Of a DNA stretch of 64,000 nucleotides, positions 1 to 64,000 are shown in pieces. Below the pieces are notes generated by a model. That model worked only from the letters and a program-made list of their open reading frames with translations. It was not told where the DNA came from and made no database searches. The position numbers were made by a program, and so were the translations under genes. Every line of letters starts with the position of its first letter. Position 1 is the stretch's first letter. The stretch lies in contig JAUPSS010000003.1 of NCBI GenBank assembly GCA_040285825.1, positions 496,001-560,000 of the forward strand, written 5' to 3'. Origin of the DNA: Eukaryota sp. TZLM1-RC. Lineage: Eukaryota; Protista; Metamonada: BaSk clade.

Positions 1-3000
1 TATAAACGAACAAAAGATTATCAACAACAACAACTACATCTCCAGTAGTAGTAAAGCCTTTGAGTAGAGGAGTTTGAGGTGAAGAAAGACCACTGGTGAG
101 TGGTAAGGAGAGTGTTCGAATTGGGATCAGACGGAAAGAGTCCCATAAAGTGACTGTAAATGCATCATCGCAAGTAACAATAACATTGTAATTAGAAACA
201 ACATGGATTGCGCATACTGTACAACCAGAGAGCCGGAGACAGCCCACAAGCGAAGGACATACAATGTTACCCAAACAACCTGAATTACCCTTAAACAAAC
301 ATTTTTCGACGTCATAAACCTTAATAACAGAGCCAAGGACAACAAACAATCTATTACCATCAATGGCGAGAACATTATCTAGGTTTGAGCAACAGCTATC
401 AATGGAGTCAAAAAATAAATCATTAAAGTAGATGAAAAAAGTTGTTTTTGGTTTCGACTTTTGAACAACATAAAGTATTAAAGAATTACAGCATTTAATT
501 AGAGTTAGACAAAAGTCGATATTGAAGATCTTGACCATTACTGAATCCTCTTTCCTATAATACACCACATCATCCTCTATCCAATAGAGGCCAGTGATGT
601 TGGTATCGAGTTTGATTTTATTGACCACTTTCAGACGGTCTAAACTGGTCAAAGGGCTCCCTGACTGACATGTGGGTACTTTCCGTCGAGAAGGATGAGG
701 CCGAGGAAACAGTTGAATCGGCATCTGGCCATAATTCATAATCTGAACTTGACGAGCTTCACTCATAACACAGTCCTGGTCCTGGTCTTTTGCACTTTCT
801 TTGGAGTTTTGGAACTTTTTGATTCTACTTTTGCCATAAGTGAGTGGATGGAAAACATTGACAGATTCCACGGCAAATTTACCCCTCTGTTTATAACCAA
901 AAACTAAATCAATCCAATGTGGAAGGTACTGTGAAACCAGAGGACTTTCAAGGGCTTTCCTATGGAGAAAAACAAACTCTCTGGCATTACGGGCCCACAA
1001 AGGCAACTTGACATCATCGACAGGCTGCTGATTTTGTCGAACTCCAAGCTCCAGGCCGAGAGAATTCAAAAGTGATTCATCGTTATAAAACAATTCCGGA
1101 ACCAGCTCTTTAACATCTTGCATAGAAGTCATCCCATTACCAGATACACCACCCCAAGTGAGGGTAATGTCATGAAACAGTCTGTCTGGAAGATCGTATT
1201 TGCCATCATTGAGAGAGCGGTGGAGAGTTGCAAAGGGCTCTAGCCTGACCAAATAGTATAGAGCAGTAGATGCATTCGAAAAGTGAGATCCATAATGATA
1301 GGGAGTTTCGTCCATCGACAGAAGCTCATAATAACGCTCAATAAATCTTTGCATTCTGACTGGATCTTGTGCTCCAATAGGTTTGGTTAGATCACGGTAG
1401 AAACCAGGGTTGGAGAGGTCAAAATTTGAGGAATTATGATCCTTAATAATGACAGGAAAAACTGGATACTGTGTCACGTCATGAAAAGATCGTCCTGCAG
1501 CTTGATTGAGCCTTAATAGATACTCAAAATTTGTAAGCCTGCCTTCAATCCAATCTCGAGTCGTCGACTCAGTTTTAAGAGTCTCTCTGTGCTCGCCTTC
1601 CTTTTCTACCCCGTCATCTTGTTTAGAGCTTGATGACGTATGATTACGTGCCAAATGATTAGTGATTGAATCAAAGGCGGCGTCCCTTGTTGCGGTGCAC
1701 TCAAATGCAATCAAAAAAGAAATACAAGCTGATCCTTTCTTGCCAAATATTTCCAAGGCCTTGTCATCTAGCAAAAAGGTTCTCTTGTAAGCTCCCAAGA
1801 TTTCAGTATATCTATAGGAAAACCAATGACCCCCAGTCTGTACATACGCGGTGTTGATGCTCTCATCAGGAACAAGCGGCGACCACCAATCAATCAGCTC
1901 TGGTCCATTACATCCAGATTCATCATAAGAAGAGAGAAAATTCATAGCCTGGGAAGAGCAATGTTGGTGTAGTGGACGGAAATGTAATGAATCTTGGGAC
2001 AGCAAAAGCTCGCCATTCACCTTTCCAAAAATTGAAACTTTGACACAGGGATGTGCTTCACCTGTCTTGTCAACTAGCAAGATATCACCAATGTTGTTAC
2101 ATGAATTATGTCCAAGATCTACTGGTTGGTTTACACTGTAAGCACTGTTGACATCAAGTTCAAGGCGGGGATAAACCCCATTGCATTCAGTTGGATCAAC
2201 CTTGAACGAAATTTTTGGAGGATCGAATTTGATGAGCTCCTTCTCGTCACAACAACGTGTCAAAGAATCCCACAAAACCAAATTTTTATGTTGAATAGTA
2301 AGGTTAACCGCACTGGCTCTGATAGCACGAGCACTCTTTCTTTTGGAAGACCTTTGAGCAAAAGTGGCATAAATTTGGAAGGACTTTTGTATAAATCCAT
2401 CAACAAGCTTTTTTGCTGAAATCTTTTGATTTTCATATGAGTCATTATCAACCTTGCTAAATTCATGATTACCAAGAGTTTTCAAAGCTTCTAACCGCAA
2501 AGTTTCTTGGCGTGTGAATGCAGTTTGAAGTCTTTCAGACCAAATTTGATTTCCCTTGAATCCTACATCAATAAGCAAAGGAGTCAAAATGCTTTGAAGA
2601 GGCCCAAAGCCTTGTGACCAGGTAAGAGGTAAAGACTTTGCAATTCTGACAAACTGAGTTTTTTGGTTCCTGGACAGTGATTTTTTAACACTAGGGGTAG
2701 TGACAATTGTTAAAACCAATGACCTAAATAAGTGAAATGCCACTGAAAGCACTTCTTCTTCCAACCCAGATGAATTCAAAAGAAAATTCAACTTAAACAG
2801 AACAGTAGTCGTGAAATTTTCCAGAATCAAAACTTTTTCAATCAAAACACGTCTAATTTCCCCCGATGGAATTAAATGTGCCTTAAGAATTGGTAAACAA
2901 TTCCTAATGCAGTGAGCAGATGTGGAAGCATAAAACAAAACACAAAGGACAATGGAGCCATAAACATCACAGATTGCTTTGGAGAGAGCAGAGACATTTG

Positions 3001-6000
3001 AATTGATAATAAATGTGGAGTAATTGGTAGCTGATAGTATTGTGCCTATCGATGAAGATCTCGACCTAGAAGGCGATGAACTCAATGAAGAATTCAATGT
3101 TGAAGTCATTGCACCAGAATGACCATGACCGTTGATGATGGAAAAGGAAGCAGTGAGGGCTTGCAAAATAATGAGACAAATATCAGAAAACTTTTGACAC
3201 AAGCAATCTTGCCCTTCTTCACCTTCTTTTAAACTAAATGCTGAATTAAAAAACAAAGAAGAAGATGAAGGATTCCAGCGAACAATTCTCGGCAGAATAT
3301 CTACAGAAATAGTAAGTAAATCTCTTATAGAGGGTAAAACCAAATCTTGGCTGGTGCAAGTGGTTATGGAATCATAAAGAACTGATAAATACCTCTTGAA
3401 AAACAAATACTCAATGGATATTACAGAGTGATGAGGGACAATTCCTCGCAAGGAAAGTGAATTGAGAAATAAGGGAAACAGGCAAGGTTCTGACTGGTCA
3501 ACAATGCCAAAATCTTCAAGAATTTTTTTAAAAAACTTATAATCACCTAGGTTCAGGTCAAAGATGGTCAATGCCGATGATGGAAAGTCACACATCAACA
3601 CACAGTCAGAAACAAGGTCAAAAAGCAGCTGAAAAGTGTCAAAGCAATCAACATACAGAGCATCGGTACACGTGTTCGAATTCTTTATACAATCCAGTAA
3701 GCCAAAGAGCGTGCAACAGGTTGAAACAAGATACAAAAAGGGTTTAGACCCTGATTTTTTCCCGGCAATTCCTGATTCAATCAAACCCTTGACCTCACTT
3801 GACTGATTGTTCATTTTGATTGACGTCACGTGATCTTTACCAGTCAAGCAAGAAGCTGAACAAGCCAGTGTTAAAAACAAGTCAGGTATCCCTCCTAAAC
3901 CATCCCGAAGAGAGTGGGTAAAAGAACGAATTACTGGCAAAACTTTAATTAATTCTGATGAAAATCCGATAAATTCTGGTCTTAAAGACTTGACACCATT
4001 AAGTAAAGCCCCACAAACTGTGGTGAGACAGAAAGGATTTATGCTGTCTGATGTCACTAGTAGGGTAAGAACGTCGCGTAAGTATGTACAATTAACTGAA
4101 AAAGAAGAAAAAACACTGCTTAAATGGTTATAACCATTAATTGAATGGAATTTGGCAGAAAATTCTTTTTCGTGTAAAAGTAAATTAATCAAAGATATCA
4201 AACCTGGGAACAACGCTCCTGAATCAGGTAATAAAGCTACCAGGAGCTTCAAAGGGTGTAGAGATAGAAAATGTGGAATCAATTGCTTGAAATCTTCTAA
4301 ATGTTTTCTTATTACCTCTAACAATTGACGACCCAATAGAGATTGAGAATCATTATCAGAAGGTTGGTGCTCAGAACCACTCTCACATTCAGGAGAGCTT
4401 TCTGGTGAAGGGGACTGTCGAGAGTAATTCACAGGGAAAACAAATAGGTAACACGGGTGATTGGAAAGAGCACAACGAAAATACAGCGAGAGCATAATTG
4501 TTTCAGAGATCTTGGCCTTGAGATTTCTATCATTTGAAATGACCTGTTTCAAGCCTTCTACTGGGTGGTGTTTGAGCGCTCCTTTACGCAAAGTCTCTAC
4601 CAAATCATCGAAACATTCAAGCTTGTGGTAAACAAAATCACATAGGGCGCAACTGGAATCTTGCTCGTATTTACAGGTGCAGACAGCAATGGAGTCAAGA
4701 ATGGCTGAGATAGGGGAGATGAGGTCCAAGTCAATTACCTTGGTGGAGAAACAAATTCTAATGATGAAATCAACAAAGTTAATACTGAAAAGTCGTTTTC
4801 TATTAAAAATAAACAACCTGAAGCAACAATCACAAAACTGACTAGTTTTTAGGGTAAAATCTGTCTTATTTGACCGAAAAGACAAGACAGAAGAGCTTCT
4901 GCTTATAGAAGGAGAGGTGTTATTTGAACTAAATGATGACGTGACCGGTCTTGGTGAGTCAATGGGTGAACTGAGTCTATCAAGTCTATTATAAAGTGGA
5001 CTTCTGGAAGATTTTGCCGGAGATTTAGTCGAATAACGCGAAATAACTGGCAAGCAAGCAGCAATTGAAGAAAGAGCAGCCACCAAATCACTTGCTCTGG
5101 ATAGTTTCCTATTCCACAGCTCCCATGAAAAAATTATTCGAAGGTTTCCTTCTTCGTAAATCAATCCTGTAGATTGATTGCAATCACAAAGATAATCAAA
5201 AGTGATTGAAGACCCTAGAACAGACTTGATAAACGATGACCTTGGATTACTGGCTAGAGAAAGAAAAACTGAATGTAAGTGTCGAGAAAAAAACTCCAAA
5301 CGTAACCTAAAACTGCTCTGAGTTACCTTAAACAAAACATCTGCGGAAAGAGAATTAGGTATTGCACAACATTTGACAAAAGAATCAAGAAAATTATAAT
5401 CATACAAATGTGAAATCAAATCAAAATGATTGATTGGATTTTGATTGATTGATGGAGTAATCACATAATCAACTGATTGCTTACTGACTGTTCTTACTTC
5501 TGGGGCCTTGGTGACCTCTCCTGAAGGTAAAATCAATTCAGAAATACTCTTAAAATTAAAAACAAATAGAGGAGCCGAATTTGACTCAAATAAGAAATTG
5601 CAACTTCTTAAATTATTGAATTCCTCATCCAAAAAGACCCTATTTAAAACACTTGAGCTTGAATTGGCAACAGAAAACAAACCGATTCTGTTGCAGTAAT
5701 CTGGTCTGGTGGCACTAACAACACCATCTGAGCAGAGACTGAGAGGATGTGTAGTAGAAAGGGGAGAGGAGCACGTGATGACGTGTAAAAGGTCAATATT
5801 GAGGGGTTTATTGAACATTGTAGAAGAAAAAACATCAACAGCAAAATTACTTTTGCCCTGACCATCGTGATCTATTATTGACCGTATCACGTGATTATGA
5901 CCTGAAAAGGGGAAACTTATTGGAATTGATGAAATCAACTGTGTTCCAATGAATAAAGCCAGGTTATTGGGCTGGTGAATCACACTTACTAGACTATATT

Positions 6001-7096
6001 TGTTCAATAAGCTTGAAATAGGCAAATTAAAAGATATACCATCCAGTGGAAATTTCAAAGAAGGATCCAATGACGGAGAATGCCTTAGGAAGGAGTGGCC
6101 ATATGTAAGTGAAAGCCTACAATTGGTACTATTATTGACAAGCACCAGAGAAATATCCAGAATTAACTTGTTAGATTCGGTAGCAAGGTTTAACAAACTC
6201 AAGGAAAAAGAGGATGTTGATTGGTCAGAATTAGGAAAACTTTTGACCTTGATTAATGAGCTAAAAGTCCATCCTTTTGGACCAGGAAAGGGCACAGGAC
6301 CAAACGCTGGGAATTCAAGAGAAATGTTTTTAGAAAAGTCAAAGCAAAGCCCCTGATCATCAATGAAATCTCCAAAGCGAACAGAATCTCTAAACTCTGT
6401 GCAATGTAATAGTAAACTTCCAGTAATGTCGATTGGCAAAGGATCAAGACCATAAAAACCGGTGTAATCGGTATAACCATTAGGGTAACAAGGGAGGGGA
6501 TTCGTAGAGAAGCTTTGAAAAAGATAAAAAGCCAAACTCTTTGGACAGTTCGTTTTACAAATTCCACCAAGAATAGAGAGAATACCAGTGGATAGAGGAG
6601 AGGAGAGAGATTTAGTGAGAATTCTACAACAGGTAGCTGAAATCAAATGTAAATGATCATCATTAAAGACAATATTGGAATGAAGAGCAATGTCAAGAAG
6701 AGAAAGGAATGAATTGACCAGTAAAGAAGTGGGTGACAAGGCAAACAGAGAAATGTTGTCCTCAACAACAAGAAAGAATGTGCAGAGTAGATCGGGGTTC
6801 ATTGGGGAGAGGGAAGGCTGAGGAAGTTTTGGTAGGTCCTTTACATGGTCTATACATGCACAGATGGATAGAGAATATAAAGAACAGGGATCAAGGAGAG
6901 AAGAGAGAACCGTGTAGAGGAAGCAAGAGCAACCACGTGTAGATCTGATGAGGGACTGGTGTAGAACAGAACGAAAAGCTGGAATATGTGTGTCGAAATC
7001 AACAGAATCAATGTAGTCCTTAATTGCAGGTAGGGAAGGACAAGGGCGGTGATAACAAGATGTATATGGAAGATTAACTATGTCCAGACAGTTCAT
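1..7096 (-). CDS. BEACH-domain protein (PH-BEACH-WD40, neurobeachin/LYST-like), >2360 aa, 3' end outside the window
   Basis: Manual translation from ATG 7096 (MNCLDIVNLP). The same frame gives BEACH motifs TNFEYLLRLNQAAGRSFHDVTQYPVFP, RDLTKPIGAQ, HYGSHFSNA, DVKELVPELF and WIDLVFGYKQRG (~890-1560) and WD40-like VTLWD (~140). It is missing from the ORF track, consistent with no stop inside the window. Confidence 0.92.
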   Translation of the reverse strand, partial: MNCLDIVNLPYTSCYHRPCPSLPAIKDYIDSVDFDTHIPAFRSVLHQSLIRSTRGCSCFLYTVLSSLLDPCSLYSLSICACIDHVKDLPKLPQPSLSPMNPDLLCTFFLVVEDNISLFALSPTSLLVNSFLSLLDIALHSNIVFNDDHLHLISATCCRILTKSLSSPLSTGILSILGGICKTNCPKSLAFYLFQSFSTNPLPCYPNGYTDYTGFYGLDPLPIDITGSLLLHCTEFRDSVRFGDFIDDQGLCFDFSKNISLEFPAFGPVPFPGPKGWTFSSLIKVKSFPNSDQSTSSFSLSLLNLATESNKLILDISLVLVNNSTNCRLSLTYGHSFLRHSPSLDPSLKFPLDGISFNLPISSLLNKYSLVSVIHQPNNLALFIGTQLISSIPISFPFSGHNHVIRSIIDHDGQGKSNFAVDVFSSTMFNKPLNIDLLHVITCSSPLSTTHPLSLCSDGVVSATRPDYCNRIGLFSVANSSSSVLNRVFLDEEFNNLRSCNFLFESNSAPLFVFNFKSISELILPSGEVTKAPEVRTVSKQSVDYVITPSINQNPINHFDLISHLYDYNFLDSFVKCCAIPNSLSADVLFKVTQSSFRLRLEFFSRHLHSVFLSLASNPRSSFIKSVLGSSITFDYLCDCNQSTGLIYEEGNLRIIFSWELWNRKLSRASDLVAALSSIAACLPVISRYSTKSPAKSSRSPLYNRLDRLSSPIDSPRPVTSSFSSNNTSPSISRSSSVLSFRSNKTDFTLKTSQFCDCCFRLFIFNRKRLFSINFVDFIIRICFSTKVIDLDLISPISAILDSIAVCTCKYEQDSSCALCDFVYHKLECFDDLVETLRKGALKHHPVEGLKQVISNDRNLKAKISETIMLSLYFRCALSNHPCYLFVFPVNYSRQSPSPESSPECESGSEHQPSDNDSQSLLGRQLLEVIRKHLEDFKQLIPHFLSLHPLKLLVALLPDSGALFPGLISLINLLLHEKEFSAKFHSINGYNHLSSVFSSFSVNCTYLRDVLTLLVTSDSINPFCLTTVCGALLNGVKSLRPEFIGFSSELIKVLPVIRSFTHSLRDGLGGIPDLFLTLACSASCLTGKDHVTSIKMNNQSSEVKGLIESGIAGKKSGSKPFLYLVSTCCTLFGLLDCIKNSNTCTDALYVDCFDTFQLLFDLVSDCVLMCDFPSSALTIFDLNLGDYKFFKKILEDFGIVDQSEPCLFPLFLNSLSLRGIVPHHSVISIEYLFFKRYLSVLYDSITTCTSQDLVLPSIRDLLTISVDILPRIVRWNPSSSSLFFNSAFSLKEGEEGQDCLCQKFSDICLIILQALTASFSIINGHGHSGAMTSTLNSSLSSSPSRSRSSSIGTILSATNYSTFIINSNVSALSKAICDVYGSIVLCVLFYASTSAHCIRNCLPILKAHLIPSGEIRRVLIEKVLILENFTTTVLFKLNFLLNSSGLEEEVLSVAFHLFRSLVLTIVTTPSVKKSLSRNQKTQFVRIAKSLPLTWSQGFGPLQSILTPLLIDVGFKGNQIWSERLQTAFTRQETLRLEALKTLGNHEFSKVDNDSYENQKISAKKLVDGFIQKSFQIYATFAQRSSKRKSARAIRASAVNLTIQHKNLVLWDSLTRCCDEKELIKFDPPKISFKVDPTECNGVYPRLELDVNSAYSVNQPVDLGHNSCNNIGDILLVDKTGEAHPCVKVSIFGKVNGELLLSQDSLHFRPLHQHCSSQAMNFLSSYDESGCNGPELIDWWSPLVPDESINTAYVQTGGHWFSYRYTEILGAYKRTFLLDDKALEIFGKKGSACISFLIAFECTATRDAAFDSITNHLARNHTSSSSKQDDGVEKEGEHRETLKTESTTRDWIEGRLTNFEYLLRLNQAAGRSFHDVTQYPVFPVIIKDHNSSNFDLSNPGFYRDLTKPIGAQDPVRMQRFIERYYELLSMDETPYHYGSHFSNASTALYYLVRLEPFATLHRSLNDGKYDLPDRLFHDITLTWGGVSGNGMTSMQDVKELVPELFYNDESLLNSLGLELGVRQNQQPVDDVKLPLWARNAREFVFLHRKALESPLVSQYLPHWIDLVFGYKQRGKFAVESVNVFHPLTYGKSRIKKFQNSKESAKDQDQDCVMSEARQVQIMNYGQMPIQLFPRPHPSRRKVPTCQSGSPLTSLDRLKVVNKIKLDTNITGLYWIEDDVVYYRKEDSVMVKIFNIDFCLTLIKCCNSLILYVVQKSKPKTTFFIYFNDLFFDSIDSCCSNLDNVLAIDGNRLFVVLGSVIKVYDVEKCLFKGNSGCLGNIVCPSLVGCLRLSGCTVCAIHVVSNYNVIVTCDDAFTVTLWDSFRLIPIRTLSLPLTSGLSSPQTPLLKGFTTTGDVVVVVDNLLFVY

Positions 7097-7316
7097 TATC
7101 TCTCTTGTTGGGAGATGTATGTAGTTGATGTGTTTATTAAATTTGCTTTATTTTTCACTATGACTATGCCAACTATGACTAGATTTTACTAGTCAGTAAT
7201 CAAGGAAAACTTAAATTGAACCCACTGAAATTGATATAACCCTCATGGGATTGGCTGTCATTTCAAGGAAGAATTATCAAATTAAAAACCCAAAACATGA
7301 AATCCATTTTCATCAT

Positions 7317-10179
7317 GCTTCATTGATTATCAATACTTCAAATCTGTTTCTTTTGAGAAATTGAATTCATCCAATTCCTCGTGCAGGTCGTTGATGTGTT
7401 GAATTTTTAAAAACGTTTTTAACCACACAGTAGTATTAAAGTGTCTTCTGGGTTGTCAAACAGTTGAACAAGATTTTTGAACAACCAACTTTCAGTCTTT
7501 TGCTTGTGAATAAAAGCTTGTATTTTATGAATGATCCACAAGTCAAAACTGTAAAAGTCAATTGTCAAAAAATTTGCCGAAGTTTGGCAACCACAAAGTT
7601 GGAAAAATCCTAAAATGTTGCTGAATTGGCAGCTGATGCAGATAATTCAGTGTTTGCATCTTCAATTGTCATTCCGTTAGACTCTATCATTTGGTTCTTG
7701 TTGTATTCTACCTCAGTATACTTTGTCTCCCATCGTGTTTGTTTCTCATGCATCCTACTTATCAAAGGCCAGGACATCTGAGTCATTCTCAATTATTTGA
7801 ATTTCTTGTCTTGATTCATCACCCGACTATTTCTTTGCTGTTCAGTTTCATGTTTAAGCACCATAACTAATTGCTGATCCGTTTTTTTACTCCCAAAAAA
7901 CAATAAATGACGTTTTCCAGAATTTTGCCTTGAAAAGTATCAACAACAACATCATCAAGTTATAAATCAGAAATATGAGCCTTGCTGTCTGGCTTACGGT
8001 TCTGACTTTGTAAATTATGACGAAGATTCTACAAATTCTAATATTCTATTAAATTTTAATTTTTATCTGTGTGGATAATGTTGTTGAATTTATAAATCTT
8101 TTGTTTGAACATTGGTTTGTTTAAATCAAGAAAATTAGATCATAAGTAAGATTGCCCAGATGGTTTGAGTCTATGAACTTGGTCTTGTGTATTGACCATT
8201 TTTAATCTCTGATCTGGCAACAATTCATCCATCAATGTTTGTCTAATGATTGTCCATATTGTTTTTGTATTATTATGAAAATATCCTGGACATACAGTGG
8301 TTGAAACAGAAGAATTATGATATGGTTTTTTCTCTCTCCTGGTGATATATTGGGCAATTGTAATTGCTGGTTTTAGAAATATTTGATGATCTTTTTCAAC
8401 AGCATTTGCAAGAAAATGTGTATCCACTGGAAATATGTTATTAACTAAACTCTGGTAAGTGACCAAATTCTCGATTTGACAAGTCAATGGCTCAATAAGA
8501 CCTTCAAATATGTCTGTGAGTTCATTATTTCTTATATCATGTTGTTCACATAAATCGAAAAATTCATCAATTGGAAGGTCTGAAATATTTTCTGGATGAT
8601 GAAACAAAGAACTCAAGCAATTTCTGTCATCAACTAAAAACAAGTTTTTGAATCGACGAAGCCTAAATCTATATAGTGAAGTAATTGTAGATAATGACGT
8701 TTAGTATCCACGCAGCTTTCGCATTTCTGAAAACACATTTTTCAAATATGGTTTGTCAAAATACACATTAATAAAACAATTGATATGTTTTTCATAATTT
8801 AATTTCTAATCATTCTCAAATTTGGGAAACATTAATGGGGCCATATACTGAGGTGGTCTACTGAAGCAATCAGTTGGAAATCGTGAAAACTGTTCAGGCT
8901 TGTGTCTTAAGTGATCAAGCTAACTCAATGTTTTGTTTAACTTATGTTGCTCAAAGGTAGTTCTTAAAGTATAAACTCCTTCAGCATAAACAAAGTCTTC
9001 AAGATTCTGTGGAAATGCAGTTCTTGGTTTTACTATTTTTTGCCCATAATACTCGGCTGAAATATAACGAATTCTGGCCATTAATGATTCATATAATTTG
9101 ACAGAAATTCGTGGTAATAGTAAATTACGTTCAAATCGGGACTGTAAATACAGCTTCAAGCAACATGTAGTATGAATTCGTAACTGTTGAAATTTTGAAG
9201 CAGTTTTTTTCAATTTGAGTACCACATTTGAATGTTTAACGATTGAGTTGACGGCGACATGAATGGTTTTATAAGATAATAAAATAAATTAAATTTTCTG
9301 AAACAACATGAAAAGTTTCAGACAAAGGATACAATCATGAAGCCCATATTGAATTAAATTTTGTCTCAATGGAAAATACGCTAAACAACTTAATAAAATA
9401 AGGGTAAATTTTTGATGAAGTTCGATCTTCTTTTCACAAATCATTTTATATGCCAAAATGCCTAAACCAAAATCGTATTGAATTTTGATGAATTACTTTG
9501 CAAAAACAGTGTGTCTAAAAGAGAAAAGCCTTTTTTCCTGATGCAACTTCTTTCCATCTTGGTAAAAGTTGATTGAGTACATCAATTGCTGAATCATCTG
9601 GAACAATGGAAAATGGTAAATCAAAATAATTTAATCGATTTTTCATAATTTGTAATTCGAGCTGCGTTAAATTGTGATCAAAAAGCAATGAGGTTGATGA
9701 TTACAAATTATGTTTAAAGACCTACGAAGCAAGGTTTTTTCGTCAGACATTATTTCTGCATGTATATCCATTTCGATAACAGGTAATCTGGTAATTTGAG
9801 GGCTTAATCTCAATACAAGTGAATACTTACTTTCCAAAAAGAAATTATGGCGGTCAAACCTTTCAACAACGACTGAAATTAAAAATCTTTTTGATCTGAG
9901 ATCCACTCATCCATTTGCTCATCAGTTTTTCTTTTCAAAAAATTTACACCCTCTTTTCTCTTTTTGGTAATTTTCATCAGGAGGGAGAAATTGGTTATCA
10001 TGATTGTGGTAAAGTTGGTCATCCTGAGAGGTTTCAAGATCAAAGCACATAGCAGTGGGAAGATTTGAATTTGTGGTCATTCATTTGAATTGAATCAAAG
10101 GATCAGGCTTGAAGCCAATAAGACTTAGCTCAATTTTTTTGCCCATACTCAGTTTCAATGGTTTCTTTGTCAAAATCTA
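7317..10179 (-). mobile_element. Fanzor1 family A copy 1 (exonuclease-Fanzor), pseudogenised, truncated at both ends
   Basis: Reverse-complement homolog of 27535-32050. ORF pieces 9667-9906, 8920-9225, 8140-8643 and 7610-7792. Contains MCFDLET, QYGLHDC, RIHTTCCLKLYLQ and EVLIINEA. Homology stops after the RuvC-II Glu. Confidence 0.85.
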
Positions 10180-10890
10180 AACCAACTTTGTTTTATGTTT
10201 AATAATTTTAGAATTTTCGGCAACAGACACCGGATTCTTGTGATTTGACTGAGCTAATGGTATGAAAGAATTATAACACACATCAGTTGATCTCACAACA
10301 GTAATGATAGTGGTACCATCAAGTCCTTCAAGCATTAAATCACCTTTGTTACGATTAAAAGAAGTCAAAGTGTCCTCATCAACCAAACGAGAAAGGAATG
10401 GTTCCAAATAGGAGACAAATTTTTGAGACTTAGACATACAAAAGAGCTGATCTCTAACTACATCATGGACTTTTGATCGAAAAGTAATAAAATGTTTACA
10501 GTTAAACAAATGATTTGGAGAAATGATAATAGAAATGATCCACATTTGTAAAGTAAATTATGAGGAACGTTTTTGAACCCAAATTAAACATCGAAGGCGC
10601 ATTGTACAAGAAAATGTGGTATCATCTAAAAGAAGACCATAAATTTGAAGAATTTGAGGAATTAAACAAAATGAAGAACTATTTTGAGTATCTAACAAAA
10701 AATTTGCGAAAGCGGGATTATCACTTTTGGTCGAGCCAAGACGAACATTAAAATCCAACCCTTCACAAACTATTGTTAATTTTTGTTGCAATTTTTTAAC
10801 ACAATTCCTCAAGTTAACTATTGTTCTAGGTGGTATTTCCTGCACATTATCGGGAAAGCATTTACTCCAGATTTCAGGAGGTAAACAATA
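10180..10890 (-). mobile_element. CRE-like non-LTR retrotransposon fragment (post-RT, CCHC and RLE region), diverged subfamily
   Basis: ORFs 10558-10845 and 10177-10545 align to 29246-30754 (KKLQQKL, NPAFANFL, HLFNCKHFITFRSKVHD, LEPFL, KGDL). Confidence 0.85.
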
Positions 10891-10956
10891 GTTACGAAGA
10901 GTTGTTAAAGTGATGAAGTTTTAAAACAATCATTTCTTCCTTCAACAATATTGTAT

Positions 10957-13875
10957 ATGGAGCTTCCGGTGTCAGTGTATGATCCTTCTACTTCATGGAA
11001 CCTTGTCTCTTCTATCTTTAAATCCCTTTCTCCTATATCTAGTTTAACAACATCGTTTCAGCAGTTACCATATCAAACAAACCCTGTTCCTCTTTGCTTC
11101 ATACCATTCGACATTGATGTGTTTTACTCTACAAGCGAACCTTTCAGTCTTTCAAGGCAGCCTTTAGTCAGCTTCTGTGTATACACTCTGCAAACACAAG
11201 CAGACTTAACTAAGTGGTTAACTTCTGTGTCTGGAGTTGCAGAACCTTTAGTAGTAATTCCAGTTTCAAACTCGAAGAAAATGCCAAAAATTGAAAGGAA
11301 ACAGCTCAAAAAAGTGATTGATTCTCTAAAAAATGATTATAGGATCATAACTGATGCCAGAATTTCCATTATTGACCATCAAAATGATCATTCTCAAAGT
11401 TTAGGCTCAACTTTAACTAGTTTGTTTGCCAATTCTCTTTCATTTAGATTGAATAAGCTTTACTCAATTTGGAACCTGTACACGAATCAGGTTGTTAATG
11501 AAAATCTTAGTCCAATGTCTTTGTTCAGAAGCTCTTCAGCTCTGAGTAGTACATTGAATAACTTTGGTCTAAGGTGGAAGTCAATGGAAGTTTGGTCGGA
11601 AAATTTGGAGTTTGTGACCAAAAATTCATTATTTGATAGGATTTCCACATTTGTCAATCTTAACATTGATTTCACTTCATTTTCTGCAATTAATTATACC
11701 AATAGAATTGAGTTTCTCACCAGCAAAGTTGAACAAAAATCAGTTTTAGCGTCTAGGTTATCGGTAATTAGGGTTGCTCTTTCTATGGGATTTAATTTGC
11801 TTAATGGAAGTGATTGTGATCAGAATTTGATTGATTCTTTTAGTCAGTTTTTAACCTATATAATTGACAGTTTGCCCTTTCTTCTATGTATGTCTAGTCA
11901 AGAAAAATTCGTATTTTCTATTTTATGGATAGTATTTACTATTCTAGAATTACATTTCAGATTTAATTCAATCAAGGCCGTTTTTACCGAGAATTTCCTA
12001 AAAACACAACTTAAACTCAATACGATCGGCAGGGATTTGACAGGCTTGGTGCTTCTGCTTATTGGAAAAGATGTGAAGAACTTAAATCTATATTTTAATA
12101 TCAATGTCATGTTCAAAAAAGTTGAGAAATGTTTTTCAGGTGATTTCGGTGAATATTTCGCTGAATTTATTCAAAAATTCGCCGATAATTTTGAATTTTT
12201 GAAATCTGGATATTTCGACTTTCAAGATGATGTTGGAACGTTATTCAATCAATTTTTTAATCATTTTATCCATGAAGTGGCAAACAAAGCTAGTAATAAT
12301 TCCAAGCTATTTTACTTTTACCAATGTCATCAATCCAAAGAGAATTTATTAACTCTAATCGAGAGATTTGCTGTTGATAAATTTTACACAATTTGCTCCT
12401 ATTTGTTTTCAATTCTTTTTAACAAATTCACCCTTTCTGCCAAGGAATTTGAACATTTAGTCCCTTATTTATTTAAGTTGAGGTGTTCTTTAAGTTGTAT
12501 TAGCCAACCTCGCCTAGATGATGAATCAAGTGTTGTTTTTCCCTTGACTTCTAGTCTATTGCCTGTGAATGAAGTTTCAGTTGATAATAACTTTATCTTT
12601 GTAAAGGTCTGTTCAGCCTCCGTTCACCCTTTTATTTCTCATGTGTTTTCAAATTTCGTTTGTGCATTTACTCTCACGGTGTATGTCAATGATAACGAAA
12701 TTCCTTTGATGATAACGAACTCAATGGAAAAGGTAACGGACTATTTCCTATTAAAGTTTGACCTCTCTTTTCTATCAATTCCTTCTCATCGTTCTACTTG
12801 TTCCACTAAGAGCTTGATGTTTAAGTTTTCTTCTGTGGGTTTTATTCTTCATTTCAATACCCCATTAAAATTTAGTTCTATTAACCACTCAATTGTTGAG
12901 ATTTCCGCAGAACAGCCATGTTGTGTACTGATTGTTGACACTGTCTCTCCTTTAAAAATAAACTTAACAACCAGAAAAAAGCTATTTGATTCAAAGTTAA
13001 TTTTGAAGTTTCCCTCGTCTCTAGATCAGCAAGAAGTGATTCTTCATGATGTCAAGTGTAACATGTTAGATTTTACTTTCAAAAACACCAACGGTTGCTC
13101 AGAAATCTTTTTTGGTTCTGCACTGGATGTTGGAAGCTTTGAAGTATTGTTGCTTGTCAAGTGCAAAAAGGACATTTCTGGACCCATTTATATCGATTTT
13201 GCTTACTTTCAGAGTGTGTGCGACTCCAAGCAAAGCTTTTTCCCCTTTGAATTATCAATTTTACCAATTATTCCCTTTTCAGTTTCATCTTTTTTTAAGG
13301 AGGTGCCAAACAATCGCACAGGTTTGTTGGTGGAGATCCAATCAAAAATTCCAATACCAGTCAATTTACGTGATGTTTCTATCTTTGACAACCACAGACG
13401 AATTCATCTGATATCAGACTGTATTTGGTTGCACGAAAGGGACAATGTTCTCTCGAAATTTCATTTGTTTGATGAGCAATTGATTTCCAGAAAGGACATG
13501 TTTCTTCAACTTGATTACACACCAAAATGTGACTTTCCTGAGTTTGTAATGACATCATCTTTTTCTTTAAATGATAGCCTTGAACACAGAACAGCTGGAC
13601 AGATGAGCTATTCTTCACAGTGTCAACGAGGTAAAGTTTTTGTTGTGAAATTTGAAACAGAGTCGAAATTCTGTTTAAATGTTCGTCTTAATTCTCATTG
13701 GAGGAGTTTAGACGCTAATTTGATTGATGATTTTGAAATCACTGAAAACTCTCTTCCATTACTTCCTGTATCTTCTGGGTTGATTCCCCTTCCTAGGTTC
13801 TATTTGAAGGTAGAGGGGTCTGACAGTTTGGAAGTTGAAGGTTCTGGTGACTTGGTATTGGTCAATGAGTCGTAG
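10957..13875 (+). CDS. Probable TRAPP II subunit TRAPPC10/Trs130-like protein
   Basis: Intact ~972 aa ORF from ATG 10957. N-terminal VSVYDPSTSWNLVSSIFKSLSPI and C-terminal LLPVSSGLIPLP resemble TRAPPC10 termini. Identity recognised from motifs only. Confidence 0.5.
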   Translation: MELPVSVYDPSTSWNLVSSIFKSLSPISSLTTSFQQLPYQTNPVPLCFIPFDIDVFYSTSEPFSLSRQPLVSFCVYTLQTQADLTKWLTSVSGVAEPLVVIPVSNSKKMPKIERKQLKKVIDSLKNDYRIITDARISIIDHQNDHSQSLGSTLTSLFANSLSFRLNKLYSIWNLYTNQVVNENLSPMSLFRSSSALSSTLNNFGLRWKSMEVWSENLEFVTKNSLFDRISTFVNLNIDFTSFSAINYTNRIEFLTSKVEQKSVLASRLSVIRVALSMGFNLLNGSDCDQNLIDSFSQFLTYIIDSLPFLLCMSSQEKFVFSILWIVFTILELHFRFNSIKAVFTENFLKTQLKLNTIGRDLTGLVLLLIGKDVKNLNLYFNINVMFKKVEKCFSGDFGEYFAEFIQKFADNFEFLKSGYFDFQDDVGTLFNQFFNHFIHEVANKASNNSKLFYFYQCHQSKENLLTLIERFAVDKFYTICSYLFSILFNKFTLSAKEFEHLVPYLFKLRCSLSCISQPRLDDESSVVFPLTSSLLPVNEVSVDNNFIFVKVCSASVHPFISHVFSNFVCAFTLTVYVNDNEIPLMITNSMEKVTDYFLLKFDLSFLSIPSHRSTCSTKSLMFKFSSVGFILHFNTPLKFSSINHSIVEISAEQPCCVLIVDTVSPLKINLTTRKKLFDSKLILKFPSSLDQQEVILHDVKCNMLDFTFKNTNGCSEIFFGSALDVGSFEVLLLVKCKKDISGPIYIDFAYFQSVCDSKQSFFPFELSILPIIPFSVSSFFKEVPNNRTGLLVEIQSKIPIPVNLRDVSIFDNHRRIHLISDCIWLHERDNVLSKFHLFDEQLISRKDMFLQLDYTPKCDFPEFVMTSSFSLNDSLEHRTAGQMSYSSQCQRGKVFVVKFETESKFCLNVRLNSHWRSLDANLIDDFEITENSLPLLPVSSGLIPLPRFYLKVEGSDSLEVEGSGDLVLVNES

Positions 13876-14886
13876 AGTTCCTTTTCCCATCCATTTCTTC
13901 CATCCTTTGTCAAGTTGTTTATCTTTTTTATTAAACTAACCTTGTAATTATTTCTTTTATTACTTTGAGCTGTTACTTCTCAGTTTTTCAGTGAATGAAT
14001 AAATTTGCGATTTATGTATGAATTTTAATAAGAAACCATCTAAACCTTTCATGCACATATAGTGTGTACCGCTGCTCTTACTATCAATTGACCCTACTAT
14101 CACTACTTGCATGTGGTGATACATTTAGAGTCTCCCTAACGTCTAACACAATGGCATGAATGGCATACTGAGAATTAGAAAAGCTTGTTAAATGAAATTT
14201 TTAAATAATGTTTTATTGAACTACATTACTTAACAAAATAAACTCAGAAGTAATGGTACTCAATTAATTGAACCAAGATTTGCTCTACAAAAGCTTAGTC
14301 TGTTTATTTTCTTGCCATTGAATGAAATTTACAATCATAAAGTTGATTTATTATAAATTACTTTCTGGTTTGACATTTAACTAGGGGGTGTTTTCAGTCA
14401 AAATAGACCTATTCGCTCCAACAAAATATCCAAGTTTGCTGAGGCAGAGAAGGCTTCTGAATGTTGATACTAAATTATCCTTGCAGTTTACCTTGATTAC
14501 TTAACCGTTGTTTACTTTGAAATCATGATTTCCCTTTTCCTTTTTTCAATAACAGTTTTTGTTTTAGTATAAATTATGTATAAGTTGTATGAATTTCAAT
14601 TAAACTAAGAACAAAATCTACATATGACAAAACAAAGAAGTCATTGATCTCAGTCTACTTAATCGCTCATCCATGCGAATAAGTAATGGTGAATGAAACA
14701 GAGCTAAATTCTATTCTTATATTCACAAAAATAAGCCGATCACCTCCGGGTGGTTGAGTTTAGCCTGGTAATTTAGGTTGAAGTGGTGGTAAGTGACATT
14801 CAAATGACATTTCCAAAAAGGAGTGCATTTCCAATGAAACCAATAGACAATTGCTTCGCTTTTTGGAAAATATGTGTAACTATTGA

Positions 14887-14969
14887 TTGAGATGGTTTCT
14901 GATGCTCTGTTTTCCTTTGAATCTCTCTTTCAGAGAGTTGCATTTAGTTGTTTTGTTTTGGGAGAGATG
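14887..14969 (+). mobile_element. Short 3'-terminal fragment of the CRE-like retrotransposon
   Basis: gatggtttctgatgct...gagagttgcat...gttttgggagagatg matches ~30650-30730. Confidence 0.75.
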
Positions 14970-14979
14970 CCAATATAAA

Positions 14980-16623
14980 AAACCATCAGAAAAAGGCGAG
15001 CTGATGTATTGAGCACACTGTTAAACCGTGTAAAAACACTTTTCAACAAGAATCCGCTGAGTCGACACAAATACGCTTTGATTGATAATGAAAATTTGAT
15101 GTTATATAAAAAGCTCAGTGATGAGGATGAATTAATTGTGGTCATTTCTGCAAGAGAACATTCCATCTCTTACTGTCAATCTACAAGATAGATTGTTGTA
15201 AAATTTGCTTCTTCTATTTACACTCGAGAACAGATTGAATTAAATCTTTGTTTTTGCGATCATGTAGAAAAGTCAACAAGCAGAAAAAAATAATTAATTT
15301 AATATGAATTTTCGTATTCCCTCTTATATCAGAACTGACAAGACAAGCTTATTGAACTTGTACTTTGCCGAATTCAAAAACATTCTAGGTAAAAAGTAGT
15401 CTTATCAATTTATTAATCAAGCTGCTGAATTGGTTTTATGGAAAACCTTTTTGAAAATGGACGAGATCAAAAACACGAAACTTTATTCAGAATATTCAAT
15501 GTACATCATGTCTAGCTTCAAGACTGATCGAGTAGCAGTAGCAGTTCATTCAATCTAGCATTGACTTGAAAAAATACAAAATAACTACAAAAGAATTCAA
15601 AGAAAAAAGAAAAATAAATTGATGACCCCAGCATTAATCCTTCTAAATTTCAAGATGTGGCTCTTGCTGCTGTTGATCCAGGGAAATCTGATCTACTCTA
15701 TTTTTCTGCCAATTTAGCCACTGGAATGACGCATTCAAAAAAACCTGAGAGAGATAAATATGTTATTTTGAGGTACACTCAAAATTAGAGAAAACTTGAT
15801 TCGAAAAGTTTCAAATTCAAAAGAATAAGAAACAGCATATGGAATGACACTCTTATCACAATAGGTAACTCTACTGGTAGAGTGATTGCTCTATCCAATT
15901 GTGAACTATCTGAAGAGCAACAACAAAGAATGGATTTAAACAGCAGTAAAATTAATCAAATGACTGAAAGAACAATTAGTTTATTAAGAGGGAAAGTACC
16001 TCAAGAAATCAAATATTACATTTATGGAGTATATTAAACAAAAGAATTTTGTGAATTGTATTGTTGGTGAGGTCTATCATCAAAAAAATATTTAGGAAAC
16101 TAAATGGTGGGCTGAGATTAATCGCACAAGATCTGAGGCAAAAATGATTCAGTGCTTCAAATAAGTTATTGGTGATACCAGCAAAGTAGTTATTGGAATC
16201 GGAGACTGGGACCAGCGAAAACACATGAAATTCAAAAAACCTACCAAAGGAAAAGATTTGAGAATTTAATTTAAAGGTTGGCCATAAGGTCTTTTTAATT
16301 GATGAGTTCCGAACCAGTTGCTGTTGTGTCAACTGTAAGAAAGCGGAGAAAACAGTTGAAATGCTCAGATGTTGTAGAAATTCCATGCCATAAAAAAAGG
16401 AACGAGATGTCTAATGGTCACGGGCTTACCATGTGTGAATCATGCGAAAGTTTGTGGAATAGAGATCGAGATGCTTCGCTGAATATGTTGGCAGTGATGG
16501 AAGCACATGTAAAAGGTGGAGATAGACCGGAATACCTGCAGAGAGCCGATGTTGTTGGAGGTTCAAAAAAATGGTATTAAGAAGAAAACTCCAAAACTCA
16601 GTCCCTCAGGTATAGAAAAGGAC
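14980..16623 (+). mobile_element. Fanzor1 family B copy 1, pseudogenised; all three RuvC acidic residues retained
   Basis: IPSYIRTDKTSLL; SFKTDRVAV; RuvC-I LAAVDPGKSDLLY (Asp 15675); LRYTQN; IGIGDW; RuvC-II FLIDEFRTSCCC (Glu 16304); CESC; RuvC-III WNRDRDASLNM (Asp 16464); GGDRPEYLQR. Several stops and frameshifts. Homologous to 35477-37010. Confidence 0.88.
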
Positions 16624-16640
16624 TGACAATATCTAAAAGA

Positions 16641-19600
16641 ATGACCACCCCTCAACCTTATGATGGCCATGTTGAACCTCATGTCGACTCCTACAACTTC
16701 TTTTTGAATAAAGCTCTACATCTTATTCCGAAACTTCTTACTCCATTAGAATTTGAACTTACAAGTTATTCCAACATTAAGTTAAGGATAGATTCCATCA
16801 ACATTCATGAACCTAGTAGACCTGCATCTTCCGATGCCCTAACCTCCTCACTCTTCCCCCGTGATGCCCGTGAAGGAGGAGTTACTTATGGAGGTATTCT
16901 AGAGGTAGACCTCACCTACCAAATCCAAGATCTTCCACCAGAACGCATCTCCCGAAGACTCGGTGTCTGGCCTATCATGCTGCGGTCCTCTCTTTGTCAC
17001 CTATCCAAGCTTGATTCGAAAGCCCTCTGTAAAGCGAAAGAAACCCTCCATGAACCTGGTGGTTATTTTATCATCAACGGTCTGGAGAGACTGATCCGTT
17101 TACTTATTCTTCCCCGTCGCCATTTCCCTCTTGCAATGACTCGCTCCTCCTGGGTCAACAGGGGTCCTCGGTACACTGCTTACGGAGTGTCGATGAGGTG
17201 CGTCTTAGAAGATGAGTCTTCATTGACAAATGTGCTTCATTACCTAGATGATGGTACTATTACTTTGAGATTCAATATTAATAGGGCTGAGTACTTTGTT
17301 TCATTGGCAATTATTCTTCGTGCTTTAATACAGTTGTCAGATCGCAAAATTTTCGACATTGCAGTAAATAGAGCTCATCCAAATGATACTGATTTTGTTA
17401 TTGAACGAATGGAACTCTTGCTCCAAGGGAACCAAAATCTTTCACTTTATAACTCCCAAGATGCCAAAGCTTTTCTAGGCAGACGGTTCAGAACAGTTCT
17501 GGAACTCCCAAAGTCTTGGAAGGACGTTGAGGTTGGTGGTTATGTATTGGAGAATTTCATTTTGGTTCATTTGGGTTCATTTGTTGAAAAGTTTTCTATT
17601 TTGATGGAGATGTTGCGAAAACTGTATGCACTTGTCAATGGAACAATTCTGCCGGATAATGGTGACGCAACTTCTTTTCACGAATTACTCTTACCTGGAC
17701 ACCTTGCAAGTATGGTCTTAAGAGAGTCATTAATCAATTGGATGAAGGGAATAAGAAGAGCTATCGAAAGAGAGGAGAATTTACACCCGGAAACCTTCAC
17801 AATTGATCACGTCACCATTAAAAAATGCGTTGACCGTGCTCCCGGTGACTTTGGTAGAAAATTTGAATATTTATTGTCTACTGGTAACCTCAGATCAGAC
17901 ACTGGATTGGATTTAATGCAACAGGCAGGTTTTTCAATTGTTGCTGAAAGACTTAATCAATTGAGATTTCTTTCCCATTTCAGGTCAGTACATAGAGGAC
18001 AATTCTTTACTGAAATGAAGACAACCTCTGTTAGGAAGCTTTTACCAGAATCTTGGGGTTTTCTCTGCCCCGTTCACACTCCTGATGGCTCTCCCTGTGG
18101 GCTTTTGTTACATTTGGCTATAGACTGTAAGGTATCTACTGAACGTGTCAAACGAGATGTCATGATCCCTTTTCTCATTGGTTTGGGAATGATGACTAAT
18201 GATGTGCTGACAGTTTTGCCCCCTAAAAGACCTTGGTTGCCTGTTGTTCTGGATGGTTCTCATGTTGGATTTGTGCAAGAATCACTTATGATGGACTTTA
18301 CAACCAATTTAAGAAGATTAAAAGTTTCGAAATTAATTCCTGAAACTACAGAAATCGCCTGTGTTACCCCAGATACCCTCAAAGTTGACCCAGGTGTTTA
18401 TCTTTTCACCACTCCCTCTAGATTTGTTCGAAAAGTTTATAATAATAATGTGAATAATTATGAATATTTGGGTTCGTTTGAACAGGCATATCTGTCAGTC
18501 GGTTTGGAACCTGGAGCAAATCATTCTCACACTGAACTTAAAAACACCTCTTTTCTGTCCTTTGTTGCAAGACTCACTCCCTTTTCTGATTTCAACCAGT
18601 CACCACGTAACATGTACCAGTGTCAAATGGCCAAGCAGTCGATGGCCACTCCAGTATTGAACTACCTCCACAGGGTTGATAATAAACTTTATAGACTGCT
18701 TTTCCCTGCTAGACCCTTGGTTCGTACAAAGGATCATGATTCTTATTCTCTTTACGACTATCCTGGTGGGTTTAATGCAGTAGTTGCTGTTTTAGCCCAC
18801 ACAGGTTATTCAATGGAAGATGCTTGCATTATCAATGAATCAAGCTACAATAGGGGTCTAGCACACGGGTCGGTGTACACAACAATGGAAATCGATCTTG
18901 GAGCTTTTGATTCTCGTCCTAATGAAGTACGTCATGTTTTTTCCAACGTTCCAATAGCTGCCAGTGGTGCATTAGGGTCAACTTTACCTCAACTAACCGA
19001 AGATGGAAGGTTCATAGCAGATCTAGAAGCTGATGGCATTATTTCTTCAGGGGTCAAGCTTACACGTGGCAGTGTGTTGGCAGTTTCTGTGGATACTCTA
19101 TCAGGCAAACCAAAGATACATCGATACAAAAAAGATGAAGATTGCATTGTTGATTCAGTCACTCTTGTAGGAGCCCTTGGTCATTCCAATGCCACGACTG
19201 GGGGATCTGGCCAGTCAAAGAAGAACGCATCGTCAATGTTCAGTGGTCCTTTAAGAAAGATTACTCTGAAGCTTCGGTACTCCCGTAATCCAATGGTTGG
19301 GGATAAGTTTTCCTCTAGGCATGGACAAAAGGGTGTTACTTCTCTACTATGGCCTCAAGAAGATATGCCCTTCACTGCTGATGGGATCTCCCCTGACATT
19401 ATCATCAATCCCCATGCTTTTCCATCAAGAATGACCATTGGTATGTTGATTGAGTCAATGGCTGGTAAGAGTGGTTGCTTGCATGGTGTTTATCAGGACG
19501 GAACACCTTTCCAGTTTTCGGAAGATCAATCGGCTATTGATTTTTTTGGAAACCAACTTGCAGCCCTAGGATATGAATTTTATGGACAAGAAACAATGTA

Positions 19601-20036
19601 TTGTGGGCTTACTGGAAATGAATTTTCCGTTCGAATTTTTATTGGAGTTGTACACTATCAACGTCTACGTCATATGGTCAGTGATAAGTTCCAGGTGAGA
19701 GCCACTGGTCCAATCAATCAGGTCACAAGACAACCAGTGAAGGGTAGGAAAGTGGGGGGTGGTATTAGGTTTGGGGAAATGGAAAGAGATGCCTTTATTG
19801 CTCACTCCAGTGCTTTCCTTTTACAAGATCGATTACTTAATTGTTCTGATCGTCATTTTGGTTTTGTTTGTAATGACTGTGGGTCTTTGATATCTTGTGT
19901 TCCAAGAGATGGAAAACTTGAATGCAAGCAGTGTGGTTCTTCTCTCATTAGTAGGGTTCGGATTCCATTTGTTTTCCAGTATTTAGTTGCAGAGCTTGCT
20001 GCGATGAATATTAAATTAACTTTGGGGGTTAAATAG
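16641..20036 (+). CDS. RPA2: DNA-directed RNA polymerase I second-largest subunit
   Basis: 1131 aa. RSVHRGQFFTEMKTTSVRKLLPESWGFLCPVHTPDG, NQSPRNMYQCQMAKQ, GDKFSSRHGQKG, YQRLRHMVSDKFQVR, ELAAMNI are Pol I-type motifs. Confidence 0.97.
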   Translation: MTTPQPYDGHVEPHVDSYNFFLNKALHLIPKLLTPLEFELTSYSNIKLRIDSINIHEPSRPASSDALTSSLFPRDAREGGVTYGGILEVDLTYQIQDLPPERISRRLGVWPIMLRSSLCHLSKLDSKALCKAKETLHEPGGYFIINGLERLIRLLILPRRHFPLAMTRSSWVNRGPRYTAYGVSMRCVLEDESSLTNVLHYLDDGTITLRFNINRAEYFVSLAIILRALIQLSDRKIFDIAVNRAHPNDTDFVIERMELLLQGNQNLSLYNSQDAKAFLGRRFRTVLELPKSWKDVEVGGYVLENFILVHLGSFVEKFSILMEMLRKLYALVNGTILPDNGDATSFHELLLPGHLASMVLRESLINWMKGIRRAIEREENLHPETFTIDHVTIKKCVDRAPGDFGRKFEYLLSTGNLRSDTGLDLMQQAGFSIVAERLNQLRFLSHFRSVHRGQFFTEMKTTSVRKLLPESWGFLCPVHTPDGSPCGLLLHLAIDCKVSTERVKRDVMIPFLIGLGMMTNDVLTVLPPKRPWLPVVLDGSHVGFVQESLMMDFTTNLRRLKVSKLIPETTEIACVTPDTLKVDPGVYLFTTPSRFVRKVYNNNVNNYEYLGSFEQAYLSVGLEPGANHSHTELKNTSFLSFVARLTPFSDFNQSPRNMYQCQMAKQSMATPVLNYLHRVDNKLYRLLFPARPLVRTKDHDSYSLYDYPGGFNAVVAVLAHTGYSMEDACIINESSYNRGLAHGSVYTTMEIDLGAFDSRPNEVRHVFSNVPIAASGALGSTLPQLTEDGRFIADLEADGIISSGVKLTRGSVLAVSVDTLSGKPKIHRYKKDEDCIVDSVTLVGALGHSNATTGGSGQSKKNASSMFSGPLRKITLKLRYSRNPMVGDKFSSRHGQKGVTSLLWPQEDMPFTADGISPDIIINPHAFPSRMTIGMLIESMAGKSGCLHGVYQDGTPFQFSEDQSAIDFFGNQLAALGYEFYGQETMYCGLTGNEFSVRIFIGVVHYQRLRHMVSDKFQVRATGPINQVTRQPVKGRKVGGGIRFGEMERDAFIAHSSAFLLQDRLLNCSDRHFGFVCNDCGSLISCVPRDGKLECKQCGSSLISRVRIPFVFQYLVAELAAMNIKLTLGVK

Positions 20037-20630
20037 TTTTCTAGTTTTAGTTTTAGTAAATTCCTTTAATAATAATATCTTTAAACAAACCTAAATTAAT
20101 ACAAGGTAATAATAAAATTCAATGAATAATAGAACAAAAAATAAAAAAAATGAAAAAAAATGAAAAAAAATTGGCACATACAGTTTAAATGGATGTATTC
20201 AATACCAAGTAGAAATGTAAAGTAGTTTTCAATAAAAGGATTGTGTTTGACCAAAAAAATCAACAATTTATTAAAATTTCTATTGTTTGACAAAAAAATT
20301 GAGAAAATACAAAAACCCTAGTCTCATCACCAGAAACAAACAGAAGCTCAGAACAATTGGTCACTAGTTGGTCTGCAGTGTTTATTTAAAAAAGTTTTTC
20401 ATTGTTAAAAAATGATTTTACATGGTGAAATTTTATTTCTTTTTCCTTTTATTTCAAAGTATAAAACTATTGTACAGACTTATCTCTCTGCAACATCAAT
20501 GGTCGATGATCATTGATGTTCTCCTCCGTGCCTTGCATATGGGAATAAATAATATTGTAGGTATTAATTGCACTATTTGTATCTCTATTCCAGTAGATTC
20601 CACATTCACTGTTTTGACAGAATACACGGA

Positions 20631-22205
20631 TTACTTCTGAGAAGGTGACAGATATTGAGAAAAATCAACTTCAATCCTAGGAACCTGATCCAAAAGAATT
20701 TCACTATAACCTTTTTCAGTATTTTCTTTTGATTCATCAATTGGTGAGCGATCAGTAACCATGAAGGTAGACTTAATCTTTCCTTGAAGACCTTTGACTT
20801 GTTGAGAAAGTCGTTGGTTTTCTTTTCGTAAATCAAGATTTTCCTTAACTTTTTGATTAAACTGCTGCTCACTGATTCCAGTTTCTTTTTCATTTGCCAT
20901 TCTTTCCTCTACTTGCTTTCTTTGTTCTTCCAGTGATTCCCTTTCACTCATCCAATATTGCCTAGCCTGCTCGTAAATCAGTCTATCTTGTTCATGACTG
21001 GCAAGCTCATCTTTTAATGAACTTAAATGGTTTTCAAGCTGATGGAGATCGCAAACTCTTTTCTTGAGTTCTGAATTGGATTGTTTCAGTTCCTTCAGTT
21101 CTAGTAGCTGCCTTTCATTTAACAGTCGTTGATCATAAATTGATTGGTTCATACCCTTAATTTTTTCTTCCAGAGTCTCCACTTTTTGACCTAGTTTTTG
21201 AGCTCTATTTTCTGCCTTCAGTCTGAGAGACTCTGCTAAAAAAATCTCTTTTCTACTAGCATCTAAGCTATTTTTTAACTCCACCACATCATCATTTTGA
21301 TCCTTGGTCACAGGACTTCTCGAGACTCTCAACTTGGCGAGTCTGGATGCTGTTTCAGCTAGCTCATGAGACAAACGAATCGCCTTGGCCTCAGAGTTGC
21401 TGGTAATATTTTCCAATTCTTTGTTCTTTAATTGAAGTGTAACACATTTATTTTGGCTCGACTCGAGCTTGCCGGCAAGAGAGTTTAAGGTTTCCAAAAG
21501 TGTCAAGTTTTCTGCTTCAATGTCATCAATTTTCGACACAAGTTGCTGATTTTCCTGAATGATTGATTGGTTTAGAGCAGTCAACTGATCACTACAAGTC
21601 TTTTGTTGACGGTGAACCGCCAATTCCTGCTGTACTGATTGAAGCTTACCATTCAATTTTGTATTTTCATTTGACAAATTTCTTATTCTGTGCTCATAAC
21701 CCTTCATTTCTGCCAAGATTCCCGACTCTTTGGGGTCTCTTTCTGTGTGATGGGGGTGCTTTGATGCTTCAAGTTGTTGGACGAGGTCTTGCTTTTCCTC
21801 TTCCAATTTTCTGATTTCCTTGGACAATAAACTGTTTTCTGTGGTCAAATCAGACAAGGCCATTGCCAATGAACTTTGGTCCTGTGAAGGAGAGGAAGCC
21901 TGCGATGGAGAAGAAGGAATAACAGGCGAGGACGGTGATGATGAAGGAGTAGAATCGGTATTGGTAGAAGCGTCAGTGGTGATGACAGAAGAATGTGGGG
22001 TGGATTGATCAAATTGAGTAGCTGTTGAAGAAGGGTGATAACATGAATCTAGTTTGTACTGGAGATCATCGTTGTCTCTTTGAAGCATTGTAATTACAGC
22101 ACGTAGAGTATCAAGTGAAGATGTCAGGTCTGATACTTCCATTTCACGAAGAGAAACTTGTGATTGTAAGTCCTCCACTGCGGATCCACAAGTTTCACAG
22201 ACCAT
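20631..22205 (-). CDS. Long coiled-coil protein of unknown function
   Basis: Heptad-rich ORF with an S/P-rich linker. Likely start is MVCETCG at 22205, which avoids overlap with the kinase. Confidence 0.75.
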   Translation of the reverse strand: MVCETCGSAVEDLQSQVSLREMEVSDLTSSLDTLRAVITMLQRDNDDLQYKLDSCYHPSSTATQFDQSTPHSSVITTDASTNTDSTPSSSPSSPVIPSSPSQASSPSQDQSSLAMALSDLTTENSLLSKEIRKLEEEKQDLVQQLEASKHPHHTERDPKESGILAEMKGYEHRIRNLSNENTKLNGKLQSVQQELAVHRQQKTCSDQLTALNQSIIQENQQLVSKIDDIEAENLTLLETLNSLAGKLESSQNKCVTLQLKNKELENITSNSEAKAIRLSHELAETASRLAKLRVSRSPVTKDQNDDVVELKNSLDASRKEIFLAESLRLKAENRAQKLGQKVETLEEKIKGMNQSIYDQRLLNERQLLELKELKQSNSELKKRVCDLHQLENHLSSLKDELASHEQDRLIYEQARQYWMSERESLEEQRKQVEERMANEKETGISEQQFNQKVKENLDLRKENQRLSQQVKGLQGKIKSTFMVTDRSPIDESKENTEKGYSEILLDQVPRIEVDFSQYLSPSQK

Positions 22206-22239
22206 CAGGAATTGAACAAGGTAGAGTTGGAGGATAAAT

Positions 22240-23514
22240 ATGACATTTTTTCCAATGAAACTTGACGAATTCGACTTGGGACCAGTCATAGGTGAAGGGG
22301 CTTATGCCGTAATACGCCTTGGTAGACATCGTGTCAATGGCACTCTTTTTGCCATTAAGATAATTTCTAAAGCTCATGTATATAAGCTTAACAAAGTCTC
22401 CTATGTTCAACAAGAACGTACAGTTCTTAGTTCTGTATCACATCCCAATATAATTCGCTTACATTCGTGTTTTCAAGATGAACGATTCCTATATTTTGTA
22501 CTTGAACTAGCAACACGTGGGGATCTCCAGATGCTCATCAAAAAGAATGGACCACTTCCAATTCCCATTGTTTGTCACTATGCTTTAGAGATTATATCCG
22601 CACTTCATTATTTACGAACTCATAACATTATTCATAGGGATTTAAAGCCGTCCAACATACTCATTGCAGAAGATTACTCCCTAAAGCTAACAGACTTTGG
22701 GACAGCCAAAACAAACAAAGATGACACAGTCCCAACTCAGTCCTTTGCCGGCACTGCTAGCTATGTTGCTCCTGAAATGCTTGAATCTGGAGAGTTTTCG
22801 CTAGCAACTGATCTGTGGTCACTTGGAATTGTTATTTATGAGCTTATAGAAGGTAGTCCACCATTTGCTGGCTCAACTGATTACCTGACGTTTCAATTGA
22901 TCATGGATGGCGCCATATCATTTAGTTCTAGGTTTTCGGCAGAGGCTCAAGATCTGATCACGAAGTTACTGAATAGAGACCCTTTGTTGAGGTTTGGACT
23001 CAAGGATGCCTCCCTCATAGCCAACCACCCTTTTTTCTCTTGCCCTGATCCAACTGTGGATTTCTCCCAATTGAACTTTCCCCACTTTTCTTCATGGAAT
23101 GATGACGATTTGGTTTCTGATTTTGAAGAGTCGAGGCAGTCAAGGAAGTCTTCAGTGGAAAAGACTGATAACTTTGACACTAATTGGCAGCAGTTCATTC
23201 TACCAGAGGAGAATGTAGTCTTTACTGGAATGATCAGAAAAAGGACAAGAATAACTCCTTGGAGAATACGACGACTCGTCTTAACAGATCAGCCTAGGTT
23301 TTTTTATATTGATATGAATAGATTAGAAATACGAGGTGAGATTCCTTGGTCTGATGCAGTCGAGGAACTCTCTATTGATGTACCTTCCAGTTCGAAGGCT
23401 CAGTTTTTCAGAGTGGAAATTCCAAATAGAAAGTACATAATGGAAAGTATTGATGGTAATAGCGGGTATACTTGGGCTCGGCATTTAGAAATTGTACAGC
23501 AACGGTCACGGTAA
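22240..23514 (+). CDS. PDPK1: 3-phosphoinositide-dependent protein kinase 1 (AGC kinase + C-terminal PH domain)
   Basis: GEGAYA, HRDLKPSN, DFG, SFAGTASYVAPE; PH motifs RRLVLTDQPRFFYID and RGEIPWS. Alternative start at 22255. Confidence 0.9.
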   Translation: MTFFPMKLDEFDLGPVIGEGAYAVIRLGRHRVNGTLFAIKIISKAHVYKLNKVSYVQQERTVLSSVSHPNIIRLHSCFQDERFLYFVLELATRGDLQMLIKKNGPLPIPIVCHYALEIISALHYLRTHNIIHRDLKPSNILIAEDYSLKLTDFGTAKTNKDDTVPTQSFAGTASYVAPEMLESGEFSLATDLWSLGIVIYELIEGSPPFAGSTDYLTFQLIMDGAISFSSRFSAEAQDLITKLLNRDPLLRFGLKDASLIANHPFFSCPDPTVDFSQLNFPHFSSWNDDDLVSDFEESRQSRKSSVEKTDNFDTNWQQFILPEENVVFTGMIRKRTRITPWRIRRLVLTDQPRFFYIDMNRLEIRGEIPWSDAVEELSIDVPSSSKAQFFRVEIPNRKYIMESIDGNSGYTWARHLEIVQQRSR

Positions 23515-23759
23515 TATGTTTTTTTGTTTATTTTTGCGTTTCTTTTTAAGTTTTGATAAATATTTTTCTTTTCTTTCATCACACAATTCTTCCATTTTGA
23601 CAGCGCGCAATATTAATAAGGACAACTTAATGAATTTTAATGATTATTATGAGGATAATGAAAAGAAAAGACAATTGTGATAAAGAGACATTGATTTAGT
23701 TACTAAATCAATTAAAAAAACAAAAATTGCTAAAACTGAAATAATCTATACATCTAACA

Positions 23760-24242
23760 TCAATTGTTGGCGATAATGTCAACTAAATTATTGGCTGTAC
23801 GAATACACGTATCTGTTACAACATCAAAAGCATTGTCCTCAGGAGAATAATAGGGATCTTCAACATCCATCATTTTATGTGGAGCATCAGGATCAAAATG
23901 ACGATACATGTATATTTTGGACTTGAATTGCTCCGGACAACGGGAGAGAAGGGTCTCATAGTTGTTTCTATCCATGGCGAGAAGTAGGTCAAATTCCTTA
24001 AAGTCACTTGGTTTAACAGCGCGAGAGGTTCCCTGTAAGTGAAGGCCTCTGGTTCTAGCACTAGCCCTGGATCTACTGTCGTAAGCCGACCCATTATGAT
24101 AACCAGCTGTTCCAGCGCTCTCAATCTTCAGTGAAAGCCCTGCGTTAGCTGCTGCCGCTTTTAGGGCATGTTCTCCAACGGGAGAACGGCATATATTACC
24201 AAGACAAACAACAAGAATGGACTGCACAGACTGAAGTTTCAT
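23760..24242 (-). CDS. Low-molecular-weight protein tyrosine phosphatase
   Basis: P-loop VCLGNICRSP, SAGT, DPYY. Confidence 0.95.
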   Translation of the reverse strand: MKLQSVQSILVVCLGNICRSPVGEHALKAAAANAGLSLKIESAGTAGYHNGSAYDSRSRASARTRGLHLQGTSRAVKPSDFKEFDLLLAMDRNNYETLLSRCPEQFKSKIYMYRHFDPDAPHKMMDVEDPYYSPEDNAFDVVTDTCIRTANNLVDIIANN

Positions 24243-24334
24243 ATTAAATTAAGGATTTTAGGAATAAGAAACAAATAATTGGGAATAGAAATTTGAAGAT
24301 CAAAATTAAGATCAATGATCAAAGTAGCTGCCTA

Positions 24335-24590
24335 CTGGTTGAAGTAGACTGAAATAACAACTATCTAATAACTATCCCTTCTGGCACAAACAGTGACCCT
24401 ACAAATACTGGAAGGTTTTCTGAAACCCTGTAGTAACCACTGTCACAAGTACTCACTGTCTAGTCTGAAACCTACGTTCAGAGGTGTCAGCATCTGGTGA
24501 GAGTCCGCCAACACAGCATTCGCCGTTCAGTACGGCTCATATGCGCAGATGTGACACCTCTGCCAACACAGCTTTACTTCTATGATTAGT
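24335..24590. ncRNA. Candidate structured RNA or fold-back element (unassigned)
   Basis: GC-richer island. Stem CAGAGGTGTCA-G-CATCTG / CAGATG-TGACACCTCTG, inner hairpin GCCGT-TCAGT-ACGGC, further stems, and direct repeat GCCAACACAGC. Confidence 0.35.
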
Positions 24591-25397
24591 GAATAACAAA
24601 TCCATATACGTGGCTCTCTCAAGTTGTGCCCCTATGTGATTTGAAAGAGGATGATCAATAGTTTTTGTTCAATTTATACCTCGTTCACAGATATTATTTG
24701 AGATATCTACTAATAATGAAATAATAAATATATTTAATATTATCCGGCTATTACAATCTACAATACATCATTTCAGTCATCGTAAACACAATCATCCTGA
24801 TCATCCCTTTCAGTCGAAAACTGCTCACATTACGTCTATAACGAAATCGAAAACGATCAACTCCTTGAGAAGTAACCATAAATCAAAGAAAAATGTTAAT
24901 TCAGAAATAATGTGTATATTTAAAAGTCAGAAAATGGGCCTTATATAAAAAAATTAAATACCATTTTATTTAATTCTAGGTTTAGGACTATCTTGAAAAA
25001 TTATGTTTTTCTTTTTCTTTATTGATCTTTGGAAACCCGGAATAAAATCCTAATTATCTCTTCCTAATACCTGAATATCACTTCTGACTAAAAAAAGATT
25101 TTCCTGCTTCCGCTACAAATTTTAAGAATTCTCCGATAACTGACATTTTCATATATTTTGAGTGTCGTTAGATTCTTTTAAGTACATTCTCTTTTCTTTC
25201 CCATATAAGGTGCCTTTACACAAAATAAATACACCTTCTATGACCAGTTGTTCATTTCACGACTCAATGACTACAAGAAAACTTAAAACAACCATACAAG
25301 AACAACCATTGATGATGGTCTAGCAATAAACATTGTTAGCAATAAATACTAATGGTTAAATTTATAAAAAAACTAAAACAAGCAATTACAAAACAAA

Positions 25398-25916
25398 CTA
25401 GTTGAGAAAATCATCATCAAACTTGATTGAATCATTATACCCTTCACGGTTCCTGGCTAATTCAATCGCCAGAAACTGAATGCGGGGTACAACGGTGGAG
25501 TTCTCCTGTGAATAGTCCTCTGCTGAATTAAGACGAATTAATGTGAGATAATGGAAGTTGTCAGGAAGAACTTTCTCCCATGACATCATCCATTTCCTCC
25601 ACTGGGGTTTGACTGCTTCGCTTTTGATGTCATCATCAGTAAAAGATTGGATGTTAAGATCAGGAAACTCAGCACGGAAGCTGGAGTAAATATCATCATC
25701 TACTTTTGTTAGTTTGAGTTTAGTCTTGTCAGAGAAGCACCGCAAGAGACGGGAGTAAGTTTGTGCATGTTTGACAGCTGTTTCTACCCAGGCCATATTG
25801 ATACGTTCATCATTCTCAATACCGCCTTCAAACATTTCACCACGCTCCTTGGACATAGTGTGAAAAACATCTTCACCTTCTTTGGCTTCAATAGATTGAA
25901 TATTGGGAGCACTCAT
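25398..25916 (-). CDS. PBDC1: PBDC1 family protein (polysaccharide biosynthesis domain, CXorf26-like)
   Basis: KLKLTKVDDDIYSSFRAEFP and VVPRIQFLAIELARNREGYND. Confidence 0.9.
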   Translation of the reverse strand: MSAPNIQSIEAKEGEDVFHTMSKERGEMFEGGIENDERINMAWVETAVKHAQTYSRLLRCFSDKTKLKLTKVDDDIYSSFRAEFPDLNIQSFTDDDIKSEAVKPQWRKWMMSWEKVLPDNFHYLTLIRLNSAEDYSQENSTVVPRIQFLAIELARNREGYNDSIKFDDDFLN

Positions 25917-26266
25917 TCTTATAGATAATGGCTATAATAATGAAATAATTGACCTTTACAATGATGTAGGGGGATGATGTAGGGAGATTTTCTTACTGTC
26001 ATTTTTAGACCTGCAAAGTGGAATCCATACCATTTCCATTTCCACATTCTCATAAGTTGATTCCAAACAGCCTATTTACGTTTATTAAAACCAGATTGAA
26101 GTTGACCATTACTGACCTTGACAGTGTTGTAGTAATTGGTCGAAGTGGTTTGTTATTTGTCAATTCATTGAAGTATTTCTTATGTAGGTGTAAACAAATC
26201 ATATTACTGACAATTAATAATATAAATAACCAATTCGACTACCTGTTTTTTACTTAAGTGTTTAAA

Positions 26267-27114
26267 CTATTTGATATAATTGACAACTCCATCAAACAAT
26301 TGTGGACTATCCGTAGGTTCTTGATTTACAGGGATTGAGTATTTGATCTCTAAAAATTCGCGAGCATCTGTGTATTCTTGATATGACCTGCTGTTGACCA
26401 ATATTTGCCAATTTTTCCAAAATTCTTTCCACAATTGTTCCCTTTGAGCAAATTTGTATACTTGAATGTTACGGTTAACATGCCATAAGCATAAAATGTT
26501 CAAACTGTGTGGAAAAACAATTTTGATGGAATTCATTAATGCTGATTCACGATCTGTTACGATAGCGTTCGGGCTTATTCCAAAAAATTTTGAAAAAGTC
26601 GAAAGAGCAAAATAATAGTAGTCTGTGCGCTCTCGTTTCAAAAAACAAAAGAGCTGAATAAAAGTTTTTGTTGGTACCAGTTGAAATACGTGGCATTTTT
26701 AAATCATTCGTTATAACAGGTAGCATCCATTATCAACACAGAGGGGTAACGCTTTGTGAACTGAATAGACTGGCGATGGCATAAGAAGAGTGCTACTGAA
26801 GCGTTGCTAATGAGATCAATTAAGTCTTGATCGTCTGGGATAGTATCAATAATTGCGGCAACAGAACGAATTGTCGATTAATAGGCATCTCTAAAAACAA
26901 AATCATTACTCAAACTATTGATCAGATATTCAAGAGGCGAACTATAACCGAACGTTTCTTGCTTTATTAAATAATTGATAATTGATGGTAATCGAAATGT
27001 TTCGCAAATTTTACGAAATTTTCTTAATGATTGGCCTCGCAATCGTTTATCAAAAATAAACAACATCTGAGCATTTGTTAATTTCACAACTTGTATCTTT
27101 TCAATAACTTTCAT
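26267..27114 (-). mobile_element. MULE (Mutator/FAR1-like) DDE transposase, pseudogenised
   Basis: VLIMDAT (~26720-26740), AIVTDRESALMNSIKIVFP and LCLWH (CxxH) are MULE signatures. Broken by stops and frameshifts; C-terminus missing. Confidence 0.85.
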
Positions 27115-27349
27115 TTATGAATTTAAAAATCATTTTTTTATTTTAAACATATGTTATTTTGATGTTTATGAGTTTTTTCATTTTTGTAGTTTAGATTCTG
27201 GCACTTTAGATATGGGATGTTGTGTCTTAAATTGTTCATTTGATGATGTTGAGTTTGATTATTATGTTTATAATTTATCTTTTCAAACCAGTAGCTGCTG
27301 ACGTCTTCTATAAACAAACCCTTTTACTGTTGATTTAACAATAGATAAA

Positions 27350-27373
27350 GATGTTGAAGCAAATCCTGGTCCC
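27350..27373 (+). other. 2A/StopGo-like ribosomal skipping motif DVEANPGP
   Basis: GAT GTT GAA GCA AAT CCT GGT CCC matches D[V/I]ExNPGP. It is in frame with ATG 27212 and with ORF 27482-27970, with no stop between the motif and the exonuclease. Confidence 0.8.
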
Positions 27374-29149
27374 AGAAAGAGAAGATCTAATTTTAAATCA
27401 ACTCCTCCATCAAGAATTATAGGAAATGCAATTTTTGACCAACAAACATCAGGGCGTAAGCGAAAAAAACAACAAAAAGCATTGAACCAAGAAATTTGTA
27501 TTGAGAATACAATGTTGAATATCGAGAACAGGAAGATTTTGACAAAAAAACCATTGAATCCGAGTATGGTCAAAAGAATTGAGCCAAGTCTTAGTGGATT
27601 CAAGCCTGATCCTTTGATTCAATTCAAATCAATGACCCCAATTCAAAATCTTCCCACTGTTATGTGCTTTGATCTTGAAACCTATCGTGATGGTCATCTT
27701 TATCAAAATCATGATGGCCAATTTCTCCCTCCTGACGAGATTATCAACAAAAGGAGAAAAGAGGGTGCAAATCTCTTGAAAAAGAATACTGATGAGCAAA
27801 TGGGTGAGTGGATTTCTGATCAAAAAGTGTTTTTAATTTCCATTGTTATTGGTAAGTTTGATCGTCATAATTTCGTTTTGGAGAGTAAATGTTCACTTAT
27901 ATTGAGAATTAGTCCTCAAATCAGATTACCAGACATTGATATGGATGTTCATCCAGAAATAATTCTCTGACGAAAAAACCTTGCTTCGTAGGTTCTTAAA
28001 CATTATTGGTGATCTTCAACCCCCTTTCTTTCTAAATCACAACTTAATGCAGTTTGATTTACAGGTTTTGAAAAATCGATTAAACTATTTTGATTTACCA
28101 TTTCCCACTGTTCTAGATGACACAGCAATTGATGTACTCAATCAACTTTCACCAAGATGAAGGGAAGTTGTTAGCAGGGAAAATGGCTTTTTTCTTCTAG
28201 ATACTTTGGTTTTTGCCAAAAAATTTATCAAAATACCCTACTGACATGGATTAGGCAATTTGGCATATAAAATGATATATGAAAAGAAAATCAAACCTCA
28301 TCAGGAATTTTCATATATTTTGCCAATTGATTGTTTAGCTACTTCTCCTCTTATACAAAATTCGATTCAATATGGGCGTCATGATTGTATCCTTTGTCTG
28401 AAACTTTTCGTGCTGTTTCAGAAAGACAAATTTATTTTATCATCTTATAAAACCATTCGAGCAACCGTCAACTCAATGGTTAAACATTCAAATGTGATAT
28501 TCAAATTGAGAGAAACTGCTGTAAAATTTCAACAGTTACGAATTCATACTACATGTTGCTTGATGCTGTATTTACAGTCCCGATTTGAACATACTTTACT
28601 ATTACCACGAATTTCTGTCAAATTATATGAATCATTAATGGCCAGAATTCGTTATATTTCAGCTGAGTATTATGGGCAAGAAATGGTGAAACCAAAAAGT
28701 GTATTTCCAGAGGATTTCAAAGACTTTGTTTATGGTGAAGGAGTTTATACTTTAAGAACTACCTTTGAGCATCAAAAGTTAAACAAAACATTGAGTTAGC
28801 TTGATCACTTAAGACACAAGCCTGAACAGTTTCCACGATTTCCAACTGATTGCTTCAGTAGACCACCTCAGTATATGGCCCCATTAATGTTTCCCAAATT
28901 TGAGAATAATTAGAAATTAAATTGTGAAAAACATATCAATTGTTTTATTAATGTGTATTTTGACAAACCAGATTTGGAAAGTGTGTTTTCAGAAATGCGA
29001 AAGCTGGGTGGATACTCAACGTCATTATCTACAATTACTTCACTATATAGATTTAGGCTTCGTCAATTCAAAAACTTGTTTTTAGTTTATGATAGAGATT
29101 GCTTGAGTTTTTTGTTTCATCATCCTGAAAATATTTCAGACCTTCTGAA

Positions 29150-30785
29150 AACAAATTTTCAGAACTTGCCGATTCATATGAAAATATTGGGCTTCATCTT
29201 AATGCCAGCAAATGCCTTCTGATTGGCTCTTCTGCTCAAGACCTCGTGATAAACGATTCTATTGTCCCTTTTACTAATTATAGTAGTGATGCTTTTAAGT
29301 TCCTTGGTTGTTGGTTAGGAAATGTGCCTCAAATTCAGAATGAATTGCAAGTTATTTTGGAAAAAATGAAAATTGAACTTGATTCAATTTCTTCTTTAGA
29401 TATAGAAAAGCATATTAAATTTTTCATGCTTAAAATTTGCTACACTGGGAGAATAACCCACATTTTGAGATCTTGTGCTCCTTCCATAGCATTAGATTTT
29501 TGTCGTTCATTCAATTCATTGAGAACAGAATTTTTTGCTGATTTATTGGATGTAGAACCAGGAATGTTGAAAAGTCACTTATTTTCTTCAGCAAATTTGG
29601 GGGGTATTGGATTTACTAAATCTTCAATTTTGTGTCAATCAGCATTCTTGGGTGGTGGCAAAAATTTTATTTATGAATTTTCTCGTAGATTTCCTGATGA
29701 TTCTCATCTGTTAGTCCCCAATTGTAGTCCCTATTTGTATGAGTTATCTTGTGAACTTGAAAAATTACCACCACAAATTTGGACCAAATGTTTTCCTCAA
29801 TCAATTCAAGAAATTCCAAACCGATCTCTATTTAATTTACAGTTTTGCTGTAAAAAGCTTCAACAAAAATTGTTCAAGATTTTTGACAGCTTGGATTTTG
29901 ATGTTAGACTTGGCTTGGCCAAGAAAAAGAATCCCGCTTTTGCAAATCTTTTACAAGATATGTGTGACAGTACTTCTTCTGCCTTAGTAACAACAATTCC
30001 ACAAGTTTATGGTACTCTCTTATCCGATTCTGCTTGGACTCTGAATATGAGATTTCGTTCCTTTATCTGGCCTGATAATTTACCTCATATTTTAATTTGT
30101 AAATGTTCTCGAGAAATTACAACTACTCATTTGTTAAATTGTAAACATTTTATTACTTTTAGAAGCAAGGTTCATGATGCTGTAAGAGACCAGTTATATT
30201 GTATGTGTAAATCTCATAGAATTGAATCCTTCTTGGAACCTCTGTTGTCAAATTTGTTTGATGCTGAAAATGATTTTCATAAGAATAATAGAGGTGATGT
30301 CATATTACCTGGATTAGATGGAAGCTTCATTTTATTGGATGTAATGTCTGTTGATCCTTGTAATGCCTCAAATGAAAGGCTTGTTACTTCTGAAATTCAT
30401 AATCCCCTTTCAAATGCTGAAAATTTTAAATTCAAAAAATACAATGAACCTTTGTCCAAATTGGCCAGTCTACAGCATGCAAAATACAATTTGTATCCAT
30501 TTGTATTTTCCCTTTTTGGTTCACTTGCACCAACTGCTTTACGTTTTTTGGATGATTTTGAAATGATTGTAAAGAGAAGAACTGGCAGAAATTTCAACAG
30601 ATTGTTTTGGCAAAATAGAATTGTGTTTTCTATTTTTAAGGGGATGTTGAAGATGGTTTCTGATGCTTTGCTTTCTCTTGGATCTCACTATGAGAGAGTT
30701 GCATCTAGTGTTTTTGTTTTGGGAGAGATGGATTTTTTAGATGTTGATTTATAGGTTTAGAATAAAATTAAATTTAACAAAAAAA
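29150..30785 (+). mobile_element. 5'-truncated CRE-like non-LTR retrotransposon with poly(A) tail and 12-bp TSD
   Basis: Intact ORF 29246-30754 (FKFLGCWLG, GGIG, CKC...HLLNC, RSKVHD, E-P, RGD, LDV, KKY, PFVFSLFG). AATAAA at 30761 and an A-run at 30779-30786. TSD AGACCTTCTGAA at 29138-29149 and 30786-30797. The empty site is visible in copy 1 (~8570-8590). Confidence 0.95.
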
Positions 30786-32287
30786 AGACCTTCTGAATGA
30801 TGAATTTTTCGATTTATGTGAACAGCATGATATAAGAAATAATGAACTCACAGACATATTCGAAGGTCTTATTGAGCCATTTACTTGTCAAATTGAGAAT
30901 TTGGTCACTTACCAGAATTTAGTTGATAACATATTTCCAGTGGATACACATTTTCTTGCAGATGCTGTTGAAAAAGATCCTCAAATATTCCTAACACCAG
31001 CAATTACAATTGCCCAATATATCTCCAGTAGAGAGAAAAAACCTTATCATATTTCTCCTGTTTCAACCACTGTATGTCCAGGATATTTTCCTATTGATAC
31101 AAGAACACTATGGAGAATTGTTAAACAAACATTGATGGATGATTTATCATCTACACAGACGCTGAAAATGTCCAAAACATTAGCCCAAATTACGAAATTC
31201 AAACCACCTGAGCAATTTGACTTTTGGTCTAATATTCTCGATTTAAACCAACCAATGTTCAAACAGAAGAACTATGAATTCAACAACATTATACACACAG
31301 ATGGATTTAATATTGCAGTAGAATTTGTTCGTCAGGATTTACAAGGTCAGAAATGTAAGCCAGACAACAAGGCTAGTATTTCGGATTTATATATTGATGA
31401 TGTTGATGTTGATACTTTACTACAATATTTATTTATATATTTTTATTTATTGTATTTTGGGAGTAAAAAGACTGATCAAGAACTAGCCATGGTTCCTCAG
31501 AATGAAACTGAACAGCAAAGAAATAGTCGGGTGATGAATCAAGACAAGAAGTACAAATGGTTAAGAATGACTCAGATGTCCTGGTCTTGGAAAAGTAGGA
31601 TGAATGAAAAACAAAAACGATGGGCGACAAGGTATACTGAGGTAGGTTACGACAGGAACCAAATGATAGAGTCTTACGAAAGGACAATTGAAGATGCAAA
31701 CATGAAGTTATCCGCGTTTGCTGCAAATTCAGCAACTTTTATAGATTTTTCCAACTATGTGGTTGCCAAACTTCGGCAAGTTTTTTTTGACAATTGACTT
31801 TTATAGTCTTGACTTGCTTGTGGAGCATTCATAAAATGCAAGCTTTTATTCACAAGCAAAAGACTTAAAGTTGGTTGTTAAAAAGCCTTGTTCAGCAGTT
31901 TGGCAATCCAAAAGACACTTTAATACTAATGGGTGATTGTGGTAAAAAAGGTTTTAAGAATTTGAAACATCATAGGCCTACTCGAGGCATTGGATGGATT
32001 CAATTTCTGAAAAGGAATGGATTTGAAGTATTGATGATTAATGAAGCTTTCACTTCAGCAAAATGTCCTGTTTGTTTTGAAAAGGTTGCTACGTTTTTGA
32101 GAGTAACAAATCCCAGATTCTATAGAAGAGAAAAGACTCCTGTTACTACATGCCATGGTTTATTAGCTTGTAATAGTCAGAGTTGCAAACTCAGTAACAA
32201 AGGCTCAACAAAGCTGTTCAATAGAAATAAGCTGGCTTGTCTGAATATGTTTGCAATTGCCGAAGCCAGAATGAGTGGTAATGAAAG

Positions 32288-32384
32288 GCCTCAGTATCTG
32301 TGTAGTAGATAGTTTTTGTAATTATTCCACACGAAAATTGATCGTGTATTTATGGGAATTTCCCACAAAGAATAATATCTTACA
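32288..32384 (+). ncRNA. Candidate Fanzor family A omega-RNA (scaffold to ~32364 plus flank-derived guide)
   Basis: Conserved with 45103-45197. Stems TATCTG/TAGATA, ACACG/CGTGT and GGGAA/TTCCC. Similarity ends abruptly after GGGAATTTCCC. Confidence 0.6.
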
Positions 32385-32420
32385 CTTTCCAAAACTCTTA
32401 TATAAATATTAACTGTCCGA

Positions 32421-33108
32421 ATGGGAGATTCTCGAGTAGATTACGACTACCTTTTCAAGATTGTTCTTATTGGTGACAGTGGCAGTGGTATATCTCATTT
32501 TACTAGTTCCAACCTTAGGAAAAAGTTGCTTGCTCTCTCGCTTCACCCGTGATGAATTCATAAAGGAGTCTAAAAGTACCATTGGTGTCGAATTTGCTAC
32601 ACGCAGTCTTGTACTTGACGGTATAACCATTAAAGCCCAAGTATGGGATACAGGTTTGTTTGCTTCTCTATAGCTCCTCTCAGCTGGCCAAGAAAGATAC
32701 AAAGCCATTACATCTGCTTATTACAGAGGAGCTGTCGGTGCTCTTCTCGTATACGACATCACAAAACGAAATTCTTTTGAAAACGTTACCCAGTGGCTGG
32801 ATGAATTAAGAAGTCATGCAGACCCTGGTATCACTGTTATGCTTGTTGGCAACAAATGTGATCTCACATTTGCACGTACTGTCACGGCGGAAGAAGCTGC
32901 TGACTATGCTCGCCGCAATGATCTCAGTTTCCTTGAGACATCTGCTTTGGATGGTACAAACGTTGACCAGGCCTTTCAGGATGTTTTAAGCCATATTTAT
33001 AGAAAAGATTCACAAAATATGCTCTATGACAGTAGTAATTGTAAAGTCGATGAAGGAGAAGTGTTGTCTGATGATTCTAGTCGTAGATCAGGTTGTAGAT
33101 GCGGTTAA
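32421..33108 (+). CDS. RAB11: Rab11 family GTPase; exons 32421-32487, 32519-32653, 32684-33108
   Basis: [68 protein letters not shown]-terminal CRCG. Removing two GT-AG introns (31 and 30 nt) restores G1 and G3. Confidence 0.95.
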
Positions 33109-33197
33109 TTTCTATGTATATATCTATTTGAGCACCTATTCTAATAGTTTTTTTGATAAAGAATACTATTCTGTTTATTGTTTAATATACAAATGAT

Positions 33198-35441
33198 TTA
33201 TTTAAAAAAAGTTAGTAAGTTGTCAAAGTTCAATTCACTTAAACTGGCCATATAAGCCTGAATATTATTTCGTGTGTCGTGACCTTTCAGTCTCCAAAAG
33301 TCAATAAAAAGATCTGTTAAAATTCCCTTAAAAATCTCCAGTATCTTGGGTTGTTCGTTGTAAATCCTTTCAATCTCTTCAGCAGACGCCAAGATATCTG
33401 CAAATTCTGAGGGGAAAAAATTCTTAATTTCATTTTCATTCAAGGATATTTCCTCAAGACCCTTTAAAATAGAATACTTTTGGGCAATTTCTAAAATAGA
33501 TGAATGTTTAGTGCTGAATTGTTTAAAAAACTCCTCGATACTTTGAATTGAAACACTAACATCTGGTTTAATTAAAACCTTAGCTCGTGTTGCTTGAATT
33601 GACAAAACTTCCTTAATAATTGATAACGCGCTGATATTATCAGAAAAGGCTGTGATCTTATTGTCATAAACTTCCAATTTCAAGGGACTTCCAGAGAAAG
33701 TAGAAACTGTGGAAATCACACTAGATTTGGTATCCACCTGATCGGTCATAAATAATTGGGAAATCCAACGACCAGCCGTGGAGGAAGAAAACTGACCAGT
33801 AAAAGTGATTTGCGAATGAAACCTGGAATTCATTACAGATTTGCTGTCTACTGATTGATGTAGAGTTAGAGGTTTCAACGAAATTTTAATCTTTTGGGCA
33901 ACGCGAGACCCTTGCTCTTCAGACTCCTTTGATTTAGCATTTCCTGTGTTAATGATGCCAACAACCTCAACATCGCCGCCTAGGCCCTCAATAGATCTAA
34001 ATAGGAGCTCAAAGTGTCTAGAGTTTTGGACTTTTGGCGTAATGACAACTGTCACCAAGTTCTTTTGGTTTGATTCACCAAAACCTCCAGACAAAATACT
34101 GAAATTACATTCTGTCGACGAATCAAACTGCCGATCGACAGCAACTTGACCCTTTCCTATTTGGGAATAGTTAAACAAAGACATTGGAACCAAGCTAGAC
34201 AATAACACCTTGTCAACAGGAAATTCAGAAGTAAAAGTTAGTTTGAAACAAGAAAGTGAGGTAATGGGGGTCAAGACAGCGTTGAAAATTGATTGATTAG
34301 AAGAGATCATTGACAAGTCAGAACTAGCAGACTCAAGCTTTTTCAATTTTTTGTTCAAATCAGAAATTTCCACTTGTAAATTGCTCACCATTTTATCTAC
34401 ATTAGTGATTTGCTGATGATCCTTACTAGCTGTCAGCGAAATAATTCGACCAGAAACAGAGATACCGAGCAAAGAATTAAAACCATCTAAGAATTTTCCA
34501 CTCGTTAAAGAAACTAGTTTGTCCTCCAACAAAAGACTGAAAGAATGGTAAAATTCATAACTATCGTTGGTTTCACTAAAGTTGGCAAATAATTCAACTA
34601 AACCTGAATCACGAGAGATTGTGAGGATCTGAACTTGACTGTCCATAAAGGGAAGGTAATTAACATTGATTGCAACAATTTTGGATGAATCTTTTGAAAC
34701 TACCTCTGATAGAAATTCAATTTCACCATCAAAAACTCGAAGTATAACAAGGTTTCCGTTACTCAACCCAACGGCTACATCAACGTGATCTGAGCGCTCA
34801 AAATTAGAATCAATCAAATTTGATTGACCTGTATTGATCAAACTCATACAGTTTCCCGTACCTTCCAGTTCATAACTACTAACCACATCATCACCACAGA
34901 TTAACCTTAGAGAACTGTCAGCAAGGCAGGCAAGACAGAGTGAATAGGGAGAAGAACTTTTGAGAGCTACCAAAGGAAGAAAGGAGGTTATAGAATCTGG
35001 ACAAAGCAAGAAGGCTTCTTCTTCGCATGATTTGAAAAGAGAATAACTATTTGAAGTGGTGGTGTGAATAAAATCGTCTTCAACAAAGGCAAAGGTGATT
35101 GGTTCAGTTGATGAAGTTTCAAACATAAACTGCTCGCTCCCTTTTTTATTGAACCCAATGATGGAATTTCCACATGTGACAAATAGCCCGTAAACACCAG
35201 AGTTCGACTTACCACCGAGTGAAAGAGATGTAGGGGTGGATGGAAGAGTAACTTCGAATGAAGAGGTAAACATGTCTTTTTTAAAGGAGACTGCTTTAAG
35301 CGTGCTTCCATCAATAAAACAAAACTTTTGATTTTTCTTGCCCTTGTTGGCTTTTTCGGAAGGAAGGGGGAGTAAGGTGGACACAGATCCAAGTGAGTAT
35401 GTGATAGAGAGAATGTGTTGATGGTCTAGTAACAGTTCCAT
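33198..35441 (-). CDS. BBS7: Bardet-Biedl syndrome 7 protein (BBSome)
   Basis: 747 aa. IIGFNKKGSEQFMFET, FRSIEG, SDNISALSIIKEVLS, GILTDLFIDFWRLKG. Confidence 0.9.
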   Translation of the reverse strand: MELLLDHQHILSITYSLGSVSTLLPLPSEKANKGKKNQKFCFIDGSTLKAVSFKKDMFTSSFEVTLPSTPTSLSLGGKSNSGVYGLFVTCGNSIIGFNKKGSEQFMFETSSTEPITFAFVEDDFIHTTTSNSYSLFKSCEEEAFLLCPDSITSFLPLVALKSSSPYSLCLACLADSSLRLICGDDVVSSYELEGTGNCMSLINTGQSNLIDSNFERSDHVDVAVGLSNGNLVILRVFDGEIEFLSEVVSKDSSKIVAINVNYLPFMDSQVQILTISRDSGLVELFANFSETNDSYEFYHSFSLLLEDKLVSLTSGKFLDGFNSLLGISVSGRIISLTASKDHQQITNVDKMVSNLQVEISDLNKKLKKLESASSDLSMISSNQSIFNAVLTPITSLSCFKLTFTSEFPVDKVLLSSLVPMSLFNYSQIGKGQVAVDRQFDSSTECNFSILSGGFGESNQKNLVTVVITPKVQNSRHFELLFRSIEGLGGDVEVVGIINTGNAKSKESEEQGSRVAQKIKISLKPLTLHQSVDSKSVMNSRFHSQITFTGQFSSSTAGRWISQLFMTDQVDTKSSVISTVSTFSGSPLKLEVYDNKITAFSDNISALSIIKEVLSIQATRAKVLIKPDVSVSIQSIEEFFKQFSTKHSSILEIAQKYSILKGLEEISLNENEIKNFFPSEFADILASAEEIERIYNEQPKILEIFKGILTDLFIDFWRLKGHDTRNNIQAYMASLSELNFDNLLTFFK

Positions 35442-35476
35442 TTGCTACAGATGATGTCTATAACAATGAAATAAGT

Positions 35477-37660
35477 GTCCTTTTTACACCAATGTAGAGA
35501 GAATGAGTTTTTGAGAAGTGGAAGATTTTCTCCTTGATACCTTTTTCTTTGATCCTTTGTCAACCTTAATTCTCTGCAGGTATTCCGGTCTATCTCCACC
35601 TTTTACATGTGCTTCCATCACTGCCAACATATTCAGCGAAGCATCTCGTTCTCTAAACTTTCGCATGATTTACACATGGTAAGCCCTTGACCATTAGACA
35701 TCTCGTTCCTTTTTTTATGGCATGGAATTTCTACAACATTTCAGCATTTCAACTGTTTTTTCCGCTTTCCTACAGTTGAAACAACAACAACTGGTTCGGA
35801 ACTCATTAAGTAAAAAGACCTTATTACGAGCCTTTTCAAATTAAATTCTCAAACCTTTTCCTTTGGTAGGTTCTTTGAATTTCATGTGTTTTCGTTGTTC
35901 CCAGTCTCCGATTCCAATAACTACTTGGATGGGATCACCAATTACAGATTTGAATCTCTGAGTCATCTTCGCCTCAGATCTTGTGCGATTAATCTCAGCC
36001 CACCATCTTGGTTTCCTAAATCTTTTTTGATGATAGACTTCACCAATGGTACTATTCACAAAAATCTTAAAATAATTCTTTTGTTTATTATATGCCATAA
36101 ATCTATCAAATCGACAGCTTTGGAAATAGAATTGGGATACAGTTGCTTCCCATTCTGCTACAGATTTAGTTTTTTGTTCATTATTTCTCAAATTTAATGA
36201 GTTATCAAACCGGTTTGTACCTCAAAATAACATATTTATCTCTCTCAGGTTTTTTTGAATGCGTCATTCCAGTGGCTAAATTGGCAGAAACATAGAGTAG
36301 ATCATATTTAGCTAAATCAGCAGTAGCAAGGGTCATATCTTGAAAATCAGAAGGAACTAATGCTGGGGTCTTCAATTTGTTTTTCCTTTTTTTTTTAATT
36401 TTTTTGCAGTTACTTTGTATTTTTTCAAGTACATTCTAGATTGCCTAAACTGCTACTGCTACTCGATCAGTCTTGATGCTTGACATGATTTACATTGAAT
36501 ATTCTGAATAAAGTTTCGTGTTTTTGATCTCGTCCATTTTCAAAAAGGTATTCCATAAAACCAATTCAGCAGCTTGATTAATAGATTGATAAGACTACCT
36601 TTTACCTAGAATGTTCTTGAAATCGGCAAATTACATGTCCAACAAACTTGTCTTGTCAGTTCTGATACAGGAGGGAATACAAGAATTCATATTCTATCAA
36701 TTATTTTTTTCTGCTTGTTGATTTTTCTACAGCATCACAAAAACAAAGATTTAGTTTAATCTGTTCTCGAGTAAAAATAGGAAACACAGAAATTGCAACA
36801 ATGTTTCTTGTAGATTGACAGTAAGAGATGGAATGTTCTCTTGCAGAAATCACAATTAATTCATCCTCATCACTGAGCTTTTTACCCAACATCAAAGTTT
36901 CAATATCAATTACAGGATATCTGTATTGAGTCAGTTGATTAGCATTGAAAAGTGTTTTCACACGTTTCAAAGATGTGCTCATTACATCAGCTCGCCTATT
37001 TCTGATGGTGTTTTGCAAGGAGGAACATTTTTTTGTCTTAAATATTTTTCGTTTATCGTCAACACAGCTATGAAAACATATTTTGAGTTGAATAAGTTGT
37101 TTAATTTGGACTGAATCAATTGAATTGAACTGATTTGACAAAAACAGATTGATCATTCTTTTTGCAAACAGTATTGTGAATATTCCACATTCATATAAAT
37201 TGGATTGATTAAATTGAAATAAATTTTGACTGAAATTGATGCCAAGTATTTCAAAAATTATTGAATTAATTCTTTGATGTTGTTCTTCATTATGACGAAG
37301 ACTATCAAAAAGAAAAACATTTATTGTTCTGCATTTGATCCAGAATGCATCAAGTACCCAATGTTGACCAATGGTAAATTGCTCGTCAACAGATGCATTC
37401 AAATTTGAATGATGAAATGCATCATTATAGGGTAGAAGAATCAAAGTGTTTTCTTCGTTGCCAGAAGTGATCAATTGTGAGCAAAAATCATTTTGAACAA
37501 ATCCCCTAACAAATAATAAAGCTGATGCGATGGACCAAACAAGTATTTTGTGATGTGACAGTGGAGTTGATGACTGATTGATAAAGTTGTTGATCGAATC
37601 AGTGATTTGTTCATCATCTAACCAGCTGTCTTCGACATCATCACTTTGTTTTCCTCCACC
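35477..37660 (-). mobile_element. Fanzor1 family B copy 2 with N-terminal Ulp1/C48 protease domain, pseudogenised
   Basis: WLDDEQI (~37624), QHWVL (His 37363), FDSL (Asp 37306) and QSNLYECG (Cys 37189) lie in one open frame that continues into sequence shared with copy B1. C-terminus IGIGDWEQRKHMKFKEPTKGKGLR, NEFRTSCCC, GGDRPEYLQR. Confidence 0.85.
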
Positions 37661-39237
37661 TGATATATTAATATTTGTGAAATATATATTTATTATTAAA
37701 AGGATAAATTTATATAATTTTGATTTAAAAATTTATAAAATGATTTATCAAAAAGATCGTCAAACTCTCCAGAATAAGCACAAAACGAATTGCCCCCTTC
37801 CATAAACAGGCTGTGGGTGGAAACACTGATGTATGAAACACAAACAGCTTCCAGGTTCGTGCCCCAGACACGACCTACAAATTCATATATAATGTGTTTT
37901 CTTGAAGGAATCATAAAATGTTTATTAATCAAAATTGTTGAACAATTAATTAAAAAACAATTTATAAAAACTTCATGATAAACTATTTAGACAAATTGAT
38001 CCTTCTCAACTAAAATAGAGGAAGAGTCAATCTGACTAAGTAGTATATTTTCTACCAAATGATAGGAATGGTCTTTGAGAGGAAGTTCCTTTGCTACCTT
38101 TGCGGATATAATTGTACTCAGGTGTATAAAGGTACAAAAATACCTATTTAATAGTGTCATAATGGAAAAATGATGTTTAGAGCCACCGATCTATGAGTGG
38201 CACATCCATTGTGATCCGAGCCCATATTTGTCCACTACAAACTAAAAACGGAATTAATTGGGAAATATCAAAAATGGGTGAAATTATTTTGAAAATCATT
38301 TATCAGGACTGCAACACATAGTGATGAATTTCATTTCAAGATTCACCATCTGAAAGGATCAACGGCTGTACATCAACTTGAAACTGGCATGGATTGTCCT
38401 ACATGTTTACTCCTTTAGATGATCTATAGACTGAATTTCCAAATTCAAATCTAAAGTCTAGTAGAAGTGACATAGACTTGTTTGTAAATGAATGTGAATT
38501 TTGTTCAGAATCAATTAAGTAATAATTTGAAACAATTGTGATGGTGATGGAGAAGACAAGTAAAGGTTATTCATTCAAGTTATTACACAAACCTCAAGAA
38601 CAATTTACTGCAACTATTGAATTGGACTATTGTAATGATTCTAGTGTTGATGGTCTATTGGATCAAGTAATTGACCATTACAGGTGAAGAAGTGAAGGAT
38701 ACTTCTAAAATAGATGGAAAATGAAAACAAAGCAAGTCGATCAGTAATAGTGTTGTAGTCACCCACAACGTTGGTTGTGGGTGAATGGTTGTGGGTGACA
38801 TCATTTTGATTGGAAGAAAGTGACTCATCATTGATCATTACTAGTGTTGACTGAAGTAATATTTAAACAACTCCTTTACCACTTTTGTACAAAGATAAAT
38901 GACAGTAAATATCGGTAGGGTCTAGCTTGTTGACCAGCTCAAACTTTTGTAAGAAGACCCAATTAGTTTAAAACTGTATTGTCCCAAAAATGATAAATTC
39001 AGTGAATATAGGCTATTTAGTTTCCATAGTGTCTGAGAATGTGACTAGAGGCTTAAAATAACAAATGAACCTATTCAAGTATAGCTAACAAAAAAACAAA
39101 TTTCAAAAAGTTTATTGAAAAAGCTTCACCTAATTCAATTCTACCATGATGAATGAATAGTAATTTAAAGAATTAACACATAAATTTTGATTAAGCTACA
39201 ATCAAAAAGCAAAAATCACAATCAACCTGAGAAATAC

Positions 39238-40218
39238 TTACTTGTTCATGGAAAGAACTTCTTCAACATACACAAGAGCAGTGTCGACGCACTTATCAAA
39301 CAAAGAATCCTTAAAGGTAGTTTGAACGAGTTCTGACAATGTCTTTGAATTATTTTCATCAGAAAACACCAATTCAAAAAGTGACATGTGGTGCTTAATT
39401 CGACTACCAAAGCTTGAAACACAATTCTCAGAACGCTTAAAGTTCCAAATCTGACATTCCTCACTGTATTTGTTGAAAAAAGAACATAGGCAGTGGTGTT
39501 GGCATAAAGAGCAGCTGAGGGGAGCAACTCTAATGGACAAAGAGCCCTGGATTCTGCTTGATATGGAGTCGAAAGCATTACGTATGGTGTTGACGTAATT
39601 CAGATCAGACAAAACCCCAAGGAATTCCCCATATAAGTGTTTAAAGAAAGGAACTAGTTTTGCTAACAACAAGGCTATATGCGAGGAATCTTCCAGGGAC
39701 TGCAGTAATTCACTATTGAATAGAATGGTATTTAGAGTGTTATTCAATCCAAAAAAGGGAGTATCGATAGCAATCAGTAGTTTAGGTGTGAAATCAGCCC
39801 TTTTAGACAGTTCCCCGAGGACCAATCCACCACATGAATGGCTGACGTAATGTGAAGACAGAAGAGAATGGTGCTTGATGTGTGAATAGATTAAGTCCAC
39901 AATGTTTGTGAAAGAACGCTGCTTGCAACTGTAATCAATAATGTATACCGACCTTCCCTGTGATTGTAACAACCACGGCAAGCTATGGAATGTACTGTGG
40001 ATGGGAGGAATGCCATTCTCTTTTGAAACAGTTACTGGCGGTGACTGGGTGTTATCTATCGCATCATTGCATTGAAAACCGTGAACAAAGACGACACATG
40101 ATGCGGGGTCAAGCAATCTAAGAAGTTCTGTACGAGCAGAAGGTGTTGAGTTAATAAGCGAAGCCGTAGATGATAAGTGATTAACAGTTTCGGCAGCTTT
40201 AGATAGAAATCTCAACAT
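39238..40218 (-). CDS. Alpha/beta-hydrolase (DUF676/PGAP1-like putative lipase)
   Basis: VVFVHG, nucleophile elbow SHSCGG, IDTPFFG. Confidence 0.75.
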   Translation of the reverse strand: MLRFLSKAAETVNHLSSTASLINSTPSARTELLRLLDPASCVVFVHGFQCNDAIDNTQSPPVTVSKENGIPPIHSTFHSLPWLLQSQGRSVYIIDYSCKQRSFTNIVDLIYSHIKHHSLLSSHYVSHSCGGLVLGELSKRADFTPKLLIAIDTPFFGLNNTLNTILFNSELLQSLEDSSHIALLLAKLVPFFKHLYGEFLGVLSDLNYVNTIRNAFDSISSRIQGSLSIRVAPLSCSLCQHHCLCSFFNKYSEECQIWNFKRSENCVSSFGSRIKHHMSLFELVFSDENNSKTLSELVQTTFKDSLFDKCVDTALVYVEEVLSMNK

Positions 40219-40312
40219 AGTTTATGCCAAAAGAAATTTCTGTAGGAGAGGAAGTGACTTATGACTACAAGTTTAATGAGGAAGAGAACAAGTTACCTTG
40301 TTAATTGTAGAC
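40217..40312 (+). pseudogene. Fragment of a SET1-type SET/post-SET domain
   Basis: IVYAK (frameshift) EISVGEEVTYDYKFNEEENKLPC* matches the GEE-TYDYKF...KLPC end of SET1-family methyltransferases. Confidence 0.7.
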
Positions 40313-40689
40313 TGCAAATATTGATGAAAGTAGACTTTATTCATCATTGATCAATACAAAATCTACTCCAACTCGATTCAAGCTTGAGGTGAATTGGAAT
40401 CATGTTTTGCTCAACTCTATTTATTATCTTAGTGGTTATCCAATATTGTGTTTGAAGATCGATCTTGTCCTGATATTTCAAACGCAAACATTTCAATCAA
40501 TGTCAATCCCTCTGTCTATTCTGGTTTTAATTTCAGAGGAAACGTTATTGAGACAATAATCCCAAAAGCAAGCAGACAAAATTCATTGAACTGAGAACAG
40601 TATATTAGATTTAAGGTTGTAAGGATTTCAGTTTTCCCAATCAGATATCAGGTCTTATTAACAATGTTACCTAACCATCTTCACATTCA

Positions 40690-41478
40690 ATGCACATACC
40701 TGTAACTGTATATGTGGCTACTGCTTATGGACAAGACGTCTTTCTTACAGGCTCTTTCTGTGATTGGTCTGTTGATCAGCACTCCTTACCTCTACACTAT
40801 GACCAACACTACAAATGGAAAGGGCTTGTAAATCTAAAAACCAAACAACCTTTTGAGTACAAGTATTTTATTAAAGATAATGACAACAGAATCACATGGC
40901 AAGGTGGATCTAATATGAGGTTTGATCCTGCTACACAAAGAGAGATCGTGGATTCTTGGGAAACTCCAAAACAATTCAAAGTACCTGATATACCTGTAGA
41001 AACCACGGACTCGGCAGCAGGAATCTCTGGATTTGAATCAGATGTTGAGACTATAGAAGAAGACCAAACTGTCAGTTCTCCTACATCTTATGTTAAACCA
41101 CTATCGAGTGGTCAAATATCCGATGAAAGAAGAGCTTCGACGGACCACTCTAGAGTGCTTTATGTAGAGCGGATCAAAGAAGAAAGATTTAGAATGGAAG
41201 AGGAGGATGAAGATGCATCAATGACAGAAGGTCATGATGATGATACTTACTCCCCACCAACTCCGCACTGGGATGAAGATCATCCACTTGATGTCAGTCC
41301 TGTAGAAGTCAGAAATGAAGAGGAACAGAGTAGAGGTCTACTATCAAACATTTGGAGAACAATGGACAGGGGAATGGAGAGTGGAAGTGGGAGCTATTAT
41401 TGGCTCATTCCGCCAGCAGTTGTTGTTCTCATTAGTATCATTTTGAAGTTCTCACAAAACAGTGATTCATTGGCCTAA
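40690..41478 (+). CDS. CBM20 starch/glycogen-binding protein with C-terminal hydrophobic anchor
   Basis: TAYGQDVFLTGSFCDW, WKG, FEYKYFI, WQGGSN, IVDSW; acidic linker; C-terminal WLIPPAVVVLISIILK. Confidence 0.8.
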   Translation: MHIPVTVYVATAYGQDVFLTGSFCDWSVDQHSLPLHYDQHYKWKGLVNLKTKQPFEYKYFIKDNDNRITWQGGSNMRFDPATQREIVDSWETPKQFKVPDIPVETTDSAAGISGFESDVETIEEDQTVSSPTSYVKPLSSGQISDERRASTDHSRVLYVERIKEERFRMEEEDEDASMTEGHDDDTYSPPTPHWDEDHPLDVSPVEVRNEEEQSRGLLSNIWRTMDRGMESGSGSYYWLIPPAVVVLISIILKFSQNSDSLA

Positions 41479-41501
41479 GATTTGTGGTCAATAGTATTTT
41501 A

Positions 41502-42404
41502 TTATTCTGATATTCTAGATTCTGTGAATACAGCCATATTAAATAACAGGTTAATTGGAACTTTTTTCAACACATCACTCCTTTTTAATTTGTTTAATCT
41601 TTGAACAAATTCCGTTAAACCATCTAATAATTTAAACTCTTGACACAATTTGAAAAACACATTTGCCAACAACATTACTGGGAAAGAAATGTCATCATCA
41701 GATTTAGGTTCTTTTAATAAAACAAGAATTGATTCCTTCAATAGGGCTTCTATTTTCGAAATTTCAGTGTTCAAGCTAGTCTTATTGTTTAAAACTACCT
41801 GGATTTGTTCAATTAAATTACACAATAAATTTTTTAAATAGAAACAGTATTCGACATTGGTGCAGTTTCTAACTTGAGACAACACAGTTATAATTCCACA
41901 AATTACATCAACTAATTCATTATAGATCAACACCAAGCTTTTATGTTGAAACATTGCTTTGATTAGATTAAACATGTGAGAAAGAACCGTTATGGGTACA
42001 AAAATGCCATCATTTAGATGAACAGCAATAGACGAAAGTTCTTCTGTCAATTTAGTGACCATTATTCCTTCCTGTGACCAAATGTGCTTTGTGTTGGGGA
42101 TTGTGTGAGAACTACTCAAAACCCTTTGGAACAAACTGGACGCCTGAAGAAATCGATGTTGTTCCTTGAATAGTTGTTGATCCACGGATGTAATGTTGGG
42201 ATCTACAATCGATTCTGAGTCAACGGGATGCACGTTGTTCAGGAGCGTATCTATATGATGAAGGGAATTATCAGGTGAGTTATTTGGTTGAGTTATTCTT
42301 TGTCTGATATCACCACAAAAGGTTTCTATGTCGCTGTCATTAGGCAAATGGTGTAAAACGGTTAATGCGAGAGTAAAGGCGAGAGGATCTGTGAATGAGC
42401 ACAT
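41502..42404 (-). CDS. Hypothetical helical protein
   Basis: Intact 300 aa ORF tightly packed between neighbours; no motif recognised. Confidence 0.6.
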   Translation of the reverse strand: MCSFTDPLAFTLALTVLHHLPNDSDIETFCGDIRQRITQPNNSPDNSLHHIDTLLNNVHPVDSESIVDPNITSVDQQLFKEQHRFLQASSLFQRVLSSSHTIPNTKHIWSQEGIMVTKLTEELSSIAVHLNDGIFVPITVLSHMFNLIKAMFQHKSLVLIYNELVDVICGIITVLSQVRNCTNVEYCFYLKNLLCNLIEQIQVVLNNKTSLNTEISKIEALLKESILVLLKEPKSDDDISFPVMLLANVFFKLCQEFKLLDGLTEFVQRLNKLKRSDVLKKVPINLLFNMAVFTESRISE

Positions 42405-42523
42405 AACACCATGCCGGGAAATTCTTTCTCAAAATGCATACGCTCCGGATGTTGTAAATTTTGTAGATATCCCTCAACTCATTTGTGTTCTCTTTTCCCT
42501 CCTGTCTTCCCTCCTGTATCTTC

Positions 42524-44329
42524 ATGCATGTAGTACAACCTTCTCAATCATGCCCTCATACACAATCTGTTGAAACTCCAACCACTGCTCTTCTTGAGTC
42601 ACTAGTGAATCAAACGTGTTCAGTTTGTGATGCATCAGAGGTTTGGCTCTGTTGTACATGTTTCAGTGTTAATTGCTCCAGATATAAAAACAAACATGCT
42701 CTCCAACATTTCGAGGAAACATCACATCCTATTGCTATATCCTTTTCTGATCTCTCCGTCACTTGTTACCTCTGTGATAATTACATTGTATCGACCCCAA
42801 CATCTAGTATCTTATCAGAGTTACATAACATTAAGTTTGATTATGCTCCCTCCCTCGCATCACTAACTCATCCTGGAGATGATCTTCAGTCACTTCTCTC
42901 TCAACTGTCACTAACTCCAGTCGATCCTAATGTTGCCCGTCTTGTCTCCCTCATTGAAGACAGTTCTAACATTGTAGTTCTTCTTGGAGCAGGGGTCAGT
43001 ACTGCTGCCGGAATTCCTGATTTTAGGTCTGCTGCTGTAGGTCTCTACGCACAAATCTCTCAACAATACCCCGATCTGCCTTCACCCATGAGTATCTTTG
43101 ATTTAGAATATTTCAAATCAAATCCACTTCCATTCTATGATTTGGCCATGCAGATTGTTCCTCACAACATCAAACCAACCGAAACTCATTATTTCGTCTC
43201 TTTATTGAGCCAAATGGACAAACTGTTATGCTGTATCACACAAAACATCGATGGCTTGGAAGAAGTTGCGGGGATTCCAGAAGAAAAGTTAATCACAGCC
43301 CATGGGGACTTTAAAAAGCTTTATTGTGCTTCTTGTGGAAAGAACTACTCTCCCTCTTATTTAAATATTGCATTGGAATATAGAGAACCTTTGTTTTGTA
43401 CACAATCAAATTGTTTTGGAGTGCTAAAACCCAGCGTTGTTTTCTTTGGGGAGCCCTTGCCTTCTGATTTCTCAAAAGCTATTGATTACTGTTCTCAAGC
43501 AGATCTGGTTATCATTATCGGGACTTCACTCAAGGTCTTTCCTTTTGCTGCATTACCATCTCTCGTCAGTCCATCAGCTTCCAAGGTTGTCGTAAATAAG
43601 GAGAGGGTTGATGCATCAGGGTTTGATTTTGATGGAAATGATTCATTTGTTCAAGGGGAAGCTGATGAGGTGTTTGGGAAGGTGATTGATGCTCTTGATT
43701 GGTCATTAAATTTTGAACAGGTCAAAACTCAGTTTGACTTTAATGGAGATTTATTTCACTCCTTCGCGCCCCCTTTCGATCCAATTGTTTTCAAATCTGA
43801 TGATTTAATCTTTGTTCCAGACAACTTTGCACCTTTTCACCTTAACCACGCCCGTTTGGCTGTCCTTCCTTTCGCTAAACTCAAGCTCCCAAGTTGTTTC
43901 AGTGATTGTTCAGTGGAGTTTGAAGAAGAATATACTCCTGAAACTGTCTCCTACCATCAACCCATATCCAATTCTGTTCTGGGAGTGTTAGTAAAGGGAG
44001 ATGTAGAGGTCTTGAAAAAGGAAAAGCAATCGTTTGGTTTGGAATTTCATTGGGTTAAGAGGTACGTTTGGAGTGACAACAGTTGGGCACTTGCTTTTGT
44101 TCCTACCTCAGATAGTTTCAATCATGTAGTGACCGAGTTTGATCCAAAGATTCCTGTTCGTAATGTCTCAGCAAAGAAAGTTGCAAGACTTGCTTTTAAA
44201 TGTCAACATTTGTGGAAATTTATTGGTAGTTATTCCGGCTTACATTGGTCACTGACTTTTAAAGCTATTCTGCCTGTCAATTCAAATGATTTATGTCCAG
44301 TTAATGGAATTTCTGAACTTGACCTGTAA
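42524..44329 (+). CDS. zf-UBP + class I sirtuin (NAD-dependent deacetylase) with C-terminal extension
   Basis: CPH...CSVC...WLCCTCFSVNCSRYKNKHALQH...CYLCDNY (zf-UBP); GAGVSTAAGIPDFRS, TQNIDGLE, AHG, KPSVVFFGE, GTSLKVFPFA. ATG at 42524. Confidence 0.92.
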   Translation: MHVVQPSQSCPHTQSVETPTTALLESLVNQTCSVCDASEVWLCCTCFSVNCSRYKNKHALQHFEETSHPIAISFSDLSVTCYLCDNYIVSTPTSSILSELHNIKFDYAPSLASLTHPGDDLQSLLSQLSLTPVDPNVARLVSLIEDSSNIVVLLGAGVSTAAGIPDFRSAAVGLYAQISQQYPDLPSPMSIFDLEYFKSNPLPFYDLAMQIVPHNIKPTETHYFVSLLSQMDKLLCCITQNIDGLEEVAGIPEEKLITAHGDFKKLYCASCGKNYSPSYLNIALEYREPLFCTQSNCFGVLKPSVVFFGEPLPSDFSKAIDYCSQADLVIIIGTSLKVFPFAALPSLVSPSASKVVVNKERVDASGFDFDGNDSFVQGEADEVFGKVIDALDWSLNFEQVKTQFDFNGDLFHSFAPPFDPIVFKSDDLIFVPDNFAPFHLNHARLAVLPFAKLKLPSCFSDCSVEFEEEYTPETVSYHQPISNSVLGVLVKGDVEVLKKEKQSFGLEFHWVKRYVWSDNSWALAFVPTSDSFNHVVTEFDPKIPVRNVSAKKVARLAFKCQHLWKFIGSYSGLHWSLTFKAILPVNSNDLCPVNGISELDL

Positions 44330-44412
44330 ATACCAATGTGTTGTAAGATAAACTACTTAAACCAATTGTTTATAATTCAAAATATTTATATTAAAACTAC
44401 AATCTCACTTCA

Positions 44413-45057
44413 CTAAGAACTTGTTCCCTCTCCACTGGATTCCTCTTCAGAAGCAGGCGGGGGTAGCCGTGCTGGATGGCGAACCTTGAATCCACATATC
44501 TTTGGCACATAGACCTCTGTACTTGGAGCAGGTCTGTATTGAGGTTTAACAATGTAGAACAAATGGGGAAATGCAGTTCCCCAAAAGGCACCGTCTGCGT
44601 TTCTGTGTTTGCATGTGGGGGTTCTATAAACTCTGTTGCAACGTGCACAGTATAATTGAACAGAAGCCTGGCCGATAGTGTCTGTAATACCTAAAGGAAG
44701 GAGGTATTGTCCTTCACAGTATACACGGGAGCACATTCCAAAGTCACCATTATCGTACTTGGCGGCCATCTTAGTGATCCCCATATTTGTAATGATAAAG
44801 CGTGCGTGAATCAGCCCATATAAGAGTCGAGCAGACTCTGCAAGTTGAAATTGTTTGTCTTCTGGTAGATTGAATACATCAAGTCGATCAAGAATTATAT
44901 CAAGGGCTGCACGAAAGTTGGGGACTATAGAAGACAGTCCCATTAAGTTGAAATCATCGGCGATATAAGAAGCGTCGATCTCACAAAAGTAGTCATTCCC
45001 ACGTAAGCTACAGAACCACGCTATCCAAGAAGGTTCATTTTCGTCCAAAAAGTCCAT
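44413..45057 (-). CDS. CSNK2B: Casein kinase II regulatory subunit beta
   Basis: SWIAWFCSLRGNDYFCEID, DDFNLMGL, LYGLIHARFI, CSRVYC...CARC, DGAFWGTAFPHLF. Likely ATG at 45057. Confidence 0.95.
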   Translation of the reverse strand: MDFLDENEPSWIAWFCSLRGNDYFCEIDASYIADDFNLMGLSSIVPNFRAALDIILDRLDVFNLPEDKQFQLAESARLLYGLIHARFIITNMGITKMAAKYDNGDFGMCSRVYCEGQYLLPLGITDTIGQASVQLYCARCNRVYRTPTCKHRNADGAFWGTAFPHLFYIVKPQYRPAPSTEVYVPKICGFKVRHPARLPPPASEEESSGEGTSS

Positions 45058-45102
45058 AGAAGGATGAATACTTGAATTGAAAGCGTCAAGAATCTTGATA
45101 TG

Positions 45103-45197
45103 GGGAAATTCCCATAAGTACAGGATCAATTTTCGTGCAGAATAATTACCAAAACTATCTACTACACAGATACTGAGGCCTTTGATTACAACTCATT
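45103..45197 (-). mobile_element. Solo right end of Fanzor family A (candidate stand-alone omega-RNA locus)
   Basis: Reverse complement aatgagttgtaatcaaaggcctcagtatctgtgtagtagatagttttggtaattattctgcacgaaaattgatcctgtacttatgggaatttccc aligns without gaps to 32270-32364, with about 7 substitutions. Confidence 0.9.
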
Positions 45198-45929
45198 TTT
45201 TTAGAAAATAGCCTTTTATTTATAAAATACCGACTGAAAATTCTTCAAATACACAACTGAAGCTCCACATCCTCAAAACCTGTCTCTCCTATATCGAAAC
45301 AGTTAATTACTAAAGATTGAGAAAATTTACTGAAAGAAGAAATTGAATCAGAAATGAAGTTCACCATTTCCTGATAAATAGAAAATGTTGGTTGGAAGAA
45401 TTACAAGGGTCAATGGACATGACATCTAAAATGGTAAAACATTCATTTCAGCCAGGAACAATCAAATCACCTCTTGTCAGAGCCATAGAAGCTCCATTGT
45501 AGCGCGTACTATTATATTAAGGTCATCAAGAATTTTGATAGCAAAGGCTCTAAAAGGGAATATTTGTTTACTGATACTAAAACTCAATCGAATATAGGTG
45601 AACCGTACCACATTGGTTCAGCAGACGAGCCGCTGAATGTTTCGAACTATGGGATTTCTGACACTGAATTTGCATTGTTTTTGCGGTTGATTGAAAAAAC
45701 GTTCATCTTAATGCACTGATTTTTCGATCTGGAAGTTTTGAAACATGAAAGCATTAGTTTAATCTTTATGAGTTCCATGTTTTTTAACCCTTACACGAAG
45801 CCTAAAGCTCTACGTCATCAAACCTTGCATTTCCAGCATCACAATTTATAATTACAGCTTTTGTAAAATAACAAATTGATTTCATCAGTGCTTTGAAAAA
45901 TGAGGGGAAAATTTGTATATGCTAATAAC

Positions 45930-46390
45930 CTTTAATAAGCATTGTTTCTCATCAAAAACACTGAACGTCAAGACAGCCTTACCTCCAGAACCAAGATAAG
46001 AGAAAAAAATGGAGTATCAATTATATTGAGCGTTTTAATTTTCCATCTTTGGCATCTTTATAAAGTTCTCCAGCAAGAAGCAGATTGGATAAATCAGAAT
46101 GAATTAAAGGTCCAATAAAACAATAACAAGTACAAATAGACATGGTATCTGCAATGGCGAAACCTCCATTGACTCAGGATACGCAATTGTAATGAGAACA
46201 CAATCTTCAAGTTTTACCAATAAATAATGTTTTGTCGGGAACATACTTATGCACTTTACTTCTCAATGTAGTGAAATGTTGGAAAATTGTTTAGCCATAA
46301 AAATTATCGGAAACGGTTGTTGAAAGCCACTTGAAATTTTTGCAAAATCGATTAATAATTGAGTCACCAAAAGCATCAGTGGGACTAGAA
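45930..46390 (-). mobile_element. Highly degraded RLE-region remnant of a CRE-like retrotransposon
   Basis: Translation GFAIADTMSI...NLLLAGELYKDAK followed by a PFFSYLGSGGKA-like stretch resembles ILLDVMSV...AENFKFKKY...PFVFSLFG. Confidence 0.5.
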
Positions 46391-46488
46391 CGAATTTCTC
46401 TTAAAAAATAGGTAAACTTTCTTACTCCAACTACTTTCAAGAGGTAATTCTCACTTTGCTGTTCTTGACATTAGTGTGCTTTTAAAAG

Positions 46489-47331
46489 ATGTCAGAGAAT
46501 CAGATCGTCACTCCCGGTGAAATAGTAGCAACAGAAGGTGAGTATCTTCGCGGCCATGGTACCAATCTTAAGGATACCCGTCTTACAGCTTCAGTGGCCG
46601 GTGTTGTACAGCGTCTGAATAAACTTATAACGGTTCATCCTTACAAAACTAGATATCGCGGTGATGTTGGTGACATTGTTGTAGGCAAAGTAGTCGAAGT
46701 CGCTAATAAGCGATGGAAGATCGATGTCGGTGCTCGCCAACATTCTGTTCTAATGCTCTCTGCTATCAATCTCCCTACTTCTGAAGTTCGTAGACGTTCT
46801 GCACTCGATGAACTTAATATGAGGAAGTTTTTTACTGAAAATGACTATGTAACTGCGGAAGTACAGCAAGTGTTCCATGATGGTTCATTAGCACTTCACT
46901 CCAGACGTCGTTATGGCAAGTTGGGTAATGGATTTTGTGCCAAACTTCACCCTTCTCTCATTAAGCGAGCTCCCACACAGATCATTTCTTTACCTGAATT
47001 GGAGTTGGAACTAGTGATGGGTCGTAATGGAGTTGTTTGGATTGGTCCTCTGATCAGCGAAGAACAAAAGAATGCTGCTCTTCAAGGCGTTGGATTTGCC
47101 AATAGAGGACATTATCATTTTCATGGTTATAGTCTTGATATTCAAATTAATGGTGTTGTAAAAAGAAATATGTCATTAGTTCGAAATATTCTATCAGCAC
47201 TGAACTTTAAGTTTTTGATGGTTTCTGAACAAAGTTTACGTTATTGCTTGGGTGTGGTTTGGGATCTGGGAGTTGAACCAAAAGATTTATTGAAAAATGA
47301 TGTTATAGAAAAGATTACTAGTGGGCTGTAG
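46489..47331 (+). CDS. RRP4: Exosome complex component RRP4
   Basis: VTPGE, YLRGHGT, RYRGDVGDIVVG, RWKIDV, LMLSAINLP, YGKLGNG, GRNGVVWI. Confidence 0.95.
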   Translation: MSENQIVTPGEIVATEGEYLRGHGTNLKDTRLTASVAGVVQRLNKLITVHPYKTRYRGDVGDIVVGKVVEVANKRWKIDVGARQHSVLMLSAINLPTSEVRRRSALDELNMRKFFTENDYVTAEVQQVFHDGSLALHSRRRYGKLGNGFCAKLHPSLIKRAPTQIISLPELELELVMGRNGVVWIGPLISEEQKNAALQGVGFANRGHYHFHGYSLDIQINGVVKRNMSLVRNILSALNFKFLMVSEQSLRYCLGVVWDLGVEPKDLLKNDVIEKITSGL

Positions 47332-47686
47332 CGTGGCTTTTAGTGTATTTGTTAGTTGCTTTTGCAGTTTTTAAGTGTGATCATTTTTTTGCTCATTATT
47401 CATCATTATTCACTCATATTATATTATTGTTCACTTTATCTTATTCACTTTATAAAGAACAATTGAAATGATGCATTTAATGCCGGGATGTCTCTTGATT
47501 AATGAATGATGTGCTTCTAAATTCTGGAAACCAAAGACTATTTGAAAAGATACCTTCCTTGGAACACACAACACAACAAGAAAGTGAAAGGGGAAACTAA
47601 AAAAAGCATTTTCAGTTACAAGCATCATTTTTTCACCTATCAAGAAGCACTCATCAAATCTACACTCCACTTAATAAATTTCTTCA

Positions 47687-48724
47687 ATGACATCAGCACC
47701 AGCCCTCTCTAGAGTGTCTACCAACATCCATATAGATCTTTATCTGCCCTACGACGAAGAAGAAGGCCCACCTGACAAAATCCTTGACGCCACAGTTAAC
47801 AACAATGAGTTTCTCATGCGCGAAAACCAACTCTTTGCCTCATTCATACATCGTCATTCATCCCAAGTTTCATCAGCTCTAGAAGAAGAGGAAGGTCAAA
47901 GCAGCTCTGACAAGAGAACTGGTTCTAGACAAAAATCATCCATTCTCACCATGGAACAGAAGCTGGAGGTTGCCAATCGGGAACTGGAAGATACCAAGGA
48001 AGATAAAGACAAGGTTGAGGCCACATCCCAATCAATTTTGGGTCGAATTCATGCGCTCATAAGTGAGGCAAACCTCTGTGCTTCTGATGAAAGAAAAAGT
48101 CTGTTTATGTTTAAAAAGGAAGTTTTGCATTACAGGGAAGGTGATCAGAATTCTCACGAAGTCTCTGCAGAAAAGTTGTTGTCTTTCTACCAAGCAAAAT
48201 TCAAGGAACGCCAAGGTTTGGTTGCAAAGTTAAAAATGAAAAACAGTGGCCTCAAGTCTAGGATTAATAGGGCAAAGAAGCGACTGTCATCAAAGGAAAG
48301 TCTAGGAGAAGGGTTACGTGATATCGATTATGAACAGTTAAAAATAGAAAATAGACAATTTGTTCACCGGCTGGATGAATATAACCAAGATTTAATGAGG
48401 CTAAAGGTTATCACAGGGAGAATTGTTGCTGAGTATAACGATTTAAAAACACAATTAGCTGAAATCTCTTCACACACTACTATTTTAAGTCAAGATTCTG
48501 TCAATAAGCAAGAAGTTTTGAATAGAGTGGCCACTGATATCAATCTTGTTGTAAAAGATCGTGATAAAGAAGACCAAACCGCCCAAATATTAAAAGTCCG
48601 GACCCTTAATGGTGTAGGTCCAACTACCAGCCAGTATATCGACCAAAAGAGAGAGGAGTCAAGGTTGTTAAAGGAAGTGGCTAACCTGGAAAGGAAACTT
48701 GAAATTGCAAGGATACGAAAGTAG
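47687..48724 (+). CDS. CCDC113: Cilia-associated coiled-coil protein CCDC113/CFAP263 (DUF4201)
   Basis: LTMEQKLEVANRELE, LGEGLRDIDYEQLKIEN, LERKLEIA. The paralog CCDC96 is not fully excluded. Confidence 0.75.
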   Translation: MTSAPALSRVSTNIHIDLYLPYDEEEGPPDKILDATVNNNEFLMRENQLFASFIHRHSSQVSSALEEEEGQSSSDKRTGSRQKSSILTMEQKLEVANRELEDTKEDKDKVEATSQSILGRIHALISEANLCASDERKSLFMFKKEVLHYREGDQNSHEVSAEKLLSFYQAKFKERQGLVAKLKMKNSGLKSRINRAKKRLSSKESLGEGLRDIDYEQLKIENRQFVHRLDEYNQDLMRLKVITGRIVAEYNDLKTQLAEISSHTTILSQDSVNKQEVLNRVATDINLVVKDRDKEDQTAQILKVRTLNGVGPTTSQYIDQKREESRLLKEVANLERKLEIARIRK

Positions 48725-48868
48725 TTTTTTTTTTGAAAAATGGTTGCTTGCTCAATATTGAGATTATTGTTTGGTTTTGAATTTGTCTTTTAATTATATA
48801 TTTGTATTTTTATTAAATGAATTAAATTTGTAATTGTTTATAACTATATTTACATAAATGTGATACCA

Positions 48869-50986
48869 TTACTGTTCAAAAGCTTCACTAATCCAGTCTA
48901 TAATGGTGTTCAAGTCTTCAACTTCATTGAGATGCCTCCACTCACCATCATTCTTCCTCTTCTGATCTCTTATTTTGTGTACATTAGGAGTCTCCTTTCC
49001 ATCAAGGGCTCTGTAGTACATGAGACAAACATCCTCCGCCTTTTCTACACCACATTCGATGATAAGGTTATATAAGATTCCAGCCCCACTATTGGAAGGT
49101 TTGAGATTGTATTTAAGTGAAGACCGTGTAGTAGTAGTAGCTCGGCTAGCAGTGGAAAGGTCTTGATTATGGTTAAAAGAGGGTTGAAATTCATCACCCT
49201 CAAAACCATCATAAACTTTGTTAATAATTTCCTCGTCATGAATAAAGAAATAATCATCACCATCAAAATCTCCTCCGGCCAAGTGAAATCCTGTTGGTAC
49301 GATGGTTTCATTGATTGGAAAGACTATAGTATTTAAAGGGGAATTTTCCCTCTTGACAAATTCCAATGGCAGAATATCAGACTTACTGAAACCAGGATAT
49401 CTGTAAAGGAGAGCTTTCCCAATAACAAACCCATCCTCAATTCTCAAGGAAGAGCAATCAGGAGGGTGAAAGTGGGATACCTTCAGGGAAGCTAGACGAA
49501 CATTGGCAAACCAGTGGTTGTCTACCACACCCTTGCAAAAATGAATGCAATCTACCTTGAACTTGGGCTTCTTAGGTTCAGCAAAGACCCAATCTCTTCT
49601 ATGAATCTTTTTCCCGATATTTCGGAAAATAATGTTACGAACCTCACTTTGTAATCCAAACTCGAACAGAAGAAGAGCCAGCATAACGTTCATCTTGGCT
49701 TCCTCCACCTTCGAAAGGTGGAGGACATTGATGAAATTCCTGAGGACATCCACTTTCTGAAACTTCTTCATACTTGGGCGAACAACGAGCTGTCTACCTT
49801 CTAACGAAGGGTCAAGATATAAAACACCCTTAAAGCCTTGAAAGCGGAATTGTAGAGCTTCCACTGTTCGAGGGTCCAGGTCTTCAGCGTTACGATTGGT
49901 CTGCATAAAATTTTGAATGATTTCGTCTAATAGTTGTTGGGAAACTTTGCCGCATCCATCAGTTTGATTGATTGTTACATCACGTGATTCTGTTTCCATA
50001 CGAGGAATAAAAGAATGATGAGTAACAACATCTTCTTCCTCCACCAAATCGAATGGTTTTAAAGAGAAAACTGTTCCGTCAGAAAATAAAAGTTTGAAAT
50101 ATTTTTGAAATTTTGGCAGAGGCAAATGGAAAAAACTTGGAAAAAACTCCAACACCCCCTGAATTGCATCATGTACACTTGCACCAACTGCATAAATGGC
50201 ACCTGTACTCTTTGAGCCACCTCTTCTATCATCAAGGCGCTCTATAAGCGCCACAGATGTCTTGGCGTTAAAACTGAAGTTATTAAAACGAAATAAATTA
50301 AACTCAGCGTTTAGTTCCCCAACAGTACAGACTTCAGGTTTGAAATCTGGCCTGCTAGATTTCTTCTTCTTCAATAACGATCTGCCCACAAGCAGAATAC
50401 CAAGCTGATCGGTGACGGACGCAGCAGCTTCAATGAGCTTATAGTATCTTCTTATTATTCTTATATTCAAATCGTCGGAACCATTGGCGATAGGTTCCAG
50501 ACAGTCTTCTACAACAGGAGGCTGTATAGAGGACATGGTACTGACAGGAGCGGATTCTGGTGAGTTTGGAGGTAATGAGGGGCGAACACTTAAACTTGTA
50601 ATATGTTTATTGATATTCAAAGCATCATAGGCTTCTACTGCGGAGGTATATGGGGTGTTCTCATATCTAATTGTATCAAGGACTTTTTTCGTCCATCGTA
50701 AGGCGTATACACGACTTTGTGAACCAAGGGCTGAAATATTATCGATGAGTTGACCTTGCTGTGTGAAGAGGGAAAAGGTTTTTTTCCCATTACCTGCAGG
50801 GCCTGGTTGTTCGCGAAGCCAGTCATACACAGCCTCAAGTTTTTGCATTTTAGTGATATCAACGGAGTAGGTGTGTTTTACATTACTGAACATATAGGAA
50901 TCTAAAGGAGAGGACTTAAAAACACCAATAATGTCAGCCTTTCGAGAAAGGTTACTAGGAGGCAGAACAAGGTGAAGTTTAACCAT
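48869..50986 (-). CDS. Cellular (RNAi-type, double-psi-barrel) RNA-dependent RNA polymerase, compact (~705 aa)
   Basis: TDGCGKVS, QFRFQGFKGVL, RPSMKKF, YRYPG...DI, IVFP, catalytic LAGGDFDGDDY. First ATG at 50986. Confidence 0.9.
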   Translation of the reverse strand: MVKLHLVLPPSNLSRKADIIGVFKSSPLDSYMFSNVKHTYSVDITKMQKLEAVYDWLREQPGPAGNGKKTFSLFTQQGQLIDNISALGSQSRVYALRWTKKVLDTIRYENTPYTSAVEAYDALNINKHITSLSVRPSLPPNSPESAPVSTMSSIQPPVVEDCLEPIANGSDDLNIRIIRRYYKLIEAAASVTDQLGILLVGRSLLKKKKSSRPDFKPEVCTVGELNAEFNLFRFNNFSFNAKTSVALIERLDDRRGGSKSTGAIYAVGASVHDAIQGVLEFFPSFFHLPLPKFQKYFKLLFSDGTVFSLKPFDLVEEEDVVTHHSFIPRMETESRDVTINQTDGCGKVSQQLLDEIIQNFMQTNRNAEDLDPRTVEALQFRFQGFKGVLYLDPSLEGRQLVVRPSMKKFQKVDVLRNFINVLHLSKVEEAKMNVMLALLLFEFGLQSEVRNIIFRNIGKKIHRRDWVFAEPKKPKFKVDCIHFCKGVVDNHWFANVRLASLKVSHFHPPDCSSLRIEDGFVIGKALLYRYPGFSKSDILPLEFVKRENSPLNTIVFPINETIVPTGFHLAGGDFDGDDYFFIHDEEIINKVYDGFEGDEFQPSFNHNQDLSTASRATTTTRSSLKYNLKPSNSGAGILYNLIIECGVEKAEDVCLMYYRALDGKETPNVHKIRDQKRKNDGEWRHLNEVEDLNTIIDWISEAFEQ

Positions 50987-51954
50987 GAAGTGGAGGAAGA
51001 AGACAAAAATTTGGCAAATGGTATTTTGAAAGTACAAACCACATGGTTGTTTCTTCTTGTAAAAGAGCAAGGAATATTCAATAATCCCAGCAATATTCAA
51101 CAGCTGTGATTTACTGATAATTTATTAATAATGGGCTATATATTACATCATTGAATGCTCTTTTAAAACATCTTTGTTCAACATCATTCTTGTTGATATC
51201 AGCCTTCTCTGTGATTTTTTCTGCTCAACGTTTTCTTTTCGCGTCAGAAGACATACAAGCGATCAACATCTCAAATTGTAATACCATCATCTTCTTGTTC
51301 TTCAGTCATTTTTTATAAGTTTAGTATCAACTTAAACCCGTGTTTCGCAAAGTAGATCAACCTCAGCATGATTCCAGTTACCTGACAGTGACATTGACGC
51401 TTATTTAACTGAAAATTGGAATGTTATCAGTGTTATAACTTACTATGTGTTGAACAACTGTTGTTATTGTAGTGGATTACTTCAAATCATTAAGCCTTGT
51501 AGTGCAAAAAGATGTTCAGAAAATAAGCTGTGAACATGAAATTCCAATAATTTCAATCAATAACTATGAGCAGTTATTGTTTTGTAATGGAATATTCAAT
51601 CCAATAAGTTTGAGCTTGGGTCAAGTCGCTTTACTAATTTTGCTCAACCCAATTTTTTTCCAGATATTTAGTTGTTGAAATAAGTACAAATTTGAATACA
51701 TTCACCAAAAATGCAAAATTACCAAAAGTTCGTTGGATCAGCATTGTACATTGTATGTTTAAAAGTTCAAATTTTAATTTTAAATAATTAATCCATCTCT
51801 TGGATTTAAAATATTATTACAATAATTATTTGAGTTGTCATCCAGGATATGAGCACAATTTATCAGAATATTGCACGAAAACGGGTTCCGCAAAATAGTG
51901 ACTTTTTCAACTTTTTTAACTGATGTTGCTCCACAATGAAACTAGGCTTCAGTT

Positions 51955-52326
51955 TAGATGTATCTTTCCGGTCACAATTCCGCTTTCATCTTTTTTTGAA
52001 TATTTTTTGCAGCGGAAATATCTCTGTCATATACTATTTGACACTCAGTACAAATACGCATCTGCCATGAGCCTGTTTGAATATTCTCGGCCATGCAACA
52101 ACTGGACAGTTTGCTTGTATTAAACTCTCTGGTTGACAAGTGCTTCACGTCCTTTTGACAACACAACCATTTTCTGGAAGCCCTTGCTGATCCATATCGA
52201 TTGATTTTTCAGCAATCAGAAAGGAAATTAGTAGAGCCTTCTGCAAGGTAGAGTTTTTCAGGATGTCCAGCCAGCCTTTGAAATTTGTTGAGCGTCTCTC
52301 TGAACCGTCGCTCTTTTTGTCTGCCG
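51955..52326 (-). mobile_element. Fanzor/TnpB-like family D, 3' remnant
   Basis: RQKERRFRETLNKF...LYLAEGS...TREFNTSKLSSCC...CTECQIVYDRDISAAKNI...L*PERY (RuvC-II Glu, Zn finger, RuvC-III Asp, RP-like tail). Confidence 0.75.
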
Positions 52327-52328
52327 TT

Positions 52329-54590
52329 AAAATTCTGTTCTCAATGAATTAAAAGAACGACAAAAATCTAATGCTATGGAAGGAGCACAAGATCTCAAAA
52401 TGTGGGTTATTCTCCCAGTGTAGCAAATTTTAAGCATAAAAAATTTAATATGCTTTTCTATATCTAAAGAAGAAATTGAATCAAGTTCAATTTTCATTTT
52501 TTCCAAAATAACTTGCAATTCATTCTGAATTTGAGGCACATTTCCTAACCAACAACCAAGGAACTTAAAAGCATCACTACTATAATTAGTAAAAGGGACA
52601 ATAGAATCGTTTATCACGAGGTCTTGAGCAGAAGAGCCAATCAGAAGGCATTTGCTGGCATTAAGATGAAGCCCAATATTTTCATATGAATCGGCAATTT
52701 CTTGAGCAACCAATTCTAGTAAATCAAATGAACCAATCAAGGATATATCATCCATATAAGCAACTATTTTTATAGAAGGGTATTTTTGCTTAATGATATT
52801 TAAAGTTTTGTGAATAGCTAAACAAAACAATAATGGACCTAAAGGGTCACCTTGCTTCACACCAGAAGATGATTTAAGAGCAAATGAATTAAAAATTAAA
52901 TCTGATTCTTTACCATAAAAATGGTAGAAAAAAACTCGATAGCTCAGGAAAATCAGATTTAATAACTTCAAAAATTGCTTCTCGCTTTACAGAATTAAAA
53001 GCATTTTTAAAGTCGAGATTAAAAATAAAATTATTTTCCTCTGCATTAAAAAAGGTATCAGAGGCAATAGCAGCAACAGAAGCACCATCAATTGTTTTGA
53101 TTCCAAATTGATGAGGATTTAAAAATGTAGAAGCTTTGTCTTTGACACGATCGAAGACAATTGATGCCAGCAAACGAGAAAGAGATTCACCAACAGCAAT
53201 TGGGCGTATTCCATCAGGTTTGATTCCGTTTCCAGGCTTTACTAAAGCAATCAGACGTGCCGCGAGCAATTCAAATGGAGGATTTATTTTCAAAACAATT
53301 AATTGTTGAAAATAGTGGGCTAGATCATCAGCAATTTCGGGAGCACTGGAACACGCTATTTTTAAGAGATCAAAAGAAATTCCAGATGGGCCTGCTGCTT
53401 TCCCCTTAGGTAATTTTTGAATAGCTTTAAGAACCTCAAATGCAGTAATAGGATTTTCAATCCAAAAAGGACACACTTCAGGCTTGCTGCACTTGAAATT
53501 TTCTTGAGGATGCAACTTTTGGAGTTTTTCAAGGGTATCAGAGTTTACATCAGCCAAAGAAGAGGAAAACAAAGACTGCTTTGCGGCACCATAACGACCA
53601 CGTAAGCACAATTTTCGGCAAATTTTTGATTTTACAATTTTTCTATTTCCAAATTTTTTCTTAAAACAATTTTTGTTTTTTCTAGCAAAATATTTCCAGA
53701 AGGATGAAATATTCCACTTATTATTTTTCAATTCAGAAGTAAAATTTCTCATTTCCATTGAGAAGGGGATTGTGCTGGCGGGACTTATTTCTACTGGGAT
53801 CCGGATCGGGGGTCTTACGGTATCAACGGCTTTACAATTCGTACAAAACAGAAGTTTTCGACCATTTCGTGAATCTGCAACATCTTTTTTGCAAAATGGA
53901 CAACAAAAATTACTGTTTTCAGAAGGGGAAGAAGAGGGAACACTAGAAGCATTTAACTGTTGATCGTCAGAAACATTATTTTCAGCACCTTTCACAACGG
54001 CAACAGCTGGAACAGAACATTTGAGAATTTGTTGAGCAGATTTTAATTCAAATTCTCTTTTTTGTTTCTCAGGGCACGTTCTCGAATTATGACCACTGAT
54101 ACCACAAATCGAACATTTTTTAGCACCTTTTAATGGCAGTGGTTTCGTTTTTTCAGTTCTTTCAATTTTGTCAATTTTTGAGTTAAAAGTAGAAATAGAC
54201 TTTTGACTTTTTGCAGTTTCAGCTGGAGAAAACAAATTTCGAGAAACGGAGTTGTTAATAGAACGCGCAACAGAACGCAAGGAACGTAATGGAGGTTTTT
54301 CTGTGTTTTTTCTGGTACAGTGATCAGTTTTTGAATGAAAATTTTTTTGAGATGAATTTCGAGCATAGCTTGTATTGTGGGGAGAGTGGGGAAGTGGAGT
54401 GGATGAGCTTGATCTGACTGATAGAATCTTTGCTTGGGCGTTCCAATCAGTATCAGAGTCACTATCAGCCAAAGGCATCGTTTTGACAGAGAAACAGTAC
54501 GACTTTGACGCCTTGACAGAAAGTGAAATATGAAAGGGTTGACTAAGGGAGGGAGAAAAAAAAAGCTTTGAATTCAAGAGCACTTACAGG
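52329..54590 (-). mobile_element. 5' part of the CRE-like retrotransposon (zinc knuckle + reverse transcriptase), one frameshift, 3'-truncated
   Basis: ATG 54478; CSICGISGHNSRTC knuckle; CPFC/CTNC; KAAGPSG, RPIAVGE, QFG, DFKNAFNS; frameshift near 52930; GVKQGDPLGPLLF, YMDD. 52329-52697 is nearly identical to 29167-29534. Confidence 0.95.
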
Positions 54591-54599
54591 ATTAAGTTT

Positions 54600-54750
54600 T
54601 GTTCTTTGAACCAAAGTATCATTTGCAACATTACAGGAGGCAAAGTCAACAACAGCTTCAGAGTTCTCAATCCCATCAGAGTATACATCACCTCTGTCAT
54701 CAGAACCGAAATTATTCAATGACAGAGTTTCCTTCAGCCCCTCATTTCTG
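54600..54750 (-). mobile_element. RLE-region fragment of another retrotransposon subfamily
   Basis: Similar to 58715-58830 (gaaccaaagt...tgcaacatt.cagga...cagagtt...tcagaacc); translates to DGIENSEAVVDFASCNVAND. Confidence 0.5.
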
Positions 54751-55439
54751 TTTGGAATATAAACAAAATGTTGTTGTCAAAACATTAATTTTGACGCTAC
54801 TGAACAATCTTTCTACATTATTGCAATGGGCTGAAAATATTGAAGCAATAAAGAAGCTTCATGACAAATCTCGGTGACCAAAGGAAGGTCAGTCCGAATT
54901 TTTGCACTGCTGCAGGGGTGAGCAGCGAGTTAAGTGCACAAGACCGAGTGAATACACGTGACACAGAGGGGGTGTCTGCCATGTAGTGAGACTAAAGAGC
55001 TCATCTATCAAATTTTACTATTGTCACCCAATTTTCGATTTCTGGCCTCACTTTTCCCTCACTTCAAAAACTAGGTTCTGGATATGTCACAACGGAACCT
55101 TGAATATACCTCCTTGTGCAACAAGGGTTACTCTCTCAATACTCTCTACTATTTTGGTCTCTTGTGTGGTTTTTATGGATTGTCCTTTTCTCATTCATTC
55201 TTATTTCCCTCATTTACCTTCTTTGCCGAGCCTTAGGATTCCCTCTGTACTCTTTCTGAGTGTTTTTCTACTCATTTTTGATTCTGTTTTACGTTATACT
55301 TGCATTTGGTTCCCTTAAAACAATTGTTGGACTCGTCCTAAAACCCACCACTCTCTTCCTATATACCCATTCCTCTCCGTCATCAGCTCCCTCACAATCC
55401 AACTTTTCTCTTCTTTTAGACTCTGTTAAAATGGTTGAT

Positions 55440-56135
55440 CAGAGCTGATCACATTGCCTCAATTACTTAAACCTTGGTGTAAGTTGTCTGTAAATTTAAA
55501 ATTACCAGAGATTTTTCACTTGTTATTTAATAAAAAATGTTTGGAATTGTTTCGGTCAAATTTCATTACCATTCCATATTAATGCTAAAAACTTGTTATT
55601 TCAGACTCTTACCTTTCTGTCCACGTCAATTGATGTCTTCTTCTCGACAGCTTTCTCTTTTGCGACAGTATTTAATTACTTCACTTCAAACAATTATTCA
55701 TTCAATAGTAAGTTCTTTGTCCTTTTTGTTTAAGGAATTAAGTTCCAACTTTGCAAAGCTCCCCTAATTTATTACTTTATTTGAATCAAATCAAAATCAA
55801 AATTTTGAATTAGTTTTTATTGCTAAAATGGTTTTCTTCCATTTGTATCAATAAATTGTTTCACTGAAATAAAAATTGATTTTTTATTGTTTTAAAGTTA
55901 TCTATTCAACGCATCATAATTTAAAACAATAACAACATATATGTTTTCTTTATTGAACTACAACACTTAATAAAATTAACTCAGAACTAATTCGACTAAA
56001 TTCACTCAAAAATCTTTTCATTGTTTTGTCTTGAACCAATTTTTGGAAATCATTCAAAAAAATTCCAGCTTCTACTGATAGTCTTCCGTTTATGGAGAAT
56101 GGAAAAGCAATAAAAACAAGTGGTCTGTCTCCATC
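55440..56135 (+). pseudogene. Partial local duplicate of the GCP4 3' region and downstream flank
   Basis: 55440-55762 matches 57409-57725 (with a frameshift); ~55770-56135 matches ~58130-58477; about 400 bp between them is deleted. Confidence 0.9.
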
Positions 56136-56318
56136 TGCTTTCCATTGGCCACAACAACCACTTTAGGAGAACAAAACAAACAAAACAGCTAATGTAGGTG
56201 TCATGTTGTACAACTAATCCCCGTGTACATTTTTAGTAATCAAAAAATTATTAAACATTCAACACCAAACAGTCCACTACAATAATTGCAGAAATATTGT
56301 TTTTTCAGTTTTATAACA

Positions 56319-58025
56319 ATGCAATCCGACACACTACTGTTGTTGTTGGGCCTCGAGACGCTGTCTTTCCCTCTTATAGAGTCATCAACTCAGTTTACTT
56401 GTAATTTACCAGCGTCGTCCTCATTTGAACTCTTTCTATTGGACGAAGCAGTGAATCTTGCGAATCAACGGCTTAAAATCAATCAGCAACTGACTTCAGA
56501 TCCCCCATTACTCTCCCTAGAACCTGTATTTTATAGCATTATTCACCAGTTATCAGAAATAGACACGGATCTCTCTTCGCGTACCTTTGAATCGCTCCCT
56601 CAACTATCCACCCTTTTTCCTTCTCTTTGTCAACTGTACACCTTTCTTTCATCCTTTCTCTCTCTTGTATTCTCTTTGCACGAAGACAAGCGCTCTCATT
56701 TATCATCCATTAGCACTTTTCTTTCACAGGCTTCCCGCTCTCGTCCAGATGAACCCTTCAATCTCTCGACTATAGCTTACTCTGCTTTCCTTTCTTCCTA
56801 TAGAAACATTTTATTTCTTTTTGTCTCCGGAAATTTTTCCGAATGTGAATTATTCAAGGAAACATTCTTAGACTTTGATCCCTCTTCAATAGGTACATTG
56901 TCTGATTGCAATCTTTATGAGGAATTTGTACCTGATTTTATGACGCTAGAGGTTGCCAAATCTATTGATTTCTCAGGAAAAGTCTTGCATATTCTCCAGA
57001 ATAATGATCTTTATGCCCCAATTGAGATTGAATTACTCTCTCAAAGGCTCAATCATATTTGGAATATCGAACCAGTCGAATTGGTCTCTCTTAAGTCAAG
57101 TTATTCAAGAAACTTGTTTACCGTAGTAAAAGATTCCAGAATGTTAGTCTCTAGCTTTCTCTGGTCAGGCTTAATTGATTCCAGTGCCTCAGTCAATGTG
57201 TTTAGCTTGCTTGGCCAATTAGGAAATGTCTGCTTTCATTTAAACAGCTCTTTTTCTTTGGATTTTATTGAGTTGTTCAGTCCTTTATTGTTTACAGTGC
57301 CTAAAGCAGAAACCCTGAAGAGAAAACTAAGCTATATTTGGTCAACGGTAGTCTCCGATCATTCGCTGAATTCTGATCTGTTCCAATTGACCTTTAGTGA
57401 CCAAGGAGCAGAGCTGATCACATTGCCTCAATTACTTAAACCTTGGTGTAAGTTGTCTATAAATTTAAAATTACCAGAGATTTTTCACTTGCTATTTAAT
57501 GAAAATTGTTTGGAATTGTTTCGGTCAAATTTCATTACCATATTAATGCTAAAAACTTGTTACTTCAGACTCTTACCTTTCTGTCCACGTCAATTGATGT
57601 CTTCTTCTCGACATCTTTCTCTTTTGCGACAGTATTTAATTACTTCACTTCAAACAATTATTCATTCAATAGTAGGTTCTTTGTCCTTTTTGTTTGAGGA
57701 TTTGAGTACAACTTTGCAAAGCTCCGCTGGTTTTGATGATGCAAGATTCTGTATCGACCAGTTTGTCAGTCGCTGTTCAGAACTTAGTTATAGTAAAGTG
57801 TCTTCAATCAGCAGTATCATTAATTCAGTAATGGAAATGAGTTTGAATTTTGTTTCAAAGTACCTTGAATCTAATGAAAGCATCTCCAATTCCGATCTTC
57901 TGGCTGATATTACGTCATTAAGAGATAGATTAGGTACTATTACAGGCATTTTTTCACGGCAGAATAGTCTGTTTTTGAAGCAATTATCATCTAAACTCTC
58001 ATATTTATTGGAAGATCGTGATTAA
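56319..58025 (+). CDS. TUBGCP4: Gamma-tubulin complex component, GCP4-like
   Basis: MQSDTLLLLLG, VPDFMTLEVAKSIDFSGK and PWCKLSINLKLPEIFHLLFNENCLELFRSNFITILMLK resemble the GRIP1/GRIP2 motifs of GCP4; size fits. Confidence 0.7.
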   Translation: MQSDTLLLLLGLETLSFPLIESSTQFTCNLPASSSFELFLLDEAVNLANQRLKINQQLTSDPPLLSLEPVFYSIIHQLSEIDTDLSSRTFESLPQLSTLFPSLCQLYTFLSSFLSLVFSLHEDKRSHLSSISTFLSQASRSRPDEPFNLSTIAYSAFLSSYRNILFLFVSGNFSECELFKETFLDFDPSSIGTLSDCNLYEEFVPDFMTLEVAKSIDFSGKVLHILQNNDLYAPIEIELLSQRLNHIWNIEPVELVSLKSSYSRNLFTVVKDSRMLVSSFLWSGLIDSSASVNVFSLLGQLGNVCFHLNSSFSLDFIELFSPLLFTVPKAETLKRKLSYIWSTVVSDHSLNSDLFQLTFSDQGAELITLPQLLKPWCKLSINLKLPEIFHLLFNENCLELFRSNFITILMLKTCYFRLLPFCPRQLMSSSRHLSLLRQYLITSLQTIIHSIVGSLSFLFEDLSTTLQSSAGFDDARFCIDQFVSRCSELSYSKVSSISSIINSVMEMSLNFVSKYLESNESISNSDLLADITSLRDRLGTITGIFSRQNSLFLKQLSSKLSYLLEDRD

Positions 58026-58559
58026 CCAAATCACCCCTTTTTAAAATTAATTTCTTGAATTAATTTTTACTTTTGTGTTTGTAAATTATTCGAATTTAGT
58101 TTTTTTCTGTTTGGTGGAAAAGAAATTGTTTATTTGAATCAAAATTTAAATTCTGAATTTGTATTTATTGATAAAATGGATTTCTTCCGTTTGCATCAAT
58201 AAATTTTTTCACTGAAATAAAAGTTGATTTTTTATTTTTAAAAGTTTTCTATTCAACGCATTATAATTTAAAACTCAACAACATATATGTTTTCTTTATT
58301 GAACTACAACACTTAATAAAATTAACTCAGGACTAATGGGACTAAATTGAATCAATAATCTCTTGATTGTTTTGTCCTGAACCCCTTTTTGGAAATCATT
58401 CAAAAAAGTTCCAGCTTCTGCTGATAGTATTCCGTTTATGGAAAATGGAAAAACATTAAAAACAAGTGGTCTGTCTCTATCAGCATTAGCTTCGTCGATA
58501 TCTTTGTAAATTTTCTATATGTTATAGTTGCTGATAAATAAGGTTAATAGATATCTCTG

Positions 58560-59700
58560 GATTTCACTTGATGACGTGGCACTCGTTGAAGAACGGGTTT
58601 CTTTATTAATAAACACTCTTTTCTCTCTTTACTTCTTTGGTATTTCTGCCTAATTGCATCATATGTTTCTCATTCCCATTAACTTCAAGAGCTTTGACAG
58701 GATTAAATATTTTTCATTGAACCAAAGTGTCATATGCAACATTGCAGGAGACTAAATCAACAATAATTTCAGAGTTATCAGGCCAATCACGATTAATATC
58801 TTCTCTATTATCAGAACCAAAGTTGTTCAAAAACAGTGTCTCTTAAAGCAACGGCTCCATTATACATGAAATTCTTGAATTTTTTGACATATTGAAGACA
58901 GTGTCCCTGGAAACAGAATACATCATGTAATGACGAGCGATAGGTTATGAATTTGGTACAATTTAAAGCATGACCTAAGGTGAGCTGTGGTGAATTAGAA
59001 CTAAAAAAATCTTTCAAGAAAAGTTGATCAATGGGGATATTCAGAGATATAATCTCCTTTTTGTTACAAAAGCTTCTTTAGTGGCACATAACCCAAACTT
59101 TTATGGCACTCAAGTTACAAATAGTGATGAATCTGATGACTTATGCTCACATACACCTTTCTCTAATACTAATGACTGAAGATCTTGATTCAAGTCAGCC
59201 AATCTGCATAAATGTTTATAAAGATCATCTTCCTACATTTTGGTTAGTCGGTTTTGTAATGTTCGAAGTGGGTATATTAAATTGAAATAATTTTTTTCAG
59301 GAATATTGCCATTGAATGATTGAGGAAAAGATCGATTACATTTTTCATTATCAGTTTTCAAAAAATTTTCCTTTGATAAAAAAAATAGTTGTACTTTGCG
59401 TTGTCACTAATAAACCTTTCCACTGTGCAAATCTTTCGTAAAACTCAAATATGACATTTCTGCATCCACCAATAAAGGCACATGAACTAAGTATATAGGC
59501 TTTAGTCCAACCTGAACCACCAATTTGTGAACTTAGATAAGCATGATTAGGAATTTGAAACATTTTACACCCCAACAGTTTAGACAAATCTTGAGCTGTG
59601 GTTGATTTTTATGTTGAATACAATTCTTCCAAACATTCCCAAGTTCAGTTTTCCCCAAATAATCTACCCCAAACAATATGCTATTGTGGATATAATTTTT
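58560..59700 (-). mobile_element. Degraded CRE-like retrotransposon (post-RT/RLE)
   Basis: AYLSSQIGGSGWTKAYILSSCAFIGGCRNVIFEF and HALNCTKFITYRSSLHD align to ORF 29246-30754. Confidence 0.75.
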
Positions 59701-59744
59701 CATTGCCCAACCTTTTGTTATGTCTCTTTCTGCTCGCCGCATCA

Positions 59745-59905
59745 ATTCAGATGCTTTGCTTTCTTTTGGATCTGACTATGAGAAAGTTGGAGCTAGTGTT
59801 TTTTTTGGAAGAGATGGATTTTTTTAGATGTTGATTTATAGATTTTTAATGAAAAATTTTTAGATGTTGATTTATAGGGTTTTAATAAAAAAATTAAAAA
59901 AATAC
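59745..59905 (+). mobile_element. 3' end of the CRE-like retrotransposon with tandemly duplicated terminus
   Basis: gatgctttgctttc...gagatggatttttttagatgttgatttatag; tttttagatgttgatttatag occurs twice, followed by aataaa and A-rich sequence. Confidence 0.75.
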
Positions 59906-60094
59906 ATACCTTAATCATGTGGTCTGTGACATATTACAGTATGAATGGAGATGATGTTATGACATCATTGTGACTGATTGAAGTAGAAGTGAGAAAATTG
60001 AAACTTGTTCATTATTTTGACTGGTTACCACACAGGTAAAAGTCTTAAGGCTGTATTGTGTCAGAATCATCAAACATGCTTTGATGATTTTCAA

Positions 60095-60459
60095 TCAAAC
60101 AATCAGGTTTTCCCTTTCATCTAGTATTGTTCTGTTATTATTCCCCATAGCAATCTCAGTCGATGCACGGGTATAGTATTCAACGAAGCAAGAACCGCAT
60201 GGTTTGAGTGATTTCTTGTTGAGTCCCATAATGGTACGTTTGATACGACCAGCACGAAAGAAAAGATCATGAATTTGCTCATCTGATGTGTAAAAAGAAA
60301 GATTTCCGACATAAAGAGTGGTAGTAGCTGCAAGCAAGGATTTTTTCTCTTCCTTGTTTTTACCAGTCTGACGTATTCTATAGTAGTACTTGTGTTTGAA
60401 AATCTCCGACCCAACGGCTGACATAAGTTGAGATTTGTGGTGTCAGAAGGCGTGACCAT
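60095..60459 (-). pseudogene. NCBP2: Truncated nuclear cap-binding protein subunit 2 (CBP20) copy
   Basis: TLYVGNLSFYTSDEQIHDLF...IMGLNK...CGSCFVEYY...LDER. Lacks the conserved DWDAGF/GRQYGRG C-terminus, has F>S in RNP1, and the upstream ATG 60459 is in another frame. Confidence 0.75.
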
Positions 60460-60776
60460 AGTGTTATTTGTAGGGAGAAGGTTCGTAGTAGAGTAAGTGA
60501 TGAAATGTTGTAAGTGATGAAATGAATTAAATTACGAATCTGGGGAATGATGACAACCCACCAAAATCCACTCACCAACTTTTTAACATGTAATTCTTGT
60601 CTGAAGAAAGAAAAATATTCGGAAAATAATCTTGAACGATATGTATCCTTAATAAACACTTATAACTAACTTTACTTTGAATTGACAACAATAACATTGA
60701 TTGACTTCAAAAATTTTCAATTTTAGGAAATAAATTTTCAATCATTTCTGACTGTTTCCGTTCTGTGTTGACTGCC

Positions 60777-62641
60777 ATGGATAACGTTCTACAAACTACA
60801 ACTGTGGGAGCGTCTGTCAACCAGTTCTTCGACTCAGAGGCACAAGAAGCTATGGAACGGCAGTTACAAGTTCTTGCTAGTATTGGAGTTCATGCTACTC
60901 ACCTAGCACAACTCTTTGTGCTCCAATACCCAGAACACTCTATGTGGCTTACTCAAAGCCAGTTCTGAAGCCTCTGTTTCGACTTTGTTTGCCAAAGTGA
61001 GCCTAAACAAAGGAGGCCATTTGACAACCATCCTTTGGTTTACCAAGCGCTGCAACACCTTGTTCAGCACTTTTGGCCCTGGCGACTGCTGAATAAAACC
61101 ACCTCAGCCGACGGTGGTAGATATTGGTGTCTTTCCACTCTTCTTGGCAGTCGAGCCATCCAACTGCGAGAAGCCTTTTGTCAGTTGCTTGCTGACGGTC
61201 CTATTGTCTGGAAACGCAATCTTTTCAAGAGCTGTGCTCAGTTTCTAAATTGCCCTTGGCCCAAGAAGTACGCCGACTGTGTTCTTCAAGAGATTCAGCC
61301 AGATGAGTCAATTCTACAATGGTATCAAGAAATACACTAGCATATCTTGGTCCATTGGCTCGTTGTAACAGCCAACGCCTTTATTGGTGGTGGTGAAAAT
61401 TTGTTCGAAAATTCAATAAGAAACGAACGATTTACCATCAATATGGAGTCTGCGGCAACAATCGTTCAATCTGGCTTGAACATTTCATCTATTTTAAAAA
61501 ATAACTGCCCTGATGTGATGAAAAGGCACGCTCTCTCCACTGTCCAGTTGGTCTCCATGCTTCTGCAGCTGTACTAAAGAAGCAGAAGCTTATTTCACAA
61601 AACTAACTGCAAACAAAGAGCTTCTGAACAACCCTTATCGGTTTTTTAATAAATCCAAAGTTATTAACTATACCATTTTTTCAAATGGTGATCCTTTGCG
61701 GTTTACGTTTACCCGGAAGGAAAGAAAAACTATTAATAAGTCAAGTGAAGCGGAATTTGAGCTTAGGCGAGGCTCTGGAAACTATGATTTTCATAACTCT
61801 GAAAGGAAGCGAAAATCCACTGTCCATAGAACACCAAATCCACAGAGAAGACCGTGGTTACCAGTGGAACAACAGCCCAATTACAGATCCTGATGAAAAT
61901 TTGTTTTTTGTAGCCATTGATCCCAACCACAGCAATCTTTGTGGTTGGACTGCTGGTTCTTTCCGAAATTCTACACCTGTTTTTGAACGTTCTGGACTGC
62001 TACTGAATCCAAAAGAACGAAGACTAAATCACCCTCCGCCTCTCACTCAAGCAACTCCTAACACTTATTACGCTCAGAGCTTTCAAGAGTATCTGATTGA
62101 AATAAGTTTACCTTATGTTCCTGAATCTGAGGAAGAGCCTGAATATTCTTCAATTATGTCTGGAAATTTGCAGCGTGCTGCAAGAAAAAAGTTGAGAAGA
62201 AATAAGTTTGATTTCTTCATACGAAGGCAAAAGAGAATAACTAGTTTTATTAACAAAATTAAACGCTTGTCTGAAGGAAGAAACACTATAGTTTGGTTCG
62301 GCAATGGCAGTGGTGGTCCATCTCGTCAATCTGTGAAATCCCCCCGAAAGGGATTTCTCAAACAAATCAAAAAACACTTTGAAAGCCTCAAAGTCGGGGA
62401 CGAGTTTATGGCCTCAGCAAAAGTGAATTGCTGTAAGGTCTTTCATAGAAAGATCTATCATGATGACGGAAGGGTAAATAACGCTAAGTTCGATTGCCTT
62501 CGATGTCAGACCAACTGGTCTAGGGACATCTCAGCCTCCAGAAACCAGCTAGAGATTGCAATTAGTTAGTATTTCACTGGTACTAGGCCAGAACCATTCA
62601 GAAGGCCAAGGCGTGTGAGACGTCTAAGGAGACAGCAGTAG
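60777..62641 (+). mobile_element. Fanzor1 family C, near full length, pseudogenised, no accessory domain
   Basis: N-terminal TTVGASVNQF...GVHATHLAQLFVL; RuvC-I FVAIDPN (61919); IVWFGNG; RuvC-II GDEFMAS; CLRC; RuvC-III WSRDISASRN; after an internal TAG, TGTRPEPFRR. Confidence 0.82.
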
Positions 62642-62715
62642 CTGTTTTAATCAACGTATTTCCAAGGTGTTTAGTGTATACTAACCCTTGGTGCTGAGAA
62701 GTTTACACAATTATG
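62630..62715 (+). ncRNA. Candidate Fanzor family C omega-RNA
   Basis: Hairpins ACAGC-AGTA-GCTGT (62632-62645) and CCAAGG..TTAGT-GTAT-ACTAA..CCTTGG (62662-62691) directly at the ORF 3' end. Confidence 0.45.
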
Positions 62716-62744
62716 AGGGATATTTATTCAATATTCACATTGTG

Positions 62745-63965
62745 TGAATTTTTTTATTCAACAGCGTTATGAAGATATTGGTCTCTCATTGAATATTTCC
62801 AAATGTTTGATTATTGGCCATGAACCAATTGATTTTTTCATTAATGATGTCAATGTCCCCTTTATCAATTATGATCAGTCTGGTTTTCGTTTTCTGGGTT
62901 GTTATCTCGGAAATATTGATGAAGTCAAAGGCCAACCTTCGACTCTGTTGACTCAATTTGGAAATGAATTAGAATCGATGGAAAATTTAAATATTGAGAA
63001 ACATTTGAATTTCTTTTTCCTAAAAATTTGTTGTTCTGGAAAATTTACTCATATTTTGAGATCAACATCACCATCAATTTCTTTGGAGTTTTGTCGAATT
63101 TTTAATGAACAAAGAACCAATTTTTTAGCAAAATTGTTGGAAATTGATGCATCTCAGTTACGAAGCCACATTTTTTGTAGTACAAATTTTAGTGGTGTTG
63201 ATTTTCATAAATCAAGCTACCTTTGTAAAGCTGCCTTTATTGTAGGTGGTAAAAATTCTATTTATGAATTTGTGAATCGTTTTCCTGAAAAAATTGATCT
63301 CATTGAAAATTGTGGCAGCTCTTATCTTGTTTCTTTGCAACAGGAAATTGAAACTCTTTCACCCAATATTTGGTCTAAATTTTTCCCCTCTGATATTGTA
63401 GAACTTCCTCCAAAAACCTTGCTCTCCTTACCACTGACTTTTGCAAAATTGCAGAAAAAATCATGGATGTTTTAGAATACTTGGATTATATTGTACGTCT
63501 TAGCTTGGCTAAAGAAAAAAATCCCGTTTTTGCGAACTTTTTGATTGATCTTGAAGACAGTTGCTCAAGTTGCCTAATCTCCCAAGTTCCCAACATTTAT
63601 GGCCTTCTACTTAATGATCACCAATGGACCACTGTAATGAGAATGAGATATTTTCTATGGCCTTGTTCATTGCCAAATGATTTAATTTGTCGCTGCAAGA
63701 GTGTTATTCAGATCAAACTGATGATTCCTTTGGTAAAAGAAGGGCAGATTTAGTAGCTCCAGGGATCGATGGTGTTCTCAATGTTGTAGATGTTGTCTCA
63801 GTTGATGTTTGCAAAAATTCTGCTGCTCGTTTAGTGTATTCCGCTGATTCGCCGTTATCTAACGCCGAAAAAAAAGAAAATAAAAAAATATGAAGAGAAC
63901 CTTTGGCACAGTTAGGTAGAGTGGAACATGTGAAATATCAGTTTGTGCCGTTTGCAATTTCTAAC
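62745..63965 (+). mobile_element. 5'-truncated, frameshifted CRE-like retrotransposon
   Basis: YEDIGLSLNISKC, FRFLGCYLGN, GKFTHILRS, NPVFANFL, RRADLVAPGIDGVLNVVDV. Confidence 0.88.
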
Positions 63966-64000
63966 TTTTAATTTATTGAATTTGCACACTTGATTAAATT

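Follow-up and report, generated by a model that had tools for sequence, protein, structure and literature searches.

The Fanzor1 nucleases SpuFz1 and GtFz1 cut 14–21 nt beyond the TAM (PMC10432273). The RuvC triad D-E-N is active in GtFz1, and SpuFz1 is more active when carrying the exchange D606N (PMC11423790). Capture of exonucleases and proteases by transposons is known as well: DEDDh exonucleases ride in P and piggyBac elements and DnaQ-like ones in LTR polyproteins (PMC3627910, PMC6338049), and Ulp1 and 2A are found in other elements. In the literature searched, none of these transposon-borne domains is reported to be fused to Fanzor or TnpB. The earlier note on the DNA analyzed here knew of no Fanzor with a tethered exonuclease, and no paper describing a natural fusion of this kind was found, which makes the exonuclease-Fanzor1 fusion apparently undescribed.

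The window (the whole stretch of contig JAUPSS010000003.1 that was analyzed, 64,000 nucleotides) almost certainly contains one dead copy of a mobile element that is present in multiple copies in the free-living protist Skoliomonas, and the single ORF of which consists of a leader, a 2A motif, variable cargo or linker, an exonuclease, and a Fanzor1 with a D-E-N RuvC site, followed by a structured right end.

Domain composition and decay of the window copy

The family A element (copy A) occupies at least positions 27152..32367 (+ strand) and is 90% identical to the full-length paralog L009. Its right end is set by four copies and a contig loose end at 32367, whereas the real left end may lie further 5′; the range of 27212–32364 given earlier thus identified the locus correctly, but its limits were slightly too narrow.

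A family-B-type DEDDy 3′–5′ exonuclease domain (27662..28445, +) was recognized by its catalytic motifs, Pfam, profile, and fold. The complete DEDDy set claimed in the earlier note could be read from the sequence: Asp (GAT, 27671) and Glu (GAA, 27677) of ExoI, Asp (GAT, 28056) of ExoII, and Tyr (TAT, 28371) and Asp (GAT, 28383) of ExoIII, arranged as D-x-E, N-x3-F-D, and Y-x3-D like in family-B polymerases. When six divergent family members were aligned, these positions were among the 27 invariant columns of about 330; at random, the chance of all five being invariant is about 3e-6. Undamaged members score 30–63 bits against Pfam DNA_pol_B_exo1 (cut-off 23; E to 3e-17), with the undamaged paralog P0001 passing at 30.5 bits, and the N-terminal part matches the Pol delta profile with an E of 3.5e-9. 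The fold search (model residues 1 to about 235), for which the earlier note had named lack of a DEDD fold as an argument against its claim, returned family-B polymerases at a VIA Z of about 10–11 (9.4–10.8), with human Pol delta at a VIA Z of 10.7 (rmsd 3.0 over 128 residues). Judged by motifs and predicted fold, the N-terminal domain is a DEDDy 3′–5′ exonuclease of the family-B polymerase type, putatively with two-metal activity; its known counterparts are the proofreading domains of Pol delta, epsilon, alpha, HSV UL30, RB69 gp43, and E. coli Pol II. Unlike the exonucleases of that family it has an additional helical segment, about 35 aa long, behind ExoI, and unlike the whole polymerases the fusion continues without palm, fingers, or thumb: no polymerase Pfam domain was matched in the full-length fusion members, and no polymerase domain lies 3′ of the exonuclease in copy A, as had been claimed, ExoIII leading straight into the Fanzor N-terminus. 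Candidate donors of the exonuclease are the host Pol delta or a viral polymerase.

The N-terminal part of Fanzor1 (WED/REC start; 28446..29149, +) aligns to the SpuFz1 N-terminus and is in frame with ExoIII. It starts with YKTIRATV at 28446, just 21 codons behind ExoIII and with no 2A motif between, and the ORF from 28260 to 28799 covers both, in agreement with the earlier reading. The C-terminal part (30786..32312, +), delineated by motif positions and a weak Pfam Cas12f1-like_TNB match, contains the RuvC-II Glu (32043), the zinc finger (32064/32169), the RuvC-III Asn (32226), and the terminal stop codon (32310–32312). The RuvC-I Asp was removed by a deletion at about 31420–31450, and frameshifts at about 31781 and 31813 and a stop at about 31866 follow. 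A degenerate RuvC-I in another frame of copy A was rejected as a candidate, as L002 shows the real motif and its deletion. Inserted between the two parts is a 5′-truncated non-LTR retrotransposon (29150..30785, +) with an RT end, a restriction-like endonuclease, and a poly-A end, which by its motifs is presumably CRE/R2-like. It is flanked by a 12-bp target-site duplication (29138–29149 and 30786–30797), and on some contigs, where it is missing, 29137 is joined to 30786. The idea that the exonuclease is part of this retroelement was discarded, because copies without the insertion have the same junction.

Upstream of a basic linker, and in the ExoI frame, lies the 2A/StopGo-like motif D-V-E-A-N-P-G-P (27350..27373, +). 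Compared with the class A consensus G-D-V/I-E-x-N-P-G-P, the window reads K-D-V-E-A-N-P-G-P and the TZLM3 members D-G-D-V-E-A-N-P-G-P; L009 has DGDVEANPGP, similar motifs occur in P0022, P0033, P0026, P0007, and P0020, and in some lineages His replaces Glu. By sequence the motif matches the class A consensus, with skipping being putative. Given five stops, three frameshifts, the 1.64-kb insertion, and the lost RuvC-I Asp, the window copy of the gene is a pseudogene, and its worth is that of a pointer to the exonuclease-Fanzor family.

The second long copy and the solo end mentioned in the earlier note were both found. Copy B (7317..10178, − strand) is truncated at both ends, heavily decayed, and 84–87% identical to copy A, and its 5′ side adjoins a piece of a retroelement from the non-LTR family that is inserted in copy A; the solo right end (about 45101..45197, −; 93% identity) is located behind a non-LTR poly-A end. 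The 1-nt insertion at about 27961 and the stops at 28157 and 28241 (codons 166 and 194), which break the exonuclease of copy A, are indeed missing from copy B. The exonuclease region of the latter has five frameshifts and one stop of its own, a junction stop at codon 256, and Glu instead of Asp in ExoII. Common to both copies are the TAG stops at 28797 and 28911 in the Fanzor part, situated in a tract that is 95–96% identical (81–89% elsewhere), and the loss of the RuvC-I Asp. Because of these shared defects, copies A and B alone give no open frame for the whole protein, and the paralogs L002 and L009 were therefore needed; the earlier notion of a consensus with one reading frame holds for the exonuclease region but not for the whole protein. 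An alternative code with TAG as a sense codon does not account for the common stops: at these positions L002 carries TAT and a codon for Leu, long host ORFs follow the standard code, and the stops fall within the tract of 95–96% identity.

The assignment of the C-terminal part to Fanzor1 was corroborated by the profile and fold check proposed earlier. The best PDB profile matches were SpuFz1 (E 4e-44, covering both N-terminal and C-terminal stretches), PpFz1 (1e-41), and GtFz1 (6e-14), and SpuFz1 held Foldseek ranks 1–4. Measured against the Fanzor1 motif D-x(125-275)-[TS][TS]-xx-C4 zinc finger-x(5-50)-RD (Bao and Jurka 2013), intact relatives have the DPG Asp, E-x-x-T-S 182–185 aa further on, the C4 finger, and R-N; their RuvC triad is D-E-N, with Asn as the last residue like in GtFz1. 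Profile and Foldseek comparisons thus place the C-terminal part, WED/REC region included, nearest to Fanzor1 and not Fanzor2 or TnpB. RNA-guided, TAM-dependent cleavage of dsDNA by the fusion is predicted.

Intact relatives and purifying selection

Damage is present in each of the five S. litria copies examined. One S. litria paralog, 90% identical, has exonuclease and Fanzor in one frame, and the sister isolate Skoliomonas TZLM3-RCL has genes for at least nine full-length fusions with both catalytic sets, all eight catalytic positions being present in the nine proteins. In the genomic DNA of L001, L003, L004, L007, and L008 the exonuclease-Fanzor stretch is free of stops. The intact copies that the earlier note had asked for thus exist as single ORFs, not as separate ones, and the fusion extends beyond a few related copies to at least seven lineages in three Skoliomonas isolates, most pairs of which are 25–55% identical. 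Among intact copies, dN/dS is 0.13–0.46 for the exonuclease and 0.19–0.31 for the Fanzor part, which indicates from sequence comparison that the fusion is under purifying selection.

In every lineage seen, the exonuclease is joined directly to the Fanzor start. The divergences of the two parts are correlated (Spearman 0.65) and their trees largely match (FastTree), whereas the cargo upstream of the exonuclease is exchanged among copies (one or two Ulp1, a DEAH helicase, or none). Since the divergences track each other while the cargo swaps, exonuclease and Fanzor appear to be a unit kept together.

Is the junction nevertheless accidental, a polymerase fragment that came to lie next to Fanzor in a handful of dead, related copies? 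The damage to the S. litria copies and the failure to find the architecture outside Skoliomonas would fit. Against it stand the intact ORFs of TZLM3-RCL, which already refute it, as well as the signs of purifying selection, the catalytic residues that do not vary, and the spread of the fusion over lineages of about 30% identity in three isolates; a chance junction is hardly conceivable. As to the wider search suggested in the earlier note, the scans of proteins, viruses, and metagenomes, those of the latter two being of low sensitivity, did not bear out an occurrence outside Skoliomonas. Queried with the junction, HMMER returned Skoliomonas fusions only, plus one short Fanzor-only fragment, from 1.84 billion representatives; viral and metagenome scans, run with tighter alignments and short patterns of low sensitivity, gave no match. 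Word-seeded protein searches yielded Skoliomonas proteins only but also missed known Fanzor1s, so that absence elsewhere is weakly tested.

Right end, predicted guide, and mobility

A conserved right end (32270..32367, +) overlaps the last codons, contains a terminal hairpin, and ends in CA. By analogy with SpuFz1, which set its position (PMC10432273), it is predicted to be the omega-RNA scaffold. It is foldable, with a compensatory change in only 1 of 30 pairs, and had no match in Rfam. The predicted guide (32368..32387, +), derived from the TnpB/Fanzor rule, falls into the flank; a host Rab11-like gene starts at 32422, leaving a gap of 54 nt after the right end, and behind the solo right end, the start codon of a host CK2-beta-like gene follows at a distance of about 45 nt. 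The predicted guides in the window correspond to promoter or 5′-UTR sequence of core host genes. In a prospective test of start-codon docking in TZLM3-RCL, none of three new loci was within 65 nt (called genes).

Copies sit at unrelated host loci, are numerous, and share a sharp right end in CA with a variable flank. No transposase domain was found in flanking and upstream ORFs, and neither terminal inverted repeats nor any of the transposases linked to Fanzor1 (Mariner, Helitron, IS4-like, Sola, MuDR) were detected; these are not strictly required, as Spu-1 has no transposase and the GtFz1 locus no repeats. The RepHel (HUH Rep plus PIF1 helicase) and termini of Helitron or Helitron2 were not found either: a PIF1 ORF that lacks a Rep domain occurs next to a single copy (L011), and nothing at the other loci matches it. 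The fixed hairpin at the 3′ end, the variable 5′ end, and gene capture recall rolling-circle elements, yet are not diagnostic. On one contig, the family A right end (loose end 32367) directly abuts sequence resembling the family B terminal hairpin.

Possible roles of the exonuclease and comparison with known systems

The fusion bears on what becomes of a break once TnpB or Fanzor has cut, and on how eukaryotic Fanzors help their elements, and a natural, selected version points to end-processing as part of that answer. Single-stranded 3′ ends of DNA are the preferred substrate of proofreading exonucleases. What the exonuclease most likely does, and about half of our confidence goes to this reading, is trim the 3′ tail that remains after guided cutting, thereby aiding homing. 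The fusion protein would load the right-end omega-RNA with its flank-derived guide and cut the element-free allele. The TAM-side non-target strand would then have a displaced 3′ tail, single-stranded and about 16 nt long, that is mismatched to the element junction of the donor. The exonuclease, joined straight to the Fanzor N-terminus, would remove this tail in the 3′ to 5′ direction, and the trimmed end, instead of being re-ligated, could serve as a primer on the filled allele, from which the element would be copied. In the predicted structure (pLDDT 50, pTM 0.34; pLDDT 35 for the single-sequence prediction) the exonuclease is not placed relative to the cut. Another Fanzor family of the window has spread although it carries no exonuclease, and the domain is thus not required for spread. 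More broadly, and with somewhat less than even confidence, active natural RNA-guided cut-and-resect enzymes, with the exonuclease trimming the break back to the insertion point, may drive homing of large, transposase-less, cargo-shuffling elements, which in S. litria would dock just upstream of host start codons.

Instead of assisting homing, the exonuclease might chew the ends of the guided break and keep them from being rejoined exactly; empty or rival sites would then be destroyed or mutated, not filled. Engineered nuclease-exonuclease fusions are reported to move repair to deletions or raise editing (PMC12337685, PMC13545839), and the family A right end directly before a family B-like hairpin could reflect inter-family targeting; nevertheless, deletions would be costly in the core-gene promoters and 5′-UTRs that the predicted guides represent, and this role is considered rather unlikely. 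Somewhat less probable still is that the exonuclease is cargo serving transposition, replication, or anti-defense independently of RuvC, fused only through polyprotein expression. The elements do carry and shuffle 2A, Ulp1, DEAH helicase, and zinc-knuckle ORFs, and the exonucleases of P, piggyBac, and LTR elements are precedents for such passengers, but other cargo is exchanged and sits behind 2A or a long linker while the exonuclease is always joined to the Fanzor start. Trimming of RNA 3′ ends is known from some enzymes of the DEDD family, and the domain could mature the omega-RNA by shortening read-through transcripts, which here would run into host genes, from the 3′ end to guide length. 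Native Fanzor guides have a defined length of 11–21 nt, yet Fanzors without an exonuclease yield trimmed guides in heterologous yeast (PMC10432273), and the domain is nearest to DNA-polymerase proofreading domains, not to the RNase D/T type; this role is therefore seen as quite improbable.

Trimming of the tail in aid of homing has a counterpart in T4 intron homing, in which a mobile-element nuclease likewise cuts away from the insertion site and family-B exonuclease influences homing, 43Exo and DexA affecting its efficiency (PMC2988022). There, a protein-guided nuclease is assisted by an exonuclease in trans, borrowed from the phage family-B polymerase; here, one RNA-guided polypeptide would bring its own version of that activity, to a homing process that is inferred. 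The Skoliomonas proteins resemble SpuFz1 (PDB 8GKH/9CEU), PpFz1, and GtFz1 in that the N-terminus, DPG, E-x-x-T-S, the C4 finger, and RuvC-III align; as in Fanzor1s, a conserved structured right end follows just after the stop codon, and as in Spu-1, no transposase is detectable. They differ from known Fanzor1s by an N-terminal exonuclease of about 260 aa, a 2A leader, and variable cargo, hence sizes of 940–2027 aa compared with about 600–700, and by an element without terminal inverted repeats that ends about 55 nt after the stop codon. An RNA-guided nuclease with a tethered exonuclease is also found in TREX2-Cas9, exoCasMINI, and TREX/T5-MmeFz2, which engineers build deliberately but which have performed poorly in the single Fanzor tried: fusions of TREX1, TREX2, and T5 lowered MmeFz2 editing (PMC12923547). 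Unlike these artificial constructs, the Skoliomonas fusion is natural and under purifying selection, and its intact versions KAL0213088 (940 aa) and KAL0210696 (1096 aa) are ready-made templates.

Decayed copies in the window

The window holds densely packed genes with short introns in AT-rich eukaryotic DNA; among its host genes are those for Rpa2 and BBS7 (Pfam) as well as for Rab11-like and CK2-beta-like proteins (judged from sequence). Its source, isolate TZLM1-RC, is Skoliomonas litria (PMC11603281), the assembly of which (GCA_040285825.1) contains family A paralogs with 88–91% identity to the window element. In copy A, the decayed exonuclease-Fanzor1 element at 27152-32367 (+), the five DEDDy residues lie where the earlier note had placed them (ExoI, Asp 27671 and Glu 27677; ExoII, Asp 28056; ExoIII, Tyr 28371 and Asp 28383). 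One ORF (28260-28799) contains both ExoIII and, spaced by 21 codons, the Fanzor start (28446). The window sequence also bore out a second long copy (copy B; 7317-10178, −) and a solo end (45101-45197, −). On its own, the ExoII piece of copy A matched DNA_pol_B_exo1 weakly (E 0.0015; Pfam), as did the last ORF Cas12f1-like_TNB (Pfam).

With the paralog L002 as reference, three frameshifts (codons 100, 829, and 839) and five stops (codons 166, 194, 379, 417, and 856) mark copy A, which has also lost the RuvC-I Asp to a 15-nt deletion. It is further interrupted by a 5′-truncated non-LTR retroelement (29150-30785) flanked by 12-bp duplications; in contigs from a public run, 29137 is joined to 30786 and the retroelement is absent, as are the small indels near 27960, 31781, and 31813. 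Copy B bears ten frameshifts and ten stops. Stops 379 and 417 are common to both copies and lie in a tract of 95–96% identity (versus 81–89% elsewhere), which suggests conversion or a common dead ancestor. Because the two copies are thus not fully independent, the proposal that together they yield a consensus in one reading frame holds for the exonuclease region only. No lesion is common to all five S. litria copies.

Intact relatives and domain identity

The junction peptide, searched with HMMER against 1.84 billion representative proteins, matched 11: one short Fanzor-only fragment and ten proteins from Skoliomonas (TZLM1-RC, TZLM3-RCL, and GEM-RC1). L002 encodes exonuclease and Fanzor in a single frame (1,001 codons, two stops, RuvC-I intact), and at least nine full-length proteins of TZLM3-RCL (940–2027 aa) carry ExoI–III and RuvC I–III. 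At five loci, the exonuclease-Fanzor stretch was free of stops when translated directly from genomic DNA, so the join is not an artefact of gene models; an independent run likewise supplied a 571-nt contig that crosses it without gaps. The architecture is common to at least seven lineages, mostly 25–55% identical. The five DEDDy residues are invariant in six of them (27 invariant columns among about 330), and exonuclease dN/dS was 0.13–0.46 among intact copies and 0.23–0.51 for the dead copies of S. litria. Sequence identities of the exonuclease and Fanzor parts rise and fall together (Spearman 0.65, from pairs that are not independent), and the two trees have their main split in common and disagree at a single branch of weak support, which fits a single old fusion. 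This fusion would predate the split of the isolates (phylogeny in PMC11603281), unless the element moved between them. The original observation is confirmed and the architecture established via intact relatives; the enzyme's function is a prediction.

Profile and fold comparisons identified the two halves as had been predicted. The family profile matched SpuFz1 (E 4e-44), PpFz1, and GtFz1 first, followed, at profile positions 55–250, by Pol delta (3.5e-9), HSV polymerase, Pol alpha, E. coli Pol II, and RB69 gp43. An alignment-based structure model was weak overall (pLDDT 50; 65–89 in the exonuclease core); Foldseek ranked SpuFz1 at the top, then Pol epsilon, delta, and HSV, and VIA-align gave Z scores of 9.4–10.8 against family-B polymerases (model residues 1 to about 235). 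Such near-ties do not single out one donor polymerase. All full-length members have Asn at RuvC-III, which is not a mark of inactivation, since GtFz1 is active with this triad and the equivalent change boosts SpuFz1 activity (PMC11423790). By sequence, structure, and locus layout the family is Fanzor1, with a new domain architecture. In keeping with the earlier note, which knew of no Fanzor with a tethered exonuclease, no natural exonuclease-Fanzor fusion was found in full-text searches of open-access main texts, nor by term searches within the main texts of the major Fanzor/TnpB surveys (PMC3627910, PMC10432273, PMC10530073, bioRxiv 2023.08.09.552727, PMC10691335, PMC11423790).

Element layout and neighborhood

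Copy A aligns with the full-length paralog L009 across 27152-32367. A 2A-like motif at 27350, in the ExoI frame, is kept in L009 and several TZLM3 lineages; around its codons lies an 18-nt inverted repeat (window 27329-27346/27385-27402; L009 6861-6934), which may form a stem in the mRNA or be fortuitous. The 5′ leader contains a unit of about 97 nt, once in copy A (27152-27250) and two to three times in tandem in L009 (about 6560-6780); TZLM3 leaders have tandem repeats too. Between leader and exonuclease, the window copy has a short basic linker, and five Skoliomonas fusion proteins (P0022, P0033, P0037, P0026, and P0007) have one or two Ulp1 protease domains before the exonuclease. P0017 (KAL0221217; L003 10001-16084) is an uninterrupted 2027-aa ORF of DEAH helicase (DHX8/Prp43-like; E 4e-23), exonuclease, and Fanzor1, reminiscent of helicase-nuclease pairing. 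In P0037, a 2A-Ulp1 module from one lineage (91% identical to L005) is joined to an exonuclease-Fanzor part from a different one (97% identical to L008), so that cargo changes partners but the exonuclease-Fanzor pair stays intact. Two loci on different TZLM3 contigs (L003 4594-16163; L007 1630-13671) share three upstream ORFs (about 500, 99, and 240 aa) in identical order, and this block begins at a hairpin that opens with TG. The arrangement points to elements of about 12 kb in which the middle cargo can be exchanged. L003 has an additional 682-aa ORF with zinc-knuckle-like motifs. A 26-bp sequence, longer than usual target-site duplications, flanks the roughly 12-kb L007 element on both sides (about 1575-1605 and 13845-13875). 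L011 carries an intact 1905-aa 2A-Ulp1-Ulp1-exonuclease-Fanzor gene head-to-head with a split PIF1-like helicase (6206-8189, −), beside which no Rep domain was found. Neither terminal inverted repeats in the element nor a transposase in it or its flanking ORFs were detected.

Right ends are sharp, hairpin-bearing, and terminate in CA. Three stems are predicted in the last 98 nt, with little covariation; Fanzor omega-RNAs sit in the equivalent position (PMC10432273). The solo end has about this length and sits behind a retroelement poly-A tail; it may be a mere deletion remnant. Each of the six S. litria Fanzor right ends that could be placed is followed, 13–62 nt downstream, by a host start codon on the same strand (rough background, 0.1–0.2 per site): four of family A (right end/start codon 32367/32422 for copy A, 45101/45057 for the solo end, 13067/13129 in L002, and 10246/10259 in L009) and two of family B (16628/16641 and about 35481/35441 in the window). 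This implies that guides in S. litria are host promoter or leader sequence. The docking was much weaker in TZLM3-RCL (2/6, then 0/3 in a prospective check; 2/9 in total).

Family B, likewise decayed Fanzor1 (about 35480-37800, −, and 14977-16628, +), has the canonical R-D RuvC-III, with an Ulp1-like remnant upstream (37130-37450). A non-LTR family with a restriction-like endonuclease is abundant (10179-10884, −; 14890-14969, +; 45200-45480, −; the insertion in copy A, +; 52329-52702; 59746-59854; 62986-63690), and its 3′ parts repeatedly adjoin or interrupt Fanzor elements; contig depth suggests roughly tenfold the copies of family A. In one public-run contig, the family A right end (32367) runs directly into sequence like the family B terminal hairpin, as if one family had inserted in the other's right end. 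Directly upstream of family A copies lie other Fanzor/TnpB-like remnants (L002, about 8700-9600; L009, about 5000-5760), so that these sites carry more than one family in a stack.

Possible role of the tethered exonuclease

Both conserved nuclease sites reside in one polypeptide with no 2A between them. That they were joined by a chance junction is extremely improbable. The exonuclease might process the break ends destructively, which we regard as unlikely, or be cargo unrelated to the guided cut, which is quite unlikely; that it trims the guide is highly doubtful. Two observations caution against a simple account: MmeFz2 performed worse when engineered as a fusion with exonucleases (PMC12923547), and the window's second Fanzor family has no exonuclease.

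Trimming of a 3′ tail, enabling copying to be primed at the empty allele, has in our view about an even chance of being correct. The SpuFz1 cut falls after base 16–17 on the non-target strand and after 20–21 on the target strand (PMC10432273). At an allele that lacks the element, the 3′ end on the TAM side would then bear about 16 nt not matching the donor's element junction; the guide would displace these as a single strand, and the tethered proofreading-type exonuclease could remove the displaced tail, letting the end prime copying. In phage T4, the efficiency of intron homing is influenced by the polymerase's 3′-5′ exonuclease and by DexA (PMC2988022).

Follow-up and report, generated by a model that had tools for sequence, protein, structure and literature searches.

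Descriptions of Fanzor and TnpB nucleases portray compact, stand-alone proteins that ride in other transposons. Exonucleases have been fused by design to Cas and Fanzor enzymes by genome engineers (reviews), and the Fanzor papers searched, founding and recent, together with a 2026 review, contain no mention of a natural fusion of a protease or an exonuclease to Fanzor. Ulp1 (Peptidase_C48) domains occur in Ginger1 transposases and in Mutator-like elements, and these transposon domains have been proposed to act in the ubiquitin/SUMO-dependent repair response (PMC2836005). The presence of Ulp1 domains in DNA transposons is known; what is new here is the protease-exonuclease-Fanzor architecture of an element family, termed family B, with a census of nine copies having a defined 5' end, an open consensus frame and selection on the protease.

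The analysis began from a 64,000-nucleotide stretch of the genome of TZLM1-RC, presumably a strain of the free-living flagellate Skoliomonas; this whole stretch is called the window, and positions refer to it unless a locus is named. One copy in the window, B2, is likely to be a dead member of a Fanzor1 element family in which protease, exonuclease and Fanzor shared one reading frame. The likeness of family B to the solved Fanzor1 proteins of Parasitella parasitica (9cf0) and Spizellomyces punctatus (8gkh) lies in the C-terminal region of RuvC-II, zinc ribbon and RuvC-III. Compared with them, family B adds about 560 N-terminal residues (about 700 with the whole leader) comprising the protease and the exonuclease, and the nuclease would form the C-terminal third of a multi-enzyme protein of about 1,475 residues. 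Like Ginger1 and the Mutator-like elements, family B has a clan CE Ulp1-like domain encoded by its main ORF. In those elements, however, the domain is a bona fide pfam02902 member located C-terminal to a DDE transposase, whereas the family B domain scores below threshold, lies N-terminal to an RNA-guided nuclease and belongs to an ORF without a transposase. Both added enzymes, the exonuclease and the Ubl-type protease, are of kinds that could bear on double-strand break repair. A natural exonuclease-Fanzor protein, maintained by selection along with a protease, points to what the element itself requires for its spread, and family B supplies testable parts, though all nine copies are dead.

Copy B2 and the other members of family B

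Copy B2 extends from 38102 to 35442 on the minus strand (contig JAUPSS010000003.1, assembly GCA_040285825.1), beyond both ends of the range 35477-37660 of the original prediction, and shows 83% nucleotide identity to positions 8394-9858 and 14537-15973 of locus L003. It is truncated at the 5' end, where the untranslated region of about 190 nt and about the first 60 codons are missing, and it is also internally deleted and frameshifted. All features of B2 are given in the order in which the minus strand is read. The remnant of the leader (37696-38102) has one internal stop and a frameshift ahead of the protease; its amino acid identity to residues 62-178 of the L003 leader is 67.5%, and no known domain was found in the leader region by Pfam and atlas searches. 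The sequence ISGGG (37652-37666; LSGGG in the consensus) precedes the Trp motif of the protease by 10 residues. The Ulp1-like (clan CE) cysteine protease domain itself, at 37061-37651, contains no stop and no frameshift. It is followed by a basic, NLS-like linker (36908-37060; KRK..KTKK .. RNRR), also present in L003 and at 9002-9181 of L001, and by the N-terminal stub of a PolB-type 3'-5' exonuclease (36701-36907) with the ExoI motif DIE at 36899-36907. The stub is homologous to P0001, an annotated fragment on the same contig which carries the Pfam domain DNA_pol_B_exo1 (PF03104), and it closes with a stop codon (36701-36703) produced at the junction (36688-36698) of an internal deletion of about 1.3 kb.

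The C-terminal part of Fanzor1 in B2 (35526-36688) is heavily damaged: it has lost 242 nt by deletion and carries about 7 frameshifts as well as 4 stops. The RuvC-I Asp (36316-36318, in ATADLAK), the RuvC-II Glu (35802-35804, in LLNEFRTS), the zinc ribbon and the RuvC-III Arg-Asp (35643-35648, in RERDASLN) could still be recognized, in three frames with stops. A candidate ExoIII motif noticed inside B2 was spurious, as the region belongs to Fanzor and lies beyond the deletion on its downstream side. At the 3' end, where a Fanzor1 element would encode its guide (omega) RNA, only a conserved non-coding tail (35442-35525) was seen; it reaches the ATG (35439-35441) of the BBS7 gene, which was identified by its Pfam BBS7 domains at 33198-35441 on the minus strand; on the other side the neighbor is an alpha/beta-hydrolase-like ORF at 39238-40218. 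Judged from these lesions, copy B2 is dead, and no functional protein would be made from it. The original prediction that an RNA-guided deSUMOylase/deNEDDylase-nuclease is encoded here could not be upheld for this copy, which specifies no working enzyme.

Further copies were sought by exhaustive phmmer with the 326-residue ORF of B2, which found P0001, and then with P0001 and the leader ORF, which led to six further loci. In all, nine copies of family B were found in GCA_040285825.1, each adjoining different host genes. Every one of the nine carries stops, frameshifts or deletions, and none is intact. The second copy in the window, B1 (14977-16640, plus strand), is 5'-truncated inside the linker, lacks the protease and shares the deletion of about 1.3 kb with B2; its 3' end abuts the ATG (16641) of an RNA polymerase I subunit gene. 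Copy B3 (L001) is likewise 5'-truncated, its start lying about 90 nt upstream of the B1 breakpoint. The longest copy is B4 (L003), which contains a retroelement insertion. Truncation at the 5' end lies within the exonuclease in B5 (L002), B6 (L004) is close to full length, B7 (L005) has both ends and most of the protease, and the protease is deleted in B8 (L006) and B9 (L007).

The open frame of B2 had been predicted to run on into sequence shared with B1, and this proved correct: homology of about 87% at the nucleotide level starts at 37014 in B2 and 14977 in B1 (37014-36216 and 36105-35526 against 14977-15777 and 16017-16588). It begins abruptly within the open frame of B2, and just upstream of this point the sequence of B1 is unrelated and contains a stop. 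Many stops and frameshifts are common to the two copies, so that their common ancestor was already defective. The complementary deletions reported for the pair were also found (242 nt kept by B1 and absent in B2; 113 nt kept by B2 and absent in B1), as was the retention in B1 of the RuvC-I Asp, RuvC-II Glu and RuvC-III Asp, although these are spread over three different broken frames. The shared deletion corresponds to codons 388-835 of the consensus, with loss of ExoII, ExoIII and the Fanzor N-terminal region.

Identity of the protease domain and selection upon it

The motifs WLDDEQI, GQHWVL, LFDSL and QSNLYECG follow one another in a single frame of B2 (minus strand, 37681-36704) with the His-Asp-Cys order and the spacing of clan CE, in agreement with the ordered Trp motif and triad of the original prediction. 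The residues concerned are Trp 37622-37624, His 37361-37363, Asp 37304-37306, Gln 37205-37207 and Cys 37187-37189. When the window and the seven loci were scanned for motifs, the only clan CE-like triads were those of the family B proteases.

The search with the Peptidase_C48 model that had been suggested as a check gave a mixed result. The B2 protease had no Pfam match even at E<=1, and none was obtained in NCBIfam or PDB sequence searches either. The protease of L003 matched PF02902 (Peptidase_C48) with 18.0-19.2 bits (E=0.0011-0.0027), under the gathering threshold of 20.7, and PF22102 (ElaD/SseL-like) with 19.3 bits (E=0.0011) against a cut-off of 27. Both matches span the His-Asp-Cys segment, and in each the four residues His, Asp, Gln and Cys are in register; the Pfam match of the protease covers model positions 94-204 of 217. 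Peptidase_C48 also accounted for 28 of the 30 nearest clusters among the language-model neighbors (score 0.95). The SseL/ElaD deubiquitinases provided, besides the joint-best Pfam match, the best PDB sequence match, SseL (5ubw), in which His and Cys were aligned; the E value of the latter was only 0.16-0.34, and SseL is a secreted bacterial protein. No relative of the protease was found by phmmer with the 326-residue ORF against 1.84 billion representatives, where the exonuclease fragment P0001 was the only hit, and a profile search with a two-copy protease alignment against a word-indexed database gave no match at E<=10. Since it has no homologue in these large protein searches, the protease has not been captured recently from a host SENP gene. 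AlphaFold2 gave low-confidence models, with pLDDT of 37.6 from a single sequence and 32.2 from two sequences.

Among the four copies that have the protease, His and Asp are kept in all and Cys in three. The protease core, with a mean pairwise identity of 0.91, is among the most conserved segments of the element. Pairwise dN/dS in the protease was 0.37-0.65, and several pairs were significantly below 1 (for example B7-B2, p=0.001); the range was the same elsewhere in the element, with 0.36-0.72 for the N-terminal part of Fanzor and 0.31-0.67 for the RuvC part. These substitution ratios show that past purifying selection on the protease was equal to that on the nuclease, and ratios well below 1 together with the conserved core indicate constraint during the active period of the family.

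The domain is thus very probably a clan CE protease, as judged by sequence. The assignment to C48 is probable; its score is below threshold, and it is supported by the language-model neighbors and the triad in register. The region could, on the other hand, have degenerated into a pseudo-enzyme, or have an unrelated fold with motifs that mimic the triad, as could be suspected from the lack of a Pfam match for B2, the sub-threshold score of L003, a PDB match no better than E=0.16, the missing homologue in large databases and the poor structure models. We regard this as unlikely, given that two independent clan CE models each reached E=0.0011 on the catalytic segment with the residues in register, that nearly all of the language-model neighbors were C48, that the catalytic residues were kept across decayed copies, and that dN/dS was well below 1.

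The reading frame from protease to Fanzor

A consensus of 4,465 nt was derived by plain majority from the nine copies in a block-wise alignment from which retroelement insertions had been removed; ties in the protease region, where the depth is 4, were resolved according to a fixed order of precedence. Within the consensus a single open frame of 1,323 codons (nt 461-4429) extends from the protease (W61, H148, D167, Q200 and C206) through the PolB-type exonuclease (ExoI at 316, ExoII at 423, ExoIII at 541) to all three Fanzor RuvC motifs (RuvC-I at 959, RuvC-II at 1207, zinc ribbon at 1212/1250, RuvC-III at 1260). A consensus with one ORF from protease to RuvC had been named as a check on the original prediction, and it was obtained in this form, with the reservation that the single protease-exonuclease-Fanzor ORF is a reconstruction from nine defective copies. 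Individual junctions are open in B2, in P0001 and in a 340-codon ORF of L002.

The fusion itself was confirmed in part. The protease is an in-frame integral domain, present in the same frame in four of the nine copies (B2, L003, L004 and L005) and open in the consensus, but it is not joined directly to Fanzor, as an exonuclease domain lies between. What had been taken for the Fanzor1 N-terminus after the protease is in fact the basic linker and the ExoI motif. The exonuclease motifs of the consensus are FDIE (ExoI), GFNILKFD (ExoII) and YCLRD (ExoIII), and the L003 ORF matched PF03104 with 26.3 bits (cut-off 23). ExoI is FDIE in both L003 and L001; in B2 it is DIE, follows a 48-nt deletion and is the only exonuclease motif left; in longer copies ExoII and ExoIII are present, after which the frame goes directly into the Fanzor N-terminal region. 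For the C-terminal part of Fanzor, an intact ORF of L004 matched the P. parasitica structure 9cf0 (E=4e-11) and 8gkh (E=4e-6), and scored 28.4 bits against PF07282 (cut-off 26.3). The Fanzor/TnpB motif of Bao and Jurka, D-X(125-275)-TS-XX-C4-X(5-50)-RD (PMC3627910), is present in the consensus as D959, TS1210-1211, CxxC..CxxC and RD1259-1260. By these sequence features, namely the RuvC-I Asp, the RuvC-II Glu, the C4 zinc ribbon, the RuvC-III Arg-Asp and the similarity to solved Fanzor1 proteins, family B is classed as Fanzor1.

The sole break left in the consensus separates the protease from a leader ORF of 179 codons, which starts with an ATG (MSDAPPGP...); the region contains T/A homopolymer runs. 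One half of this stretch is read through by L004, L005 and B2 and the other half by L003, and the leader/protease frame is accordingly a tiling of copies over homopolymer indels. Since the break is bridged in frame by different copies, the ancestral element most likely had a single ORF of about 1,475 codons, which would have stood behind a 5' untranslated region of about 190 nt. The ancestral protein would have consisted, in order, of a leader of about 190 residues, the LSGG|G site, the Ulp1-like clan CE protease, the basic NLS-like linker, the exonuclease with ExoI-III, and Fanzor1 with RuvC I-III and the zinc ribbon. The remaining break could also be explained by an element with two products, in which leader and protease were made apart from the exonuclease-Fanzor protein through an internal start, reinitiation or a programmed frameshift, and a precedent for separation exists in family A, another family in the window, which has a 2A in front of its exonuclease. 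Yet no stop between protease and exonuclease is common to the copies, the B2 frame is open over 326 codons, L003 has one private stop, the consensus is open over 1,323 codons, and the family B consensus contains no NPGP. The two-product arrangement therefore appears improbable. A conserved stop, for instance that at 36701, would have spoken for it; this stop was created by a deletion present only in B1 and B2 and is not a conserved feature of the family.

The clean protease frame of B2 might alternatively be the sign of a domesticated host gene. The protease, linker and ExoI of B2, about 330 codons in all, contain no stop, as opposed to 4 stops and 7 frameshifts in the 384 codons of Fanzor. 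There is, however, no ATG ahead of the catalytic Cys in the 326-codon frame (37681-36704), the leader is truncated and frameshifted, the frame ends in a deletion scar, and a similar contrast between clean protease and broken Fanzor is not seen in L004. Domestication is accordingly very unlikely.

That the protease belongs to the family B repeat and not to flanking DNA is seen from sequence comparison of the copies. Positions 8822-9844 of L003 align with the entire open frame of B2 at 71.6% amino acid identity, in a single frame interrupted by one private stop, and DNA homology between L003 and B2 (83%) extends over another 420 nt on the upstream side, as far as 38102. The 5' truncations of L001 and B1 both fall within the linker; as their breakpoints differ, the protease-linker-exonuclease junction must be ancestral and B1 merely truncated. 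An accidental open junction, formed when B2 landed beside or in an unrelated protease gene, might have been suspected from the lack of a protease in B1 and from the abrupt start of B1/B2 homology at 37014, but it is refuted by the protease of L003, L004 and L005, which has the same junction and frame beside different host genes and is thus not restricted to B2, and L001 reaches about 90 nt past the B1 breakpoint.

Possible function of the protease and relation to family A

Adenain has a specificity for sites of the (M/I/L)xGG-x type. The proteases of this group, found in DNA viruses and in Polinton/Maverick elements, share the clan CE triad with family B, and LSGG|G would fit a site of the adenain type. 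It is the only [M/I/L]xGG site within the 1,323-codon consensus frame, and the middle Gly of its GGG is mutated in three of the four copies compared. Family B differs from the adenain systems in that capsid and other viral genes are absent, the ORF holds a single site of this type, and sequence similarity to these proteases could not be detected. LSGG|G may be regarded as a candidate cleavage site of the clan CE protease.

While the family was active, the protease would have been an active enzyme taken into the nucleus together with the nuclease. Our preferred, though tentative, interpretation is that it acted as an isopeptidase of the SUMO, NEDD8 or ubiquitin type, with host proteins of chromatin or repair at the cut site as its substrates. 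It would have travelled with the nuclease, either still fused or released at LSGG|G, where it may have cut itself off from the leader. The role proposed for the Ulp1 domains of Ginger1 and Mutator transposases is comparable. The next possibility, somewhat less probable, is self-processing alone. In a wider scheme, family B could be an autonomous RNA-guided homing element acting by 'cut, chew and reprogram repair'. The polyprotein would be cut at LSGG|G by its own clan CE protease and would enter the nucleus through the basic linker, whereupon Fanzor1 would cut host DNA at the start codons of genes, the fused proofreading-type exonuclease would resect the break and favor copying of the element, and SUMO, NEDD8 or ubiquitin would be removed there from chromatin or repair factors. 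It is unlikely that all of these steps operated jointly.

Family A (27350-32312) has the same order of basic cluster, PolB-type exonuclease (FDLET in family A, FDIE in family B) and Fanzor. Its canonical 2A sequence (DVEANPGP, 27350) stands right before the basic cluster, the place which is taken by the C-terminus of the protease in family B. The two families are scarcely alignable overall. Across the ExoIII-Fanzor junction they are nevertheless collinear, with 20% identity over 117 residues (E=1e-4 in a single comparison). An independent acquisition of the N-terminal enzymes by the two families, as originally proposed, is unlikely in view of the shared order and this collinear alignment. The C-termini of families A and B are 36% identical.

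The 3' tail and host start codons

All nine copies of family B, the Fanzor1 mobile-element family, terminate in one conserved 3' tail (...GGACACTTATTTCATTGTTATAGACA..ATCT..), which is followed in every copy by a few variable bases and then an ATG. The tail and ATG lie at window 35439-35525 (B2) and 16560-16643 (B1), and in the further loci of the assembly at L001 19601-19684, L002 14014-14097, L003 15897-15980, L004 12050-12135, L005 9162-9245, L006 11376-11459 and L007 10922-11005. In eight of the nine copies this ATG is the start codon of an annotated host gene on the same strand, counting L002, where the host start codon is an ATG 11 nt beyond the one adjoining the tail.

Additional Fanzor-like ORFs with a TNB domain were found on the minus strand at L003 4083-5996, L004 13524-14474 and L007 3778-4467. 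They are closely followed, on the same strand, by host genes (IFT46 for the L003 ORF, a WD40 gene for the L004 ORF), and the ORF in L004 is 70% identical to the C-terminal part of family B.

Truncation and decay of the copies

In contrast to the fixed 3' ends, and to the full 5' ends of L003-L007, four copies were 5'-truncated, each at its own point: window 14977 (B1), window 38102 (B2), L001 9002 and L002 9882. B1 is truncated further than B2 despite their common internal deletion. Fixed 3' ends combined with varied 5' truncations suggest copying that begins at the 3' end and is frequently cut short. The L005 copy, reduced to both ends and part of the protease, is like a miniature derivative.

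Within B2, the stretch from the protease through the linker to ExoI, the first exonuclease motif (window 36704-37681), had no stops and no true frameshifts in about 330 codons, whereas the 384 codons of the Fanzor part (window 35526-36688) are interrupted by 4 stops and about 7 frameshifts. No such contrast between a clean protease stretch and a broken Fanzor part was seen in the L004 copy, and that in B2 may be due to chance.

Retroelement insertions were seen in family B copies at L003 10781-14127, L001 9260-9965 and 11653-18524, and L002 11102-12650, at positions that differ from one copy to the next. They comprise fragments of CRE-like non-LTR retroelements and, in the L001 copy, additionally an LTR retrotransposon with gag-pol genes at 14606-18389.

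The 5' end and leader

A stretch of 81 nt on the minus strand of the window (54967-55045) showed 83% identity with L003 8176-8256, which holds the 5' untranslated region and start codon of family B; it may represent an isolated 5' fragment of family B or of a related family. The leader ORF itself starts with MSDAPPGP (consensus, L003 8239 onward), resembling the tail of a 2A site (NPG|P) despite an in-frame stop 11 codons upstream, and may be the relic of an older, longer polyprotein.
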